From a virus (lineage: Duplodnaviria; Heunggongvirae; Uroviricota; Caudoviricetes): a DNA stretch of 36,538 nucleotides. A model generated the notes under the pieces. The model saw only the letters and a list, made by a program, of their open reading frames with translations, did no database searches and was not told where the DNA came from. The translations under genes were made by a program, and so were the position numbers. This document shows, piece by piece, positions 1 through 36,538 of the stretch (positions are counted from its first letter, which is position 1; the number at the start of each line of letters is the position of its first letter). The DNA lies in the IMG/VR virus record IMGVR_UViG_2654587996_000001, positions 1 to 36,538 of that record; one strand, given 5' to 3'.

Positions 1-735
1 TCAACTCTCTTTCAAACCGGTTTTAACTGTCTGTGGTTTTGGGTAAGGCTGGACTTTGAATAGCTTTGTGTTGAGGCGTTTTCTGGCTCTCTTGTTCAGA
101 AACCGGATGTAACGAAACTGGCGGAATTTATGAACACTGGCTCTGTCGATATTAGCCCTCAGATGTTCACCTCGCTGTCCTCCTCGTTTGATGGTATTCC
201 TGCAAATCTCGTGATACCACTCGCCATCAAGTTCATAGAATGTTGATTCATGGCTGCCAACATAATCAAAATTGCTTGCCTGATACACGACACCAAGACA
301 GCCACAACGCTCATCTGCAAACGACTGAACCCACTGCACCTGCGGATAAAGTTGCCTGATGAGTTTGAGTGCGTAACTGATTGCCCTTGATTCGGAGTTT
401 CTCGGCATACAGTCATGCATCCATAGCCGGTTAAGCTCCATGTATTCACGGTTCTGCGTACCCGTTACGATGCGCGCTCCGCTGTTTGGATTAAGGGCAT
501 AACCCCATTGCATTACGCCAACCAGCTCCCGTTCTGAAAATATCCCCAGATGAAGGTAGGAGTTATTTACGAAACGGTGGCTGTAATGTTTATTGACGAT
601 GACCAGTCGGGCCAGCCAACAACTTATTGTCTCAACACGCAATTCACGGGAGCCATAACCAACGATATTGTCGTTATAGCGAATAAGTTCAGGCGTGCTG
701 ATGATACGGGATGTAACTTGCTTTTTGTTCCCCAC
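1..735 (-). CDS. mom: Mom-like DNA modification protein; proposed GTG start at 735 (244 aa); the frame stays open upstream to 1086
   Basis: Lies immediately downstream of and overlapping a Com-like zinc finger gene, as in Mu. GTG at 735-733 is preceded by AAGGAAA about 9 nt upstream. No ATG exists in this frame between 895 and 513. Stop TGA at 1-3. Assignment is by position, not by recognised Mom sequence. Confidence 0.5.
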
Positions 736-889
736 GACAGGATTTCCTTGTGTATGTGGGGTGCTCTGTGGCGCTCTGTGATGTGATTTGATTGAGGGTT
801 TTACAGCGCGGGCATTTGACTTCCAGATAGCTGAAACTGGCCCGTGCCAGTAGCTTATTGCAGTGTCGGCACCGTATGTTTCGATACAT
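689..889 (-). CDS. com: Com-like zinc-finger translational activator of mom
   Basis: Translation [14 protein letters not shown]...VKCPRCK has the C-x2-C...C-x2-C arrangement and CPRCK motif recalled from phage Mu Com; about 66 aa; 3' end overlaps the proposed mom start. Confidence 0.7.
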
Positions 890-938
890 GGCCGCATAAC
901 CTCCTGCTTTGTTGTTGTTGTTGATGTTTGCTTCATCA

Positions 939-963
939 AATCGATCGACAAAAACGATCGATT
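939..963. promoter_or_regulatory. Perfect 9-bp inverted repeat AATCGATCG-N7-CGATCGATT carrying two GATC sites, upstream of com-mom; a third GATC at 1026-1029
   Basis: Read directly from the sequence. Sits 50-140 bp upstream of the com start on the minus strand. In Mu the mom promoter is controlled by Dam methylation of clustered upstream GATC sites. Confidence 0.5.
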
Positions 964-1103
964 CGATTTGTTTAATTGATACAACAAATAACACGAAATG
1001 TCATTAGCGAAAATTTTATGAGGTTGATCACTAATTTTAAAAGGTGCAGTAACGCATAAGTGATGAATGATTGTACATTTGAACACCGCAAAGCAAACAA
1101 CTC

Positions 1104-1129
1104 AACTAATTAATAAAAATCAATTAGTT
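1104..1129. promoter_or_regulatory. AT-rich palindrome AACTAATT-N10-AATTAGTT in the divergent region between com and the plus-strand ORF at 1153
   Basis: Perfect 8-bp inverted repeat read from the sequence, about 25 bp upstream of the GAGAGG ribosome-binding site of ORF 1153-1455; operator-like. Confidence 0.3.
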
Positions 1130-1152
1130 ATCTGCTGTCGTGAGAGGCTGTG

Positions 1153-1455
1153 ATGAACAATCATGTAACGACGATAAATCAAAACACAATTGAAAACGCG
1201 GAAATTTATAATGATTATTTTTCCGATTATTCAGATGTCTGCAAATACAGTTCGAGTGCGGGAAAGTTCATATGCTTCAATTTTTTTATTAAATCTTATG
1301 TCTTTCCTCCTAAGGAAGAGGATGGATGTACTCCACCTCCTGAAATCAGGTTGCACCGTGTTGCCTCTGTCTCAATGATGGAGCAACAGGCTGATGAGTT
1401 ATATAGCATTCTGGGAGCGCTTCTGCACAAGGATGAGGCTAAGGTGGGTCAATGA
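1153..1455 (+). CDS. Hypothetical protein (100 aa), AT-rich
   Basis: ATG at 1153 preceded by GAGAGG at 5-nt spacing; low GC compared with the phage backbone; no recognisable motif. Confidence 0.4.
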   Translation: MNNHVTTINQNTIENAEIYNDYFSDYSDVCKYSSSAGKFICFNFFIKSYVFPPKEEDGCTPPPEIRLHRVASVSMMEQQADELYSILGALLHKDEAKVGQ

Positions 1456-1582
1456 TGCCCTGTTATGTTTCAGTTATACTCGGGGATTAAGCTGGATTGC
1501 CTGCTGTTATATTCCCGGAATACTCAATGCTATTCAGCGCTTTACATATCAGAAAAATAGCAAGGATGTTTTCATTAGAATT

Positions 1583-1608
1583 AAACCGGCAGGAGAAACT
1601 GCCGGTTT
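1583..1608. terminator. Intrinsic terminator-like hairpin between convergent small genes
   Basis: Perfect 10-bp stem AAACCGGCAG / CTGCCGGTTT with 6-nt loop; T-rich flank; begins 7 nt after the stop of the minus-strand ORF 1615-1869. Confidence 0.55.
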
Positions 1609-1614
1609 GTATTG

Positions 1615-1869
1615 TTACATCATAGTACTGTCAGTTCCGGACTGAGCCGGTTCTGGTTGTTCTGGCTGTGCGTCGGTTTTCGGCTCATTATCAGCATCAC
1701 TGGCCGCAGCAGCTGGCCCAAGAAGTTTTGCCAGCACCTCATCAACGTAAGTGTCGATTTGTGCCTCAAAATCCTTGCGGACCTGCGCTTTCAGTAATTT
1801 ATTTACTTCACCTGAATACAGCGCCTGTTTGACCAGGTCTTCAGTGACAGTGCCTTTAATCTCTGGCAT
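1615..1869 (-). CDS. Hypothetical acidic protein (84 aa)
   Basis: Strong ribosome-binding site AAGGAGG 6 nt upstream of the ATG; AT-rich; acidic Pro/Glu-rich C-terminus. Confidence 0.55.
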   Translation of the reverse strand: MPEIKGTVTEDLVKQALYSGEVNKLLKAQVRKDFEAQIDTYVDEVLAKLLGPAAAASDADNEPKTDAQPEQPEPAQSGTDSTMM

Positions 1870-1904
1870 GTATATCCTCCTTATGCGGGAATACAGCCCT
1901 GCAA

Positions 1905-2087
1905 TCAGGGCTGGGTCGGGTCTTTTGGGAGCGGGGTTGCCGTTGTTGTTTTACTGAGTTTTTCCGCTGCTGCGTCATCAATTTTACGGCGGACATAATT
2001 TCGGATAGCTTTGTAGCCACCACTCACCAGATATAACGCGCAGACCACCGAGCAGAAATATAATAAAATAAGCTGTATAAATGTCAT
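1905..2087 (-). CDS. Small membrane protein (60 aa), one N-terminal transmembrane helix then a basic tail
   Basis: Hydrophobic N-terminus IQLILLYFCSVVCALYLV; GGAG 7 nt upstream of the ATG; 35-nt spacing to the next ORF suggests co-transcription. Confidence 0.5.
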   Translation of the reverse strand: MTFIQLILLYFCSVVCALYLVSGGYKAIRNYVRRKIDDAAAEKLSKTTTATPLPKDPTQP

Positions 2088-2223
2088 TATTCATCTCCAT
2101 TATTAATATGGTGTTGACATAGTTAATACCTGTTGGTTAAAAAGGCGTCCTGCATTTTTTGCTTTGGACATAACGACTTTTGCCGCCGGTTTCCTTGTTT
2201 TCCCTTTCCAGGCGGCATTTTTT

Positions 2224-4302
2224 TTATCCTGCTGACGGGGTATTCACTTCCACCACAATGCTGTCAATCAGCACCGGATATGTCGCAGCGCTGGTGATAT
2301 CAGTCACCCGTAATTTGTCTGCCGTAAACGTGCCAACCGGAGACTGAGACAGCATGAATGGTGTCCCGTCCTTACCATCAATGACCGGCGTCACCTCAAT
2401 ACTGTTGTTACCGGCAAAACGGAAGCCCAGCGTATGCCATTCGTTATTAAATGCACCGAATGACCCCAGTTTCGTGTTTTGCGCCGTATTGCCCTTGTGG
2501 TACATCACGTTAAGGTCTGTGGCATCGCTCTGAACGTAAAACGATGCCAGCAGGTTATGACCGGCATTACCTTCCAGAGTAACCCCTTGCGGCAGGGCAG
2601 AAACCGGCCAGTACAGCGCCATCGCGTACTGATTAGCCGTAAGCGTACCATCAACCTTAAACCGGCAACTGACAAGGCCACCTTTACCCAGCAGGTCCGC
2701 ACCATTACCGGCATCATGCTCAAGGTACCAGGAGGATTTGCCTGTTTCCTTGGTCAGTTTCATGGCCTTACCACTACCTGCTCCGGCATCATCCACGATT
2801 TCAGCCTTGCCACCTCCCGCGCTCCAGCCCTGTGGTGACAGCTGACCTTCTGATTCAGATGTCCGGTAAGCAAACAGCGTGCTCATCGTCGTGGTGTCAG
2901 CCGGTGGAGTGGACGGTGTATCCGGCGATGGTGTTGATGGGGAGTCAGGTGATGGCTTCTCATCCGGTGGTGTCACGGTCTGCCCGCCCATCAGTTCAGC
3001 CGTGCGCCCTGCATGGAGCAGAATAGCGGAGGCCAGACGGTCTGAAATAATGCCCCTGCGTGCCCATGAGCTGAAATGGCTGTCACGCTGTGTCGAGACA
3101 AAACTGCCCTGAGTACGGGATGCTGCACCATAATACCCGACAGCCACAATATCCGGGTCTTCCGCCGGAGCATTTGTTGGCGTGTTTGCGCCGTTTTCAT
3201 CTGTCAGGAACGGTACAAAGAAAATATTCTGTGCTTCCTTGCCTTTGTAGCCACCGTATACTGTCTCATATTTATCGGTGCCAGCGTTTTTCCAGTAATA
3301 CGTGGTATCACCGCAAATCCACGGCACCGTGGTGGCATTTCCGCTCACACACTGTGCAGCAAGTGAGGACAGGTCAGTCCTGAACTGCTGAACCATGGCC
3401 GTGAATAAACCGTTATGCTGCTGACTGCCTGAAGCAAGGTCTGCCTCGCCCTGCATCCATACCACCGCCAGCAGCCTGTTTTTCGGGTTCTTCGCCAGCG
3501 CCGCTTTTGTCCGGCTGACCATGTCCTGATACAGGGGTTTACCGGCACCCCAGCGTGCAGCGTCAGCGGATGCGCCACTGGCCTCACTGAATGTACCGTC
3601 GGCACCGGTGGTGAATGCAGAACCACCACGACAGCAGGGCACCAGAAGTATCCCTGCATTCTGCGGGATATACGACAGCAGCTTTTTGGCAATATGCAGC
3701 CCCTGACTGACACAGCCATACTGCCCCTTATTCAGGTCCGCTTTCGGATGATTAACACCGCTCATATCCTGTACATCATGCAGACAATGGTCAGCCGGAA
3801 TCACATCATTGTATGCACAGGCGTCTCCACCCGGCGTCACTGTACTGCGGCGTGCCAGCTGTTTAATGCGCGGGTCCGGGCGGTCATAAGAGTCCGGTAA
3901 CGGAAGCCCCTCACCGTAGGCCATGCCGTTGGACTGTCCGGCAAGCACAACCACGTAGTAATACTCCGGCTCTCTGTTGCCGCCACTCACACTGCCGGAA
4001 GACCCGGCGTTATCCGGTGCATTCCAGTCCGATGGGGTGAGCGTTCCGGCCACATCCGACGTAATGGGAATGACGCCGGTCACGCCAGAGCTGGTAATTT
4101 CTGCACTGGGGGTACCGGACACAGGCATTACCCATAATGGCTCTTTCGTGCTGAAGCGGATCACACAATCTGCAAAGGTGATCCCGCCTTTATTACCCGA
4201 AGGCCGGAAAGGGCTTTCAATAAATGCCACAGTGCCACCGGCAACCTTGACTGAAAACTCTCCGGGCATGGCGGAGAGCATTTTCCACTGGGAGTCTGAC
4301 AT
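2224..4302 (-). CDS. SGNH/SASA-family esterase domain protein with Pro/Ser/Thr linker and C-terminal beta-rich domain; candidate virion-associated receptor-modifying enzyme
   Basis: Motif VVVLAGQSNGMAYG (GQSN nucleophile block of sialate O-acetylesterase-like SGNH hydrolases); linker PPDEKPSPDSPSTPSPDTPSTPPADTTT; no N-terminal signal peptide; located just past the tail fiber genes. Confidence 0.7.
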   Translation of the reverse strand: MSDSQWKMLSAMPGEFSVKVAGGTVAFIESPFRPSGNKGGITFADCVIRFSTKEPLWVMPVSGTPSAEITSSGVTGVIPITSDVAGTLTPSDWNAPDNAGSSGSVSGGNREPEYYYVVVLAGQSNGMAYGEGLPLPDSYDRPDPRIKQLARRSTVTPGGDACAYNDVIPADHCLHDVQDMSGVNHPKADLNKGQYGCVSQGLHIAKKLLSYIPQNAGILLVPCCRGGSAFTTGADGTFSEASGASADAARWGAGKPLYQDMVSRTKAALAKNPKNRLLAVVWMQGEADLASGSQQHNGLFTAMVQQFRTDLSSLAAQCVSGNATTVPWICGDTTYYWKNAGTDKYETVYGGYKGKEAQNIFFVPFLTDENGANTPTNAPAEDPDIVAVGYYGAASRTQGSFVSTQRDSHFSSWARRGIISDRLASAILLHAGRTAELMGGQTVTPPDEKPSPDSPSTPSPDTPSTPPADTTTMSTLFAYRTSESEGQLSPQGWSAGGGKAEIVDDAGAGSGKAMKLTKETGKSSWYLEHDAGNGADLLGKGGLVSCRFKVDGTLTANQYAMALYWPVSALPQGVTLEGNAGHNLLASFYVQSDATDLNVMYHKGNTAQNTKLGSFGAFNNEWHTLGFRFAGNNSIEVTPVIDGKDGTPFMLSQSPVGTFTADKLRVTDITSAATYPVLIDSIVVEVNTPSAG

Positions 4303-4555
4303 CGTCTTTTCTGCCTGTTTCTGAATTAAACAGAGTCAGAATAACAACCGCTGATAAATATGTGTTTTGCGGAAATTCAAAAAAAGCGTCACGGTACTTT
4401 TTATGACGGAGCCGGTGAGGCAGGAACATAACGACAAAGGATGGACAGGCCAATATGATAACCGCATATTACCGGCTTATAATTTAATTAACGATTCATG
4501 ACGCGGCGGTCAGCACCTGAAAATATGCGTTATTTCAGACAACCCTTGCCTGTAT

Positions 4556-5128
4556 ATGGCGATAGTATTATTCCTGTTTTTATCATTGATTCACATGGTG
4601 ATGTTTATGCAACTGATTAATGTTAAACGATATTACCCGGAACACAAACCCTATGGTAATGATGTACAGTATTTTCAGAGTGAAGATGGTAAGGATTTCT
4701 ACGAGTCCCTGCCATTATTCACAAAAAAATATAAACTTTGCATAACACCAGACAGCGGCGTTATCTGCTCAATATCACAGGACGCCTCGGCACTGTATCC
4801 TGCGGGTTTTTCCGTGGTTGAGGCCGATGAACTCCCTGAAGGCACGGATATTTCAGGAAACTGGACGTTTGATAATGGCGTTATCTCCCGGCTTCCGGTT
4901 AACTACACCAAAAAAGCGGAAGCACAGCGCCAGTCATATCTTAATCAGGCATATGAAAAAATTAATGACTGGAGAACTGAGCTACAACTGGGCACGATCA
5001 GTGATGAAGACAGAGCAGCACTTACCCAATGGATGGCATACATCAGTCAGGTGAAGAAAATGGAACTACCCGCCATTAAAACAGAAGCTGAATTTAACGC
5101 CATTAAATGGCCTGAGCTGCCACAGTAA
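4556..5128 (+). CDS. Tail fiber assembly (chaperone) protein; real start probably internal, around 4595-4607
   Basis: C-terminal region DWRTELQLGTISDEDRAALTQWMAYISQVKKM resembles conserved Tfa/U-family C-termini. On the opposite strand from all other structural genes. Confidence 0.65.
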   Translation: MAIVLFLFLSLIHMVMFMQLINVKRYYPEHKPYGNDVQYFQSEDGKDFYESLPLFTKKYKLCITPDSGVICSISQDASALYPAGFSVVEADELPEGTDISGNWTFDNGVISRLPVNYTKKAEAQRQSYLNQAYEKINDWRTELQLGTISDEDRAALTQWMAYISQVKKMELPAIKTEAEFNAIKWPELPQ

Positions 5129-5131
5129 TAA

Positions 5132-5151
5132 AGAAGGCCGGAAGGCCTTCT
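5132..5151. terminator. Bidirectional terminator hairpin between convergent tail fiber and Tfa genes
   Basis: Perfect 8-bp stem AGAAGGCC / GGCCTTCT with GGAA loop, placed between the Tfa stop (5126-5128) and the tail fiber stop (5160-5162); U-rich flanks on both strands. Confidence 0.6.
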
Positions 5152-5159
5152 GAATATCA

Positions 5160-6041
5160 TTATATACTTGCAGCCGTCACCCATGCTCCATTTAACAGAT
5201 ACTGCAACGGCCGGTAATACACGCCGCCGACGTTATCTGCCGTATTCTTACCGACATCCTGTACTTTAATTCCGGTAAGAACATTGCCGCCCCCCAGATT
5301 CAGATCCCAGCTTTCCCATGTTCCGGGCATATGTGCGGTCACAGACCCCAGCCTGATACCCGTCACTGTTCCTGATGAGATAGTGATATCCTGCGTTCCG
5401 TCAAAGGCGACACCATTGATTTTGTGGGCGTTGGCCAGCCTGTTTGCTGCAACAGCCGTGCCGTTCGATGGCAGGGCATTCGCGGCCTTGTTTACCGTAT
5501 CCCGTAAACCGACGTTATCGATAAAAGCCCCTTTATCCGGAATGTCTGCGCCGTTCTGCTCCCTGCGCAGGTAATGGTTATCACCTTCGCTCCTGCTGTA
5601 AACATCCAGATTATTACGGGCGGTCCCCTTATTCTCCAGATCGGCCAGATTCTGATCCTTTGCCAGTGCATTAACGTCACCGGGACCAAGACTGTTTTTT
5701 GTGGCAAGCGTCCCCAGACCAAGATAACCACGGGCCAGACGCTGGGCCTCCGCACCGGCATCAGCAATTTCTTTCAGGTTATTTTTCCGGGAAAAGGCAT
5801 TCGCAGCGATAATGGCTTTAATGGACAGCGTAAGCTGGTTTAACTGCGCCTTATCCGGCTGGATATTGGCTTCAGCCAGAATATTCAGCAGTTCGGCCTG
5901 GAGAATATTCAGCCAGTCCTGACCGATCCAGCTGATACCTTTCTGTCCGTCACCTTCGGTAAACCAGGTGGTGGTATTACTCTGCGCCGGTGCCAGCGCA
6001 GGCATATTCGCCACGCCGGAATTATTATCAACATGAAACAT
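5160..6041 (-). CDS. Tail fiber protein (S-like), 293 aa
   Basis: Position after the baseplate genes; N-terminal [13 protein letters not shown] segment typical of tail fiber N-termini; Gly/Asn-rich C-terminal part. Confidence 0.65.
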
Positions 6042-6601
6042 CAGATATTCTCCTCTTCATGGCTGTTTGCATAGACGTAAATAAACGTCTGCCACGCGGG
6101 CTTATAACGGTTCAGAATACATTCCAGCGCGCCGCCTTCATAAATACGCAGCGGGGTGAGGATATCATCCAGCACATTCATATGCCGGTAGCCGGTTTCG
6201 CTGTTAATCGTGACAATACTGACCCACTGCGAATCCGGTGAGGGCTGAATATCTATTTCATAACCAAACTCCGCCGCAAACCGGATATAAAATTCACGGT
6301 TCAGCGAGGGCTTCATCCGGTATTTATTTCCGGCATAACGCTGTCGCTCCGTGAGGGTGGCTCCGGCCATATCACATTCAGGAAGGCCCAGATAACGCTC
6401 CCAGTCTTCCAGCAGCAGGCGCGACGAGTCAGGGAATCGCTCGGCAAACAGCTGTTTTCCCGTCCAGGACACACGCGCGGTGGAATGACTGAGGCCCAGA
6501 CATAGCGATGCCAGTACAGATGACGGACGCTTGTCCCATGCCAGCCCGTCAGGCAGCAACTGCAACAGGGCGCGCTGATGCGGGGTGAGGGTTACAGCCA
6601 T
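6041..6601 (-). CDS. Baseplate/tail protein, Mu gp48-like
   Basis: Size and position between the J-like baseplate protein and the tail fiber; start overlaps the upstream stop. Confidence 0.5.
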
Positions 6602-7674
6602 GTGATTTCTCCCACCGTCAGCAGCTCACTGTCGCCCGCCTGAACCGACGTCAGCGGACTGCGCACTTCAAAATCCTCCAGATTTTTCACCCCCGCCACG
6701 GCACGCCAGAAAGACGACGGCAGAACCAGACCGCCGGGCCGGGATTCGTTGTATAACAGGTCGGTCAGCGCCTGTTTTACGGCCGCCTGATTCTCCGGTG
6801 TTTTCGGGATGATCCTGATGCTGAAGGGCACCGGCTTATTGGTCAGTTTAAACACGGTCACCGTCGGCCCCAGCGGCTGCCCGACTGGCTGGCCGGTCGC
6901 CGGATCATCATGACTGCGGATATAATCCGCCACCCGCTGAACATCACCGTCACCGGGGAAAATATCCGGGTTATTATCCTGAACGAACGTTACCCCCACG
7001 CTGCCCGCCTGCGGCCATTCCGGGCGGCACCATGCCCGCGTCACGCCAGGCACTTCACGCGCCCAGCGTTCGAAATCATACTGCGTGCCGCCGGACGGCG
7101 GATTCTGCACCCGGAAAACCAGACGGGAAAGCAGCTCCGGTACGGTTTCCACGTCTGCACCACCGGTGATCCCCGTGCCGGTCACCGTGGCCGTCTGGTT
7201 GATCCCCGCCTGCGGTGTGATAAAGGTCAGTTTTGTCCCTGCCGGGGCATTTCCCGCACGACCGGCACTTTCGGCCTCCACACTGACATTCAGCGTACCG
7301 GCCTTGCCGGTCAGGGAGGCGGTGATGCGGTAAACCACGCCGTCACTGCGCTGGAGAAGCACACCTTCCGTGATCCCCGCATCCGTCGTCAGCATCAGTT
7401 GTACCGGCCCGTCCCCCCGTGAAGCGGGTTTACGCATGACGCCCCAGAACGCGCAGTGCTTCAGCAGTTCGGCTTCATCAGCTTCTGTCGGGATGATCTG
7501 ACGCGCAATCCAGGCCAGATGCTCATGCTCCTGTGCAGACAACCCCGCCTGGGCATAAGCAATGGCATTCAGGGTGGTTTCACTCACGCCCGGTTGCGAA
7601 CCGGGCAGGCGCTGGCTGATATCCTGCTGTGTCTGCGTGATTAACTGTGCCAGCGGTAAAGGCTGATAAGGCAT
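6592..7674 (-). CDS. Baseplate J-like protein (Mu gp47-like)
   Basis: 360 aa, syntenic position; overlapping start and stop with neighbours. Confidence 0.6.
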   Translation of the reverse strand: MPYQPLPLAQLITQTQQDISQRLPGSQPGVSETTLNAIAYAQAGLSAQEHEHLAWIARQIIPTEADEAELLKHCAFWGVMRKPASRGDGPVQLMLTTDAGITEGVLLQRSDGVVYRITASLTGKAGTLNVSVEAESAGRAGNAPAGTKLTFITPQAGINQTATVTGTGITGGADVETVPELLSRLVFRVQNPPSGGTQYDFERWAREVPGVTRAWCRPEWPQAGSVGVTFVQDNNPDIFPGDGDVQRVADYIRSHDDPATGQPVGQPLGPTVTVFKLTNKPVPFSIRIIPKTPENQAAVKQALTDLLYNESRPGGLVLPSSFWRAVAGVKNLEDFEVRSPLTSVQAGDSELLTVGEITWL

Positions 7675-8111
7675 TACTCCCCCTTAAGATCAGCGTAAAA
7701 AATCATGGGTCTCACCGAACCATCGGGCAGGGTTATATGCACCGAAAGCGCCAGTCGCGCGTGTCCCACGCGTTCTGCATAACACGCCACGGATGACGCC
7801 ACGCCATCCTGACTGAGCCAGCCCAGCGCCTCATCTGCGTAAGCACGGGCACGGCGTACCACGGAGGCCAGCGTTTTTTCCCGGCTGAGAAGCCACAGAC
7901 GGGAGCCAATGGGGCGCGGGCGAAAACTGTCTCCCCACCATCCCCGGCGGTCACGCGTACCGTCAGGGATTTCATCCGATGCCAGTGCCCGGCGGTCAGT
8001 AAACAGGGATATCAGCACAGCCGTCAGCAGACTGTCATCCGTCAGCAGGTCAGCACCGTTGAGTTGCAGCGAACCGCATCCCTGATCCCACACAATTGCA
8101 ATATCAGCCAT
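7674..8111 (-). CDS. Baseplate wedge protein (Mu gp46 / gpW-gp25-like); start taken at internal ATG 8111
   Basis: ATG at 8111 gives the typical 8-nt overlap with the upstream gene stop (8104-8106); about 146 aa; the longer ORF to 8255 would overlap the upstream gene extensively. Confidence 0.5.
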   Translation of the reverse strand: MADIAIVWDQGCGSLQLNGADLLTDDSLLTAVLISLFTDRRALASDEIPDGTRDRRGWWGDSFRPRPIGSRLWLLSREKTLASVVRRARAYADEALGWLSQDGVASSVACYAERVGHARLALSVHITLPDGSVRPMIFYADLKGE

Positions 8112-8718
8112 TCTCCGGCACTCCTGTCTTACTGCCTTCGCCGTTATCATGATGCACATGACCGGAATAGGTGATCCCGGCAATAACCGCGTCTGACATG
8201 GTGAACAGTCCCTGAGATTTCCCCGTACCATCAAGCGCGAAATTCCCCTTAACATGCAGGTTCTTATTCACCGTCACATTGCCCGTAAAGGTGGCTTCCG
8301 GCGTATCCACCTGAACACTTTCATCGGCATAAATTTCCAGCGTCTTACAGGTCACGATGATCCGGCCGTCTTTTGTCAGACGTATGCGGTGCCCCTCATG
8401 GTGATACACGCCGGTGTCTCCGGCGGTGAGTCCGGTCGGGCGGCTGCGCCGGTCTTCCACCACAAGTACCACGGCCTGATCCCGCTGCCCGCCCAGACAG
8501 GCAAAAAAGGTTTCTGCGCCCGGCAGGGGCACACTGATCTGGCCGTACTGCTGGGGGCGCTCCACATCATCAAACGTTTCGCCGTCCATGCCGGTGAACT
8601 GCACATTCTGCATTTTCAGTTCGTCGTGTGTGCCGGTCAGAACACCCCGGCCAAACAGCAGACGAATACCGCGTGTCACCGGGGCAATCAGGCGGCTGAA
8701 CACTTCATCATTCATCAA
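8104..8718 (-). CDS. Baseplate assembly/spike protein V-like (Mu gp45-like)
   Basis: 204 aa; position between the hub-like protein and gp46-like protein. Confidence 0.6.
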   Translation of the reverse strand: MMNDEVFSRLIAPVTRGIRLLFGRGVLTGTHDELKMQNVQFTGMDGETFDDVERPQQYGQISVPLPGAETFFACLGGQRDQAVVLVVEDRRSRPTGLTAGDTGVYHHEGHRIRLTKDGRIIVTCKTLEIYADESVQVDTPEATFTGNVTVNKNLHVKGNFALDGTGKSQGLFTMSDAVIAGITYSGHVHHDNGEGSKTGVPENG

Positions 8719-9835
8719 AGCTGATCCCCTGTTTTTTCATCTGCTGGCGAATAAAGGCATCAACATCATCACCGGAACCACCGCCACGGCCCTTGCTGTC
8801 CGGCTCTGCCGGAACGATAAAGCCGTCACGCGGTGCCAGTACCAGCCGGGAGACTTCCCCGTTCTGCTCATCCAGTAAAAACTCCACCTGACAGACCAGC
8901 AGTTCGGTCTGCGCAGTACCAAAGCGCAGGGCCGAAACACCGGTCAGCAGATTGACATCCCATAACCGGCCATCGTCCCGGAACCAGCCGCGCACGGTGG
9001 CGGAAAACCGTTCTGAACGGGCAACCGCCCGGCGCATCTCACGCAGGGCACGCTGCCGTGCGCCGGTGGTGTCAATCTGATGATCGGCAAGGATGATTTT
9101 CGGCCGGTAACGACCGATCTGCTCATCACTGATGGTGGCCACAGGGGCTGCCAGCCGGGCGGCCGACTCACTGTCTCCCTGTTTACCCCCGCCGCGTCCG
9201 TGCCCCCGGACACGGTATTCGCTGTATCGTCCGCGCCAGTCCGTGTTGTAGTCTGCATCAAGCAGGTTTTCCCCCAGCACCAGTCTGTCCGTCTGCTGGT
9301 TTCCCGCCTGAGTGAACACCAGATCGCCGTCAGCATTGCTGGTCACCAGCACCCCGCGATGCCGGGCTGCACGGGTCAGCGCATCTGCCACGGTTTCTGA
9401 ATTTTCCAGTGTAAAAGAGACAAAGGGACGGGCCGCACTGTCATCATTCACCTGCCAGCGCACGTTTATCCCGAAGGGCGCACATAAATCTGCGGCAATC
9501 TGCGCCAGCGTCCGGTTTCGCCACTGGCTGCCGGGGTGAACGGCAGCACAGTCCACCAGGTCACCGGTTTTATCCCGTCCGCTGATGGTGATCTGATGAC
9601 GGGCTGCACTGATACGCTGACTGACCTGATCCAGCCAGCCACTGACCACGGTCTGCCCGTTGATCCTGAGCGTCAGGGACTGACCGCTCCGCAGGGCGGA
9701 CGGGATACGCTCGCCGGGCAGCATCAGCCCCAGCTCAAACGACCCGGCCAGATGTTCCAGGGAGCGGCGGACGCTGACCGTCAGCCACCCGGAAAAAATA
9801 CTGCCGCCGATATACAGTTCAATCCTGCTGCTCAC
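8708..9835 (-). CDS. Tail/baseplate hub protein (Mu gp44, gpD-like)
   Basis: 375 aa, syntenic position after the DNA circulation protein. Confidence 0.5.
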   Translation of the reverse strand: MSSRIELYIGGSIFSGWLTVSVRRSLEHLAGSFELGLMLPGERIPSALRSGQSLTLRINGQTVVSGWLDQVSQRISAARHQITISGRDKTGDLVDCAAVHPGSQWRNRTLAQIAADLCAPFGINVRWQVNDDSAARPFVSFTLENSETVADALTRAARHRGVLVTSNADGDLVFTQAGNQQTDRLVLGENLLDADYNTDWRGRYSEYRVRGHGRGGGKQGDSESAARLAAPVATISDEQIGRYRPKIILADHQIDTTGARQRALREMRRAVARSERFSATVRGWFRDDGRLWDVNLLTGVSALRFGTAQTELLVCQVEFLLDEQNGEVSRLVLAPRDGFIVPAEPDSKGRGGGSGDDVDAFIRQQMKKQGISFDE

Positions 9836-11177
9836 TGATCACCTCCACACTGCGGCCCCCCGGAACAAAAACCGGATCGGGGATGTTGTTCCGGCGGACA
9901 AAATACTGCCAGCGGCGGCTGTTGCCGGTGGCCCGGTACAGCGTGACCAGTGCCGGTTCGGTGGTGCGCACCATGACCTGAGAGGCACCGGGAAGATGTA
10001 CGCTCCGTGTGGTCAAATCTTCTGTCAGCGCAAGTCTGGCATCCCGTAATGCAAGGGCGGTGCCGGTATAGCCCTGCGCGGACAGATCCAGCACCTGTTG
10101 TTCCATGGCATCACTCAAATCCCGGTTGATACGCTGCACATCAGCAGAACTTTCCAGCCAGGCGGGTCTGCCCGCCCGGTCATTATCCTGAACGTGCGTC
10201 GTATCCTGCCGGATGACCTGATCCAGCAGTTTTCCGACCGTCTGCGCCTGCGACACCAGGGTTGCGCCCTGCATGACGGTACGCAGCAGGCGGATATTTT
10301 TCTGTGCCGCAGGCGTCAGACCAATCAGACGCTGCGGATCATCCTGTTCGCTGAGGGTGTAACGCAGGGAAGAAAGTGTGCGGTACAGCTGCGGCATGGC
10401 CTGCTCTGTCATGCTGTTACGGTTTGTGTCCAGGCTGCCGGATGGTGTCCCGGGCTGGCCGGTCAGTGACAGGGACGGATCGCCGGGCAGCCCCGCCAGC
10501 ACGGCAAACATGCCTGCCAGCGATTCAGCCATGCGACGGGGCGCATTAATCAGGGCCGTGGCATTGCCTTTCAGGGCCACAAAGCTGGCCGTAAAGGCAC
10601 TGATATCCTGCACAATCCCCATCCCCGAAACGGCATTTTCCAGCGCATCAATTTTGTCGCTGATGGTGTCGGTCATGGCCTGCACATCATGCAGGCCGTC
10701 TGAAATCACCGTCCAGCCGTCTGAAAGTGTGTTAAACAGCTGATTCATTGCTGAACCGCTTTTCTGCCCCAGCGCAGCTGCCGTATCTTCTGCCACCGAG
10801 GGTGCGGTATCGTCACTGGCGGGGATCACGTTGATCGTGAACTCAACCGTTCCCTGTTCGCTGGCGTTATAACGGCTTTCAAAGCTGTTTATCAGCACGT
10901 TTAACGTGCCGTAATCCGGGTGCATCAGTTCACCGGCACCGGGTGCCCGCAGCGCATCACGCAGGCGGCTTCGCTGCGTCTGAAGATCGTCTCCGGTCAC
11001 CAGAACCGTGAATGTGAACTCCGGGAGTTTTGGTCCTAAATCATCCGCACCGCCGCTTTCACGCAGCGGATATTCACGGCGCACAATGTTACGTCCGCCC
11101 CGTTCCCGCTGCTCCTGATAAACCAGGAACGGCACGCCACGAAAGGAGCCACGCCCCGGCGTGTCAGTAGAGGCCAT
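9819..11177 (-). CDS. DNA circulation protein (Mu gp43/P-like)
   Basis: 452 aa immediately downstream of the tape measure gene; overlapping start. Confidence 0.5.
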   Translation of the reverse strand: MASTDTPGRGSFRGVPFLVYQEQRERGGRNIVRREYPLRESGGADDLGPKLPEFTFTVLVTGDDLQTQRSRLRDALRAPGAGELMHPDYGTLNVLINSFESRYNASEQGTVEFTINVIPASDDTAPSVAEDTAAALGQKSGSAMNQLFNTLSDGWTVISDGLHDVQAMTDTISDKIDALENAVSGMGIVQDISAFTASFVALKGNATALINAPRRMAESLAGMFAVLAGLPGDPSLSLTGQPGTPSGSLDTNRNSMTEQAMPQLYRTLSSLRYTLSEQDDPQRLIGLTPAAQKNIRLLRTVMQGATLVSQAQTVGKLLDQVIRQDTTHVQDNDRAGRPAWLESSADVQRINRDLSDAMEQQVLDLSAQGYTGTALALRDARLALTEDLTTRSVHLPGASQVMVRTTEPALVTLYRATGNSRRWQYFVRRNNIPDPVFVPGGRSVEVISEQQD

Positions 11178-13221
11178 AGTTTCCTCCGTTCCAGACGTTC
11201 ACATCAAGGCCATGCTGTGCGGTATCATCCACATCAATACTGCGTGCCCGCCAGCCTTCAGGGGCAACCAGCTCCACCCGTGCGGCGGTTTTCGCGGTGG
11301 CCTGTCCGCCGTTTTCATCACTGCCGCCACGCAGTTTCTGCCAGGCCTGCGTCAGCCAGCCCCCCAGATAATCACCAAGATAGCTGCCCACCGTGGAACC
11401 AATGGCAACCCCGACCGGACCGGCAGCCGCCCCCAGTGCGCCACCGGCGATACTACCGGCAAGGGAACCCACGGCACCGGCTTTATCGGCTGCACTGGCG
11501 CTGCTGTCCAGCAGTACAGGGGCCGCCATGGCACCGGCCCACAGGGCACCACCGCCCAGCCGACCGGCACCACGGAACAGCCCGGAAAAACGTCCCAGCC
11601 CCATGCGGTTTCCGGCAGCCGTCAGCAGCCCACCGGCACGGCTCATCATGCGACCGAAGAAGCCCTGTTTACCGGCACTTTCCGCCAGCTGCTCACCGGC
11701 GGTCACGACGGTCTGAACACCCCGTCCGCGTCCGGGGCCGCGCTTTTTACGGCCGCGCACGGTTTTGCCGTCACCGCTGACCATCACATCCCCGCCACCT
11801 GATGCCAGACCACCCGCAGGCCAGTTAGTGACCAGTACGGGCTGAACGGCAGCAGGATTTATCCCGGTAAGAAAGTTCATAAAACGCTGGCCGCGTCCGG
11901 GCTGCGTTCCCGGCACAGTGGTCTGTGGTTTGCGGAAAGGTGAGGTCAGCACGGCGGCCGTGGACAATCCGTACCCTAACAATGCAGCTCCCGGTCGCAG
12001 TGCCCCAATCCCTATGGCGCGGACCGCCTTCAGCGCACGGGTGGCGAGATACATATACAGGAGATATTTCGCCGCTGTCTGTGCGCCCTGACCAATGCGA
12101 TCCAGTGCATCGCCATAACCGGCGTCGCGCAGTGCCTGAAGGGTTTCCCTGACTTTCTGAATGGCCCGGTAAAAGCCGGTCGCAGCGTCTCTGGCATACT
12201 CAAATCCCCGATTAAGGGCCGAGGCCGTCTGCGTGGCCAGCTTATCCTGTAAGCCGCTTTTCTGTGCCGCATCGGCATAATCCAGGAAGCCCTTCAGGCT
12301 CTTTTTCAGGCTGTCAAACGGCCCCTTTGCCATCACATCACGGGCAAACTGATCCCAGACATCTCCCATCATGGAGGTCATCCCTGTCCAGGAGTTCATG
12401 GCATTTTTCTGGGCACCTTTTGCCTGTTCGGCCATCACCTGAAATAACAGACGAATGCTGTCCGGTCCCAGTTTTCCTTTCTCGCCTTTCTCACGGATGA
12501 TCTTCTGGTTTACACCCAGCTTATCGGCCAGTAACTGGTAAACGTTGATCCCGTATCCGGTCAGGATATTGGCGTCCGCTGCCTGAATACTCTGACGGGC
12601 AAACATCTGTTTGAGTTGCAGGGACGCACCCTGTGCATCTGACAGTGACCAGCCGTGATAGCCACCCTGATCCTGAAGCATGGTAATAAAGCGGCGGGCT
12701 TCCCTGTCACTCATACCGAACCCGCGACTGGAGGCGTATTCCTGCATAACCCCCGCCAGCCCCCAGGTGGTGTCTTTGGCGTTCTGTACCGCCCAGGCTT
12801 TCACTGCTTCCGTTTTTGCCGTATCGCCATGATTAATGGCATTGAGACGCAGAATATAGTTCTCCATCTCTGCGGCCGGGCGGATAAAGGCTTTATTAAA
12901 ACCGTAGACCGCAGCCCCACCTGCCAGCATCCCGTAAAGGTTGCTGAGGCGTCCCAGCGTGCCGGTAATACTGCCCTGAAGCCGGTCAAAATCCGACGTC
13001 ACCGTGCGGATACTGCCACGGACACCGGCAAGCGTTCGCTGCATACGGGAGCCGACAAGCTCTGTCTCCTGACCGGCACGGCGGGCTGCATTTCCAATAC
13101 CACCCAGGCCTGTCCTGCCGGAACGGGAGAATGCCCCCAGCTCCTGTGACCACTGGCGGGATTTGGCGGAAATATTGCCGAGTAAATCGACAATCAGGGA
13201 GGCTTTCAGGTTTTTTGCCAT
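11164..13221 (-). CDS. Tail tape measure protein
   Basis: 685 aa, coiled-coil-like N-terminal half and Gly/Ala-rich C-terminal segments; follows the tail chaperone pair. Confidence 0.75.
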   Translation of the reverse strand: MAKNLKASLIVDLLGNISAKSRQWSQELGAFSRSGRTGLGGIGNAARRAGQETELVGSRMQRTLAGVRGSIRTVTSDFDRLQGSITGTLGRLSNLYGMLAGGAAVYGFNKAFIRPAAEMENYILRLNAINHGDTAKTEAVKAWAVQNAKDTTWGLAGVMQEYASSRGFGMSDREARRFITMLQDQGGYHGWSLSDAQGASLQLKQMFARQSIQAADANILTGYGINVYQLLADKLGVNQKIIREKGEKGKLGPDSIRLLFQVMAEQAKGAQKNAMNSWTGMTSMMGDVWDQFARDVMAKGPFDSLKKSLKGFLDYADAAQKSGLQDKLATQTASALNRGFEYARDAATGFYRAIQKVRETLQALRDAGYGDALDRIGQGAQTAAKYLLYMYLATRALKAVRAIGIGALRPGAALLGYGLSTAAVLTSPFRKPQTTVPGTQPGRGQRFMNFLTGINPAAVQPVLVTNWPAGGLASGGGDVMVSGDGKTVRGRKKRGPGRGRGVQTVVTAGEQLAESAGKQGFFGRMMSRAGGLLTAAGNRMGLGRFSGLFRGAGRLGGGALWAGAMAAPVLLDSSASAADKAGAVGSLAGSIAGGALGAAAGPVGVAIGSTVGSYLGDYLGGWLTQAWQKLRGGSDENGGQATAKTAARVELVAPEGWRARSIDVDDTAQHGLDVNVWNGGNYGLY

Positions 13222-13224
13222 GGG

Positions 13225-13437
13225 TTACTGCTTCGCTCTGAGAATTTTTTCGGTCTGTCGGCAGTGCCGGTAAAGCTGCGATAAGGGGAGGTTAAGCGCC
13301 CATTCCGGGCCGCTTTTTGTCACCATCCCCAGCACAATGGCTGCTTCTTCAATCTGATCCCGGCACTGCATCTGGTCGCCCCCGTTCAGCGACCAGCTTT
13401 CCGGCCATCGCGGAATCAAGCAGGCCTATCGCCGCCA
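13225..13437 (-). CDS. Candidate frameshift extension of the tail assembly chaperone
   Basis: Open frame overlapping the 3' end of ORF 13349-13825 and ending 3 nt before the tape measure ATG; it is +1 relative to the upstream frame. Confidence 0.4.
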
Positions 13438-13825
13438 TCAGACGGGAGAGATCGCGCTCGCTGAGCTGTCCGATCTGACGCGGAGACAATGGTCCCTCAA
13501 TCTGGCCGACAGCGGCAATCTGACGGCGCAGCAGCGCAATGCCGCGCAGTGCCGGTGAGGCCACCAGAACCGGACCGTTTCGGGTTTCCATAAGACGCTC
13601 GGCCTCGGTTTCCGCATCAATGCTGTCTTTCGCTGTCAGTTCGCGGAAGGTGACGCGGTATTCACGGGATTCCCCGAACGGCAGGCCATCAAGCAGATCC
13701 ACATAGCCGTTCGCCAGCTGTTCAGCCAGCCCGGCGGTGCGGGGATCGCCGTCCTCAAGCGCATCACGGATAGCCTCAATCACGGCCTCGTCAGAGACCG
13801 CCGTTTTTTTCTTGCGTGTGCTCAT
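13349..13825 (-). CDS. Tail assembly chaperone (Mu gp41 position)
   Basis: 158 aa acidic protein between the tail tube and tape measure genes. Confidence 0.5.
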   Translation of the reverse strand: MSTRKKKTAVSDEAVIEAIRDALEDGDPRTAGLAEQLANGYVDLLDGLPFGESREYRVTFRELTAKDSIDAETEAERLMETRNGPVLVASPALRGIALLRRQIAAVGQIEGPLSPRQIGQLSERDLSRLMAAIGLLDSAMAGKLVAERGRPDAVPGSD

Positions 13826-13839
13826 TGCATTTTTCCTGA

Positions 13840-14205
13840 TTACTGGACACGGGTACTGGTGGCGCTGGCGAACTTCGCGGAAATATCACCGCCACCGTCA
13901 AGCGAGGCCGGTTCACTGCTCCAGGCTTTCGTCATCATGTGGACTTCGCCGGTATCGGCCACGAACTCAATCGTGACCGCAGTCCAGGTGTTGATTTCAT
14001 CGGCGGCCGGTGAACCTTCTCCGCCAGCCGGGAATTTACAGTCCAGCGTCGCTTCACGTGGTTTCTCGCGATAGCCATAGACTTTCGCGCCTTTCACCAC
14101 TTCACGCTCAAAGCCGGACGGGGAGAACGTGGCTCCCTCAAGGGTGGCGTATTCCTGTCCGTTCACACGGATGGTGGCCGTACCCTGATACTGTTTTCCG
14201 CTCAT
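13840..14205 (-). CDS. Tail tube protein
   Basis: 121 aa directly downstream of the sheath gene. Confidence 0.7.
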   Translation of the reverse strand: MSGKQYQGTATIRVNGQEYATLEGATFSPSGFEREVVKGAKVYGYREKPREATLDCKFPAGGEGSPAADEINTWTAVTIEFVADTGEVHMMTKAWSSEPASLDGGGDISAKFASATSTRVQ

Positions 14206-14213
14206 GCCTTACC

Positions 14214-15695
14214 TCACAAAATGAAGCGGATCTGCGCGGCCATGAAGCGGAACTGGTTAACCAGGTCCGGTGTACACATCACATCCAGACGGTTACGGTC
14301 TTTTGCGTTGCGCTCCACGAGCAGATTCTTTTTAAAGGTGTCCAGGTTTTCGACCAGCCCCTGATCCACCCATTCTTCCCCCAGCGCAATCAGCTGGAGC
14401 GTCATGATCTCCGGCGTCACGATATTCTGACCGGGCCGGACGGGGGTGCCGTTATCGGCCAGTTTGTGGCGCGGGAAACGCTGCGTGATAAAGGTGCGCA
14501 GGGAATAACGCAGGTATGACAGGGTGTAGATAGTTTCCACATCCAGATAGCTGGGATCGCTTTCGCCGTAAGCATTCTGGCGGTACATCGTCACCTGACG
14601 CTCAATCTGCACCACATCACCGGCCGCGATGGTCACGGTGGATATTCCGGTATAAAGCAGGCTGTTGCGCTCTTCCCTCGTCAGACGCGCCGGGGCTTCC
14701 GGTGCCATACGGGCAGGCAGCGCCAGTGTCTGTAATGGTCGGGCCGGATCTGTTGACAGGGACGGTGCACAGACCGCACAAATGGAGGCCGCCCAGATAT
14801 AATCCGGCTCCGGTGCCTTCGGAATGGAGGTGCAGGTAAACAGGAAGTCGTTCCGGGATTCACCAAAGCTGGTTACCGCGCCTAATGTGCCGGTGTGCGC
14901 CATCCAGACCATACCGTCGGACATTTTTACCGGTCCCCAGCGTTTCAGCAGCTCATCTGCCAGAATCTTAAGGTTTGCGCTGTCCTTATAGGGCATCACT
15001 ATATAGTTATACTGGCGCGTCCCCATGGCTGCGATACTGTGGGTGATATCCGGGTTTTTTGGCGCAGTACCACCGGCCAGCGACACCGTAATACCGGCTG
15101 GCGTGACTTCACCGGAATAATAATTCAGCCGGACATCATGCACGGAACACTCGCCGGTAAACTTCGCTGTCAGGGTGATCACTTTTCTGGTCTGATCCTG
15201 ATTGCCGTCCGGCACGGAAGTGCTGGCCGTCACCGGACTGTCATTGTCAGCGTTTATCATGGTGGAAAGATCATCCGCCAGAATGTTGCCCTGTTTGCCT
15301 TTCGTGACCGCCATATAATAAGGGCGACCGGCAATATAGAGATTCAGGGTGCCGTCTTCCGTTGCCGTACCGGAAAGCGTGATCGTGCCTGAAGTGGCGG
15401 TGCCGGTGCCTTCGCCCTGCGCAATGGCATACAGTTCCGTGTCAGGATTACTGGCAATAAAGGCTTCCACCATCCGGGCAATCATGGAGCCGCGTCCCCA
15501 GAGTTCTGTCGCCTGAGCGGCGCGGGTGATACGTACCGGGGAATCCACCACCCCGAACGCATTACGGTTTCGCTGCCCGAACAACAGCACCGCCTGCCGC
15601 TGTGGCGGCGTACCGGTCACGGCCATCGAGTTATTAATTTCAATCTGTATCAGCGGAATACGGTTGTTATCGCCGATGAAATCAAAGTTAATCAT
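14214..15695 (-). CDS. Contractile tail sheath protein
   Basis: 493 aa, syntenic with Mu L; followed by the tube gene. Confidence 0.8.
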   Translation of the reverse strand: MINFDFIGDNNRIPLIQIEINNSMAVTGTPPQRQAVLLFGQRNRNAFGVVDSPVRITRAAQATELWGRGSMIARMVEAFIASNPDTELYAIAQGEGTGTATSGTITLSGTATEDGTLNLYIAGRPYYMAVTKGKQGNILADDLSTMINADNDSPVTASTSVPDGNQDQTRKVITLTAKFTGECSVHDVRLNYYSGEVTPAGITVSLAGGTAPKNPDITHSIAAMGTRQYNYIVMPYKDSANLKILADELLKRWGPVKMSDGMVWMAHTGTLGAVTSFGESRNDFLFTCTSIPKAPEPDYIWAASICAVCAPSLSTDPARPLQTLALPARMAPEAPARLTREERNSLLYTGISTVTIAAGDVVQIERQVTMYRQNAYGESDPSYLDVETIYTLSYLRYSLRTFITQRFPRHKLADNGTPVRPGQNIVTPEIMTLQLIALGEEWVDQGLVENLDTFKKNLLVERNAKDRNRLDVMCTPDLVNQFRFMAAQIRFIL

Positions 15696-15958
15696 CAGGA
15701 AGTCCCCTTGTCTGATGCTGCGGGTTTTTCAGCCGCAGGTTTTTCTGCTGCCGCTCCCGCGGGTTTTCCGGCGGCATCAGTCGTTGCAGACGCTGCTGCT
15801 TCCGCCGCTTTTTCCACCACAATGACGTCCCCGTCATTAAGACGGCGGCACCAGAACGGGGTGAAGGGTTTTTCCTCTCCCTCCTGCGCCAGCGGTTTCA
15901 TGGTGTCCGGATCGCGGATCAGGCATCCCGGCGCGGGTTTGATAAAAATGGTTGTCAT
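15695..15958 (-). CDS. Small virion protein, Mu gp38 position
   Basis: 87 aa with Ala/Lys/Pro-rich C-terminus; position only. Confidence 0.4.
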   Translation of the reverse strand: MTTIFIKPAPGCLIRDPDTMKPLAQEGEEKPFTPFWCRRLNDGDVIVVEKAAEAAASATTDAAGKPAGAAAEKPAAEKPAASDKGTS

Positions 15959-15961
15959 CTG

Positions 15962-16525
15962 TTATTCCTCTGACGGTCCGGCTTTTTCACCGGCGGCGGT
16001 TGCACCTGGCAGGCTGATGTGCGCCTCAAATGCCGGTGTGCCTTCCGGTTCGGTGAAGGTTTCGTAATGGCGCAGGAAATCATCCAGCGAGCTGATATCA
16101 GTCAGCGGTGCGATCATTTCCTCGCAGGCGAAATAAAGCGCATACATCACCGCGCCACTGTCGGCCTGCGTTTCGGTGTAACCGTTGACCGCCTTTTCAA
16201 AGTAAAGCGGTGAGGTGTTTTCTGTTCTGAAGCCGTTCAGTACGGCAATCAGACGGGCCACAATCTGATAAAGCCCCGGACGGCTGGCCTCACGCCCGTT
16301 GAGCATGTCGCCGATGACGTAGAACACCCAGTGACTGACCAGACGACCACGGGTCCGGCCTTCACCGGCACCCAGCCAGGCAACGTAGATCGCCGGGGCG
16401 TTAATCAGCATGGTGCGCAGCACACTGTCGCTCCAGTCGCCGGGATGCGTGTCCACCGACACCAGTTCGTTCCCGAAATACTCCCGGATGCGGGCGATGT
16501 ACGCCTGTTCGGTTTCCGTAATCAT
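15962..16525 (-). CDS. Head-tail joining/tail completion protein, Mu gp37 position
   Basis: 187 aa; synteny only. Confidence 0.45.
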   Translation of the reverse strand: MITETEQAYIARIREYFGNELVSVDTHPGDWSDSVLRTMLINAPAIYVAWLGAGEGRTRGRLVSHWVFYVIGDMLNGREASRPGLYQIVARLIAVLNGFRTENTSPLYFEKAVNGYTETQADSGAVMYALYFACEEMIAPLTDISSLDDFLRHYETFTEPEGTPAFEAHISLPGATAAGEKAGPSEE

Positions 16526-16941
16526 ATGAAGCCCTTCTGGTTGCGCCCGAATACCGCCGCATCAGACTGCACCTGCGGTAAATCCCCGGATTCAGGAGCC
16601 TCGCCGTCCGTATCCACGCCGACCGGCACGTTGCCGTTCATGACGTCTTTCAGCCAGGCCAGCGCCTCACGGTAACGGTCACGCGCCTGATCGGAGGCCC
16701 GCTGATCGCACAGGTAATAAAAGGCAATCGCGCAGCAGTGCTGAACAAGGACCGCCGGAACTACCGCCAGCGGCAGCGTGTAACGGGCAGACAGGTAACT
16801 GTCGATAAGGGCAGACGCATCCGTCAGCGCCCGGTTCAGCTTGCTTGTGTCCGGCTCATCCGAACGGGGCACGCTCAGTAATGACCTGAGAAAATCCTCG
16901 CGGTAACGCGCCCGCATATCGGTTTCGGTGGCGTAATTCAT
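16522..16941 (-). CDS. Head-tail connector protein, Mu gp36 position
   Basis: 139 aa; synteny only. Confidence 0.45.
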   Translation of the reverse strand: MNYATETDMRARYREDFLRSLLSVPRSDEPDTSKLNRALTDASALIDSYLSARYTLPLAVVPAVLVQHCCAIAFYYLCDQRASDQARDRYREALAWLKDVMNGNVPVGVDTDGEAPESGDLPQVQSDAAVFGRNQKGFI

Positions 16942-17387
16942 GCACGGACCTTTTTCGCCTGTTTCGCTTTGCTACCGGTATTTTTCCGGGGAGCATCCTG
17001 TCCGGCTTCGGCTTCGGCTTCGGCTTCGGCTTCGGCTTCGGCTTCGGCTTCGGCTTCGGCTTCGGCTTCGGCTTCGGCTTCGGCTTCGGCTTCGGCTTCG
17101 GCTCCGGCTAAATCTGCACCGGTCTCTGCATGAACCACACCCGCCACGGCTCCCGCATCATCACCAGGCGTCTGTAGTATTCGTACAGTGAGGCATGGCT
17201 CCGCTTCCAGTCGGGCAAGCTGCTCCGGGGTGACGTCAACCTGCTGGCGTCCCCGCATGAACAGGAACCCCGCACGACGAAACTGCGTACGACTGCAACG
17301 CACTTCTGCCAGTACCGTGACAGGATTGTCACCACTGACCCGAAGACCTGAATCATCTGTTGCTGCCACAGTGTGATGTTCATTCAT
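16938..17387 (-). CDS. Head protein carrying a (Glu-Ala)n repeat and a basic C-terminal tail
   Basis: 149 aa; the Glu-Ala run (one Gly-Ala plus 16 Glu-Ala pairs) is encoded by the hexanucleotide array at 17005-17106; lies between the major head gene and the connector-like gene. Confidence 0.55.
   Translation of the reverse strand: MNEHHTVAATDDSGLRVSGDNPVTVLAEVRCSRTQFRRAGFLFMRGRQQVDVTPEQLARLEAEPCLTVRILQTPGDDAGAVAGVVHAETGADLAGAEAEAEAEAEAEAEAEAEAEAEAEAEAEAEAEAGQDAPRKNTGSKAKQAKKVRA
17005..17106. repeat. Tandem hexanucleotide repeat (GCTTCG)16 plus one imperfect unit
   Basis: Read directly: 96 nt of perfect GCTTCG units at 17005-17100, then GCTCCG. Confidence 0.9.
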
Positions 17388-17430
17388 ATTTGCCCTCCGC
17401 AGGGGCCGGGCCGTAAGCCCGGCTCACCGT

Positions 17431-18378
17431 TTACAGATAATCCGCGACAACCAGTTCCAGCTTGCCTTTCATCTCGTTGGAGACGGTGGTGTTACCGTCC
17501 GCGAACAGCTCGCGCTCCAGCAGCTGCACCGCCTGTTTTTCCAGCGAGGTGGGGACAACAATATGGGTGGGTCTGATGCCGAGTTTGCGGCCACCGTCAG
17601 CCTTAAAGTCACGCATGGCTGACCAGCCGTGCCACAGCGCATCCAGCGTCAGCGGTGACTGCATCATGTAGGCCATCTGCCAGAAGCCGTAGCCCACATT
17701 GCGACGGGCGGAAGCACCGAACACAAACTCGTTATCAGTAAACGCACGGCCTTCATCGACTTTTGTCTGGGCAACCAGTTCGGCCTTGCGGCGATCCTGA
17801 TAAATCAGCGGTTTTACCGCGCGGGAGCAGTCAAGCAGATACCAGGCCGGGCCGCTGTAATCCGCCTGTGCACCGACAGAGCCGGTTTTTGCCACAAACA
17901 TGTTGCTGACCAGCTCCACATCACCGGTACCATCCACATTTGGGTAGACGGGGTGTTCGGTATCAAAGAAGTTCTGGCCGTCATAGCAGGCTGCATTGAT
18001 CCCGTCACGCAGTGCAGCAAAGACCAGTTCATCCGGTTGTGCCGCCGCAGCGCGTCCCATCTCCTGGAACAACGGGGAGTAGATGCCGAGATTGTCGTCT
18101 TCAAAGTCATCGCGGCTGATGGCAACGGTGCCTTCAAAGGTTTTGTTCACGATGGCGTAGCCATAGGCTTTCATCTTCTCGATGACGCGGGAGCCGATCC
18201 ACTCACGGAACTGCGGGAACTGCCCCAGCCAGCCGTAGGTGTTGGATTTCGACGTGGACGGCACGGTCATCGCAATTTTCTGGTACTGCGACGGGGCCAT
18301 GGACATCCCGGCCTGAAAATCAGAACGGTAGCCCGTCATCAGGGCGGTGATCATCGCCGGTGTAATCGGGGTAGGCAT
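17431..18378 (-). CDS. Major head (capsid) subunit, Mu T-like
   Basis: 315 aa, downstream of the protease/scaffold gene; a GC-rich hairpin at 17404-17422 follows its stop. Confidence 0.75.
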   Translation of the reverse strand: MPTPITPAMITALMTGYRSDFQAGMSMAPSQYQKIAMTVPSTSKSNTYGWLGQFPQFREWIGSRVIEKMKAYGYAIVNKTFEGTVAISRDDFEDDNLGIYSPLFQEMGRAAAAQPDELVFAALRDGINAACYDGQNFFDTEHPVYPNVDGTGDVELVSNMFVAKTGSVGAQADYSGPAWYLLDCSRAVKPLIYQDRRKAELVAQTKVDEGRAFTDNEFVFGASARRNVGYGFWQMAYMMQSPLTLDALWHGWSAMRDFKADGGRKLGIRPTHIVVPTSLEKQAVQLLERELFADGNTTVSNEMKGKLELVVADYL

Positions 18379-19511
18379 TATTGCATTTCCTCTTTCATTT
18401 TCAGGAACTCGGCTTCGGTTTTACCCAGCAGATGGGCGGCGGCGATATCTTCAGCCGACAGCACAGCGGTGGCGGTCTTTTTATCCGGCACGGTCACGGT
18501 GTCAGTCTGAAGGCCGGTCAGGGCCGCAACCGGCTGACGGGCGTCAAGCTGAGCTGAGAGAGCCGCCACGCCAATCTGCTGGCCGAGTCCTTCCATATAT
18601 CCACGTTCGCTTTTGAAGATGCGCCCTTCGGATTCGGCCTTGTCCAGCAGCTGCTCCAGCGTGGTGCTGCCATGCTGTGCCGACAGCGCGACATATTCGG
18701 TACGCAGGGCGTTATACGTCTCAACGGGCACATATTTCGTCAGATCGATAGTGCCGCCAGCCGGTGTGCCTTTTGCGGTTTCCAGCTCTGCCGACAGGCT
18801 GGCAACCTGCGTTTTCAGGGTGTCGTGCGCATCCGCACGGTTTTTGATCCCGGTAAGGGCAGACAGCGCCGCCGTGCCCAGTTCCGGTGTAAATTCGTCA
18901 CCGTCAGCCACGGTCAGACCGAGCGCCGTCAGCAACTGGCGTAATTGCTCATTCATGGGGGATTGCTCCTGAGAAGGGGAAACGACATAGAGATCGTCAG
19001 CACTGAGTGCCGCGACAGGGTTCATACCCGTAATACCCGGATCATTCGTCAGGGAAGCCATGCGCAAAAGGTAGGGTTCCCCGGTGTCAGCGAAATAATG
19101 CATATATGCAGACAGATAGGCATATTCACGGTCATCAATATGTTTTTGTGCCTGTGGCGTCCATTCAGGTTTAATGAAAATCCCCTGACCCTCACGCCAT
19201 TCGATGTTTTCCGGCTTAACCCATCCTGCGGCAATAGCCTTGAATCCGTTTTTCTTCGCATTCACGGAGTGGTGGTCATAATCAATCAGTAACGGCTGAT
19301 GCAGGGCGAAAAGCCCGGCTTTCATCCGGTTACAGGCGGATTCGTTAATCAGCCAGCCTTCAGCCGGTTTTTCCGGGCGACCGTCACGGGCCTTTACCCT
19401 GCCTGCTGGCAGTAACTGACACCATCCGTCGCCGGATGCAGTCAGCGAAGCTGAAAGCACGGCTAAACCGGAGGGGCGATTTGCGTCTTTTGGGGGATTT
19501 TCTGTCTTCAT
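18378..19511 (-). CDS. Head protease / scaffold protein, Mu I-like
   Basis: 377 aa, syntenic position upstream of the major head gene. Confidence 0.65.
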   Translation of the reverse strand: MKTENPPKDANRPSGLAVLSASLTASGDGWCQLLPAGRVKARDGRPEKPAEGWLINESACNRMKAGLFALHQPLLIDYDHHSVNAKKNGFKAIAAGWVKPENIEWREGQGIFIKPEWTPQAQKHIDDREYAYLSAYMHYFADTGEPYLLRMASLTNDPGITGMNPVAALSADDLYVVSPSQEQSPMNEQLRQLLTALGLTVADGDEFTPELGTAALSALTGIKNRADAHDTLKTQVASLSAELETAKGTPAGGTIDLTKYVPVETYNALRTEYVALSAQHGSTTLEQLLDKAESEGRIFKSERGYMEGLGQQIGVAALSAQLDARQPVAALTGLQTDTVTVPDKKTATAVLSAEDIAAAHLLGKTEAEFLKMKEEMQ

Positions 19512-19573
19512 ACCGGCAGCATAAGCCGGGTATTTTTGGGGCTGGTTTTGCGGGACTTCAGAAAGTGCTGACA

Positions 19574-19582
19574 GGGGGGGGG
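19574..19582. repeat. Homopolymeric G9 tract (C9 on the coding strand) in the G-I intergenic region
   Basis: Read directly; about 65 nt upstream of the gene I start. Confidence 0.9.
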
Positions 19583-19688
19583 TGAGAAAGGCGCTTCACG
19601 CAGATTTTAAAGCCCGTTAAATACAGGTTAGAAAATCACGACACGCGCCTGAAGGGGGTAAGGTAATACGTTTGCATACCTTAAACCA

Positions 19689-20162
19689 TTACGGCGTTTC
19701 TGTGGCCTTTTTAAAGCGTTTTCTGATTTCGTCCATGATCTCCTGTTCTGCCACCTGATCAAAGCCCATATACGGACGTGCGCCAATGGCCGCCGGTCCC
19801 GGTGGCATACCGGGCAGGCCACCCCACTGATGAATGGCCGCATAAGGCTCATTTGACCCAATCAGCGCCCAGGTGTCGCCATAATCCGTGGTCAGGCGTC
19901 GGGCCAGATCGCCGTTCAGCGTCAGGATTTTGCCGGGCGTGTATCCCTTACGGGTACGCCACTTGCGGTAAGGATCTGACCAGTCATGCCAGCGTTCGCC
20001 GTCCGGCTCTTTTTCCTGTTCAAACGCCATTTCTGACGATGACAACAGGCTGGACGCCACACTGCGGGCCAGGTCTTTTCCGCTGCCCACAAACTGAAGC
20101 CGGGCAAAGACCCGCTGGAGACGCGTAACGTCCACCACGACAGCTGCATCAATGGATGACAT
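19689..20162 (-). CDS. Virion morphogenesis protein, Mu G-like
   Basis: 157 aa, position between F-like and I-like genes. Confidence 0.6.
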   Translation of the reverse strand: MSSIDAAVVVDVTRLQRVFARLQFVGSGKDLARSVASSLLSSSEMAFEQEKEPDGERWHDWSDPYRKWRTRKGYTPGKILTLNGDLARRLTTDYGDTWALIGSNEPYAAIHQWGGLPGMPPGPAAIGARPYMGFDQVAEQEIMDEIRKRFKKATETP

Positions 20163-20203
20163 ATTGCCTCCGCATAAAGGATGAATATAAAATAAACAGG
20201 CGG

Positions 20204-20283
20204 TCAGTGTACGCTTAACTGGTAAAGTCGGTGCCTGCCTCCGGGTGGATCATGTATGCGGGTTCGACCCCCGCCACTGACCG
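20204..20283 (+). other. tRNA-like element: canonical T-arm plus a 7-bp acceptor-like helix; no complete cloverleaf
   Basis: GCGGG-TTCGACC-CCCGC at 20259-20275 matches the tRNA T-stem and T-loop pattern; GTCAGTG (20204-20210) pairs with CACTGAC (20276-20282). D arm and anticodon arm could not be folded by hand. Confidence 0.3.
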
Positions 20284-21615
20284 TTAATCAATTTGTCCTT
20301 CCAGCACCTCAAGCATTCCGCCCCGGATATCCGATTTCAGCTTATCCATATTGATAACCCGGTAAGCATTCACAATCACATCCAGTTTGTCGGGCTGACG
20401 TTTCAGACTGTACGGTGCATTAACGGCAATCTGCACACTGCCATCCTGGTTTTCCACGATATACATCAGATTGTTGTGCCGTTTGTCCCACAGTACCGCT
20501 TTTGGCTTTGCCAGCATTGCCGGTAAGCGCCCGAAATCCTCCGGCGTCAGGGCGATGCCGTCATTCTGATGCTTCACGCTGTCCGCATGGAGCACATTTT
20601 TACCGCTCATCGCCAGCAGGCGGGCCGGAGGTGTTCCCGTCCGGCTTTCCACCGCCTGCGCAATACTTTCGGTCATAAAGCCCAGCGTACGGATATCGTG
20701 ACCACCGCGCCGGGTCTTCATGATATTTTTTGCCCAGATGCGGAACGCCAGCTGCCGCTCCGGGCTGTTATTCATCTCCTGAACCACCATTTCCCGCAGC
20801 GCCGGACTTTTCACTTCGATCAGTTTGCGGATCAGCGCCTGGTCTGTGCCGAACGCCGCCGAGCCGGGGTTATATGACCAGCCCACATCCGGTGTCATGG
20901 TTCGCGTGCCATCTGAATATGTGGTCACCGGCATTTCTCTGACTTCTCCGGTCTGTTTATCCACGCCAGCCTCAACATTGCGGGTGGAGAGATGATCCTG
21001 ACCGGATGAAACAGACAGCCCCATCGTATCCAGGCGGACCTGAGACAATGGCCGGACACGGCAGCGGCAGTTCCAGCCATTGGGCGGGTAGTGTGTATTC
21101 CAGAACGGATCGTCATAGCGGAATACCAGCCCGTTAAGGGCTGAATGCGCCGGGCGGGTGCGGCTGTCCATCACCGCCACATACTGCCAGAACGGATGCG
21201 TGTCCGTGTTGTTCATCATCTGCGTGTAACGCCCGGCATTGTAAGCCACGCGGGTGTTCACGTTGTAAATCAGCGCCAGACGGCGGGGACTGCCCAGCTG
21301 CACTTCTTCCGCGTTACCGGCGCTGTCCACCACAATCTGCTTTCCCCACCATCCCAGCTTTTGCAGGCGGGGTGTCAGCGTGCGGATAAATTCTTTCTGT
21401 GAAATTCCCTCATCAATGGCACGCTGCACTTCGGCCTGTAACGTGGTCAGCACGTCCAGGCGTGCCGCTTTTGCGGCCGTGAATGAGCGGGCATGAACAT
21501 CCGCGTTTGTTTCGAACCAGTTCCAGCTGATATGCGCCCCTTTGGCGCGAAAGTATGCCACCGCCTCTTTTGAGGGAAGCGTGGCGGCATAACCTAAATC
21601 AATCCCCTGTGTCAT
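20284..21615 (-). CDS. Head morphogenesis protein, Mu F-like
   Basis: 443 aa directly downstream of the portal gene. Confidence 0.65.
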   Translation of the reverse strand: MTQGIDLGYAATLPSKEAVAYFRAKGAHISWNWFETNADVHARSFTAAKAARLDVLTTLQAEVQRAIDEGISQKEFIRTLTPRLQKLGWWGKQIVVDSAGNAEEVQLGSPRRLALIYNVNTRVAYNAGRYTQMMNNTDTHPFWQYVAVMDSRTRPAHSALNGLVFRYDDPFWNTHYPPNGWNCRCRVRPLSQVRLDTMGLSVSSGQDHLSTRNVEAGVDKQTGEVREMPVTTYSDGTRTMTPDVGWSYNPGSAAFGTDQALIRKLIEVKSPALREMVVQEMNNSPERQLAFRIWAKNIMKTRRGGHDIRTLGFMTESIAQAVESRTGTPPARLLAMSGKNVLHADSVKHQNDGIALTPEDFGRLPAMLAKPKAVLWDKRHNNLMYIVENQDGSVQIAVNAPYSLKRQPDKLDVIVNAYRVINMDKLKSDIRGGMLEVLEGQID

Positions 21616-23197
21616 CCAGCATCCCTTTCATTTCCGCAGCAAACATCGCATCACTGAGCAGCGTCATCAGGCGGGAATCATCCATTTCACGGTAAAGGGC
21701 GGGCAGATCTGCCAGCGCTTCCGCCAGCCCCCGCGTTCTGATGGCGTCAATGACCGGCTCCAGCACCGGGTCGATAGCCTCCTGTAACCGGCGGGCAGGC
21801 ACCGCATCGCCCATGTCGTCCAGCTCATCACGGGGGCTGCTTTTCGCTTCCGGCAGTCTGGCGGCCAGCGCCGTCTGTTCTGTCTTTTCCTGTTTTTCCT
21901 GCGGCGTTTCCCTGTCAGTCTGAGCCGGCTCATTTCCACTCTGACGGACACGGAAGATGGCTTCACCGGGCGTGAGCTGCGGAATACCGGTCTGCTCCCG
22001 TATCCAGGGATCAGAAATATCCATCCCTGTACTGAGCTGCATCACAGCACTGGTGATTTTGGTGATGTCACCCGGCTCTTTTGTCTGGAAACAGATACGC
22101 GGCAGGCGACGGATATCAATGGCGTGGGTGGTGTTCAGGGCGTACAGCGGATACACCAGATCGCGGTTCAGCGTGGCCGCCAGCTGGCGTAAATCAGAAT
22201 TTCTGATTTCCCGGCGCACCTCGTTATGCACCTCACCCAGCGAGCGCGCACCTTTGTCTCCGGCTTCCGTGGTCAGCGTGCCGCCGAGAATTGCTTTGGA
22301 GATGGAACGCTCTCCCCACGAAATCATGGTTTCAAACGGATCGGCCTGACCGTTCGCTGCCGCCTGAAACTCCAGCGACATCCCGGCCGGGATGATCCCG
22401 CCTGTACGTCGCCCGATATCCATTACCGCCCGCATCAGGGCGCTTTTCTGCTCCGGTGTTGCCCCGGACGGGTATTTCCCGACCTTCATCGGCAGGCCGT
22501 ACACCTCCAGAAATTCCGCCAGATCGCGCACGGAATAGTTTTTGAAAATGAACGGCCAGATAAGCGTCCTGACAAGCCCGGTTGCGCCGCCATAACCGGT
22601 CCGTGAACGAGACTGATGCACTATCCAGCCAAAGGGCTGAAACGCCACCCCGGCATGGCTGCCGTCACGCAGTCGCAGCTCGCTCAAATCATCCGGGTTA
22701 AGGCAGAAATGCCCGCTGTCACGCCATCGGATGGCGCGGATGATGTGCATCTTACCGAGCATCCCGTGCTCAATCTCCATGCAGGAATAGCCCTTCAGGA
22801 TGGCATCGGTGGCATCAAACAGCATGGCATCAAACCAGTCGGCGGAATGCAGATACTCGTCGAGCATTTCCGCGTCCTTCTTCTCATTCGCGCTGGCGTT
22901 CGGCGGCGGCTCAATGCTCCATGGCACGCCCTGAATGGCAAGGCGTCGCTTGCCCAGCTCCGCAAAAAGGTGGGTGTCCTTTTCTTCAATATCAGCCGCC
23001 AGATCGGACTGGGCAATCAGATCGCCACGTTCAGCCCCGCGAAGGCATTGTGCCGCCCGGTTCGGGGTGATACCCGAGGCCGGATGTTCAATATAACGGC
23101 TGGCAATCTGCGGAATATCCAGCGCGGCACTCTGCATCTCCGGGTCAAAGGAGAAAGGTTTTCCGTCAGTATCAATGATGCGTCCCACTACCAGCAC
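21599..23197 (-). CDS. Portal protein (Mu gp29/H-like)
   Basis: 532 aa downstream of the large terminase, overlapping start. Confidence 0.7.
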   Translation of the reverse strand: MLVVGRIIDTDGKPFSFDPEMQSAALDIPQIASRYIEHPASGITPNRAAQCLRGAERGDLIAQSDLAADIEEKDTHLFAELGKRRLAIQGVPWSIEPPPNASANEKKDAEMLDEYLHSADWFDAMLFDATDAILKGYSCMEIEHGMLGKMHIIRAIRWRDSGHFCLNPDDLSELRLRDGSHAGVAFQPFGWIVHQSRSRTGYGGATGLVRTLIWPFIFKNYSVRDLAEFLEVYGLPMKVGKYPSGATPEQKSALMRAVMDIGRRTGGIIPAGMSLEFQAAANGQADPFETMISWGERSISKAILGGTLTTEAGDKGARSLGEVHNEVRREIRNSDLRQLAATLNRDLVYPLYALNTTHAIDIRRLPRICFQTKEPGDITKITSAVMQLSTGMDISDPWIREQTGIPQLTPGEAIFRVRQSGNEPAQTDRETPQEKQEKTEQTALAARLPEAKSSPRDELDDMGDAVPARRLQEAIDPVLEPVIDAIRTRGLAEALADLPALYREMDDSRLMTLLSDAMFAAEMKGMLDDTGD

Positions 23198-24867
23198 CCC
23201 CGATCAAATTCATGATATGCCTCATCGTCATCACGATAACCGCCCTCCATGGCCCGCGACCGCTCCGGCAGCGCCTGACAGGCCGATTCATCCAGGATGA
23301 ACCCCTCCATGTATGAGGCCCGGTTTGCCATACAGAGCGCCACGGCAAAATCACCATGGCGGCGGGCGTTCACAGCCGTTGCGTTCTGGTCCTTCGTGCG
23401 CCCCTTGTCGATTTGCGGGACACCGTTCACCACCTTCACATGACGCAAATCATCAAGCGTGGTCTGATGGCGGGCGACGAGGATATTCTGATCTTCAAAC
23501 TCGGCTTTCAGTTTTGGCATCCACTCGCCGTACCACTTCGGCGACAACATCACGCAGTCGATGATGTCCGGGCCAAAGGCCAGCAGTGCGGCCTCTGCCA
23601 GATAGCCGCCGTTACCGGTGGCGTCGAACGCCGCACCGACCAGCGCCGGAACGCGGGTCAGGATGTACATCATCACCTGTTCCTGCTGGGCATACGGCAG
23701 GTTGCGCAGCTCCACGCGAAACACCTCGCGCTTTGCCAGGAGTTCGGTGATTTCCAGCAGCACAAAGCAGGACAGGTCACCGGTGCGGGCAAAGTCTTCC
23801 CCGAAGCTGAAGCGGGAACGGGGATTTAATTTCTCTGTAAGCGGTTTTAAATGTTCTTCACACCAGATTAAAACTTCCGATTCACGCAGCCATGCGGCAC
23901 GGCTGATGAAGTCGTCCGGGGCTTCAAACGTCAGAATCGGGATGTCACGAATCATCGCCATTTCAATAAGCGCGTGAGGAATATAGGCACCGCCGGATTT
24001 TTTCGGGATACAGCCGTATTCCTCGTCGGCGTCCTCACGGGTCGGGGCGTTTTTGTAGAGATCATCACGCCATTTCTGCTCGCTTTCCGGTGACCATTCC
24101 TGATCGGTGACGTAACAGATACGACGGTATAATCCGTCCGCAATGGCATCATCCAGGGTTATGCGGTGGACGCTGTAATCCTTGCGCCCCTCGCGGGCTT
24201 CCTGAATGTACTGATTAAACAGATTATCGACGCCGTTATGCGTGGAAATAATGCGCACGCGTGCGCCCCACATGGTAAGCGCCATTGCCGCCTTGAGAAG
24301 CTCATCCAGTGACTCGTGGAACGCGGCTTCATCAATCACCACATCTCCCTGAAGGCCGCGCAGGTTTGACGGACGGGAAGACAATGCCTGAATTTTGAAT
24401 CCACTGTTCGGAAAGCGGATCATGTAGGTCAGAATTTCTTCTTTTTTATCCCGATCCCAGAATGTCTGCTCATACACATCAGCATCTGCCAGCTGGTTAA
24501 AGGCACGGGAGAACAGCGCGCAGGCAGAAATATATTCCAGCGCCATCTCCTGCTTTGATCCCACATAAAACACATTGCGGCCACCACGACGCTTCGGTTT
24601 TGCAGCAGTAATGACGTTACGCCCGGCTTCCGCCCAGGTAAGACCGGTGCGGCGGGATTTTTCCGCGATGCAGACCTGACTTTCATCCGCAAACCAGCGG
24701 GCCTGATAATCCAGAAACACCGGCATATCACCTGGCAAATCAAGGCTGTCCGGCACATCCACGCCCAGCATGGCTTTTTCACCGGACAGATCAATTTTGC
24801 GGGGAGGTGAAAGTTTTATCAGCCCCGTATCTGGTTTAATTTTTTCTTCGCCTGTTCTTTTACTCAT
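23188..24867 (-). CDS. Terminase large subunit
   Basis: 559 aa; Walker-B-like VVIDEAAF; position before the portal gene. Confidence 0.75.
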   Translation of the reverse strand: MSKRTGEEKIKPDTGLIKLSPPRKIDLSGEKAMLGVDVPDSLDLPGDMPVFLDYQARWFADESQVCIAEKSRRTGLTWAEAGRNVITAAKPKRRGGRNVFYVGSKQEMALEYISACALFSRAFNQLADADVYEQTFWDRDKKEEILTYMIRFPNSGFKIQALSSRPSNLRGLQGDVVIDEAAFHESLDELLKAAMALTMWGARVRIISTHNGVDNLFNQYIQEAREGRKDYSVHRITLDDAIADGLYRRICYVTDQEWSPESEQKWRDDLYKNAPTREDADEEYGCIPKKSGGAYIPHALIEMAMIRDIPILTFEAPDDFISRAAWLRESEVLIWCEEHLKPLTEKLNPRSRFSFGEDFARTGDLSCFVLLEITELLAKREVFRVELRNLPYAQQEQVMMYILTRVPALVGAAFDATGNGGYLAEAALLAFGPDIIDCVMLSPKWYGEWMPKLKAEFEDQNILVARHQTTLDDLRHVKVVNGVPQIDKGRTKDQNATAVNARRHGDFAVALCMANRASYMEGFILDESACQALPERSRAMEGGYRDDDEAYHEFDRGCW

Positions 24868-24899
24868 AACTAAACCAGTCTGTTGCCATGATTCACCTC

Positions 24900-25481
24900 C
24901 TACGCCTTACCAAGCAGCATCTGCCTGATACGGAATTCTATCTGCTCGCTCATGCCATCCACGCCGCGCAGCTCATCGGTGACCGCGTTCGCCATCTCTT
25001 CAGCAAATGCGGCCCGGATTTCTTTTTCACGCTTAATGCTGCGCTCGGCGGCACTTTCCGCACGCTGTGCCGACAGGAGGATGTCCTTAATAAGGCGCAT
25101 ATCCACATCGCTGTCGCTGTTCAGGGATTCGGTGGCAGCACGCAGACGGCGGTACATCAGGGCGCGGGACATTTCCAGAATCAGTGCCGTGGTTTCACCA
25201 GTTGGCTTGTCCCCCAGTTCGGCCATCATGGCTTTTGTCTGCTCGCGCAAATCACGCAGGTTACGGGCAATCAGCTCATTACGGGAGGCTTCCCGGCTGA
25301 TGGCCGCCGGTGAAAGCTGCTGCTCTTCCGGCAGGCCTGCCTCACGGATCAGACGGTTGATTTCCTCGCGGATCTGGACCTGCGTCAGGCGTTTTTCACG
25401 CAGCATTTCCAGCAGCGGCTTACGGATGCTGTCGGGGAGCAAATCCACCTTGCGTACACGGCCACGCGTTGGCTTATCCAT
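24900..25481 (-). CDS. Terminase small subunit candidate (Mu gp27-like)
   Basis: 193 aa helical basic protein immediately upstream of the large terminase. Confidence 0.5.
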   Translation of the reverse strand: MDKPTRGRVRKVDLLPDSIRKPLLEMLREKRLTQVQIREEINRLIREAGLPEEQQLSPAAISREASRNELIARNLRDLREQTKAMMAELGDKPTGETTALILEMSRALMYRRLRAATESLNSDSDVDMRLIKDILLSAQRAESAAERSIKREKEIRAAFAEEMANAVTDELRGVDGMSEQIEFRIRQMLLGKA

Positions 25482-25483
25482 CG

Positions 25484-25774
25484 TTACCCCCTTGCGCGTG
25501 GTTTCTTCACACCCGGAACAGTGGCACGACCTTCCGCCACATCCTGACCCCGGCCGGTCAGTTCAGCGATGAAATAACCGTTAACAAGCGTGCGCTTACG
25601 CACTAGTCCCTGCTCGGCAAGCCAGGCAATGTGGGTGTGAACGGTGTCGCGGGACACACGGTGGCCGTAATCATCCAGGCAGTCCTGAAGCACGGATTCG
25701 CCCAGTTCGCCGTTGTAATCCGCCAGCGACCGCAGAATGACAAGACGCTGATCTTCAGTAATGAAATCACTCAT
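25484..25774 (-). CDS. Hypothetical protein, Mu gp26 position
   Basis: 96 aa; 4-nt overlap with the upstream gene. Confidence 0.4.
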   Translation of the reverse strand: MSDFITEDQRLVILRSLADYNGELGESVLQDCLDDYGHRVSRDTVHTHIAWLAEQGLVRKRTLVNGYFIAELTGRGQDVAEGRATVPGVKKPRARG

Positions 25775-26079
25775 TGTGTTTTTTTCCTTACAGCCTGCTC
25801 CAGCAGCAGTTCGTTCTGGTGGGAGACGGATTTCAGGGTGGCATTGGTGGCCTTAAGCTCACCGCGCAGGGTGGTGATTTCGATATTGAGTCTGTTCACC
25901 TCCTGCTGCGTGGGCAGGCCGGAAATCCGGCTCTCCACCCGCTCAACCCGGTCGGAGAGTTTTTCAAAGGCCTCGCGGGGGACAAAGGTTTTGCGCATCA
26001 GCGCCATAAAGATCCCCCCGGCCGTGGCCGTGGCCGACAGGATCGGCACGACATAATCTTTAACGATACTGACCCACAT
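25771..26079 (-). CDS. Membrane-anchored coiled-coil protein, Mu gp25 position (candidate lysis accessory/releasin)
   Basis: N-terminal hydrophobic helix VVPILSATATAGGIFMAL followed by a heptad-like helical region. Confidence 0.4.
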   Translation of the reverse strand: MWVSIVKDYVVPILSATATAGGIFMALMRKTFVPREAFEKLSDRVERVESRISGLPTQQEVNRLNIEITTLRGELKATNATLKSVSHQNELLLEQAVRKKTQ

Positions 26080-26353
26080 GACCGGCCTCCATGATGTTCT
26101 GGCAGTTCACACAACGGATGGCATCCGGCACGGCAACCAGACGGGCAGCCGGAATGTCACCCCCGCAGTCCGCGCATACACGCCTGCCTGGTGCCTCCAC
26201 CACCCGGCGCTTACGTGTCAGCCGGTCACAAAGGGCGCGTTCTGTTGCCCGCTCCATGACTGCCTGAGCACAATCTGAATCATCCATACCTTTTTCCTTA
26301 CTTCGTCTTTCCTGCCGGAACAGCAGTCGTTCCGGCCATATCAGTAAATTCAT
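26060..26353 (-). CDS. TraR/DksA-family C4 zinc-finger protein; real start probably internal, near 26287
   Basis: Motif CADCGGDIPAARLVAVPDAIRCVNCQ. Confidence 0.6.
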   Translation of the reverse strand: MNLLIWPERLLFRQERRSKEKGMDDSDCAQAVMERATERALCDRLTRKRRVVEAPGRRVCADCGGDIPAARLVAVPDAIRCVNCQNIMEAGHVGQYR

Positions 26354-26669
26354 GCTGTCGCTGTGCCTCCAGACGGCGGATGCTGGCCTTGTCCACGTTG
26401 CAGTTCTTAATCACCGCCAGCAGTTGCAGGTTGTAAGTGACCGATGCGCCAAATGTGAACGGCTGCGGCACAGGAGGGACCAGACAGTCAGCCAGCCATT
26501 CAGCGGGGATCGGCACCGGCTTCACCGGCACGTATTTCACAGACGGCCCGCCGCACCCGGTCAGCCACATCATCAGGCACAGGAACAGAGGCCGCAGGCA
26601 CCGTTGCCAGCGACCGGCGGACAATGCTCTGCTGTTCCTCGCTGTGCTGCATGTTCTGCTGTTTTTCAT
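26298..26669 (-). CDS. Outer-membrane spanin candidate (lipoprotein) embedded in the inner-membrane spanin frame
   Basis: Lipobox L-T-G-C (LCLMMWLTGCGG) after a hydrophobic segment; Pro-rich mature part; different frame overlapping ORF 26500-27000. Start uncertain. Confidence 0.5.
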   Translation of the reverse strand: MKNSRTCSTARNSRALSAGRWQRCLRPLFLCLMMWLTGCGGPSVKYVPVKPVPIPAEWLADCLVPPVPQPFTFGASVTYNLQLLAVIKNCNVDKASIRRLEAQRQHEFTDMAGTTAVPAGKTK

Positions 26670-27000
26670 TCGTGGCCGCCTTGCTGATTTGTGAAATGAG
26701 TTGCAGGATGCGTTGCTGGTTTGCCAGCACCAGACGGGCTTCGTCCCGTTCACGCACAAGCACATGATTATTGTCCTCAAGGCGCTGCGTCTTCTGGTGC
26801 ATTCCCCATACCACGGCAGCCAGCACGCTCATCACCCCCAGCGCCGCCATACAGCCTCCGGCAATCAGGGCCGGTAAGGGATTGTTCACCGCAGCCACAG
26901 CACACCCCGCAGCAGCACAACGGCACACAGCAGCGCAATCATGAGCGGTCGCCAGAAGCGGTTCAGACTTTCGGCAAATCGTAACGACATAACCATTCAT
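26500..27000 (-). CDS. Inner-membrane spanin candidate
   Basis: Transmembrane segment LPALIAGGCMAALGVMSVLAAVVWG followed by a charged helical region; overlaps the lysozyme 3' end. Start uncertain. Confidence 0.5.
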   Translation of the reverse strand: MNGYVVTICRKSEPLLATAHDCAAVCRCAAAGCAVAAVNNPLPALIAGGCMAALGVMSVLAAVVWGMHQKTQRLEDNNHVLVRERDEARLVLANQQRILQLISQISKAATNEKQQNMQHSEEQQSIVRRSLATVPAASVPVPDDVADRVRRAVCEIRAGEAGADPR

Positions 27001-27463
27001 CCGCCGAACGGCGGGCCTCAAGACCGGGGAGTTTTACCCCCTTTGAATAAATCCAGCGGATATACTGCTTACAGGACGCGGGCATCTGCCCGGCATTGAT
27101 AAGGCGCAGGAGCGTGGAGTTGCGAAAGTTCGTTTCACCGGCCTGGAAAATCCAGGAGGCCAGCGCCACCGTCTGACCACGGGTAAGCGGCACCTGAACA
27201 TGACGATCGATAGCCGCAAAGGCCCATTTCATGTCCTTTTCCAGCAGCGCCAGACATTCTTCATCAGTTTTTGTCATCCCCGGTTTCACATCCGGGCCGG
27301 TATGGCCGTAACAGATGGTGAGGGTGCCGGTGGGATCAGTGTACGTGGTGTTTTCTTTCCCTTCCCAGTAGCCGGTGTAGTGCGTGGCAATGGTGAACGT
27401 CCCGGCTCCGGCCAGAACAAGGGCAATCAGCTTTTTACGCAGGGGCGCGGGGAGTTTTGGCAT
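26963..27463 (-). CDS. SAR endolysin (T4-lysozyme-like glycoside hydrolase)
   Basis: Catalytic-region pattern YWEGKENTTYTDPTGTLTICYGHTG (Glu/Asp/Thr); N-terminal Gly/Ala-rich signal-anchor LIALVLAGAGTFTIA. Confidence 0.8.
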   Translation of the reverse strand: MPKLPAPLRKKLIALVLAGAGTFTIATHYTGYWEGKENTTYTDPTGTLTICYGHTGPDVKPGMTKTDEECLALLEKDMKWAFAAIDRHVQVPLTRGQTVALASWIFQAGETNFRNSTLLRLINAGQMPASCKQYIRWIYSKGVKLPGLEARRSADEWLCRYDLPKV

Positions 27464-27534
27464 TGTTACGCTGTCTCATGGTGTTCTCTGAGTCAGCGTA
27501 ACCGTGGAAAAAAGGGGGCAGGATTTGCGGAATA

Positions 27535-27957
27535 TCAGAAAAGCCGGGGCTGCGTGCGTTCCTGATGCAGGCGACGCTGGTTGCGGATAACGGAGTAAAT
27601 CTGCGTCTCTGACATCTGGTAGTGGCGGCGCAGGGTTTCAATTTTTTCGCCCTGGCTCCAGCGGGAAAAAATTTCATTATTGCGCAGTTCGGTGAAAAGG
27701 GATTCACCGACCGGGAGATAATAACCACGCCCGCCCATGTACCCGGCCTGTGCAGCCGCAACTTTACGGGCAAGCATTCCCGCCTGAGCAGGTTCAATCC
27801 CCTGACGGTGCAGTTCAGCACTGATCACATCAACCAGGTCCCGCAGCGTGCCGGGCCAGTTTTTTTTCAGCTCATCATCAGGAATGTCATCCAGACGGTC
27901 AATCAGCGCGTGCAGCTGTTCGCTGTCACCAAACATGCTCATCTGTGTTTCAGCCAT
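27535..27957 (-). CDS. Mor/C-family transcription activator
   Basis: 140 aa, positioned immediately upstream of the lysis gene as Mu C is; conserved C-terminal region IYSVIRNQRR. Confidence 0.65.
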   Translation of the reverse strand: MAETQMSMFGDSEQLHALIDRLDDIPDDELKKNWPGTLRDLVDVISAELHRQGIEPAQAGMLARKVAAAQAGYMGGRGYYLPVGESLFTELRNNEIFSRWSQGEKIETLRRHYQMSETQIYSVIRNQRRLHQERTQPRLF

Positions 27958-27999
27958 ACCCGCCTCCGGTCATCATTACACAAGGCAAGTTTAAAATAA

Positions 28000-28023
28000 A
28001 AATCCCGCGCTGTGGCGGGATTT
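28000..28023 (-). terminator. Rho-independent terminator at the end of the early operon
   Basis: Perfect 9-bp stem AAATCCCGC / GCGGGATTT with 6-nt loop, followed on the minus-strand RNA by UUAUUUUAAA; starts 4 nt after the gemA-like stop. Confidence 0.65.
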
Positions 28024-28027
28024 GGGG

Positions 28028-28537
28028 TTAACGGGGGAATGATTTTTCATACAGCCTGCAAACGCGCTCATAACTCATCACTGTATGTGCTGGCATCCCC
28101 AGTACAGACAGCATTTTGCGGCGGTGCCAGCGTTTGAGACGCTCCAGCACATCAGAGGCCATCGCGGGGTGTTGCTCCAGCCACTGCCAGTTAGCCACAC
28201 CTTCGCCGCCGTTCTGCGCGGCCGTCTGCGATTTCACCCAGTGGTTAAGGGCTGTTTCCCCGCCATCAGAGATAAAGCCCTGCCGGTGCATCACCTTCCA
28301 GATGGCGCGAATTTTGGCGGTCACCGTACCCGGTTTTAAGGCCCGGTTAACCGGTTTCTGACGCACTTTAAAACCGCGTTTTTTGAAAACATCCAGCACG
28401 CGGGATAACTCATCCGGTGACATATCCCGGCAACTGGTTTTGCCGGTGGCTTCCAGTAGTACGGATGTGTAGATCTCATCATCCAGGGCAAGCTCGCGCT
28501 TTGCCACATGAATAGCGGATATCAGTTTCCCTCTCAT
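28028..28537 (-). CDS. GemA-like regulatory protein (Mu gp16 family)
   Basis: 169 aa; N-terminal region LISAIHVAKRELALDDEIYTSVLLEATGKTSCRDMSPDELSRVLDVFKKRGF resembles the GemA family pattern; last gene before the early terminator. Confidence 0.55.
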   Translation of the reverse strand: MRGKLISAIHVAKRELALDDEIYTSVLLEATGKTSCRDMSPDELSRVLDVFKKRGFKVRQKPVNRALKPGTVTAKIRAIWKVMHRQGFISDGGETALNHWVKSQTAAQNGGEGVANWQWLEQHPAMASDVLERLKRWHRRKMLSVLGMPAHTVMSYERVCRLYEKSFPR

Positions 28538-28830
28538 GCTGTATCAACACTCCTGCTGATATGATAGATATTATTTTCCCGATCGAGCTGAACCCGATAC
28601 TCCGGAGGAATCACAAAAATATTAAAACCATCATCAGTTTTTATTCTTGAGTAGTATTCCCCCTTATGATATCTGGCAAGTGCATTAATCAGAGAAGTCG
28701 TCGCCAGCCCAATCAGGTATTTTTTATGAAAAATACTGATAACTTTCCGGCACAGCCATCGTGTAATGACGAATGCACCGAAAAACGATGTGATATATAA
28801 ACACCAGAACAACTGCGAACTACTGTCCAT
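28534..28830 (-). CDS. Small membrane protein (98 aa), AT-rich
   Basis: N-terminal transmembrane helix LFWCLYITSFFGAFVITRWL; AAGGAG upstream; 4-nt overlap with gemA-like gene. Confidence 0.45.
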   Translation of the reverse strand: MDSSSQLFWCLYITSFFGAFVITRWLCRKVISIFHKKYLIGLATTSLINALARYHKGEYYSRIKTDDGFNIFVIPPEYRVQLDRENNIYHISRSVDTA

Positions 28831-28845
28831 TATCTTTCTCCTTAT

Positions 28846-28980
28846 TCAGTCTTCTGCGACATTCGGCACAGTCATCAGGGCTTTCAAATGTATCCGGCTC
28901 GCGATTATGAGCCAGATATAACCACCGCCTACATATACTGATATTATCGCCTGTTTTAAAAAATGATGCTTCTTAGCCAT
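28846..28980 (-). CDS. Small hydrophobic peptide (44 aa), below the ORF-track size cutoff
   Basis: Hand translation MAKKHHFLKQAIISVYVGGGYIWLIIASRIHLKALMTVPNVAED; stop TGA 13 nt before the next ATG; weak ribosome-binding site. Confidence 0.3.
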   Translation of the reverse strand: MAKKHHFLKQAIISVYVGGGYIWLIIASRIHLKALMTVPNVAED

Positions 28981-29008
28981 CAGAGGGCGCGCCCATCCAG
29001 CGGGTAGA

Positions 29009-29383
29009 CTATTCATTTACTTTATCCTCCATACTGGACAGAATCATCTGTATTAATGTCGGGCGTGGAGATATACGCATTTCATTAAGCGTCTGAAGGG
29101 CAGCAACAGCTGCCTGTTTATCGGTGCCTTTGGCAATTTCCGCAAGAGAATGCACAATCCATAACGGACTTAACGCCACGACTGAATCCAGAATCATGTC
29201 ATCCATAATAATTTCTGGCACATCCAGTTTGTCATACTCCTTATCCATAAAAGAAACGATTTTTTCCACATCTTCCGGTTTCATGCCTCCGGCGATGAGA
29301 ATTTTTCTATATTCATAAGACGATCTTAATTCAATACTCATATTCATCTCCTGTAACGCTGACAAGGACGTAATTTTTCTCAT
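29009..29383 (-). CDS. Hypothetical protein (about 110-124 aa), AT-rich
   Basis: AGGAG directly upstream of tandem ATG codons near 29338-29346; no recognisable motif. Confidence 0.45.
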   Translation of the reverse strand: MRKITSLSALQEMNMSIELRSSYEYRKILIAGGMKPEDVEKIVSFMDKEYDKLDVPEIIMDDMILDSVVALSPLWIVHSLAEIAKGTDKQAAVAALQTLNEMRISPRPTLIQMILSSMEDKVNE

Positions 29384-29565
29384 TTATGTTTTCCAGTAAT
29401 ACGGATATATATGTCGATAAGAAGATTCATAATAAACAGGAAGAGCGACATCCTGATAAAGAACCATATATCTGGCATCATGGACAGATTTCCTGTAACC
29501 GAAAATATAAAACCAACCACCCCAACTGGAACGATAATTGCGAAAAGTATAAGTCGCTTTATCAT
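29380..29565 (-). CDS. Small membrane protein with two transmembrane segments (61 aa), AT-rich
   Basis: Hydrophobic segments LILFAIIVPVGVVGFIFSV and WFFIRMSLFLFIMNLLIDI; 4-nt overlaps with both neighbours. Confidence 0.45.
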   Translation of the reverse strand: MIKRLILFAIIVPVGVVGFIFSVTGNLSMMPDIWFFIRMSLFLFIMNLLIDIYIRITGKHK

Positions 29566-30113
29566 GGCGTTAACTCCCGTAATACAGCGTCCTCGGCGGT
29601 CCGGCGACGGTAATAAACTGCGTGAGCAGAATGTTCAGATATTCCAAACTTTTCGCCAATTTCCCGGAATGACAGACGGCGTGGGTAATCGGAATCACGC
29701 AGCGCACGTATAAGACGTACATCATCATCAGATATGCGCGTGCCGGGGCGTAACTCTCCGCACTTTGTTAATCCGGCACCAATCATTCCTGCCCGACATC
29801 TGACAGAATCTTTATTACGTCCGAGGTATTCTCCCATTTGCTGGCAGGTCATTGTTCTGGCATTTTTTCGAATAAACTTATCTTCATCAGGTGTAAATCT
29901 GGGGTGTTTATATTTCAGTAACTCCGGGTATGAACTGCGCAATACACCAGTCCGGTTATATACAGCCCAGACAGTTCTTTTTATTCTGGCAGCAATATCC
30001 TTAACCGGGGTGGATGAATAAAGCGCAATCAGCAGCGCATCTTCTTCAGGTATCCACGGACGGACATGAGCGGGGGCGCGACCTTTTCGTCCCATGGGTT
30101 GTAATTTCATCAT
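29562..30113 (-). CDS. Putative DNA-binding protein with three tandem helix-turn-helix-like segments
   Basis: Repeated pattern of an acidic patch followed by a basic helix, for example WIPEEDALLIALY..IAARIKRTVWAVYNR and ISDDDVRLIRAL..SFREIGEKFGISEHSAHAVYYRRR. Confidence 0.4.
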   Translation of the reverse strand: MMKLQPMGRKGRAPAHVRPWIPEEDALLIALYSSTPVKDIAARIKRTVWAVYNRTGVLRSSYPELLKYKHPRFTPDEDKFIRKNARTMTCQQMGEYLGRNKDSVRCRAGMIGAGLTKCGELRPGTRISDDDVRLIRALRDSDYPRRLSFREIGEKFGISEHSAHAVYYRRRTAEDAVLRELTP

Positions 30114-30116
30114 GCA

Positions 30117-30632
30117 TCACCCCCTGACTCGCTTTTCAGCAGCATAAAACTCATCAGACAGAATTTCGGTCATTTTCCGTTTTGCGGAATCATCTTCGCA
30201 CTGAAGATAAATCACATTGTCAACGCAGAACCAGTTCACGGGACCATACAATATTGCTGAGAAGTCAATGCCCAGCCAGAACAACAGGGCATCGGTTCTG
30301 GCATACGTGACGGGCGAATATTCACGCCACAGAATGTTCAGTTCATCAGAGGCAACACGCAGGGTTTTAGGGATACGTGATGTGCGCGGCGTGCAGCTCC
30401 AGCCATTCGACGCAGTCGGTTTTCTCCATAAGTCGCGATGAAAAGGATATTTGTCATCCATAAAGCGCAGCCCCTTAAAACAAAATCCACTGATACCGGA
30501 TACAAATACCGACCGGCACGCAACATTCAGCACGGCCTCAAGGCGTTTTGCCTCATCCTTAACTTTCTGGCAGTCCTGCTGGTATTTTTGCCACGCAGCC
30601 AGCGCGGAAGGGTTTGATGTTTTAAAGAACAT
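30117..30632 (-). CDS. Hypothetical early-region protein (171 aa)
   Basis: Tightly packed in the early operon; no recognisable motif. Confidence 0.4.
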   Translation of the reverse strand: MFFKTSNPSALAAWQKYQQDCQKVKDEAKRLEAVLNVACRSVFVSGISGFCFKGLRFMDDKYPFHRDLWRKPTASNGWSCTPRTSRIPKTLRVASDELNILWREYSPVTYARTDALLFWLGIDFSAILYGPVNWFCVDNVIYLQCEDDSAKRKMTEILSDEFYAAEKRVRG

Positions 30633-31165
30633 TACGCCACCTCCGCAGATATCCCGGCAGGCGCTGCTGTCCGGTCAACAATCAGGTAGCGCAGAACACG
30701 CGCGGTGATATTCCAGCCGCTTAAACCGCAGATAATGACACCCAGGCGAATGTCGATATACGCCATCACAAACTGGGGTACGCCTTCTTTCATGGCCTGC
30801 TCATCAACTTCAGCCACCACATAAACGGTTTCACAGGTCAGAACGCCCTGAGCAAATTCCCACGCCATCGACGGAATATCATGCCCCTCAATCCACGGCA
30901 GGGATTTTCTGAAGCTGCACCACTGAACATCATCAGCCGCACATTCCTGGCTGCATTTGCGACGAACCGGCTGCACCGGGCGGGGACGCGGAATATCATA
31001 AAAACCGTTACGGTCCGTCAGCACGCCTGCATCGACTGCATCACGCAGAAAATAAACCATGGAGGATGGCGGCATATTCATTTTTTCTGCCAGAGAACGG
31101 CTGGTCAGACGGCCAGAAAAACGCAGCCAGTTTTTAACCCCTTCAAGCACTTTTGCATCAATCAT
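30632..31165 (-). CDS. Hypothetical early-region protein (177 aa), possible N-terminal winged-helix
   Basis: Operon packing; N-terminal helical segment; Cys-rich middle region. Confidence 0.4.
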   Translation of the reverse strand: MIDAKVLEGVKNWLRFSGRLTSRSLAEKMNMPPSSMVYFLRDAVDAGVLTDRNGFYDIPRPRPVQPVRRKCSQECAADDVQWCSFRKSLPWIEGHDIPSMAWEFAQGVLTCETVYVVAEVDEQAMKEGVPQFVMAYIDIRLGVIICGLSGWNITARVLRYLIVDRTAAPAGISAEVA

Positions 31166-31168
31166 GAA

Positions 31169-31711
31169 TTATTCCTCCGTAAGCGCCACATATTCAGAAC
31201 GTTTAATTTTCTGGCATTCTTCAGGAATACAGCCGTTTATTTCCCTGCCATAAGCGCCTACTTTAAACACCACACACATCGCATTACGGGAGAGCGACGG
31301 GGTCCACCAGGAGTCTGTGTTAAACATGGAGGGGATTCTCATTACTCCCAGCTTTTCACAGAGCCAGACAAGGAAATCAGGACGCTTTCTTAACTCGCGT
31401 TCAGCGGCCTCAATCATTGCGGCAATAGCCGGTCCTTCAGGGCATGACTTATCAGGTCTGGCTATAAAGCACTGTCCGCCACCGATAAAAGCCACATCAT
31501 CGCGCTTACGCCAGCCCGCAGGCAGAGCACCAGAAAAATAAAACTCACTGATTACGTCCATGGCGAACGGCTTTAAGCGCAATCCGGCAGCGCCTGTATT
31601 TTTCAGTAACGCCCGAAGAATACTGTTGCGTAGCGGTAAAACAGTCTGTTGATATTTGGTGAAATATTTATTTGTCTGCACACGGTCTAATTTGAAATAA
31701 AAATATGCCAT
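31169..31711 (-). CDS. Hypothetical early-region protein (180 aa)
   Basis: Operon packing downstream of gam; no recognisable motif. Confidence 0.4.
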   Translation of the reverse strand: MAYFYFKLDRVQTNKYFTKYQQTVLPLRNSILRALLKNTGAAGLRLKPFAMDVISEFYFSGALPAGWRKRDDVAFIGGGQCFIARPDKSCPEGPAIAAMIEAAERELRKRPDFLVWLCEKLGVMRIPSMFNTDSWWTPSLSRNAMCVVFKVGAYGREINGCIPEECQKIKRSEYVALTEE

Positions 31712-31808
31712 ATTTCCGATTCCTTATTTTCAGCTTTCAGGCGCAAGCAGTCCCCTGACGCGAGCGCCATACTTAAAACGATGTGATATTTAAAGATTTA
31801 ATGCGGTG

Positions 31809-32339
31809 TTATTTATTCAGTCCGGCGTCCTGTTCAAAAGGCTCGACATAAAAACTTTCAGCGCCTTTATTCACCTTAATACCGGCAATGCCTTTCACTG
31901 CATCCGGCTCCGCCAGGACGGCTTCCTTGTTCACTTCCTCTTTCGTGCGGATGAATCGCTCAAGCCCCATACGGCGCAGCATTTCAATCACACCTTCCAC
32001 ATCACGGCTGACGCTGCATGATGGCGTTCCCAGCCGCCATGACACCGTTCCGGTGGTCAGATTGACTGTTTTGGTTTTGCCGCCGTTCGTCAGCTCATCA
32101 CGGTTGGTTTTGCACCAGTCCTGAATCCCTTTAAAAAGCACTTTGATTTGCTTTTTAAGATTTTCAATCTGCGGCGTATAACGGGCGGTGATTTCAGCCA
32201 CCTCGTCATTCATTGCCGTTTCCAGGCGCAGCGCCTCTCGCTGAATATCGCCCAGGGTGCGGATATCACGGCTGACTTCTTCGCGGGTCTGCGGTGCGGC
32301 CTCGGCTGCGGCCTTTAATTTTGTAACGCGTTTTGCCAT
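31809..32339 (-). CDS. gam: Gam-like host-nuclease inhibitor (Ku-like DNA end-binding protein)
   Basis: 176 aa; motifs such as TREEVSRDIRTLGDIQREALRLETAMNDEVAEI and NRDELTNGGKTKTVNLTTGTVSWR match the recalled Mu Gam pattern. Confidence 0.75.
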   Translation of the reverse strand: MAKRVTKLKAAAEAAPQTREEVSRDIRTLGDIQREALRLETAMNDEVAEITARYTPQIENLKKQIKVLFKGIQDWCKTNRDELTNGGKTKTVNLTTGTVSWRLGTPSCSVSRDVEGVIEMLRRMGLERFIRTKEEVNKEAVLAEPDAVKGIAGIKVNKGAESFYVEPFEQDAGLNK

Positions 32340-32350
32340 TTTGTTTTTCC

Positions 32351-32743
32351 TTATTGCAATGTATCTGGTGCGTTCTGCAAAGAACGGCGCTCAATGCTGC
32401 TTTTCACCCCCATAGCCTGCATGGAACCCTGAAGTTCATCTGTCAGAAACTGAATAATTGTGGGGCTGTGATATTTAAGAATTTGAGCATAAACATCACA
32501 GGGTCCTGTCGGTCTGTTCTCCGTATCACGTTCGATTTTTACAGTGGCAGTAACCCCCTCCGTGATTTCCTGACTATCATTACCGGCTGGCTTTACTTCA
32601 TGCATTACGTGGTTAAATTCAAAAATAACGCGTACTTTGCTCATCCTGTTGTCCTCATTTCGTCTTAATAACTCATCCGGCGTCTGACCTGATGACAGAG
32701 CCGAACCATGAAGTAACTTCATACTTCCCAGTAGACCGTACAT
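32351..32743 (-). CDS. Hypothetical early protein; real start probably internal
   Basis: ORF overlaps the upstream gene by 25 nt; internal Met codons are plausible starts. Confidence 0.35.
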   Translation of the reverse strand: MYGLLGSMKLLHGSALSSGQTPDELLRRNEDNRMSKVRVIFEFNHVMHEVKPAGNDSQEITEGVTATVKIERDTENRPTGPCDVYAQILKYHSPTIIQFLTDELQGSMQAMGVKSSIERRSLQNAPDTLQ

Positions 32744-32985
32744 CCGCTTATGCGGGTGGCTTTTACACGGCGGCGCAGGCCATTGGTCTGAACAGTGATT
32801 TCAATTTCACCGGTTCCCTTAACTTCGTTTACCGGCGGCGTGGTTTTCAGGGCATAACGTTGTGGGTAGCGTTTGCTGCGCTCCAGCACTGCACCGGCAA
32901 GTTCAGTCAGACGGCGTGCGCTGTTCAGGGAGTCGAATAAATTCATTTTGTTACCGCAGGATTGCATATTCATATAACACCTCAT
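32719..32985 (-). CDS. Hypothetical early protein (88 aa or shorter)
   Basis: Operon packing between B and gam. Confidence 0.4.
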   Translation of the reverse strand: MRCYMNMQSCGNKMNLFDSLNSARRLTELAGAVLERSKRYPQRYALKTTPPVNEVKGTGEIEITVQTNGLRRRVKATRISGCTVYWEV

Positions 32986-33213
32986 TTAGCTGACTTGTTT
33001 TGCACCAACAGAACGGCATATTCCACTGTAAACCTCTGTCGCACCTTCGCGATCAAGTCCGGCAGATATCACCATTCGCGTGCGGTCATTAAATTCAAAA
33101 AGTAAATCGCCACATTCTTTATTTTCGGCCAGTGAAATCACTTTCACGTTATCGAAATTCACCAGGTAAAAGCGTCCGTAGATATCAGGAATATTAAATG
33201 CAGCCATAATCAC
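32986..33213 (-). CDS. Small early protein (75 aa) in the position Mu uses for kil
   Basis: Immediately downstream of B with a 4-nt overlap; position only. Confidence 0.35.
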   Translation of the reverse strand: MIMAAFNIPDIYGRFYLVNFDNVKVISLAENKECGDLLFEFNDRTRMVISAGLDREGATEVYSGICRSVGAKQVS

Positions 33214-34142
33214 ACCTGTGAGAGTAATTCAGGGTTGGTATAAACCTCTTTAAAGGCCGCATTAATATGTTTTTCTGTCAGCGCGGCACCTTCACCGCTG
33301 GCGGTGATCCACGCCTGGTTAAGCGTATGTGTCAGAACGCGTAAGGCTCCCGGCTTTTCAGCGATAGCCTGCATGACAGCCAGCTCGGCCTCACCACTAA
33401 TCCCCCATGCCCTGGCAATAGCCAGCACATCCGCCTTTTTGGCCTTGCGAAGTTGTTTTGTACGGGCAAGACGGCTGAACAGGCGCGATAAATCATCAAC
33501 GGTGCGGCGTCCACCCTTAAACAGTCCGCGCGGGTTACCAATAAGCACCATCCCGATCCCCGTGGCGTCCTGGATTGCACGCAGTTGTTCCAGACCGTCA
33601 ATACCAAGATGATCCGCCTCATCAACAATCACCAGTCCACGAGTTCCCATCAGGCGACGGCGGATGGCGCGGGATAACGCCCCCTTGTTCGCGCGGGTGT
33701 AATCAATCCCCAGTTCCTCTGCCAGCTCCAGCATACACTCCGTGACGCTGGAATGCGCGGGCGACAGGGTGATCATCCAGGTGTTCGGTTGCTCCTGACA
33801 GTAATTGCGGGCCGTGGCCGTTTTACCCACACCCGGTACGCCCACAATGACGTTAATACAGCCCATCAGGCGAACCGCCTGAAACAACGCGCGCAGCTCC
33901 TGGACTGTCTGCGTTTCCACAAACTGCGGCGGTTCCGGCAGTGCGCTTTGTTTATTCCAGTTCTCATACCAGGAACGCAGGGAAGCAGCCACAGCAGCGT
34001 TATCGCCTTTATATTTTCCCTTACGGAAAGCCGATAATGTGCCGTCGGAAATTCCCGCCTCTCTGGCGATGGCATACTGCGTCAGCACGCCGCCATCAAT
34101 AAGTTCATCAATGGTCTTGATTACATCGTTTATATCGGTCAT
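33210..34142 (-). CDS. B: Transposition ATPase MuB-like (AAA+ target DNA activator)
   Basis: Walker A GVPGVGKT and Walker B LVIVDEADHL; 310 aa; immediately downstream of the transposase. Confidence 0.85.
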   Translation of the reverse strand: MTDINDVIKTIDELIDGGVLTQYAIAREAGISDGTLSAFRKGKYKGDNAAVAASLRSWYENWNKQSALPEPPQFVETQTVQELRALFQAVRLMGCINVIVGVPGVGKTATARNYCQEQPNTWMITLSPAHSSVTECMLELAEELGIDYTRANKGALSRAIRRRLMGTRGLVIVDEADHLGIDGLEQLRAIQDATGIGMVLIGNPRGLFKGGRRTVDDLSRLFSRLARTKQLRKAKKADVLAIARAWGISGEAELAVMQAIAEKPGALRVLTHTLNQAWITASGEGAALTEKHINAAFKEVYTNPELLSQV

Positions 34143-34217
34143 ATTATTACCTCGCGTTTGTGTAGTTCCTTTGTTTAATCAAATAACCTGAGTCGCCGCT
34201 CGGGTTATTTTTTTATT

Positions 34218-36305
34218 TCAGGCCAGCGGATCATTTTCTTTTAATTTCGCTTCCAGCAGCTGCAATCCCCGCTGGAAGTTACGCTCGTATTCGTCATCAG
34301 GTTCATCATCAACGGCAGGTCTCTGAACGGCCACCGTATTACCTACCGGGCGGTATATGTTTTCCAGCCATGGCTCCTGTGGCTTGTGCTCCAGCACGTT
34401 GACAACCTCATCCTCGGCATCACGGATTTTTTCCTCTGCGCGTTTACGCATACCTTTAAGGCGCTGCTGCTGTTTGTAGTATTCCGCGCTGACCGGGAAG
34501 GCTTCGCGTTTATTGCCGTCCCATACCGCCTCGCAAATCACACTGCCATCCAGGCGACGCACGGTAATTCGCTCAGCATCATGAATGTCATAGCTGATAA
34601 GCACCTTACGACCATGCTCGTCACGCAGCTCGGGCGCGTAGTAAATATTATTCAGCCAGCGTATTTCACAGCGTCTTACAGGGCGCTCCACCATCGGCCG
34701 GAACATATCCCGCAGCTCAACATCGGACAGCCATTCAATTTCCGTGTCCTCTTCCGCCAGGCGTTTTTTTCTGAACTCCGCCGGGCTGTAATGTTTACCG
34801 TTCGGCTTCATGGGTAATTCATCGTGCGGCCGGTTGTTGTACCACTCAACGCCGTCACGAATGGCATCAATCAGTTCAGACCAGGACGGTAAATCACGCA
34901 TCGCTGACTGCTGCCGGGCGTTCAGCCGCTTGCCCTGTTGCAGGGCACTGAATGCCGAGCGTAAATCGCGGTTGGTTTTACGTAACGTCTCGCGATCTGC
35001 ACCTTTCCCGAAATAGGTGCGGTATTTACGGGCTATGCGCATCGGTAATGTGCGGTTAAGCCGTTCGATAATGCCCCGTCCCTGCGGGTTACCGGCAATC
35101 CCGGTCGGGTGATTAATCCCCAGTCGCGGCAGTATCCCCACAATCTCCTTATCCAGGACGTCGGCGGTTTCCCCCGAGCCATTATCCGAGTAATACAGAA
35201 ACGGTTTGCCGTGATGTCGAATACCGTGCTGTATGGCACCGGCTACGGCGAAAACATTTTCAGCCAGGTCAAGGCTCCAGCCCACCACAAAGCGCGTGCC
35301 GCCGTCGATAACAAAGGTCACTTCCGGTGCAAATGGCCGCCCGTGAACCGGGTGTGCGCATTTCAGCTTCATGCCGTGACCGTCACCAATCCAGACATAA
35401 TTCACCGGCATTTTTGACCAGTCGCGGCGAGTGAACCCCTCAAGCTGGCGGTATTCACTGCCGGTAACCCGGCCTTTTTGTTTCACCACTTCCGGCAGTT
35501 TCTTCATTGCGCGGCGAATGGTGTCATAAGAGGGCATGATATCGAGCATATAAGGCTCATCAGCGTGCCGGTGCTGCCATTCAGCGACAAAATCCTCGTA
35601 AGCCTCGGTCATTGGTCGGCCGTTTGACTGGCGATACTGCGCCAGAAACTCGGGCAGCCAGTTAATATCTTCGGCTTTTATTTCCTGACGTTTACCCGGT
35701 GCCAGTAAAAGCAGGCGTTCAGCGGCGTTCTGCGCCTTGTTAAAGGCCGCAATCCAGCGTTTCAGCGTGATTTCACTCAACGCGCGGCTGTTTCCCTTTT
35801 TGGCGTTCGCCGTCTCAACCATTGCCACAATGCGCTCGTCCAGTTGTGATCGTGCCAGGCTGTTAACGAGGAACCGGATAGCCTTAGCGCAACTAAAGCC
35901 GGGTTGTTGCGCGATTTTCAGCGCCTCGCTGACGATCGCTATTCGTGCCTCTGCCACTTTACGTTGGTTTTCAGTCAGGGCATTGAGGCGTTCGACCATC
36001 AGTTGGGGTGATCCGCGATATGCCTCCACCGCATCAACCACGGCAGGTGAGCGTCTGGCCTTTGTCACCACCGGAGCCGGTGATTCATCGGCTTTTTGCG
36101 TCATCAGTTGCAGGGCGTAGCGTTCACGTAATGCCTGCTGCGTCACTTCAGGTAAACAGTCGATGCTGTATTCAAAACCTTTAGTGCCTTCCTGGCGGCG
36201 TCTGCTGGTTTCGCTGGTTGCATACTTCCTGATTGAATAGCGGACGCCTTGCTCCGTTCCCGGCATTCCCGGTAATCCAACCAGCTCTTTAACTGAAGCA
36301 AACAT
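34218..36305 (-). CDS. A: DDE transposase MuA-like
   Basis: 695 aa; catalytic-core region WIGDGHGMKL...SDNGSGE; position between ner and B. Confidence 0.85.
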   Translation of the reverse strand: MFASVKELVGLPGMPGTEQGVRYSIRKYATSETSRRRQEGTKGFEYSIDCLPEVTQQALRERYALQLMTQKADESPAPVVTKARRSPAVVDAVEAYRGSPQLMVERLNALTENQRKVAEARIAIVSEALKIAQQPGFSCAKAIRFLVNSLARSQLDERIVAMVETANAKKGNSRALSEITLKRWIAAFNKAQNAAERLLLLAPGKRQEIKAEDINWLPEFLAQYRQSNGRPMTEAYEDFVAEWQHRHADEPYMLDIMPSYDTIRRAMKKLPEVVKQKGRVTGSEYRQLEGFTRRDWSKMPVNYVWIGDGHGMKLKCAHPVHGRPFAPEVTFVIDGGTRFVVGWSLDLAENVFAVAGAIQHGIRHHGKPFLYYSDNGSGETADVLDKEIVGILPRLGINHPTGIAGNPQGRGIIERLNRTLPMRIARKYRTYFGKGADRETLRKTNRDLRSAFSALQQGKRLNARQQSAMRDLPSWSELIDAIRDGVEWYNNRPHDELPMKPNGKHYSPAEFRKKRLAEEDTEIEWLSDVELRDMFRPMVERPVRRCEIRWLNNIYYAPELRDEHGRKVLISYDIHDAERITVRRLDGSVICEAVWDGNKREAFPVSAEYYKQQQRLKGMRKRAEEKIRDAEDEVVNVLEHKPQEPWLENIYRPVGNTVAVQRPAVDDEPDDEYERNFQRGLQLLEAKLKENDPLA

Positions 36306-36307
36306 AA

Positions 36308-36538
36308 TTACGCGACCTTACGAATGTAGCGGCTGGGCCAAATCTCCTCGGGTGGCACACCCAGGCATTCCGCAATAATCCCCTCATACTTGGGAACATG
36401 ACGGTATACCGCGTTGTACAGGTTGTTCTGACCTACACCAGCTTTACGTGCCAGCGCCCTCATACTTCCTTCTCTGGCTCTGACTTCCCCCAAGATTCTT
36501 TGAGGATGCCAATCAGGCTTAACTTCATTTCTCGCCAT
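36308..36538 (-). CDS. ner: Ner-like DNA-binding regulator (76 aa), complete; its ATG is the last codon of the window
   Basis: Sequence ends ...AECLGVPPEEIWPSRYIRK, resembling the Ner/Nlp family C-terminus (IWPSRY); 2-nt gap to the transposase start. Confidence 0.75.
   Translation of the reverse strand: MARNEVKPDWHPQRILGEVRAREGSMRALARKAGVGQNNLYNAVYRHVPKYEGIIAECLGVPPEEIWPSRYIRKVA

Follow-up and report, generated by a model that had tools for sequence, protein, structure and literature searches.

The question raised by this locus is whether a run of nine cytosines between genes G and I of a Mu-like phage is a regulatory element whose length adjusts expression of the head genes, or a sequence variant of little consequence. 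The run lies in the 177-nt intergenic gap of the window, by which we mean the whole 36,538-nt stretch of viral DNA that was analysed, and it is read as C9 on the gene strand and as G9 on the opposite strand. A preliminary description had placed a C9 run and a second CCCCC block in this gap, and both are found there. It had also proposed that the C-rich blocks are features of a late promoter and that changes in tract length tune the head genes, and neither proposal agrees with the evidence set out below. The reading that we favour, at a probability of roughly 60%, is that C9 is a near-neutral variant, derived by substitution, of a pyrimidine spacer and terminator tail between a gyrase-site hairpin and the late promoter PI.

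Sequence comparison and Pfam searches identify the phage as Mu-like and of the Sp18 type, Sp18 being the name of the Mu-like prophage in O157 Sakai (PMC2669165). Among the proteins of the window, Pfam recognises Mu-like I, G, lysozyme, and GemA, plus one activator of the Mor/C family. The G-I region is approximately 94% identical to regions described as "inserted Mu-like phage" in two Stx-phage records, and the gap is present in 225 to 227 of 5,426 complete E. coli genomes, many of which belong to O157:H7. In the Mu-like prophages of O157:H7, the gap is about 91 to 94% identical to that of the window, while Mu itself shows only about 73% identity over the G-I region, and this is confined to G. 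No Rfam family matched at E values up to 1. The features of the gap and of the related loci are collected in Table 1.

Table 1. Positions of the genes, promoters, and sequence features discussed in the text, in window coordinates; distances with a minus sign are relative to the predicted PI transcription start.
Feature	Positions	Strand	Sequence and remarks
Gene G	19689-20162	-	
First hairpin	19660-19682	-	AAGGTA-N11-TACCTT, variable loop; just after the G stop codon
Second C block	19654-19658	-	CCCCC (GGGGG on the + strand; relatives read CCCCC or CCCTC); within the gyrase-site portion of the gap
Long imperfect hairpin	19590-19649	-	GGCGC...GCGCC; -21.7 kcal/mol as RNA; followed by TTTCTCA and the tract
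Gyrase-site right-arm block (putative)	19614-19640	-	CGTGATTTTCTAACCTGTATTTAACGG; 23 of 27 positions identical to Mu CGGGATTTTTAAACCGGTATTTAACGG
Variable spacer	19565-19589	-	TTTCTCA, the tract, then TGTCAGCAC; the sole indel-bearing part of the gap in an alignment of 18 close haplotypes
C9 run	19574-19582	-	G9 on the + strand, there read as GGGGGGGGG; at about -71 to -63
Late promoter PI (predicted)	19512-19564	-	Shared box, 23 nt, and -10 hexamer
PI activator box (predicted)	19544-19561	-	CTGAAGTCCCGCAAAACC, 18 bp; about -50 to -33, centred at about -41.5
Inverted repeat around the -10 hexamer	19513-19529	-	CCGGC-N7-GCCGG
-10 hexamer of PI (predicted)	19518-19523	-	TATGCT; separated by 23 nt from the CCGCAAA core upstream and by 6 nt from the I ATG downstream
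I start codon	19509-19511	-	Lacks a Shine-Dalgarno sequence; the predicted PI transcription start falls on it
Gene I	18378-19511	-	
Mor/C-family activator gene	27535-27957	-	PF08765, E = 6.7e-31; 40% identical to Mu C
lys late promoter	27495-27538	-	Box CTGATATTCCGCAAATCC (27538-27521), 23 nt, -10 TACGCT (27500-27495)
Third promoter of the same type	4338-4380	-	TTGAATTTCCGCAAAACA, 22 nt, TATTCT; two-mismatch copy of the pattern

In the window, C9 is the only homopolymer of at least nine nucleotides, the runners-up being two T8 runs, and the longest of the other G or C runs is 6 nt. Runs of at least nine nucleotides arise in 931 of 2000 mononucleotide shuffles of the window (47%), and on composition alone the run is no more than chance would supply. 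It does exceed the minimum length of about 8 nt that serves as the slippage criterion for contingency loci, and it is intrinsically slippage-prone. Contingency loci carry homopolymers in promoters, for example between the -35 and -10 hexamers of genes in Neisseria or Haemophilus, and the window resembles them in having a 9-nt intergenic G/C homopolymer less than 75 nt upstream of a gene, in this case I. These properties are what speak for C9 as a part of the late promoter in which slipped-strand changes of length would tune or switch the head genes in the manner of a contingency locus. The location of the run relative to that promoter and its length in related phages both bear on the proposal.

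The preliminary description had equated the G-I gap with the position of a Mu late promoter, and this is supported both by the annotation of Mu and by a gap-free motif that the gap shares with the lys promoter. The regions upstream of lys (CTTTTCTGATATTCCGCAAATCCTGCCCCCTTTTTTCCACGGTTACGCTGACTCAGAGAA on the gene strand) and of I (CACTTTCTGAAGTCCCGCAAAACCAGCCCCAAAAATACCCGGCTTATGCTGCCGGTATG) align without gaps over approximately 55 nt, a stretch made up of the box, a 23-nt spacer, and TAYGCT. The strict pattern CTGANNTYCCGCAAANCC has exact matches at the lys and I promoters only, and its two-mismatch copy precedes a gene (2224-4302, same strand) whose 692-aa product has SASA acetylesterase and DUF6645 domains. 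In each of these promoters, 22 to 23 nt separate the CCGCAAA core from a TAnnnT hexamer downstream, and the O157:H7 prophage retains all three; the PI box is also conserved in all close relatives. A promoter for the P gene inside N, as in Mu, was considered and dropped, as no box of the lys/I type was found within N.

The assignment of the -10 hexamer is anchored outside the window. The start region of lys, TACGCT GACTCAGAGAA, matches that of Mu Plys, TAGACT GCCATCAGAGAA (the matching start region is also given as CATCAGAGAA), and the 67-mer promoter annotations of Mu, which come from an S1-mapping paper, line up by their -10 hexamers. The match therefore points to TACGCT, and by alignment to TATGCT at PI (19523-19518), as the -10 hexamers. 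A scan of the PI region detected no sigma-70 -35/-10 pair, and the -35 position is occupied by ACCAGC, which agrees with TTGACA at one of six positions. Mu-type late promoters have a -10 hexamer and no typical -35 (PMC2582627).

With TATGCT at -12 to -7, transcription from PI is predicted to start on the A of the I ATG (19511), and the geometry predicts a leaderless transcript. PGAP puts the start of I at the same position in relatives. At the place of the -10 hexamer, distant relatives carry TAAGCT, TACGAT, or CACACT, and in those designated L027 to L033 and L045, which have these hexamers, the distance of 6 to 7 nt to the start codon is kept. In Mu and in the relatives L047 and L048, the start codon is instead preceded by a leader of about 26 nt that includes a ribosome-binding site. 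The same leaderless geometry is found in the transcription of lambda cI from PRM. The -10 hexamer of PI also sits within an inverted repeat that recurs at the same place as GACCGCC-N7-GGCGGTC in L027 and as GACCG-N11-CGGTC in L029, so that complementarity is preserved while the sequence changes; on read-through RNA, the repeat would fold into a hairpin that stops immediately short of the AUG. The possibility of an antisense terminator at 19513-19529, on the + strand, was rejected because its T run is not conserved in relatives of the L027 type.

The candidate regulator of these promoters is the only Mor/C-family gene seen in the window. It lies 70 nt after gemA (region 27535-28537) and is directly followed by the lys promoter, the box of which overlaps the activator stop codon. 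Mu C recognises the consensus TTAT-N5-6-ATAA (PMC12867686, PMC2582627), at sites centred at -43.5. This consensus is missing from the G-I gap, and the activator of the window therefore probably reads a different sequence from that read by Mu C. PI occupies the late-operon position, has a -10 hexamer with no -35, and stands in a phage that encodes an activator of the appropriate family. It departs from the Mu C consensus, and we take it to be a variant of the Mu-type late promoter with a box of its own. The single Mor/C gene, where Mu has separate Mor and C genes with the middle operon between them, would imply a shorter regulatory cascade.

Numbered from the predicted start, the C9 run is upstream of everything that the three promoters have in common, with no overlap with box, spacer, or -10 hexamer, which argues against a promoter length switch. 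No tract comparable to C9 is present at -71 to -63 of the lys promoter or the third promoter. Constructs of Mu Plys that reach only to -52 or -60 are functional, C-dependent reporters (PMC2582627). Contingency loci also differ from the window in this respect, since the run, on the predicted start, is neither between core promoter elements nor in a reading frame. The small + strand frame of 12 codons that GGGGAAAAATG opens in relatives with T5C4 was rejected as an explanation, because its start codon is missing in relatives of the GTA type. The two C-rich blocks thus lose their place as late promoter features, with C9 upstream of the activator box and the CCCCC block in the gyrase-site part of the gap. 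A CCCCC followed by a T run had also been noted upstream of lys, and it is indeed read there, as GCCCCCTTTTTT at 27519-27508. Its counterpart in the alignment is not C9 but GCCCCAAAAA (19542-19533), within the PI spacer, and the O157:H7 relative does not keep this lys sequence.

An alternative register, in which C9 was aligned to the ATAACCCC box of Mu with CCGCAAAAC as the -10 hexamer, was rejected on three counts. The spacing in this alignment is 22 to 23 nt and not 20, a T(n)C(m) tract and a ATAACCCC box occur as distinct elements in the distant relatives L047 and L048, and the lys promoter fixes TACGCT as the -10 hexamer through the mapped Plys of Mu.

Upstream of the tract, the gap is laid out much as in Mu, where the annotated features are the gyrase cut site (17879/17880), a terminator called by TransTermHP (17908-17953), and PI (17977-18043). 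In both phages, the gap lies near the genome centre between G and I and contains a hairpin followed by a pyrimidine-rich stretch. The 27-nt block that resembles Mu begins and ends at the same offset after the G stop codon in the two phages (48 to 75 nt), and none of 500 shuffles reached its score. The T tracts of this block are phased near one helical turn, about 10 to 13 bp apart. In Mu, the counterpart lies 30 to 55 bp to the right of the gyrase cut site, in the right arm, which is essential, rich in bend-inducing repeats, and gives extended footprints (PMC10052514). The gyrase site of the Mu-like prophage of Sakai is the one foreign site that was able to replace the Mu site (PMC10052514). 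The central position, the right-arm homology, and the phased A/T tracts together suggest that the gap of the window contains a strong gyrase site. Transferred by offset alone, the Mu cut would fall between 19669 and 19668, inside the first hairpin. The loop of this hairpin is the other variable spot of the gap, reading GCAAACGT, ACAAACAC, GCAAATGC, and others among relatives, some of them near-palindromic.

The long imperfect hairpin, which includes the putative right arm, is the analogue of the terminator called in Mu, and the lys transcript of Mu ends between G and I. The stem of -21.7 kcal/mol has a GGCGC/GCGCC base, is interrupted, and is followed by a tail of UUUCUCA and C9, where relatives have U5. 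A simple terminator scan did not call it, and the tail of the window is the poorer one, with scores of 2.8 for the window, 3.35 for relatives with T5C4, and 3.96 for Mu; these serve as relative values only, with the d-score left aside. In relatives of the L027/L045 type and the L033 type, the T(n)C(m) tract directly follows a small hairpin, and for this reason its T run reads as a terminator tail. The long hairpin might thus act as a terminator, in which case the T's lost in the window should weaken the tail.

The replacement of T's by C's could also be seen as a change in the type of termination. Rho prefers C-rich RNA, and the 78 nt from the hairpin to the I ATG, which are 41% C and 15% G, are mostly unpaired in the predicted fold. 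If this stretch, including C9, served as a Rho loading site on read-through lys transcripts, the T-to-C changes would exchange intrinsic for Rho-dependent termination, and the lack of a Shine-Dalgarno sequence at I would make for inefficient translation of read-through RNA. Much of the C-richness stems from the promoter box itself, however, and most relatives have only C2 to C4 at the position of the tract. We regard this reading as speculative and quite improbable.

The history of the run is recorded in its relatives. The gap was read in 23 IMG/VR contigs, 10 complete E. coli genomes, and 17 metagenome contigs, approximately 50 gaps in all. At the position of C9, the large majority carry T5C4, and the other forms are T2C7, T1C8, T1C7, T5C3, T4C3, T4C4, T6C2, and T5C2TT; C9 itself occurs in the window only. 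None of the 5,426 complete E. coli genomes contains the exact 81-mer around C9. The best match in E. coli differs by one mismatch, CTCATCCCCCCCCTG, and is thus T1C8, and six records match with two mismatches, of which the two that were read are T2C7. Over 197 aligned nucleotides, no difference outside the tract separates the window from the T1C8 haplotype or from one T2C7 haplotype. In each of these nearest haplotypes the tract totals 9 nt, and only the identity of its T and C residues differs. The differences are T-to-C changes at the 5' edge with length held constant, from which it follows that the run grew by substitution and not by slippage.

The same series bears on the proposed length switch. 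Counting the tract across related phages had been suggested as a check on tuning, and the outcome is a constant length within haplotype groups, which speaks against tuning, with differences of 1 to 2 nt in spacing between lineages. Every group that was read repeatedly shows a single length (T2C7, n = 6; CTCA-T5C4, n = 15; GTA-T5C4, n = 13), and T2C7, T1C8 (n = 1), and the window all have 9 nt. Among near-identical genomes, no length polymorphism was seen, whereas contingency loci differ from the window precisely in varying by length and not by substitution at constant length. Two points can still be made for a switch: the tract changes against a near-identical background, as a mutational hotspot would, and the distance from hairpin to box varies by 1 to 2 nt among lineages, from 20 to 22 nt. 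These spacings coexist in intact-looking prophages, which suggests tolerance and not a switch. Nothing among the approximately 50 related sequences points to a length-switch role for C9, and we consider such a role very unlikely.

Across the 18 close haplotypes, all indels of the gap fall within about 20 nt around the tract, and almost no variation is seen in the hairpin region, the box, or the -10 hexamer. The tract segment is evidently the least constrained part of the gap, in which changes of 1 to 2 nt in either direction appear to be tolerated. At the same time, two substitutions within a 9-nt tract in 197 nt that are otherwise identical would indicate a hotspot or selection over plain drift. 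That C9 is an error of sequencing or assembly at a homopolymer is scarcely credible. Its occurrence in the window alone among about 50 sequences is what such an error would predict, but homopolymer errors alter length, the length here is that of the nearest relatives with only T/C identity differing, and an independent genome carries the T1C8 intermediate. This genome (L044; E. coli TOE17, NZ_CP069093.1 1456698-1477871) holds a heavily deleted prophage, with a fusion of the early region to a truncated minor head gene and with incomplete tail genes, so that the T1C8 variant persists in a defective prophage.

The pyrimidine tract is also found beyond the close relatives. Distant Mu-like prophages have T(n)C(m) upstream of PI, usually followed by TG, in the forms T4C4, T2C6, T4C6, T4C3, and T5CTC8. 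The tract recurs at about -60 to -70 with promoters of either type, the 14-mer TTTTCCCCTGAAAG is common to L047 and the close group, and Mu too has a pyrimidine-rich stretch there. The tract could therefore have a function of its own, and one form of this idea is that T(n)C(m)TG is a DNA element acting by composition and not by length, either as an upstream element of PI or as an outer extension of the gyrase right arm. The extended footprints of the Mu right arm (PMC10052514) are in keeping with the latter. Against the element in either form, the C run is reduced to 2 and the TG is lost in L063 and L067, and the lys and third promoters have no counterpart. Both the alpha C-terminal domain and the sigma-70 C-terminal domain are dispensable for Mu C (PMC12867686), which weakens the reading of the T run as an UP element contacted by the former and counts against an upstream promoter element. 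The tract would also be about 87 to 95 bp from the putative cut site, beyond the 130-bp gyrase motif of -63 to +66 (PMC6379681). A functional element of this kind seems unlikely.

The substitution-derived spacer variant that we favour brings these observations together as follows. The gap would be laid out as in Mu, with a gyrase site, a pyrimidine-rich spacer, and an activator-dependent PI. The right arm of the gyrase site would double as the long hairpin that ends the late transcript running from lys to G, and the T run of the tract would be the distal part of the U-rich tail behind it. In the lineage of the window, T's would have been replaced stepwise by C's, from T5C4 through T2C7 and T1C8 to C9, at a length of 9 nt throughout. 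C9 would at most weaken the terminator tail, with a small effect on read-through from G into I. Downstream of it, PI would consist of a box at about -50 to -33 and no -35 hexamer, and would start at or beside the A of the I ATG.

A bolder version, which we hold to be a long shot, makes the tract a conserved, tunable insulator between the lys and I operons of Mu-like phages. Here the T run would set intrinsic termination, and the C run, expanded independently in several lineages (C6, C7, C8, and C9), would set Rho loading on read-through RNA or form a G-rich structure on the template strand beside the gyrase site. Were this true, the tract, together with the leaderless start of I, would set the ratio of head protease to scaffold, and C9 would be a slippage-prone, high-C extreme allele with a measurable phenotype.

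Gene I has features of its own that touch on this ratio. An internal ATG (18954-18956 on the - strand) is homologous to the start of the Mu scaffold protein Z and is preceded by AGGAG at a spacing of 9 nt, whereas the full-length start of I has no ribosome-binding site. This difference could set a low ratio of protease to scaffold. For most E. coli relatives, homology to the window is lost about 22 nt into I (19489-19511), where the N-terminus exists as two alleles, MKTENPPKDANRPS... and MKTKNTPKLAYA..., which places a mosaic junction shortly after the start of the gene. Com-like zinc-finger and Mom-like ORFs (689-994 and 1-1086, - strand) occupy the left edge of the window. The mom upstream region was said to have no C run, and the com/mom upstream region indeed shows none; this region is rich in A+T and lacks a lys/I-type box, so control of mom may differ here.

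Set beside Mu, the window shares a PI that depends on an activator (by prediction in the window) and has a -10 but no -35 hexamer, as well as a Mor/C-family activator gene. It differs in having neither TTAT-N5-6-ATAA nor the ATAACCCC box, in place of which stands CTGAnnTyCCGCAAAnCC, and in a -10 hexamer only 6 nt from the ATG, with one activator gene and a poorer terminator tail. Sp18 of O157:H7 Sakai and the related prophages (225 of 5,426 genomes) agree with the window in their hairpins, in the promoter boxes of lys, I, and the DUF6645 gene, and in the geometry at the start of I. The O157:H7 prophages differ in carrying GTA and T5C4 where the window has CTCA and C9, and in a different allele of the 5' end of I.

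For the biology of these phages, the homopolymer itself would matter little, as a lineage-specific variant of a spacer whose surroundings, a gyrase site, a terminator, and a late promoter, are already known from Mu. What the comparison adds is the placing of likely late promoters for Sp18-like prophages, which are present in about 4% of complete E. coli genomes, including those of O157:H7. It suggests that these prophages use a recognition box unlike that of Mu C, a single Mor/C activator, and a leaderless I transcript, and each of these is an easily testable prediction about prophage regulation.

Follow-up and report, generated by a model that had tools for sequence, protein, structure and literature searches.

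A Mu-like prophage carries, antisense to its late genes F and G, a + strand gene for a tRNA-shaped RNA at positions 20201-20283 of the window, by which we mean the whole 36,538-nt stretch of viral DNA analysed. We are confident that this is a genuine + strand small RNA gene, antisense to the late head operon, whose product joins a complete tRNA body to a capped helix in place of the anticodon loop and does not decode, and that the gene is an accessory cassette of the F-G gap, absent from Mu, with a predicted sigma-70 promoter of its own. The element is a functional non-decoding tRNA mimic that probably acts in trans. Its distinct homologues number more than 50, range from E. coli to Shewanella, and lie nearly always antisense in the F-G gap. 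Over that range a transposable-phage lineage has kept the body of a tRNA minus its decoding end by compensatory evolution, which implies that tRNA shape alone is useful to the phage. We found no published description of the element in the literature on tRNA-like RNAs, pseudo-tRNAs, decoys and Mu-like phages. Two candidate reports, PMC13502914 and a Pas sRNA preprint, mention Sp18 or tRNA-like sequences and concern other loci.

A tRNA body with a capped helix at the anticodon position

A perfect 9-nt inverted repeat closes the element, with CGGTCAGTG at 20201-20209 pairing to CACTGACCG at 20275-20283. The 5' strand of this acceptor helix (CG plus GTCAGTG; 20201..20209, + strand) spans positions -2 and -1 plus 1-7, and the 3' strand (CACTGAC plus CG; 20275..20283, + strand) follows immediately after the T stem, as in a tRNA acceptor stem. 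Two further pairs extend the 7-bp core, GTCAGTG/CACTGAC. The discriminator is base-paired, no CCA is encoded, and the stop codon of F (TTA as read on the + strand; 20284-20286) directly adjoins the 3' strand. A sequence-only reading of this DNA had reported the 7-bp helix, which is real and forms the inner part of the longer 9-bp one, and had placed the element at 20204-20283, right to within 1-3 nt.

The body between these strands reads as a tRNA almost position by position. U8, A9 and one extra C, which Rfam treats as an insert, separate the acceptor and D stems (20210..20212, + strand); 32 of 32 homologues have U8, 29 have A9, and 31 have the extra C. The D arm (20213..20228, + strand, by the Rfam alignment) consists of a GCTT (20213-16)/AAGT (20225-28) stem, with G·U as its outer pair, and the loop AACTGGTA, which supplies the A14, A15, G18, G19 and A21 of a tRNA D arm. 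G18 is found in all 32 homologues, and A14, A15, G19 and A21 in 31 each. The linker ATGTAT (20252..20257, + strand) corresponds to the variable loop; its last base, U48, presumably forms the Levitt pair with A15, and 30 homologues have U there. The T arm (20258..20274, + strand) is likewise of tRNA type, with stem GCGGG/CCCGC and loop TTCGACC (T54, T55, C56, R57, A58); T54-T55-C56 and R57 are present in 32/32 homologues and A58 in 31/32. Read from these positions, the core contacts of a tRNA body, U8-A14, A15-U48, G18/G19 with T55/C56, and T54-A58, would all be in place. The sequence-only reading had this T stem and loop on the correct strand, and was mistaken in finding no foldable D arm: the arm is canonical, offset by the extra C after A9.

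The anticodon arm is what the RNA lacks. In its place, at 20230..20251 (+ strand), the arm folds into a helix of ~8 bp with a 4-nt loop, TCCG, at 20240-20243, and the Rfam RF00005 alignment skips the 20230..20251 region as a local insert. The window copy lacks the combination of 5-bp stem, 7-nt loop, U33 and anticodon that makes an anticodon arm. Across the 32 homologues the replacement arm varies from 5 to 12 bp with loops of 3-14 nt, exactly UUCG in five. Since a short capped helix stands where the anticodon loop would be, the RNA cannot decode. The earlier statement that no standard anticodon arm could be folded thus stands, although an equivalent exists in the form of this short-looped helix.

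Compensatory evolution across homologues

Single-sequence measures give a modest signal, and comparison of homologues lifts it far above chance. A 251-nt scan with permissive filters matched the Rfam tRNA family RF00005 at 31.0 bits, against a gathering score of 29; a whole-window Rfam scan at the gathering threshold gave 0 matches, and no Rfam family besides tRNA scored better than E=4 at the locus. The RF00005 match and the tRNA-OTHER feature that PGAP places on an identical copy both correspond to 20203-20282 (+ strand). Two homologues, L088 and L039, had no RF00005 match at E<0.1, and ARAGORN, run as a combined tRNA and tmRNA search, called nothing in the window or in 5 related loci. The motif GGGTTCGANCCC occurs once per strand in the window, against 0.73 expected by chance, and 20/100 shuffles equal that. 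Nor is the stability of the fold unusual: z-scores of -1.76 on the + strand and -1.72 on the - strand do not discriminate, and the reverse complement of the element folds too (-28.8 kcal/mol). By comparison, a covariance model of the family, R1, scores the whole RNA at 20201..20283 (+ strand), including the 9-bp extended acceptor helix, at 91.3 bits.

Covariation carries the case. In 32 homologues, 95.6% of cells pair, compared with 33-51% when partners are slid; both sides have changed in 15 of 18 pairs, and 0/500 shuffles reached the observed score. A smaller homologue set also showed helix covariation. Within the acceptor helix 97.1% of cells pair and 8 of 9 pairs show both-side changes, and the homologue alignment shows compensatory changes that keep positions 73 and 74 paired with -1 and -2. 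Pairs of the D stem covary (CG to AU, UA to AU); in the T stem, where CG has been exchanged for UA and GC for AU, 99.4% of cells pair. Together with these helices, tRNA core positions are conserved in 30-32 of the 32 homologues. RNAalifold independently recovers the acceptor and T helices. It also offers an alternative for the D region (U8-A21, A9-U20, C-G19), which we rejected: those columns barely vary and hold no real covariation, whereas the tRNA-type D stem covaries.

The RNA is under purifying selection, its helices kept by compensatory change. The sequence-only reading had proposed a structured, tRNA-like RNA that is not a standard tRNA, one that a covariance model should match and whose helices related phages should conserve. 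The RF00005 match at 31 bits, the conserved and covarying helices, the missing 7-nt anticodon loop and the blank ARAGORN result bear out each part of that proposal.

Functional strand and predicted promoter

Several features place the functional RNA on the + strand. Read on that strand, the homologues contain 36 G·U pairs against 3 A·C pairs, an excess that marks + as the functional strand, and the T-loop and D-loop consensus is correct on the + strand only.

A promoter scan found TTGCCT-18-TAAAAT, a 9/12 match, just upstream. The -35-like hexamer TTGCCT (20164..20169, + strand) overlaps the Shine-Dalgarno of G on the opposite strand and is conserved in related variants. The -10 hexamer TAAAAT (20188..20193, + strand) ends 7 nt 5' of the extended stem, which puts the predicted start site at the stem base. 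Four variants share an invariant -10 while their spacer is just 33-39% identical. Across the family, a promoter of at least 9/12 lies at this fixed position in 25 of 49 distinct members, compared with 8 of 3000 random anchors (0.3%). The element thus appears to have its own sigma-70 promoter at a constant distance, and the 5' and 3' ends of the RNA and its expression in lysogens are predictions on the same footing. Intrinsic terminators, two different ones in two clades, follow directly after the element in 8/49 members. The window copy and its clade have no recognisable terminator; the tRNA-like 3' end could come from processing instead.

An accessory cassette at the F-G boundary

The element fills a 120-nt gap between G (virion morphogenesis; 19689..20162, - strand) and F (20284-21615, - strand), open reading frames that bear Pfam Phage_tail_S and Phage_Mu_F, respectively. 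The F-G gap measures 88-129 nt in carriers of the element, as against -16 to +14 nt in close relatives that lack it. In Mu, which has no element, F and G overlap, and the matches of Mu, D108 and SfMu to the locus fall in F and G only, as two separate pieces. The element is an accessory cassette at a gene boundary, carried by a large subset of Mu-like phages and present or absent among close relatives in the manner of a phage moron, and by its sequence it would also have the separate promoter typical of morons. Homologues occupy this slot even where G-protein identity has fallen to about 40%.

The RNA gene diverges jointly with the 3' end of F (last ~80 codons; 20284..20528, - strand) as a mosaic block of ~360 nt. 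Identity to three relatives (L004, L005 and L006) is 45-75% over about 20170-20528, with flanks mostly at 87-100%, and the type of F C-terminal tail co-segregates with the RNA subtype. We considered fast evolution of the RNA as the cause of this local divergence and rejected it in favour of the mosaic block, which includes the F 3' end. The linker and T stem also take part in an imperfect inverted repeat of 13 nt, whose other half lies immediately upstream of the ribosome-binding site of G.

We drew the distribution of the element from viral contigs; when one genome per species was scanned for the exact pattern, Shewanella cutis alone came up. One phage has a triple array of the element. Copies away from F-G occur in tandem after Mor on a ~8-kb integrase/RepA/SSB island in 15 E. 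coli genomes, and another homologue lies beside a Mor-gpT module. The Mor-carrying islands look satellite-like and appear to parasitise Mu-like phages. In 50,697 phage records searched for a donor tRNA, the sole match was a generic one of 25 nt in the T arm, and neither the neighbourhood of the element nor the rest of the prophage encodes a tRNA-handling enzyme, reverse transcriptase or partner protein. Two origins floated by the sequence-only reading do not survive these results. A captured tRNA fragment is at odds with a full-length tRNA body under purifying selection that has its own predicted promoter and no donor we could find. An F-G mRNA processing or stability element is at odds with a functional strand antisense to F and G, with the promoter and terminators predicted there, and with the copies away from F-G.

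Alternative explanations

Could the element be a mere relic, a decaying tRNA pseudogene or captured fragment without function? The marginal 31 bits, the blank ARAGORN result, and a PGAP annotation that assigns no isotype and omits 98%-identical copies would fit. Against this, compensatory changes keep all helices over more than 50 variants, the predicted promoter is conserved, the slot is kept even at about 40% identity of F and G, and the search for a donor tRNA gave none; unless the alignment is an artefact, covariation refutes decay, and we find it hardly credible. We give next to no credence to a tRNA that does decode, by way of an unusual anticodon loop, since the 4-nt loop refutes it for the window copy and loop lengths run from 3 to 14 nt over the family. 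Two annotations do speak for decoding, namely tRNA-Tyr from PGAP in homologue L003 and tRNA-Lys(UUU) from ARAGORN for one of three copies in L094. Yet the 'GTA' of the former sits inside a perfect palindrome, CAGCCTGTACAGGCTG, whose loop must be even in length, and the 'loop' CCUUUGG of the latter carries C at position 33 in place of U, contains two C-G pairs that can close, and folds to a 3-nt loop. A tRNA need not decode to be charged, however, and an intact acceptor-T minihelix and elbow would suit a non-ribosomal tRNA that is cleaved by RNase P, trimmed at its 3' end, given CCA and charged by an anticodon-blind synthetase, to serve as an amino-acid donor or to enter ribosomes as tmRNA does. 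E. coli matures phage tRNAs whose genes encode no CCA, which favours this idea. SsrA tRNA function is also reported to influence Mu repression (Ranquet et al. 2001, cited in PMC11633108). Several features nonetheless make charging distinctly improbable: no homologue has G3·U70 (3:70 is CG in 21, UA in 8, AU in 2 and GC in 1 of 32) and AlaRS or tmRNA-type identity is therefore missing, G-1:C73 is not constant, and there is no tag reading frame and no tmRNA-like match past the generic T arm. In addition, compensatory changes keep the discriminator and position 74 paired, an argument that the functional RNA retains the helix.

Other explanations shift the function from the tRNA body to the arm or to the overlapping mRNA. 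As a natural tRNA scaffold, the body would serve stability or processing, and the variable arm would be the functional part that binds a protein or target RNA. Engineered tRNA scaffolds with a replaced anticodon arm are stable in E. coli, and the arm is the most variable segment, differing in every lineage and only 27-32% identical between otherwise near-identical prophages. That divergence, however, belongs to the larger mosaic block that includes the F 3' end and so need not reflect selection on the arm; many arms are just 5-9 bp, capped by UUCG or similar inert loops, and share no motif, and the strict conservation of the entire tertiary core exceeds what a stabilising handle needs. We judge the scaffold improbable. 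A regulator acting in cis fares no better in our estimate. Such an RNA would pair with the F-G late mRNA and lead to RNase III cleavage, silencing or uncoupling of G and the downstream head genes, for instance against leaky late transcription in lysogens. The constant antisense orientation, seen in every Mu-like phage examined, could equally mean a cis role; the -35 of the predicted promoter overlaps the G ribosome-binding site, and an abundant, perfectly complementary RNA is an obvious partner of the late transcript. Pairing, though, requires none of G18G19, the T-loop, U8-A14 or A15-U48, yet these are conserved in 30-32 of 32 homologues; homologues also sit at loci without F-G mRNA, and in the clades with terminators the transcript would stop short of the F coding sequence. 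Descent would explain the orientation too, as would harm from a strong sense promoter or RNase P site in the late mRNA. Finally, the late mRNA itself might carry, on the - strand, a structure between F and G for processing, stability or translational coupling. This explanation would suit the intercistronic gap of a polycistronic operon, a reverse complement that folds at the free energy given above, and the 13-nt imperfect inverted repeat near the G ribosome-binding site. It is largely refuted, and we give it very little weight: the G·U to A·C ratio, the loop consensus, and the predicted promoter and terminators all favour the + strand, and copies exist outside any F-G mRNA.

A possible role in trans

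We return to the non-decoding tRNA mimic, for which we propose the following mechanism. Host RNA polymerase would make the RNA independently of the Mor/C late cascade, and so probably in the lysogen too. The RNA would then fold into the L shape and act in trans as a mimic of the tRNA body. On this proposal, selection kept just the 'top half' of the molecule, acceptor-T minihelix plus elbow, and dropped the decoding end, which is why we propose binding by factors that read tRNA shape and not the anticodon. Candidate binders are RNase P, the CCA enzyme, and tRNA-directed toxins or immune nucleases whose target is the body or the acceptor end of a tRNA. If the RNA titrates or diverts one of these, the phage or lysogen would gain, and the element would be a decoy-type counter-defence or a host-modulation moron.

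To our knowledge the acceptor stems copy no E. coli tRNA acceptor stem, a point that we count against the proposal, together with the lack of a partner gene in the prophage, of a recognisable terminator in this clade and of unusual stability in the single-sequence fold. Also against a decoy, an RNA that retains its paired discriminator and position 74 and has no CCA would, unprocessed, be a poor mimic for CCA-end toxins. On the other side, the homologues away from F and G would count for action in trans. Toxins of defence systems that target the acceptor end or the body of tRNAs have been described, and Pseudomonas Mu-like phages carry anti-CRISPR operons in the neighbouring G-I gap (PMC3993853), which makes a role in conflict plausible. 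We advance the whole chain, from a host-made RNA through the L shape and trans-acting body mimic to titration of a shape-reading factor to the benefit of phage or lysogen, tentatively and with a little less than even confidence; the decoy step is one that we infer. More specifically, the mimic may be a weapon or regulator of Mu-like phages and islands, either an RNA decoy against immune nucleases and toxins or a competitor in the tmRNA/ribosome-rescue pathway, though we think this rather unlikely.

If the partner is an immune nuclease, toxin or tRNA-processing enzyme, the element would represent a new class of RNA decoy, and at ~85 nt it would offer a simple handle for probing tRNA-directed immunity. 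As a decoy it would also be an RNA anti-defence factor in the head-gene neighbourhood where Pseudomonas Mu-like phages keep their anti-CRISPRs.

Comparison with known systems

The element resembles a canonical tRNA (RF00005) in its 7-bp acceptor core, its D arm with A14/G18G19/A21, its TTCRA T arm, its core U8 and Y48, and its overall cloverleaf. It differs in having no 7-nt anticodon loop or U33 and no encoded CCA, as well as in its 9-bp acceptor helix, paired discriminator and extra C after A9. Other RNAs that do not decode also have T and D elements like those of tRNA. Among them are the YrlA Y RNAs and 'species 1 and 2' of phage T4; some are encoded by phages, and their functions are unknown or lie outside translation. 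Unlike the element, the tRNA-like module of YrlA forms part of a larger RNA that a Ro-binding helix closes, and the T4 stable RNAs lie in a tRNA cluster and seem unrelated to it in sequence.

A further parallel is tRNA-Other of Bacillus cereus, a pseudo-tRNA that reportedly keeps its anticodon loop and can be aminoacylated. It is described as a tRNA-shaped gene on horizontally acquired DNA with a regulatory, non-translational effect (PMC3399842); organism and context are unrelated to ours, and the likeness is one of description. Recent work has shown that phage tRNAs serve as counter-defence tools, as described for T5 tRNA-Tyr against Retron-Eco7 and Septu and for T5 tRNA variants against PARIS (PMC11555353, PMC13096335). 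They are, like the element, phage-encoded molecules of tRNA type, and their benefit lies in conflict with tRNA-cleaving host immunity, as that of the element may. As described, however, those tRNAs decode, and they stand in for host tRNAs that have been cleaved. Because the element cannot decode, it could act solely as a decoy or competitor and not as a replacement.

The tRNA-like domain of tmRNA (SsrA) shares with the element an acceptor-T minihelix and elbow without an anticodon, and has the reported link to Mu repression. The element has a full D stem, in contrast, and lacks G3·U70, an mRNA-like tag region, the long P2 helix and pseudoknots: its RNA is 80-100 nt, with only a short hairpin and no tag frame between the D and T arms. 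Rfam matched tmRNA in one homologue only, at 15 bits and over the T arm.

In its genomic setting the element recalls the anti-CRISPR operons of Pseudomonas Mu-like phages (PMC3993853), small and independently transcribed accessory cassettes between head-morphogenesis genes that vary in close relatives and are absent from some. Those operons encode proteins and occupy the next gap (G-I), whereas the element is an RNA in the F-G gap with a putative anti-defence activity.

The covariance model R1, built in this analysis, could annotate the family uniformly where pipelines now label it unevenly, as tRNA-OTHER, tRNA-Tyr or nothing. PGAP cannot assign an isotype and omits copies 98% identical to our query, while the RefSeq label "tRNA-OTHER" stands in about 230 E. 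coli records.

Results

The window holds a complete Mu-like prophage with its late genes on the minus strand, assigned from open reading frames and Pfam domains: portal (21599-23197; Portal_Mu), F (20284-21615; Phage_Mu_F and MuF_C), G (19689-20162; Phage_tail_S) and protease I (18378-19511; Mu-like_Pro). An identical prophage in E. coli FORC_069 has the complete gene order of Mu, starting with repressor and transposase and ending with Com/Mom. The tRNA-shaped element (20201-20283, plus strand) sits in the 120-nt gap between F and G.

Judged from this single sequence, the element is not compelling. A sequence-only reading had matched GCGGG-TTCGACC-CCCGC to a tRNA T arm, and that motif indeed stands at 20258-20274, with 0.73 occurrences expected by chance in the window. 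The 7-bp closing helix it described is real but longer, a perfect inverted repeat of 9 nt whose arms are 20201-20209 and 20275-20283. Fold z-scores were -1.76 on the plus and -1.72 on the minus strand. ARAGORN called no gene in the window, the Rfam tRNA model gave 31.0 bits in a 251-nt scan (gathering score 29), and an Rfam gathering scan of the whole window reported zero matches. The Rfam alignment leaves the anticodon-arm region as an unaligned insert (24 nt versus 18 in the model) and returns a canonical D arm, GCUU/AAGU with loop AACUGGUA, shifted by one extra C after A9; the same reading had found no D arm foldable. Its view that this is not a standard tRNA agrees with the missing ARAGORN call, the marginal Rfam score and the lack of a 7-nt loop with U33.

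Existing annotation of the element is unstable between copies. We found its DNA in 230 records (229 of 5,426 complete E. coli genomes); PGAP annotates it as 'tRNA-OTHER', antisense to F and G, a call right at the pipeline threshold. E. coli copies 98.0% identical to our 151-nt query (mostly O157:H7; matches H54-H66) are unannotated by PGAP, and one relative is labelled tRNA-Tyr. The sequence of one of these unannotated copies, L007 (558-616), differs in the RNA by a single change, G57A in the T loop (TTCAACC versus TTCGACC), which still leaves a purine at R57.

Covariation and core contacts

Comparison of variants revealed strong covariation. In 16 hand-collected variants under a plain MAFFT alignment, 94.1% of cells pair, versus 38-56% with partners slid, and 8 pairs show changes in both partners. 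In 32 variants aligned to the covariance model, an alignment fitted to and hence biased towards that model, 95.6% of cells pair (33-51% slid), both partners change in 15 of 18 pairs, with 123 compensatory cells, and the covariation score of 0.616 (0.215 in shuffles) was reached by none of 500 shuffles. RNAalifold independently returned the acceptor and T helices. Acceptor covariation spans 9 pairs rather than 7, so that pairing of positions 73 and 74 with -1 and -2 is maintained; no family member encodes a CCA. Wobble pairs are asymmetric, with 36 G·U against 3 A·C (19 against 1 in another count), which identifies the plus strand as the RNA strand and opposes the earlier suggestion of a processing or stability element in the F-G mRNA.

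The positions that make tertiary contacts are near-invariant. U8, G18, T54-T55-C56 and R57 are conserved in 32/32 variants, A14, A15, G19, A21 and A58 each in 31/32, and U48 in 30/32, a signature that points to an L-shaped tRNA body with its elbow intact.

Replacement of the anticodon arm

Every member has a 5-12-bp helix between its D and T arms, in many cases with a small internal loop separating a proximal stem of 4-5 bp from a distal, GC-rich one. The loop that caps it measures 3-14 nt and reads UUCG in five members, and TCCG, TCAG, GTAC, AGA, CAT or others elsewhere. A 7-nt loop with U33 was found in no member. We rejected the tRNA-Tyr label at L003, whose GTA falls inside a perfect palindrome, and an ARAGORN tRNA-Lys(UUU) call on the third RNA copy at locus L094 is probably false, its "loop" CCUUUGG closing to 3 nt. 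Lacking such a loop, the RNA cannot decode.

Transcription unit

The element has a predicted promoter, TTGCCT-18-TAAAAT (20164-20193), whose -10 is invariant in four variants that are only 33-39% identical in the adjoining spacer. A promoter match of at least 9/12 with the -10 ending 3-12 nt before the stem occurs in 25 of 49 distinct members (for example TTGAAC-17-TATAAT, TTGAAC-17-TATACT and TTGCAT-16-TAAAAT), against 8 of 3000 anchors placed at random in the same loci. This fixed distance places the predicted start at the base of the extended stem. Canonical intrinsic terminators, likewise predicted, lie directly 3' on the same strand in 8 of 49 members, from two clades with two different terminators; none is recognizable in the window's clade.

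Since the -35 TTGCCT overlaps, on the opposite strand, the Shine-Dalgarno sequence and start codon of G (20160-20171; GGAGGCAATATG), polymerase at the antisense promoter and late transcription or translation of G could interfere with each other. A 13-nt inverted repeat, 85% complementary (20170-20182 / 20249-20261; CCGCATAAAGGAT / ATCATGTATGCGG), connects the promoter spacer, right next to the ribosome-binding site of G, with the linker and 5' T stem. Its left arm precedes the predicted start, so any role of this repeat would be confined to the late mRNA on the minus strand.

Family and genomic placement

We assembled the family from pattern scans of viral contigs, one pattern scan of species-representative genomes (which matched Shewanella cutis), protein-guided retrieval of Mu-like F-G junctions, and searches with the covariance model R1. 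Conservation in related phages, proposed earlier as a check, was borne out: the helices covary, the pooled sources hold more than 50 distinct members, and the F-G slot is kept. In every Mu-like phage member the element lies between F and G, antisense to both, down to F and G identities of ~40-45%, in Shewanella, and where F shares 67-73% identity with that of Mu (L149, L159, L165, L167). Gaps with the element measure 88-129 nt, versus -16 to +14 nt in the nearest relatives without it. Phage Mu has no gap because F and G overlap (17389-17392), and Mu, D108, SfMu and Yersinia Mu-like phages match only in coding parts. Among annotated phage tRNAs searched, none resembled the element beyond the T arm.

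The slot is variable in content. At L094 (2124-2437, minus strand) a 343-nt gap is filled by three tandem tRNA-like genes, two with their own promoter (TTGTTA-17-TATAAT/TATGAT); the second scores best with the Rfam tRNA-Sec model (33 bits, below that model's threshold). L136 (2345-2490) carries a further-diverged true member that the R1 search did not recover (acceptor GGCGTGG/CCACGCC, T arm CCGG-TTCGATT-CCGG). More distant, GC-rich Mu-like phages (L102, 2275-2410; L103; L104) carry, in the same slot and orientation, a different GC-rich structured insert with a 9-bp closing stem (GGACGAGTG/CACTCGTCC), a TATACT -10 and no T-loop motif.

Other copies lie outside the F-G gap. E. coli JNEC-KY179 has two tandem copies after a Mor-family activator (L003 3193-4082), preceded by GTGAAA iteron-like repeats (3720-3800), at the end of a ~8-kb island inserted at tRNA-Ile. 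This island (L138 1507-9394) encodes integrase, Ash, an Icd-like protein, a RepA-family helicase, SSB, PerC and Mor, and no structural genes; it resembles a phage satellite and might exploit Mu-like helpers. The Mor and tandem-RNA module recurs in 15 E. coli genomes. Three viral contigs (L029, L015, L163) carry a copy beside DUF2971, a Mu-like gpT capsid gene, Mor and an AAA_13 ATPase (786 aa at L029 2289-8306, which also has a 184-aa ORF), with no F, G or portal nearby. The genome IMG 2921608179 holds both one of these contigs and a true Mu-like phage with the element in its F-G gap (L028).

The cassette also varies as a block. Among the E. coli prophages compared, F and G are mostly 87-100% identical in nucleotides outside ~20170-20528, and identity within it drops to 45-75%. 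We read this block, which covers the promoter spacer and RNA gene together with the last ~80 codons of F, as a recombinational mosaic, which by itself does not demonstrate that the RNA is under diversifying selection. Even across distant backgrounds (the window and L024), RNA subtype goes with the type of F C-terminal tail, which falls in the MuF_C domain region; this association could reflect linkage alone or a functional tie of the RNA to the F C-terminus.

Discussion

The comparative evidence establishes the element as a functional plus-strand RNA gene with a full predicted tRNA body and no decoding capacity, accessory to the phage and equipped with its own predicted promoter. Strand asymmetry, covariation and loop anatomy together effectively rule out an mRNA element on the minus strand, a pseudogene and a genuine decoding tRNA. 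Three rivals carry more weight. The RNA could be a cis-antisense regulator of late mRNA, as its position opposite F and G would allow; the copies outside the F-G gap argue for action in trans. It could be a tRNA scaffold presenting a variable arm, but UUCG and similar loops act as structural caps, which speaks for a stub and against a payload. It could be a chargeable non-ribosomal tRNA, although it has no G3·U70.

We instead favor an RNA that would act in trans as a tRNA-shape mimic. Selection appears to have kept exactly the part of a tRNA that shape-recognizing factors read; candidates include RNase P, the CCA enzyme, modification enzymes, and toxins or immune nucleases that hit the tRNA body or acceptor end. 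Phage tRNAs are described as established counter-measures to tRNA-cleaving immunity (PMC11555353, PMC13096335), and toxins directed at the tRNA acceptor are on record. A simple decoy fits less well, as the discriminator is paired, no CCA is encoded and the prophage encodes no partner.

Non-decoding tRNA-like RNAs are already known: like the element, the tRNA-like domain of tmRNA and the tRNA-like modules of Y RNAs are tRNA-like and do not decode. The same applies to B. cereus tRNA-Other as described in PMC3399842. Such RNAs are thus not new as such, and PGAP had already flagged the locus; a full-text literature search returned no account of a tRNA mimic in transposable phages that is conserved, lacks an anticodon and has its own promoter. 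Comparative evidence for a function is strong, and the element's role can be tested.

The cassette is built like a moron, and the neighboring G-I gap of Pseudomonas Mu-like phages is a classical anti-CRISPR locus (PMC3993853). In the FORC_069 prophage, the interval from tail-fibre invertase to Com/Mom (L139 39121-44193) holds a 684-aa DUF6645 protein and several small DUF genes (DUF1378, DUF826), a putative second accessory-cargo region. The window's own G-I gap spans 177 nt (19512-19688) and matches in position both the Pseudomonas anti-CRISPR slot and Mu's strong gyrase site, which the NC_000929 record places between G and I.

Follow-up and report, generated by a model that had tools for sequence, protein, structure and literature searches.

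In phage Mu, transcription passes through two related activators, Mor (gp17; structure 1rr7) for the middle genes and C (gp21; 9l0x and 9vw8) for the late genes, which are 37% identical to each other. Proteins of the Mor/C family are small, about 100–150 amino acids long, acidic in their N-terminal half and basic in the C-terminal one, and a set of residues in their β-strand linker is invariant (G70, G71, Y75, P77 and G79 in C) (PMC2582627). Four promoters that are annotated in the Mu record, Plys, PI, PP and Pmom, carry the half-site cATAA exactly 24 nt upstream of their −10 hexamers (TAGACT, CAAACT, TATCCT and TAAGAT), and this spacing fits the published position of the C binding dyad, which is centred at −43.5 (PMC2582627). 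A simpler arrangement is known from SuMu, phiMhaMu2 and 3927AP2, in which it has already been remarked that C and the middle genes are missing beside lys (PMC4553209). Here we describe a locus with one Mor/C-family gene in a Mu-like prophage and compare it with these systems.

The window, that is the whole stretch of DNA analysed here (36,538 nt, IMG/VR record IMGVR_UViG_2654587996_000001), is a nearly complete Mu-like prophage of E. coli that is read on the minus strand, as judged by tblastn with all Mu proteins. In this way Mu counterparts were mapped from ner, A, B, gam, gp11, gp12, gemA and lys through to com and mom (Table 1); genes for the terminase, head, tail and baseplate are found in the interval from lys to com/mom, and by tblastn all structural genes are intact. 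The extreme left end of the prophage is outside the window, so that c and part of ner are missing. Apart from the Mor/C-family gene itself, tblastn found no counterpart of Mu mor, gp18, gp19, gp20 or gin in the window, and an Rfam scan of the window gave no family at threshold. The region is 85–87% identical to inserts annotated as 'Mu-like phage' in two Stx-converting phages, and at the locus it is 84–87% identical to the relatives of the EHEC type (E. coli O157 prophage Sp18 type). Among 5,426 complete E. coli genomes the gemA-activator-lys layout was found in 230, in which the PGAP names of the three products are 'gp16 family protein', 'Mor transcription activator family protein' and 'lysozyme'. 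The identical 140-aa activator protein is recorded for at least 1,000 contigs.

Table 1. Positions of genes, predicted promoters and other elements in the window
Feature	Position	Strand	Basis or description
ner	cut at 36538	-	tblastn with Mu proteins
A	34218-36305	-	tblastn with Mu proteins
B	33210-34142	-	tblastn with Mu proteins
gam	31809-32339	-	tblastn with Mu proteins
gp11-like	30632-31165	-	tblastn with Mu proteins
gp12-like	30117-30632	-	tblastn with Mu proteins
gemA homolog, last early-region gene before the terminator	28028-28537	-	Pfam PF06252, E=5e-30; 44% identity to Mu GemA
Intrinsic terminator	27990-28023	-	9-bp stem, 6-nt loop, U-tract; MFE, shuffles, relatives
Candidate -10-like hexamers downstream of the terminator	TAAACT 27993-27988; TGTAAT 27980-27975	-	sequence reading
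Shine-Dalgarno GGAGG	27963-27967	-	5 nt before activator ATG at 27957
Sole Mor/C-family gene, C-type late transcription activator (by sequence)	27535-27957	-	140 aa; PF08765, PHROG 532
Predicted Plys	27495-27541	-	box TTTCTG-ATATTC-CGCAAA (27541-27524), 24 nt, -10 TACGCT (27500-27495)
lys (endolysin)	26963-27463	-	PF00959 Phage_lysozyme, E=2e-37; 40% identity to Mu lys
Predicted PI	19518-19564	-	box TTTCTG-AAGTCC-CGCAAA, 24 nt, -10 TATGCT
Predicted third late-type promoter	4338-4383	-	box TTTTTG-AATTTC-CGCAAA, 23 nt, -10 TATTCT
Esterase cargo gene, 692-aa ORF behind the third box	2224-4302	-	Pfam SASA + DUF6645
com and mom	883-37	-	tblastn with Mu proteins

We asked how many members of the Mor/C family the prophage encodes. 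A six-frame translation of the window gave 839 stop-to-stop fragments of at least 25 aa, and when these were searched by phmmer --max with Mu Mor, Mu C and the protein encoded between gemA and lys (the activator), the activator ORF was the sole family match. It matches PF08765 (Mor) with E=6.7e-31 and 106.9 bits (cut-off 24.9) over profile positions 2–107 of 107, and PHROG 532, 'late transcriptional activator', with E=1.4e-44. A custom family HMM, built from 11 diverse members (28–100% identity) and run by hmmsearch --max, detected no second member in the window, the runner-up (E=0.08) being an antisense fragment of the same gene. The same HMM found one copy per locus and no second one in ~40 related loci, and a single copy also in a related insert that reaches the left end of the prophage (L002). 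Thus the original prediction of a single Mor/C gene between a gemA-like and a lysis gene agrees with the PF08765, GemA and Phage_lysozyme matches, and the search of the Mor family that it had proposed, in which a second member would have told against it, revealed none in the window or its relatives. The ORF at 32989–33228 gave a marginal phmmer match of Mu Mor (E=0.06), which was reproduced neither by the family HMM nor by Pfam. The two paralogs and the middle operon (Pm, gp18–gp20 and C) that make up the three-tier cascade of Mu are not seen as such in the window: there is one paralog, and mor, gp18, gp19 and gp20 are absent by tblastn and HMM.

The original prediction had left unsaid which of the two paralogs is kept, and the sequence points to C. 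The activator shares 40% identity with Mu C (136 residues, 111 bits) but only 28% with Mu Mor (59 bits), and among its PDB matches Mu C scores E=2e-28 compared to E=2.5e-11 for Mor. It has the length of Mu C (140 aa), over which the 40% identity extends, and the same position directly upstream of lys, with 71 bp from its stop codon to the lys ATG. Its residues G75, G76, Y80, P82 and G84 are the linker residues of the family and do not vary when the protein is aligned with Mu C and Mor, and the C-terminal helix-turn-helix region SETQIYSVIRNQRR aligns to SQPQIYQIIARQRK of Mu C. The charge pattern is also that of the family, since residues 1–70 contain 13 D+E and 7 K+R whereas residues 71–140 contain 7 D+E and 11 K+R. 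Identity, structure matches, length, position, linker residues and charge pattern together indicate that the ORF is, on sequence grounds, the ortholog of Mu C and not of Mor, and that the missing paralog is Mor. By analogy with Mu C, the activator would be expected to bind the predicted boxes described below and to recruit σ70 RNA polymerase. With Mor the activator shares the Pfam family and the place as next gene after gemA; here, however, there is neither a Pm-type target promoter nor a separate C gene that a Mor protein could activate. The gene also differs from Mu C in what precedes it, as gemA and a terminator are found directly upstream instead of a Mor-dependent promoter and gp18–gp20. 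Its Shine-Dalgarno sequence is well kept, the GAGG being invariant in an alignment of 14 relatives.

Relatives of the locus were gathered by contig look-ups and by a scan of IMG/VR, and their activators are 100, 96, 84, 69, 66, 56 and 50% identical to that of the window. Relatives from Escherichia, Salmonella and Citrobacter with as little as 50% protein identity still have gemA, then a short spacer, a single Mor/C gene and lys, in that order. We then compared the activator by tblastn with 50,697 phage records, 48 of which matched. Two Mor/C places per record were found among these 48 only in Muvirus (Mu, D108, SfMu, Mu-like Yersinia phages and other members), while Mu-like phages of Pasteurella, Pseudoalteromonas, Shewanella, Vibrio, Burkholderia (the BcepMu group), Klebsiella and Ralstonia have one; in HS6, for example, a single 'late transcriptional activator' is annotated between gemA and the endolysin gene. 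This layout, in which a lone Mor/C gene stands between gemA and the genes for lysis and a middle operon is lacking, links the window to SuMu, phiMhaMu2, 3927AP2, BcepMu, HS6, Shewanella MuM16, Vibrio martha and Sp18 (PMC4553209). BcepMu differs in that its activator gene, like mor in Mu, abuts gemA without a spacer, whereas in the clade of the window a conserved terminator lies between the two genes. Having one activator is thus, by the survey of the 48 records, the usual condition, which had been noticed before. This means that the two activators of Mu, which had been taken as the baseline in the original prediction, are not general, and that the single C-type arrangement is real but ordinary, normal for Mu relatives and less significant than had been implied. 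The prophage family, like most relatives of Mu, never had or no longer has Mor. The relay from Mor to C is accordingly a peculiarity of Muvirus, which corrects a Mu-centred expectation.

Next to the activator gene, within the 70-bp spacer between gemA and the activator ORF, lies a hairpin (28023–28000, minus strand) of the sequence AAATCCCGC-CACAGC-GCGGGATTT, followed by the U-tract TTATTTTAAA. The stem (AAATCCCGC paired with GCGGGATTT) has 9 bp with 5 G-C pairs, the loop has 6 nt, and the stem starts 4 nt past the gemA stop codon (28030–28028). The RNA folds with an MFE of −13.5 kcal/mol (z=−2.99 versus dinucleotide shuffles), and 2 of 200 shuffles fold as well. A scan of the 5-kb region for consensus terminators found 6 where 5.1 were expected, the gemA hairpin having the longest stem; as this is no enrichment over shuffles, the scan alone is weak evidence, and support was hence sought in the relatives. 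The hairpin is the same or nearly so in six lineages (the window, L004, L007, L022, L028 and L039). In L037 and L040–L044 extra DNA follows gemA and the arms are others, and still a stem-loop with a T-run is present (−7 to −11 kcal/mol); the hairpin of L045 is different and strong, and that of L006 is weak. What is kept among the relatives is thus the folding and not strict column-wise covariation. Across the 40-nt stretch that spans hairpin and T-run the lineages are 75–95% identical, compared to 66–78% in the activator coding sequence and only 46–69% in the leader beside the activator ATG. Because it is more conserved than the activator coding sequence, the hairpin/T-run element appears to be under constraint. 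L012 and L036 seemed to be without the left hairpin arm, which in L012 proved to be due to a 445-aa transposase ORF inserted in the hairpin; in L022 the sequence upstream of the hairpin differs and the rest of the spacer region is kept. The claim that an intrinsic terminator separates the early operon from the activator gene is therefore borne out by the fold and its U-tract. The element resembles the t9.2/Pm dyad of Mu in being a GC-rich hairpin flanked by runs of A and T, directly after the last early gene and upstream of the unit with the late activator. In Mu, however, mor and gemA share 4 nt and t9.2 comes only after mor, whereas here the spacer with its terminator separates gemA from the activator gene; moreover, there is no significant sequence similarity to t9.2/Pm and no Mor to bind, and a −10 in the register of Pm is found only in the window's own subtype.

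We also asked whether the C-type activator has recognisable targets. The regions upstream of lys and of gene I have a common 27-nt pattern, TTTCTGAnnTnCCGCAAAnCCnGCCCC, which had no match in 100 shuffles. A strict scan (the 18-bp box TTTCTG-N6-CGCAAA followed 23–25 nt later by TAnnnT, with at most 1 mismatch) found exactly three sites in the window, all on the phage sense strand and all intergenic, compared to none in 100 shuffles. They lie before lys, before gene I, whose ATG follows 6 nt after the −10 of the predicted PI, and before the esterase cargo gene (Table 1). At the predicted Plys the spacing of 24 nt is counted from the end of CGCAA to the −10 hexamer, and the stop codon of the activator gene falls inside the left half of the box. 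The same strict scan was run on 13 related loci with up to 10 kb of flank; the upstream flanks of the scanned relatives range from ~2.3 to 23 kb. Ten of them have exactly two forward sites, always with a spacing of 24 nt: one 420–490 nt after the activator start, right behind the activator stop codon, and another 8.3–8.7 kb downstream of the activator gene, before gene I. In L006, whose flank stops short of gene I, only the first site is seen, and L004 and L045 have no box site at the scan threshold. The Plys box and spacing are present in 11 of the 13 loci. No site on the reverse strand or upstream of the activator gene was detected in the window or the 13 relatives. The box can be written as TT(T/A)CT(G/A)-N6-CGCA(A/G)(A/T), 24 nt (23 in one case) before TAnnnT. 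As at the targets of Mu C, the predicted half-site ends 24 nt before the −10 hexamer and no −35 element is seen, but the operator consists of CGCAA(A) and TTTCTG here and of cATAA and TTAT in Mu. These data point to a predicted, conserved late regulon of the C type that has the promoter geometry of Mu and an operator sequence of its own. Unlike in Mu, no matching box was found at the P or mom operons of the window; as the lys/I type of box is missing at the P and com-mom operons, the late regulon is not fully accounted for. Relaxed scans for box promoters of the P and com/mom operons gave background only (10 matches versus 6.4 expected).

If Mor is absent, how is the activator gene expressed? 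No Mor-dependent middle promoter was found for it, there being no Mor paralog and no significant similarity to Pm, and no σ70 promoter between gemA and the activator ATG passes a consensus scan. Our preferred explanation, to which we assign a probability of about one half, is that the gene encodes the sole late activator of an Sp18-type Mu-like prophage without Mor and without a Mor-dependent middle operon, and that it is expressed by read-through of the terminator. The activator gene would then be transcribed as the attenuated distal part of the early message: RNA polymerase that had started at the early promoter would meet the terminator after gemA, and only the fraction that reads through would reach the activator gene. 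Proximity of a stop codon to a terminator stem is associated with reduced termination efficiency, and ribosomes that finish gemA would cover the left arm of the hairpin and may in this way help read-through. A leaky terminator would keep the activator low and make it late, and its slow build-up could provide the delay that Mu gets from the Mor-to-Pm step. From read-through with a single activator, the cascade would thus run from early genes to activator to late genes, with the terminator as a gate in place of a second activator. The read-through model needs no extra part.

A different possibility, clearly less probable than read-through and which we hold only tentatively, is that the activator gene forms a separate 'middle' unit with a weak promoter overlapping or just past the terminator, induced by an early function outside the Mor/C family or by changes in replication or topology. 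The cascade would then still have three tiers, its first activator being a non-homologous one. Candidate elements can be named, GCCACA (−35-like, in the hairpin loop) 17 bp before TAAACT, or TTTTTA 16 bp before TGTAAT, and every lineage has a TAnnnT hexamer 4 nt past its T-run (TAAACT, TATAGT, TATATT or TATACT). The segment from hairpin to hexamer shows the 75–95% identity given above against 66–78% in coding DNA, and this conservation could reflect a promoter overlapping the terminator and not terminator function alone. However, TAnnnT is expected by chance in the AT-rich tail of a terminator, none of the candidates is a σ70 consensus site (the best reach 7–8 of 12 positions), and TGTAAT, which stands in a Pm-like register (dyad centre −43.5), is absent from the 84%-identical EHEC type (L023/L028). 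In L007, L037 and L039–L044 a hairpin is also present downstream of the activator gene, so that hairpins bracket the gene on both sides, as they do C in Mu; with it the gene looks self-contained in these relatives and could own a promoter, which speaks against read-through. The hairpin and U-tract in front of the gene likewise look efficient, against the read-through that we infer. Among the early genes, no candidate activator is conserved apart from the core ones (B, gp11, gp12 and gemA are conserved in all relatives whose flank reaches them). A constitutive promoter would be lethal in lysogens, and the spacer has no motif in common with the c-ner operator region of a full-length relative apart from A/T 7-mers. 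In a more specific form, modelled on Mu and in our opinion improbable though not far-fetched, the hairpin would be a composite of terminator and promoter through which a non-Mor early function or a replication or topology signal turns on the activator, so that a middle step is kept. Since the t9.2 hairpin of Mu is at the same time the Mor-binding dyad of Pm (PMC4287176), there is precedent for a terminator that also serves as a promoter element. By sequence, however, the intergenic region is not significantly similar to Mu Pm (local score 13 versus a shuffle mean of 12.9). We rejected homology of the spacer to Pm, which looks Pm-like by eye, because this score equals the shuffle mean and TGTAAT is missing in the EHEC subtype; the parallel is one of architecture only.

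Three further explanations compete with read-through as the route to a working late programme, or deny that there is one. The C-like protein might activate its own gene through a half-site-like sequence, CCCCAAATCC (28027–18), which overlaps the end of gemA, and so amplify a trickle of read-through to a switch. The sequence is one position off the Plys box CCGCAAATCC, and the upstream regions of L004 and L006 each share a short word with their own Plys region. We nevertheless consider such autoregulation quite unlikely: if one mismatch is allowed, the window has 26 copies of the 10-mer versus 15.7 expected, the left half of the box is absent (TCCCCC versus TTTCTG), the conserved TAnnnT is 28 nt away and not 24 nt, and neither the window nor any of the scanned relatives gave a site upstream of the activator gene in the strict scan. 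Furthermore, upstream of the hairpin the sequence of L022 differs, yet the remaining region is kept. The candidate CCCCAAATCC was dropped for its wrong spacing, its missing left half and the lack of a site in relatives. Even less probable is a hidden activator. The original prediction had offered a choice between a cascade reduced by one step and a second, unrecognised activator, for example the HTH-repeat protein encoded at 29562–30113, which would then play the role of Mor without being homologous to it. This product is indeed an early-region protein that matches phrog_323, 'transcriptional regulator, D5-like' (E=1.2e-51), and it has weak HTH matches in Pfam, below threshold. But it has no profile similarity to Mor/C (hhalign probability 1.6%), and its gene is absent from 8 of 13 relatives (L004, L006, L007, L038, L039, L040, L044 and L045), which keep gemA-activator-lys and, all but L004 and L045, the late boxes at threshold. 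The gene adjoins, and lies partly inside, an accessory stretch of low GC (43–49% across the gene, 35–44% in the block just downstream and ~55% in the flanks). As an obligatory partner of the activator the protein is not credible, and of the two options the shorter cascade stands as the best reading, while the hidden activator, unrelated to Mor/C and missing from 8 of the 13 relatives, falls away. The least probable explanation of all, which we regard as barely tenable, is that the prophage is a degenerate Mu in which a deletion has removed mor together with the middle operon, leaving it unable to carry out its late programme. Compared with Mu, it does lack the interval mor-Pm-gp18-gp19-gp20, and the hairpin of L012 carries the transposase ORF of what is apparently an insertion sequence. 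Yet the layout recurs with intact ORFs in relatives of 50–100% protein identity from three genera, together with conserved late boxes that match it; the window has all its structural genes intact; and the Mu-like phages with a single activator include isolated, viable ones. The related prophage Sp18 was also judged intact (PMC2669165).

In the Sp18-type prophages of E. coli, Shigella, Salmonella and Citrobacter the late genes would thus be run by a single C-type activator. What the present analysis adds is the predicted late regulon, with an 18-bp box in constant spacing to the −10 before lys, gene I and, in the window, the esterase cargo gene; new in this clade is the conserved terminator in front of the sole activator gene. 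The practical value is modest and consists in better annotation and promoter prediction for a prophage family that is common in pathogenic E. coli. The way in which the activator gene is expressed across the conserved terminator would reveal how these phages time their genes when they have no middle activator. Finally, the single-activator layout could be the ancestral state, from which Pm of Mu arose when C was duplicated into mor.

The predicted C-type late promoter boxes are not confined to lys (Plys) and the protease/scaffold gene I (PI): a third one precedes a gene encoding an esterase, so this cargo gene appears to be wired into the phage late regulon. Its product combines SASA (sialate O-acetylesterase; E=4e-14) with DUF6645 (E=2.7e-68), a domain pair probably similar to that of the NanS-p esterases of Stx phages. 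The gene has the tail-fibre genes on one side and com/mom on the other, and a DUF826 ORF comes next after it. Apart from this ORF, the stretch of ∼1.1 kb that separates com from the esterase gene (window 1087-2223) contains no ORF above 101 aa, and Rfam gave no match there.

Features of the window and of a related Mu-like prophage locus (L012)
Feature	Sequence	Position	Strand	Remark
DUF826 ORF	window	1615-1869	-	next after esterase gene
Esterase cargo gene	window	2224-4302	-	692-aa ORF; SASA + DUF6645
Third predicted C-type late promoter box	window	4383-4338	-	upstream of esterase gene
Tail-fibre assembly gene	window	4556-5128	+	strand opposite to S-like gene
S-like tail-fibre gene	window	5160-6041	-	
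Transposase ORF	L012 (IMG/VR UViG_646311913_000007)	8595-9932		445 aa; exactly within gemA/activator terminator hairpin

The search for lys/I-type boxes came up empty both upstream of com/mom (window 884-1100) and inside the N gene (window ∼10100-10300), which in Mu carries PP. GATC sites cluster in the region upstream of com, including two copies of TCGATCG, and the region also holds an inverted repeat of 7 bp (ATTTGTT-N10-AACAAAT).

At gene I, only 6 nt separate the predicted PI -10 hexamer TATGCT from the ATG (window 19523-19509), and there is no Shine-Dalgarno sequence. An ATG 6-7 nt 3' of the hexamer is kept in six related prophage loci (L007, L028, L037, L039, L040 and L044). This arrangement predicts that the gene I mRNA would be leaderless. 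Mu differs: its PI promoter feature, as annotated, stops 12 nt short of the gene I ATG, and a ribosome-binding site is annotated for the gene itself.

The TGA that ends the activator gene falls inside the left half of the predicted Plys box (TTTCTGA; window 27535-27541). The activator gene-lys interval of the window contains no hairpin, in contrast to Mu, where a hairpin follows C, and to L007, L037 and L039-L044, where a terminator-like hairpin is present 3' of the activator gene (such as ACCGGC-GTAT-GCCGGT and then a T-run). On the other side of the gene, the transposase insertion in L012 has replaced the left arm of the terminator and split the early operon and the activator gene apart; the L012 activator protein is otherwise 100% identical to that of the window.

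The early region includes an AT-rich block (window 28540-29565; 35-44% GC versus ∼55% in the flanks) which is variable or missing among the relatives and is thus probably an accessory insertion. Its four small ORFs have no assigned function (PHROGs 17269, 1988 and 19804).

Finally, the tail-fibre assembly gene and the S-like gene converge on the palindrome GAAGGCCGGAAGGCCTTC (window 5128-5163), and tblastn detected no gin invertase in the window. The host-range region thus resembles the invertible G segment of Mu, but in a form that seems to be fixed or organised in another way.

Follow-up and report, generated by a model that had tools for sequence, protein, structure and literature searches.

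The AT-rich interval at positions 28534-29565 of the 36,538-nt stretch of DNA analysed here (the window) is an unremarkable slot for accessory genes within the early operon of a Mu-like prophage, and it holds four small genes, none of which matches a family of known function. The explanation that we favour, with a probability of roughly 55%, is that the slot is a site between p183 and gemA at which cassettes are exchanged by recombination, and that its four independent genes have a role in interference with the host during lytic growth. The genes do not look like a defence system expressed in the lysogen. Host killing or exclusion by them during lytic growth is possible.

Location and base composition of the slot

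The window is a Mu-like prophage of E. coli CI5 (100% match to CI5) and belongs to the family of Sp18, an intact Mu-like prophage (PMC2669165). Orthologues of the window genes are present in Sp18 of E. coli O157:H7 Sakai. The prophage genes are on the minus strand, and around the interval they run in the order MuA, MuB, further genes, Gam, gp11, gp12, p183, the island, gemA and mor, all on that strand. The sequence-only reading had placed the island in the semi-essential region of the early operon and the gene order bears this out. The transposase, MuB, Gam and homologues of gp11 and gp12 lie upstream and gemA, mor and the lysis genes downstream, so the island occupies the position of semi-essential accessory genes, in the early operon between A/B and mor and on the same strand.

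The conserved left border of the slot is p183 (29562-30113, minus strand; phrog_323, 'D5-like'), a 183-aa DNA-binding protein with Myb/SANT-like HTH repeats, which was found in all loci reaching far enough upstream and exists as two alleles about 72% identical. The conserved right border is gemA (28028-28537, minus strand; gp16 family, Pfam GemA E = 5e-30). Directly after gemA, at 28000-28023 on the minus strand, there is an intrinsic-terminator-like hairpin of 9 pairs followed by a T-run, likely the end of the early transcription unit that holds the island.

The interval has a GC content of 40.0% compared with a window mean of 54.7% (sd 5.2, 1032-bp windows) and is the lowest-GC interval of about 1 kb (1032 bp) in the whole window, as expected from its earlier description as an AT-rich island. 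GC3 is 0.387 for p61, 0.396 for p110 and 0.404 for p98 while the mean over 51 CDS is 0.570 (sd 0.098), and four of the six lowest GC3 values in the window belong to island genes. As the AT shift is also present at synonymous sites, it is not an effect of hydrophobic residues alone. The AT-rich block does not end at 29565, where it had been taken to end, but runs on into p183 (GC3 0.397), which is both a border of the slot and a member of the block. Searches for Rfam families, tRNA genes and flanking repeats were negative.

The genes of the slot

The first gene, p61 (29380-29565, minus strand), is the orthologue of Sakai ECs_5772 and encodes a 61-aa membrane hairpin. The two helices proposed earlier were recovered by hydropathy prediction, both segments being strong (KD19 peaks of 2.82 and 1.91). 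The start codon overlaps the upstream gene (ATGA) and is preceded by a GGGAG Shine-Dalgarno sequence. The basic N- and C-termini would predict an N-in/C-in topology by the positive-inside rule alone. Such a small protein with two hydrophobic helices, predicted N-in/C-in topology and a basic C-terminus, RITGKHK, has by hydropathy and charge the topology of a class II holin (two TM helices, N-in/C-in, charged C-terminus), and a holin- or antiholin-like function in lysis timing was considered. This is very unlikely. The gene belongs to the early operon and not to a late lysis cassette, the endolysin and spanin genes following about 2 kb downstream of it (lysozyme gene at 26963-27463) with gemA, the terminator and mor in between; more than half of otherwise similar prophages lack it; and searches of Pfam and PHROGs did not link p61 to any holin family. 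Its only PHROG match is a weak one to phrog_19804, and a search of 50,697 phage genomes found p61 in none save one Mu-like insert. In a distant Mu-like lineage the p110 homologue is preceded by a two-helix protein of 77 aa, which was rejected as a homologue of p61, there being no similarity.

The second gene, p110 (29009-29341, minus strand), is the orthologue of ECs_4957 and encodes an acidic, all-helical protein of the SfMu ORF14 family (phrog_1988, full-length similarity, E = 2e-42). The ORF spans 29009-29383 but the true start is at 29341, because homology across variants and remote relatives starts at MSIELR and the start codon is preceded, at 8 nt, by an AGGAG. The soluble protein of roughly 110-124 aa in the earlier annotation is real and looks soluble, and has 110 aa from the corrected start. 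An AlphaFold2 model has six helices at a low mean pLDDT of 51.6. A profile search with p110 matched P0020-P0029 and the alignment contains invariant motifs. The family comprises only 11 clusters (50% identity) among 1.84 billion proteins and is confined to Mu-like phages. In the window, in SfMu and Yersinia Mu-like phages (L042-L051) and in a third Mu-like lineage (L052-L056) its members occupy the same slot between gp12 and gemA. The SfMu 'ORF14' and the homologues in Yersinia phages vB_YpM_3/5/6/23 are about 30-40% identical to p110 and have the ALSxxWI...DKxAAVxAL motifs in common with it. They sit between gp13 and gp14, whereas p110 follows the gene for the membrane hairpin. From its position, the SfMu gene at 8126-8446 is judged to be ORF14, for which the SfMu paper notes no counterpart in Mu and D108 (PMC4406740).

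The third gene, p65 (28820-29016, minus strand; ECs_4958, phrog_2358), is a pseudogene in the window, a frameshifted copy of a 65-aa early gene for a His/Cys, zinc-ribbon-like protein, and RefSeq labels 28820-29016 'frameshifted'. Intact homologues have invariant H17, H18, C29, C50 and C53 and a dN/dS of 0.11. Compared with the intact alleles of Sakai and L038, the window copy has lost one T from a T7 run, leaving T6 on the minus strand (the plus-strand A-run at 28958-28963). This accounts for two features of the sequence-only reading that have to be withdrawn. The 44-aa hydrophobic peptide at 28846-28980 is the end of a 56-aa ORF (28846-29016), read out of frame in a broken gene whose 65-aa product is not hydrophobic, so that one of the four products listed was a frameshift artefact, and the gap at 28831-29008 is not intergenic since it holds the coding sequence of p65. 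The perfect GC palindrome reported in that gap, GGGCGCGCCC, is indeed present at 28985-28994, but it lies inside p65, in the codons for the W-A-R-P part of AGWARP, an invariant motif, and is not a regulatory element. The counterpart in Sakai, GGGCGCGGCC, is imperfect, and GC-only 10-nt palindromes are not above chance in number (2 observed, 4.3 ± 2.1 simulated).

Frameshifts of p65 occur in the window copy and in P0044-46, and T6, T9 and A3 variants of the run arose independently elsewhere. Mutational homopolymer indels explain these data. There is a remote possibility that the T7A4 run lets p65 alternate between two forms, a soluble His/Cys protein and one with a hydrophobic tail. Programmed ribosomal frameshifting at the T7 run was also considered and was rejected, as the -1 frame stops at once and the hydrophobic tail is in the +1 frame. 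Short truncated p65 products in the other frame would go undetected.

The last gene, p98 (28534-28830, minus strand; phrog_17269), encodes 98 aa with an N-terminal anchor helix at residues ~7-25. The 4-nt overlap with the gemA-like gene seen earlier was verified (ATGA, gemA at 28028-28537), while the single membrane helix is borderline by KD19, with values of 1.4-1.8 (1.43 for the window allele). The AlphaFold2 model (mean pLDDT 67) has a long N-terminal helix, and the basic flank of the anchor, by the positive-inside rule alone, predicts an N-out/C-in topology with a cytoplasmic C-terminal domain, a helix and a four-strand beta meander. There are two ancient alleles with 49% amino-acid identity and saturated dS; their nucleotide identity is 81% in the anchor and 51% in the C-terminal part. 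The window carries allele 'a'.

The overlap raises the question of whether p98, and perhaps p65 too, is a stoichiometric partner of GemA, with translational coupling giving co-production and p98 tethering or modulating GemA at the membrane. Every locus of types A, B and C has the ATGA overlap, and in a Salmonella Mu-like prophage it is the p65 homologue that overlaps gemA in the same way. However, start codons as a rule overlap stop codons all along the early operon, gemA occurs without p98 in Mu, in the Salmonella lineage and in E. coli prophages of types D and E, and the p98 alleles do not co-vary with those of gemA or p183. A partnership with GemA is thus improbable.

Searches for known families and folds

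Scans of the island products and the alternative cassettes against Pfam, NCBIfam and PADLOC gave nothing significant, with no match to PADLOC-DB models at E <= 0.1. All PHROG matches are to families of 'unknown function'. Searches of the PDB with sequence profiles from the p110, p98 and p65 alignments gave no match, and fold-library searches with the low-confidence models returned only non-specific helices. Homology to characterised exclusion proteins was not found either as a functional match in Pfam or PHROG or by tblastn against 50,697 phage genomes, where there was nothing outside Sp18-type inserts. Two scans of genome contigs found no loci, and viral scans with P0026, P0027 and P0029 gave no match. 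No mention of ECs4956-ECs4960 was found in any paper. A weak BLAST match of p98 to Mu gp8 (E = 0.028 in a database of 14 sequences) was judged insignificant, and the idea that Mu and the type D loci have in common a gene on the reverse strand, upstream of gemA, was discarded because the two ORFs are not similar.

Variation of the slot and selection on its genes

The same genes are not present in all related Mu-like phages. Comparison of 37 related loci gave at least five slot architectures, and the idea of a variable island therefore survives. The junctions lie at gene boundaries and neighbouring genes have their first codons in common. Sakai Sp18 has the same four genes in the same order and with the same flanks (ECs_5772, ECs_4957, ECs_4958 and ECs_4959, all 'hypothetical'); it differs from the window in that the ECs_4958 homologue is frameshifted in the window, p98 is the other ancient allele (49% identity) and the p183 allele is not the same (73% identity). 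The slot occurs in about 4% of complete E. coli genomes, that of O157:H7 Sakai included. Among the 232 complete E. coli genomes positive for the backbone, 214 have p110, 109 have p61 and 65 have allele a of p98. The genes therefore assort independently, and the view that they form one acquired module has to be given up.

The corresponding interval of phage Mu, between gp12 and gemA, lies at the same position of the early operon with the same flanks (gp11, gp12 and GemA, conserved at 65%, 52% and 44% identity with the window), and it too contains small ORFs of unknown function with a GC content below that of the flanks. Its genes gp13, gp14 and gp54 have no sequence similarity to the four genes of the window, and a p183 homologue is absent from the corresponding position. 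Genes like Mu gp13 and gp14 occur in type D Sp18-type prophages and hence there has been exchange between lineages. The foreign composition, the unrelated genes in Mu and the variety of gene combinations in close relatives agree with the horizontal acquisition proposed from the sequence. All slot architectures are AT-rich, 40-47.5% GC against 49-55% (mostly 52-54%) in the flanks, and the low GC could instead mirror an AT-rich gene pool common to phage accessory genes and not a recent transfer.

One gene is frameshifted in the window, frameshifts recur among relatives and no known domains were found in the products, and the island might for these reasons be decaying, non-functional DNA whose ORFs are no longer selected. 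This is largely refuted by purifying selection on all four families, with dN/dS of 0.11-0.28 (0.15 for p110, 0.28 for p61), similar to gemA, gp11 and gp12; Shine-Dalgarno sequences and junctions at gene boundaries are also preserved and p110 is kept in 214 of the 232 backbone-positive genomes. Decay is accordingly most improbable. The variation in presence and absence, together with frameshifts of p65 and p61 (the latter in locus L014) that are tolerated in prophages, suggests that the slot genes may be dispensable.

Expression and possible role

The island genes are tightly packed, each with its own Shine-Dalgarno sequence and with start and stop codons that overlap or nearly abut. Promoter-like sites are at chance level (5 found, 4.9 expected) in a crude consensus scan, which is not transcript mapping and which a weak or non-sigma-70 internal promoter could escape. 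The sole terminator-like site in the island is weak, has 3 G-C pairs and falls in the coding part of p61; the island lacks any terminator whose stem is rich in G+C, and a strong one stands after gemA. Overlapping or abutting codons together with the lack of an internal promoter or terminator signal lead us to expect expression from the early transcript.

By definition a moron is transcribed autonomously, from a promoter of its own to a terminator of its own, and it is usually expressed from the prophage. The island resembles the morons of lambdoid and HK97-like phages in being an AT-rich, deviant extra between genes that are adjacent in relatives: the gene set varies between Mu and the Sp18-type prophages and within the latter while the flanks are conserved, and the composition is deviant (40.0 versus 54.7% GC, GC3 0.39-0.40 versus 0.57). 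It is unlike them in that the consensus scan found no promoter or terminator of its own and the genes overlap their neighbours, so that an autonomous unit was not recognised. T4 Imm and Sp are small, membrane-anchored exclusion proteins. The island proteins are similarly small, lineage-variable and, by prediction, membrane-anchored (p61 with two strong helices, p98 with one borderline helix), as are Imm, Sp and P22 SieA. The domain of p98 is predicted to be cytoplasmic and not periplasmic, unlike those of small membrane exclusion proteins. In Pseudomonas Mu-like phages, D3112 Gp05 and DMS3 Aqs1 are small accessory proteins of the early region that exclude superinfection (PMC11436027), and Pseudomonas Mu-like phage Fc02 has superinfection exclusion genes (PMC9936078). 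The island is like D3112 Gp05/Tip, DMS3 Aqs1 and the Fc02 genes in belonging to the early region of transposable phages, in varying with lineage and in being probably non-essential. No similarity of sequence or fold between the island proteins and Imm, Sp, SieA, Tip, Aqs1 or the Fc02 proteins was detected.

The abortive-infection or exclusion module suggested by the sequence-only reading would, in its strict form, be a moron or defence module expressed in the lysogen from its own prophage-state promoter and protecting the host through superinfection exclusion, abortive infection or a toxin. The AT-rich composition typical of morons and acquired genes, the variable content among relatives and the presence of small membrane proteins of the size and topology of known exclusion proteins are compatible with such a module, but PADLOC gave no match, the number of promoter-like sites is that expected by chance, the island has no terminator whose stem is G+C-rich, the start and stop codons overlap those of neighbours within an early lytic operon and the four genes do not travel together. 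Positive evidence for the suggestion was not found and we regard it as doubtful.

Under the cassette explanation favoured above, the island genes would be made in lytic growth from the repressor-controlled early transcript together with the transposase, Gam and GemA, and their products would be dispensable host-interference proteins. For the membrane proteins p61 and p98 the site of action would be the inner membrane, on its cytoplasmic side, where they may modify a host machine of the envelope or membrane or may exclude competing phages in the lytic cycle.

Significance of the slot

A wider proposal is that the interval from gp12/p183 to gemA may serve enterobacterial transposable phages as a locus dedicated to the arms race, in which single-gene cassettes, some of them lineage-restricted membrane proteins, are swapped at conserved start-codon junctions, p98 and p61 then being new inner-membrane effectors in anti-defence or in the lytic exclusion of rivals. 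This likens the slot to the anti-CRISPR and accessory loci of Pseudomonas Mu-like phages and we consider it a long shot. Seen in that light, p98 has a conserved anchor and an anciently dimorphic, putatively cytoplasmic domain.

By itself the slot is routine phage mosaicism with ORFan genes and it would matter more only if a phenotype were found. The gains are a corrected gene map and genes that are real, selected and mobile as single-gene cassettes. Few parts of a classic model phage are as poorly understood as the small genes of the Mu-type early region, and exclusion and anti-defence proteins have come from comparable slots in other phages; testable candidates here are p61, the two alleles of p98 and the p110 family, which is specific to Mu-like phages.

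Genome context of the island

The window matched the chromosome of E. coli CI5 (NZ_CP011018.1) with 100% identity and the Mu-like prophage Sp18 of E. coli O157:H7 Sakai, reported to be apparently intact and spontaneously inducible (PMC2669165), with about 92–94% identity. The island genes and the neighbouring prophage genes discussed here all lie on the minus strand. Listed in transcription order, the genes are a ner-like gene, the Mu transposase, a MuB-like ATPase, small ORFs, Gam, a 180-aa ORF, homologues of Mu gp11 and gp12, p183 (a 183-aa DNA-binding protein), the island, gemA and mor, with lysozyme, spanin, head and tail genes downstream of mor. This places the island in the early (semi-essential) part of a transposable phage, as the sequence-only reading had proposed.

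Searching NZ_CP011018.1 with the backbone, p61, p110 or p98 (island genes are named by length in amino acids) gave two places in the chromosome in each case, and CI5 seems from these matches to have another related Mu-like prophage or another copy. A plus-strand tail-fibre assembly gene, 4607–5128, lies between minus-strand tail-fibre genes in a low-GC patch (41–46%) and may belong to the invertible host-range segment that has been described in Sp18 (PMC2669165); the window carries no annotated invertase gene. Between head-morphogenesis genes, RefSeq marks 20203–20282 (+) as ‘tRNA-OTHER’, for which neither ARAGORN nor Rfam at gathering thresholds reported anything.

Composition

The GC content of 28534–29565 is 40.0% against a mean of 54.7% (sd 5.2) for 1032-bp windows, and this is the lowest-GC 1032-bp interval of the window. 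The three intact island genes have GC3 values of 0.387, 0.396 and 0.404 against a mean of 0.570 (sd 0.098; 51 CDS). Since GC is also low at third codon positions, hydrophobic amino acids do not account for the composition, and the GC profile bears out the AT-rich island originally described. The block is wider than was then stated as p183 (29562–30113, −), with a GC3 of 0.397, belongs to it. Other accessory-looking genes are equally AT-rich, namely a 73-aa ORF (32986–33207, GC3 0.365) after the MuB-like gene at the position of Mu kil and a 100-aa plus-strand ORF (1153–1455, GC3 0.396) near a com-like gene. Together with a 97-aa ORF (32351–32644, GC3 0.408) these are candidates for further accessory genes.

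Genes of the island

The 61-aa ORF p61 (29380–29565, −) contains two segments that are strongly hydrophobic in hydropathy analysis, in agreement with the two-helix membrane protein claimed earlier. The claimed 98-aa single-helix protein was also found, p98 (28534–28830, −) having one N-terminal hydrophobic helix, borderline by Kyte-Doolittle (1.43 in the window and 1.82 in the Sakai allele), and overlapping gemA by the four nucleotides ATGA. The protein previously given as 110–124 aa is a real ORF whose length is now settled at 110 aa (p110, 29009–29341, −) by homology and by an AGGAG 8 nt upstream of the start; an MSIELR-type start is common to all p110 variants with a different upstream gene and to distant homologues. 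A Shine-Dalgarno sequence is present for every island gene.

A reading of the island as decaying DNA is contradicted by the pairwise dN/dS values from 35 related IMG/VR loci and E. coli genomes. These are 0.28 for p61, 0.15 for p110, 0.11 for intact copies of the fourth gene, p65, and 0.17 for p98, all within the range of the backbone genes (gemA 0.19, gp12 homologue 0.20, gp11 homologue 0.16). The four island genes are protein-coding and kept by selection, not junk.

Comparison of p61 and p98 with 50,697 phage genomes by tblastn gave a Mu-like insert inside a Stx phage record as the sole match, and p98 forms only six clusters among 5.8 billion proteins; on these searches both are lineage-restricted. 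The p110 family is very small and makes up 11 clusters (50% identity) in 1.84 billion proteins. All its occurrences in the phage genome collection are in Mu-like phages, namely SfMu, four Yersinia Mu-like phages and a Mu-like insert in one Stx-phage record. Judged from its position, the SfMu homologue appears to be ORF14, reported to be absent from Mu and D108 (PMC4406740). The family occupies the gp12–gemA slot in two further lineages, one being the SfMu-type prophages and the other a third group with a GemA of only 30% identity. In this third group (L052 5778–6011; also L053–L056) a 77-aa two-helix membrane protein directly precedes the p110 homologue and overlaps its start, echoing the p61–p110 order of the window; the 77-aa protein has no sequence similarity to p61.

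No island product gave a significant match in Pfam, NCBIfam or PADLOC, all PHROG matches were to families of ‘unknown function’, and profile searches of PDB sequences found nothing. AlphaFold2 modelled p110 as six helices (mean pLDDT 51.6) and p98 as a long N-terminal helix leading into a meander of four strands (pLDDT 67), and fold searches gave only non-specific matches. No mention of the Sakai locus tags of these genes was found in the literature.

The frameshifted p65 gene

For composition and for three of its four genes the sequence-only reading largely holds. The fourth, a supposed 44-aa hydrophobic peptide at 28846–28980, is the out-of-frame tail of a 56-aa ORF starting at 29016, which is itself a frameshifted copy of the 65-aa p65 gene (ECs_4958 in Sakai). 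One T is missing from a T7 run (plus-strand A-run 28958–28963) and the copy is otherwise identical to the intact allele of a related locus, L038, but for one synonymous change; RefSeq marks 28820–29016 as ‘frameshifted’. The intact protein is not hydrophobic, the hydrophobic stretch being out-of-frame translation. This gene occupies the supposed gap at 28831–29008. The GC palindrome GGGCGCGCCC does exist at 28985–28994 but codes for W-A-R-P of the invariant AGWARP motif of p65 and is imperfect in Sakai, and 10-nt palindromes of G and C alone show no enrichment (2 observed versus 4.3 ± 2.1 in Markov simulations). Thus there is neither an intergenic gap nor a regulatory palindrome.

The intact p65 family is more widespread than p61, p98 and p110 and is found in enterobacterial temperate phages, for example directly before gemA in a Salmonella Mu-like prophage and in a lambdoid-type early region in a Citrobacter prophage. 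Its invariant His-His...Cys...Cys-x-x-Cys pattern makes zinc binding plausible. Frameshifts recur, T6, T9 and A3 variants of the T7A4 run in different allelic backgrounds being implied by protein sequences, and all variants (window 28954–28963; the proteins P0044–P0046; loci L060 and L061) open one alternative frame with a hydrophobic tail. The T7A4 run is therefore a mutational hot spot. Mutational decay is the likely cause of the recurrence; the run may alternatively be a switch between two p65 isoforms, and the missing T in CI5 may be a homopolymer assembly error.

Transcription layout

The island genes are packed on one strand, either overlapping by 4–11 nt or separated by a 38-nt spacer. 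Promoter-like sites are as frequent as chance predicts (5 versus 4.9 expected), and the island contains a single terminator-like site, which is weak. A strong terminator-like hairpin with a T-run lies directly 3′ of gemA, 28023–28000 (−), so that mor is separated from the early operon. In Mu, gemA and mor overlap whereas in the window there is a gap at 27958–28027. This gap is a second variable site among relatives: L018 has an IS4-family transposase there, L004/L010 have a 140-aa gene on the reverse strand together with a 78-aa gene, and L035 has about 700 additional bases.

Exchange of cassettes between p183 and gemA

Identity to the Mu proteins is 65% for gp11, 52% for gp12 and 44% for GemA. 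Between gp12 and gemA, Mu has gp13, gp14 and gp54, which have no similarity to any window gene, and it has no gene at the position of p183. Among closely related E. coli prophages the p183–gemA interval shows at least five architectures, so the island is indeed variable among related Mu-like prophages. Type A (window and Sakai) is p61-p110-p65-p98; type B is p109-p116-p110-p65-p98; type C is p109 and a 103-aa p98 variant; type D is p109, Mu gp13-like and gp14-like genes and a small ORF; and type E is p109, p116, p110 with a different C-terminus and another ORF. In type D (L018, L022–L024, L026, L032–L034) the gp13-like gene, Cys-rich and of 46–47 aa, matches the C-terminal part of Mu gp13 at 92% identity and the gp14-like gene is 50% identical to Mu gp14, which shows that the Mu and Sp18 lineages have exchanged cassettes. 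All architectures are AT-rich, 40–47.5% GC versus 49–55% (mostly 52–54%) in the flanks.

Cassette junctions coincide with gene boundaries. Alternative neighbours have common first codons (ATGATA in p61 and p109), and the type C p98 variant and the gp13-like gene have a common MDEQI start. Among 5,426 complete E. coli genomes the backbone is present in 232, p110 in 214, p61 in 109 and the window allele of p98 in 65. There are two ancient p98 alleles with 49% protein identity; their nucleotide sequences are 81% identical in the anchor helix but only 51% in the C-terminal two-thirds, where dS is saturated. They combine freely with two alleles (about 72% identical) of p183, a Myb/SANT-like HTH protein (phrog_323, ‘D5-like’) that assorts freely with the cassettes. 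No flanking repeats, RNA families or tRNAs marking the island were found. At one locus, L017, host arnB-like DNA, IS1 and a reverse-strand DUF2513-like gene lie directly upstream of gemA (1–2680), and this IMG/VR ‘viral’ contig is a prophage truncated within the early region.

The varied architectures, gene-boundary junctions and unequal gene counts thus indicate independently exchanged single-gene cassettes. The proposal of a horizontally acquired module is supported in that the semi-essential region has accessory content exchanged horizontally, but not as regards a single module. A role for p98 as a GemA partner is contradicted by lineages that have gemA but no p98, and a holin-like p61 would be in the wrong operon and is absent from half of the relatives.

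Possible function

Presence/absence variation and tolerated frameshifts indicate that the island genes are probably dispensable. Their products would come from the early transcript, which is under repressor control, in the course of lytic growth. As an alternative the island would be a moron or defence module expressed in the lysogen, but it has no promoter signal and no defence-family match. From charge distribution, p61 is predicted to be N-in/C-in and p98 to be N-out with a cytoplasmic domain of roughly 70 residues. Small accessory proteins encoded early in Mu-like phages of Pseudomonas (PMC11436027, PMC9936078) offer an analogy, and on the best reading the products may be accessory host-interference proteins, two of which would act on the cytoplasmic side of the inner membrane, with a putative role in host takeover or competitor exclusion in the lytic cycle. 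Of the putative host-killing, exclusion and abortive-infection functions suggested by the sequence-only reading, the abortive-infection version is disfavoured. Mosaic accessory slots with ORFan genes are already well known in temperate phages and the island is one more; the weight of the finding would grow only if p61, p98 or p110 has a defined exclusion or anti-defence activity.

Follow-up and report, generated by a model that had tools for sequence, protein, structure and literature searches.

What do the four genes that follow gam in this Mu-like phage encode, and what might they contribute to its growth? Mu is a textbook phage, and yet, to our knowledge, no function has been assigned in 40 years to the genes that lie between its gam and gemA. 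We analyzed this region in a window of 36,538 nucleotides, the whole stretch of DNA available from the virus record (IMG/VR IMGVR_UViG_2654587996_000001). An earlier note on this DNA had described four contiguous, tightly coupled genes of 171–183 amino acids (aa) between gam and an AT-rich island, had assigned them to the semi-essential early genes of a transposable phage, and had found no nameable motif in any of them apart from three helix-turn-helix (HTH)-like repeats in the last.

The four genes form a coupled block downstream of gam

The open reading frame (ORF) listing confirmed the number, size and location of the genes as described (Table 1). The upstream border of the block is Gam (Pfam Phage_Mu_Gam, 6e-42), and the downstream border is an AT-rich stretch; the genes of this stretch have a GC content of 35–47%, against 54.6% for the window. 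Genes 1 and 2 are separated by a spacer of 3 nt, as are genes 3 and 4, the stop codon of gene 2 and the start codon of gene 3 overlap by 1 nt (TAATG), and gene 4 runs into the next gene through an ATGA overlap. Shine-Dalgarno sequences of the GGAGG/GGGGG type precede the starts and are located within the preceding gene. Together, the short spacers, the overlap and these ribosome-binding sites bear out the tight coupling.

Table 1. Coordinates of the features in and around the four-gene block, in positions of the window
Feature	Position	Residues	Strand	Size	Description
Gam	31809–32339				Upstream border
Leader gam/gene 1	31712–31808		minus		GGCGC...GCGCC hairpin and AAGGA ribosome-binding site of gene 1
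Four consecutive ORFs	29562–31711		minus	180/177/171/183 aa	ORF listing
Gene 1	31169–31711		minus	180 aa	Probable divergent DUF5420-type, phrog_2260
Gene 2	30632–31165		minus	177 aa	Mu gp11 ortholog
Gene 2, N-terminal part	30986–31165	1–60			Basic, weakly winged-HTH-like
Gene 2, linker		61–89			Pro/Arg-rich
Gene 2, Gp11_C domain	30665–30898	90–167			Acidic
Gene 3	30117–30632		minus	171 aa	Mu gp12 ortholog, phrog_2314, PF26885
Gene 4	29562–30113		minus	183 aa	pI 10.0; T5 D5/Mu gp9 family, three HTH repeats
Gene 4, repeat R1	29934–30062	18–60	minus
Gene 4, repeat R2	29775–29903	71–113	minus
Gene 4, repeat R3	29604–29741	125–170	minus
AT-rich stretch	28534–29565				Downstream border

No convincing promoter or terminator was found inside the four-gene block. 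The leader element ahead of gene 1 is conserved in Mu, SfMu and IMG/VR relatives, though free of covariation, and is kept in loci that lack gene 1; a search against Rfam gave no match at or near the gathering score of any family. In comparisons with homologous loci, dN/dS was 0.18–0.29 for gene 1, 0.13–0.24 for genes 2 and 3 alike, and 0.09–0.26 for gene 4. With all values between 0.09 and 0.29, the four ORFs are therefore real coding genes under purifying selection. They are co-translated early genes of a Mu-like phage, which agrees with the region assigned to them in the earlier note.

Genes 2 and 3 are orthologs of Mu gp11 and gp12

The statement that no motif could be named did not survive similarity searches. 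Gene 2 matched Mu_11 over its full length in blastp (65% identity, E 2.5e-74), and Pfam domain Gp11_C (PF25754) was recovered at 4.8e-40 (136.2 bits, against a cut-off of 27). The isoelectric point of its three parts is 9.4, 9.2 and 4.4, from the N- to the C-terminus. The N-terminal domain may be a winged helix; the Pfam families HTH_24 and HTH_10 reached an E-value of only about 0.1, and the winged-helix call was never significant.

Gene 3 is 52% identical to Mu_12 (blastp, E 5e-63) and is labeled 'Mu-Gp12 family protein' by PGAP. Its assignment to PF26885 was made through its homologs, all of which carry this domain (46 of the 46 found). Gene 2 follows gam as its counterpart does in Mu, and Mu gp11 and gp12 (formerly E10-12 and E13) occur in the same order as genes 2 and 3, with the same one-base stop/start overlap. 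The two phages differ on either side of this pair: Mu has nothing between gam and gp11, where this phage carries gene 1, and in Mu the small proteins gp13 and gp14 come after gp12, where this phage carries the HTH gene.

Clear homology to characterized Mu early proteins of housekeeping function, which the earlier note had named as evidence against its view, did not emerge, since Mu gp9, gp11 and gp12 are all annotated as hypothetical. Our literature searches returned nothing on the function of Mu gp9, gp11, gp12 or DUF5420, on that of the semi-essential region, or on anti-defense in Mu-like phages; these genes also go unmentioned in a 2026 PNAS paper on MuC and the sliding clamp.

Gene 1 is a probable DUF5420-type protein in a variable slot

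Gene 1 matched phrog_2260 at 6e-73, and a direct Pfam search of the protein gave no match, even at an E-value of 1. It is 39% identical to SfMu gp11, which is annotated as 'DUF5420 family protein' in RefSeq. Within the profile family of gene 1, seven of the 16 aligned members match PF17457 (best 5.6e-23) while gene 1 itself does not. The profile search recovered 14 clusters among 1.84 billion representatives, nine of them near-full-length (181–210 aa). An AlphaFold2 model of the protein has an alpha/beta fold (pLDDT 86.6, pTM 0.78), and in BFVD it resembles uncharacterized phage proteins at a TM-score of about 0.7.

Judged by its sequence, gene 1 is probably distantly related to Pfam DUF5420, and it lies in a slot between gam and gp11 that is present, absent or replaced. 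It shares with SfMu gp11 (DUF5420, PF17457) its size (180–196 aa) and its position ahead of the Mu-type gp11 gene, but differs from DUF5420 in falling below every Pfam threshold. DUF5420 has no solved structure, and literature searches gave no paper on its function.

Gene 1 and gp12 are possibly remote paralogs. BLASTP and shallow profiles gave no signal between them. Deeper profiles aligned the gene 1 family to gp12 end-to-end over 157 columns, with an HHalign probability of just 12–20%; the profile score was 27.6, compared to 13.8 ± 2.5 for a block-shuffle null, and none of 200 shuffles scored as high. The HMM of the gene 1 family (DUF5420-type) gave weak scores against gp12 sequences.

Gene 4 encodes three HTH repeats

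The AlphaFold2 model of the gene 4 protein (mean pLDDT 77.8; block means of 80–94 in repeats 1 and 2 and of 81–88 in repeat 3) consists of three 3-helix bundles, with helices at residues 22–31, 37–43 and 48–58, at 75–84, 90–97 and 101–111, and at 129–140, 149–156 and 160–169. When sub-alignments of the repeats were compared with hhalign, R1 and R2 matched with a probability of 97.3% (E 2e-11), R2 and R3 with one of 88.8% (E 2.5e-6), and R1 and R3 at an E-value of 8e-4; the score of each pair exceeded those of all 100 column shuffles. Aligned pair by pair within the single sequence, the repeats showed no significant similarity (z 0.9, 0.0 and 1.7). With the profile and structure tests positive and the pairwise test null, the repeat is therefore real, but visible at the level of profiles and structure only. 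The model and the shuffle tests thus support the three HTH-like segments seen earlier in this gene. Every repeat is basic (pI 9.5–10), and the protein carries a conserved N-terminal PMGxxGxxPAHV and a conserved C-terminal RRTAxDAxLRELxP motif.

Foldseek searches of the PDB with the gene 4 model gave nothing significant (all E-values at least 0.09), with a CRISPR-repeat-binding protein (2lvs), c-Myb R2R3, the Tc3 bipartite domain and SNAPc as the top folds. For none of the four proteins did the PDB yield a credible relative, whether it was searched by sequence or by profile. Like c-Myb R2R3, the Tc3 bipartite domain and Sulfolobus Cbp1, gene 4 consists of tri-helical HTH units on short linkers, and helix 1 begins with W-x2-E-[ED]-D, as in tandem Myb/SANT and homeodomain-like repeats. 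The resemblance to Myb and homeodomain-like repeats is one of architecture; PGAP labels close relatives of gene 4 as 'SANT/Myb-like DNA-binding domain-containing protein', and the match to Pfam Myb_DNA-binding is below threshold (14 bits, against a cut-off of 24.4; E 0.057). The predicted binding of gene 4 to DNA rests on the three 3-helix bundles, the pI of the whole protein, and the tandem HTH binders among the nearest folds.

An assignment to AsnC/Lrp, the label under which several close homologs of gene 4 appear at NCBI, was rejected. The HTH_AsnC-type match scored 19.1 bits (cut-off 27) and covers repeat 3 only, and in the model the protein consists entirely of the three HTH units, with no RAM (ligand-binding) domain.

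Gene 4 is related to T5 D5 and Mu gp9

Gene 4 matched phrog_323 at 1.2e-51 (177 bits, residues 2–182), a family that also takes in T5 D5 (1.2e-71) and Mu gp9 (1.3e-28), and that carries the PHROG label 'transcriptional regulator, D5-like' in the category transcription regulation. In hhalign, the gene 4 alignment matched T5 D5 with a probability of 94.6% (E 7.2e-8, 151 columns), with residues 17–171 aligned to D5 71–232, spanning all three repeats. Mu gp9 aligns over its whole length to residues 66–168, where repeats 2 and 3 lie (z 10.2). A plain tblastn search with gene 4 did not recover T5 at an E-value of 1e-5. At the level of profiles, gene 4 belongs to the family of T5 D5 and Mu gp9; with the DUF5420 link of gene 1 and the Gp11_C and PF26885 domains of genes 2 and 3, all four are new members of families that are already catalogued and functionally uncharacterized.

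Like gene 4, T5 D5 (T5.118, 255 aa) is expressed early and has tandem HTH units, but it is about 70 residues longer at the N-terminus and just about 25% identical. The T5 record annotates it simply as a DNA-binding protein, and no target site is defined. By this record and by McCorquodale (1979), as cited in PMC12630848, D5 binds duplex DNA, is required for replication and late transcription, and is involved in the shut-off of early genes. Because T5 is virulent and relies on its own polymerase for replication, while transposition is the replication mode of this phage, transfer of the D5 role to this phage is weak. In D5, a characterized DNA-binding protein, gene 4 comes close to the kind of characterized homolog that was not found among the Mu early proteins.

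Mu gp9 (E8, 95 aa) and its SfMu ortholog gp09 share the PHROG of gene 4 and the semi-essential early region. Mu gp9 has two repeats and lies upstream of gam, whereas gene 4 has three and lies downstream of gp12. In a survey of 80 related loci anchored on gp11, a three-repeat gene was found downstream of gp12 in 36 and a two-repeat, gp9-type gene upstream of gam in 33; the two were never found together, which favors their equivalence. This mutual exclusion may reflect descent and not function, because it coincides with two phage clades.

Full-length homologs of gene 4 also occur in P2-like prophages, whose early operons carry them between int/C and the replication gene A. A scan of genome contigs with the HTH alignment gave no confirmed relative, most likely due to the narrow peptide patterns used and the sampling of one genome per species.

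Partial tblastn matches of residues 12–118 in mycobacteriophage HNH endonuclease and DNA methylase genes, together with weak scores of gene 4 relatives against HNH-endonuclease PHROGs and Pfam HNH_repeat, could suggest that gene 4 is what remains of the DNA-binding part of a homing endonuclease or methyltransferase, and that the four genes are functionless hitch-hiking cargo. However, homologs in Mu-like and P2-like phages keep the full length of 183 aa and have no nuclease domain attached, the genes are under purifying selection and translationally coupled in an operon, and the shared repeats are more simply explained as a common DNA-binding module. We consider this origin, already disfavored by these data, very improbable.

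Two positions of the block turn over rapidly

Across the 80 loci, gp11 is the gene that stays constant in this region; gp12 is missing from 21. The idea that gp11 always needs a DUF5420-type or gp12 partner was rejected, as 14 of these loci have gp11 with neither.

Among the 38 closest relatives, gp11 is 90–98% and gp12 87–98% identical. The gene 1 slot is filled by type A in 17 of these loci and by type B (roughly 23% identical) in 6, and is empty in 12. Two alleles of gene 4 exist, each in 17 loci, and every combination of slot state and allele was found. One locus carries two DUF5420-type genes in tandem. The DUF5420 slot and the HTH gene thus behave like fast-swapping cassettes.

The differences between the gene 4 alleles are concentrated in helix 3 of the repeats, where 17–19 of 32 residues differ, compared to 4–7 of the 55 residues that make up helices 1 and 2 (Fisher p 3e-5 to 7e-7). 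Between alleles, dN/dS is 0.5–0.9 in helix 3 and 0.06–0.08 in helices 1 and 2, at similar dS.

Such divergence of the recognition helices resembles a change of operator specificity, and would fit a gene 4 protein that acts not as a general D5-like binder but as a sequence-specific regulator with allele-specific operators, for example a repressor or activator of certain phage or host promoters, or a superinfection-exclusion factor. The PHROG category of the family agrees with this, and in the model three HTH units could read a composite site of roughly 30 bp. However, the neighborhood contains no repeated motif: a search for operator-like repeats between 27400 and 32400 gave just two-copy matches at chance level. 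Moreover, the two alleles combine freely with the phage genes on either side, which makes a cognate site in another part of the phage genome less likely, unless the cassette itself or the host provides it, and D5, the sole studied relative, is annotated as DNA-binding with no such site. A specific regulator seems unlikely to us.

Host takeover and anti-defense, named in the earlier note as common functions of this region, are possible roles. The same turnover could be the product of selection by host defenses, with genes 1 and 4 as counter-defense cassettes that neutralize or evade host immunity and do not serve the phage program, for instance in escape from sensors of DNA-binding surfaces. 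In line with this, T5 D5 is the reported trigger of a type IX retron that senses it via its DNA-binding surface (bioRxiv 10.64898/2026.07.11.737809). The three states of the slot, its free combination with the two alleles, the tandem DUF5420-type pair, the helix 3 changes and the movement of gene 4 homologs between Mu-like and P2-like early operons also fit such an arms race. On the other hand, the dN/dS of helix 3 does not reach 1, gp11 is constant, and gp12 remains well conserved in all 38 of the close relatives. NCBIfam gave no matches, and neither there nor in the PDB searches was any likeness to characterized anti-defense proteins found; PADLOC defense models gave no match at an E-value of 0.1 for the four genes or for three downstream ORFs. 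Variable early-region cassettes are, in addition, common among temperate phages and arise for various reasons. On balance, we regard an arms race as an improbable cause of the turnover. In its more specific form, in which the helices of the D5-like gene diversify under host sensors such as retron msDNA decoys and the swappable DUF5420-type protein, as a remote paralog of gp12, is a counter-defense or host-factor-binding protein beside the conserved gp11, it appears quite unlikely.

Proposed role of the block

Our preferred reading, which we hold about equally likely to be right or wrong, is that the four genes make up an accessory module of the early operon, the last of them encoding a multi-HTH binder of duplex DNA. 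The block would be part of the Mu-type early (Pe) operon and translated as one coupled unit after Gam; membership of the early operon is suggested by the common strand, the coupled junctions, the lack of a convincing internal promoter or terminator, and the homologs in P2-like early operons. The three HTH modules of gene 4 would be strung along the DNA helix in the manner of tandem Myb or homeodomain-type repeats. During early lytic growth the protein may modulate transcription and/or replication of phage or host DNA, a role proposed because T5 D5 has been described in replication, late transcription and early-gene shut-off. The two alleles, differing mainly in their recognition helices, would bind different DNA or meet a different sensor. 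In this accessory module, gp11 would be the conserved core, with a basic N-terminal domain, maybe a winged helix, and an acidic C-terminal domain, and the DUF5420-type protein and gp12 would be its optional neighbors.

The result refines the annotation and sets priorities, and leaves the current understanding unchanged: the block is mostly ordinary, with two fast-varying positions worth testing. The family link between gene 4, Mu gp9 and T5 D5 provides a concrete, testable activity, namely multi-HTH binding of duplex DNA. The region can now be sorted into a part that is constant (gp11), a part present in most relatives (gp12), and parts that are swapped as cassettes (the DUF5420 slot and the D5-like recognition helices), which points experimenters to the deletions and allele swaps that are likeliest to give a phenotype. 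If the arms-race reading were true, Mu gp9, gp11, gp12 and their relatives would represent a widespread, unrecognized layer of conflict in the early operons of transposable and P2-like phages.

Organization of the early region

The window carries a Mu-like transposable phage that is read on the minus strand, and its gene order follows the layout of the Mu semi-essential early region (see table). Of 5,426 complete E. coli genomes, 231 contain prophages that match the segment 28500-32400 at 90-95% identity, and Mu-like insertions within two Stx phages match it at 89-90%. The early region is mosaic relative to Mu, as the transposase is ~23% identical (tblastn; window 34218-36305 against 1328-3319 of the Mu locus L001) whereas B (49%), Gam (57%), gp11 (65%) and gp12 (52%) are much closer.

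Features of the early region in the window
Feature	Position	Strand	Description
Ner	36308-36538	minus	
Transposase A	34218-36305	minus	
B	33210-34142	minus	
Three small ORFs	between B and Gam	minus	
88-aa ORF	32719-32985	minus	kil-like
130-aa ORF	32351-32743		upstream of gam; phrog_2230
Gam	31809-32339	minus	
Leader	31712-31808	minus	non-coding, downstream of gam
Genes 1-4	between Gam and AT-rich stretch	minus	
Gene 1	31169-31711	minus	180 aa, DUF5420-type
Gene 2	30632-31165	minus	177 aa, Mu gp11 ortholog
Gene 3	30117-30632	minus	171 aa, Mu gp12 ortholog
Gene 4	29562-30113	minus	183 aa, three HTH repeats
AT-rich stretch	28534-29565	minus	four small ORFs
GemA	28028-28537	minus	
Terminator-like hairpin	28000-28023	minus	between gemA stop and mor start
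Mor	27535-27957	minus	
Lysozyme	after Mor in minus-strand gene order		

The 88-aa ORF shows weak similarity to Mu Kil (36% over 39 residues, E 1.7e-5), so the phage probably has a kil-like gene where one is expected, after B. The 130-aa ORF overlaps this kil-like ORF and matches its own family from residue 36 onward only, so that its true start is probably later than called. Many relatives (e.g. L006 3625-4258) have two tandem paralogs of this ORF, with identities of ~28-39% and 57-98%.

The AT-rich stretch (GC 35-47%, compared with 54.6% for the window) contains ORFs of 61 aa (very hydrophobic, GRAVY 1.30), 124 aa (phrog_1988), 56 aa and 98 aa (phrog_17269). Its gene content varies among close relatives, some of which have Mu gp13- or gp14-like genes instead. 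The hairpin after gemA is strong, with a 9-bp stem followed by a T run; in Mu, unlike in the window, gemA and mor overlap and no terminator-like site is annotated there.

A translationally coupled block of four genes

The ORF listing agrees exactly with the coordinates and sizes that the earlier note had proposed for the four ORFs. Genes 1 and 2 are separated by 3 nt, genes 2 and 3 overlap at TAATG, genes 3 and 4 are again 3 nt apart, and gene 4 overlaps the next gene by ATGA; every start has a purine-rich Shine-Dalgarno sequence ahead of it, within the upstream gene. Measured against 16-38 homologous loci, gene 1 has a dN/dS of 0.18-0.29, genes 2 and 3 both 0.13-0.24, and gene 4 0.09-0.26, with values of 0.06 for B and 0.05-0.12 for Gam at equal divergence. 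Based on the junctions, Shine-Dalgarno sequences and dN/dS, genes 1-4 are real, constrained and translationally coupled. A simple scan of the coding strand found no convincing promoter or terminator inside the block.

Genes 2 and 3 correspond to Mu gp11 and gp12

A BLASTP search of the Mu proteins (AF083977) identified genes 2 (65% identity, full length) and 3 (52%) as orthologs of gp11 and gp12, both annotated as hypothetical in the Mu record; the gene order and the one-base stop/start overlap are identical in Mu. Gene 2 contains Pfam Gp11_C (136 bits), and its domains have pI values of 9.4, 9.2 and 4.4. The basic N-terminal 60 residues gave sub-threshold matches to winged-helix families (Pfam, E ~0.1) and to MarR and AsnC chains (PDB, E ~1). 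The recent Pfam family PF26885 was found in 46/46 gene 3 homologs, which PGAP now names "Mu-Gp12 family protein".

In the IMG/VR survey (anchors: gene 4, 53 loci; gene 1, 48 loci; gp11, 80 loci), gp11 is the constant gene of the region. Half of the gp11-anchored loci (40/80) have a DUF5420-type gene, and wherever one occurs (48/48 loci) it sits immediately between gam and gp11; gp12 follows gp11 in 59/80. As 14/80 loci have neither, a dependence of gp11 on the DUF5420-type gene or gp12 is ruled out. The region has gp11 as its conserved core, with the DUF5420-type protein and gp12 as optional neighbours.

Gene 1 and the DUF5420 slot

Gene 1 has no counterpart in Mu; SfMu gp11 (RefSeq "DUF5420 family protein") is 39% identical, and a homolog also occurs in three Yersinia Mu-like phages. 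Searching 1.84 billion representative proteins with a profile yielded 14 clusters only, nine near-full-length (181-210 aa) and five fragments. Pfam DUF5420 is matched by 7 of 16 aligned family members, and not by gene 1 itself. AlphaFold2 gave a confident best model (pLDDT 86.6, pTM 0.78), with pLDDT as low as 34 among the five models because the alignment is shallow. Foldseek matches to same-size uncharacterised phage proteins among predicted viral structures (TM ~0.7, E 3e-9 to 4e-8) make the modeled fold look reproducible, though it is without annotation.

The gene 1 family and gp12 are possibly remote paralogs. A deeper gene 1 family profile aligns with that of gp12 end to end (157 columns, score 27.6; block-shuffle null 13.8 +/- 2.5, maximum 22.3 in 200 shuffles), and the two have motifs in common at the N-terminus (YFK/FFK) and C-terminus (EIKHSEF-A/EILSDEFYA); the HHalign probability is low (12-20%).

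In the 38 closest relatives, whose gp11 is 90-98% identical, the slot that gene 1 occupies between gam and gp11 is of type A in 17, of type B in 6 (~23% identical; for example a 196-aa ORF in L029), empty in 12 and unscorable in 3. In "empty" slots (L006 4897-4941, L024) the leader, a ribosome-binding site and a 14-codon ORF, MKYVYIVINNVVGK, remain; as the start of this ORF resembles DUF5420-type proteins (MKY.Y), its sequence suggests that a gene was deleted from the slot, rather than that the slot had always been empty. One locus (L086 4001-5127) has two tandem DUF5420-type genes before gp11, which share 37% and 29% identity with gene 1.

The leader (L001 6326-6423 and L003 3264-3354 in compared loci) is kept from the window phage to Mu and SfMu, where the flanking proteins are just 57-65% identical, and is retained with or without a DUF5420-type gene after it. 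The conservation includes its GGCGC...GCGCC hairpin, a putative structure, as no compensatory changes were seen.

Gene 4 is a D5-like protein with three HTH repeats

The three HTH-like repeats previously noticed in gene 4 were confirmed: AlphaFold2 models three 3-helix bundles with linkers of low confidence, and profile-profile comparison identifies the segments as homologous repeats. The protein has a pI of 10.0 and every repeat is basic. It matches phrog_323 ("transcriptional regulator, D5-like"; 1.2e-51), which also takes in bacteriophage T5 protein D5 (1.2e-71), Mu gp9 (1.3e-28) and a "DNA binding protein" of a P2-like Citrobacter phage (2.8e-33). The alignment with T5 D5 (probability 94.6%, 151 columns) spans all three repeats, and full-length Mu gp9 aligns to repeats 2 and 3 (z 10.2). 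Foldseek gave no significant match to solved structures; its non-significant list consists mostly of tandem HTH DNA binders (Cbp1, c-Myb R2R3, Tc3, SNAPc). Close homologs are called "AsnC family" or "SANT/Myb" by NCBI, names that are unsupported at Pfam thresholds.

In the gp11-anchored survey (n = 80), 36 loci have a three-repeat gene after gp12 and 33 have a two-repeat gp9-type gene upstream of gam, and no locus has both. This mutual exclusion is compatible with functional equivalence; it also coincides with two phage clades. More distant full-length homologs of gene 4 (35-42% identity) occur in P2-like prophages, where they lie in the early operon between int/C and replication gene A.

Gene 4 alleles diverge in helix 3

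Two gene 4 alleles, defined by identity to the window copy (>=95% vs 65-80%), occur in 17 loci each among the 38 closest relatives (unscorable in 4), and every combination of allele and gene 1 slot state was found. Between alleles, helices 1 and 2 of all repeats are 67-100% identical, and helix 3 of the three repeats 48%, 55% and 27%. When the window copy was compared with four allele-2 loci, helix 3 differed at 17-19 of 32 residues and helices 1 and 2 at 4-7 of 55 (Fisher p 3e-5 to 7e-7); dN/dS was 0.5-0.9 and 0.06-0.08, respectively, with similar dS. Since helix 3 is normally the DNA-reading helix of HTH proteins, the alleles most likely differ in their DNA target, or in whatever recognises this surface. 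No repeated operator-like motif was found nearby, in 27400-32400.

Discussion

The identities of genes 2-4 are firm, and gene 1 is a probable divergent protein of the DUF5420 type; as to mechanism, we infer by analogy with T5 D5 that gene 4 would most likely be a multi-HTH binder of duplex DNA, acting early in the lytic cycle on transcription or replication. The T5 record annotates D5 as a DNA-binding protein that is needed for DNA replication and late transcription and takes part in early shut-off, and a passage of PMC12630848 cites McCorquodale (1979) for its role. According to a 2026 preprint (bioRxiv 10.64898/2026.07.11.737809), D5 alone is mildly toxic, and a type IX retron senses it as a trigger via its binding of the msDNA.

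A putative anti-defence or arms-race role is plausible for the two variable positions, the gene 1 slot and gene 4; defence-system models (PADLOC) gave no matches to the four genes. Genes 1-4 are new members of catalogued, uncharacterised families, a finding that is modestly useful in guiding experiments and is no surprise.
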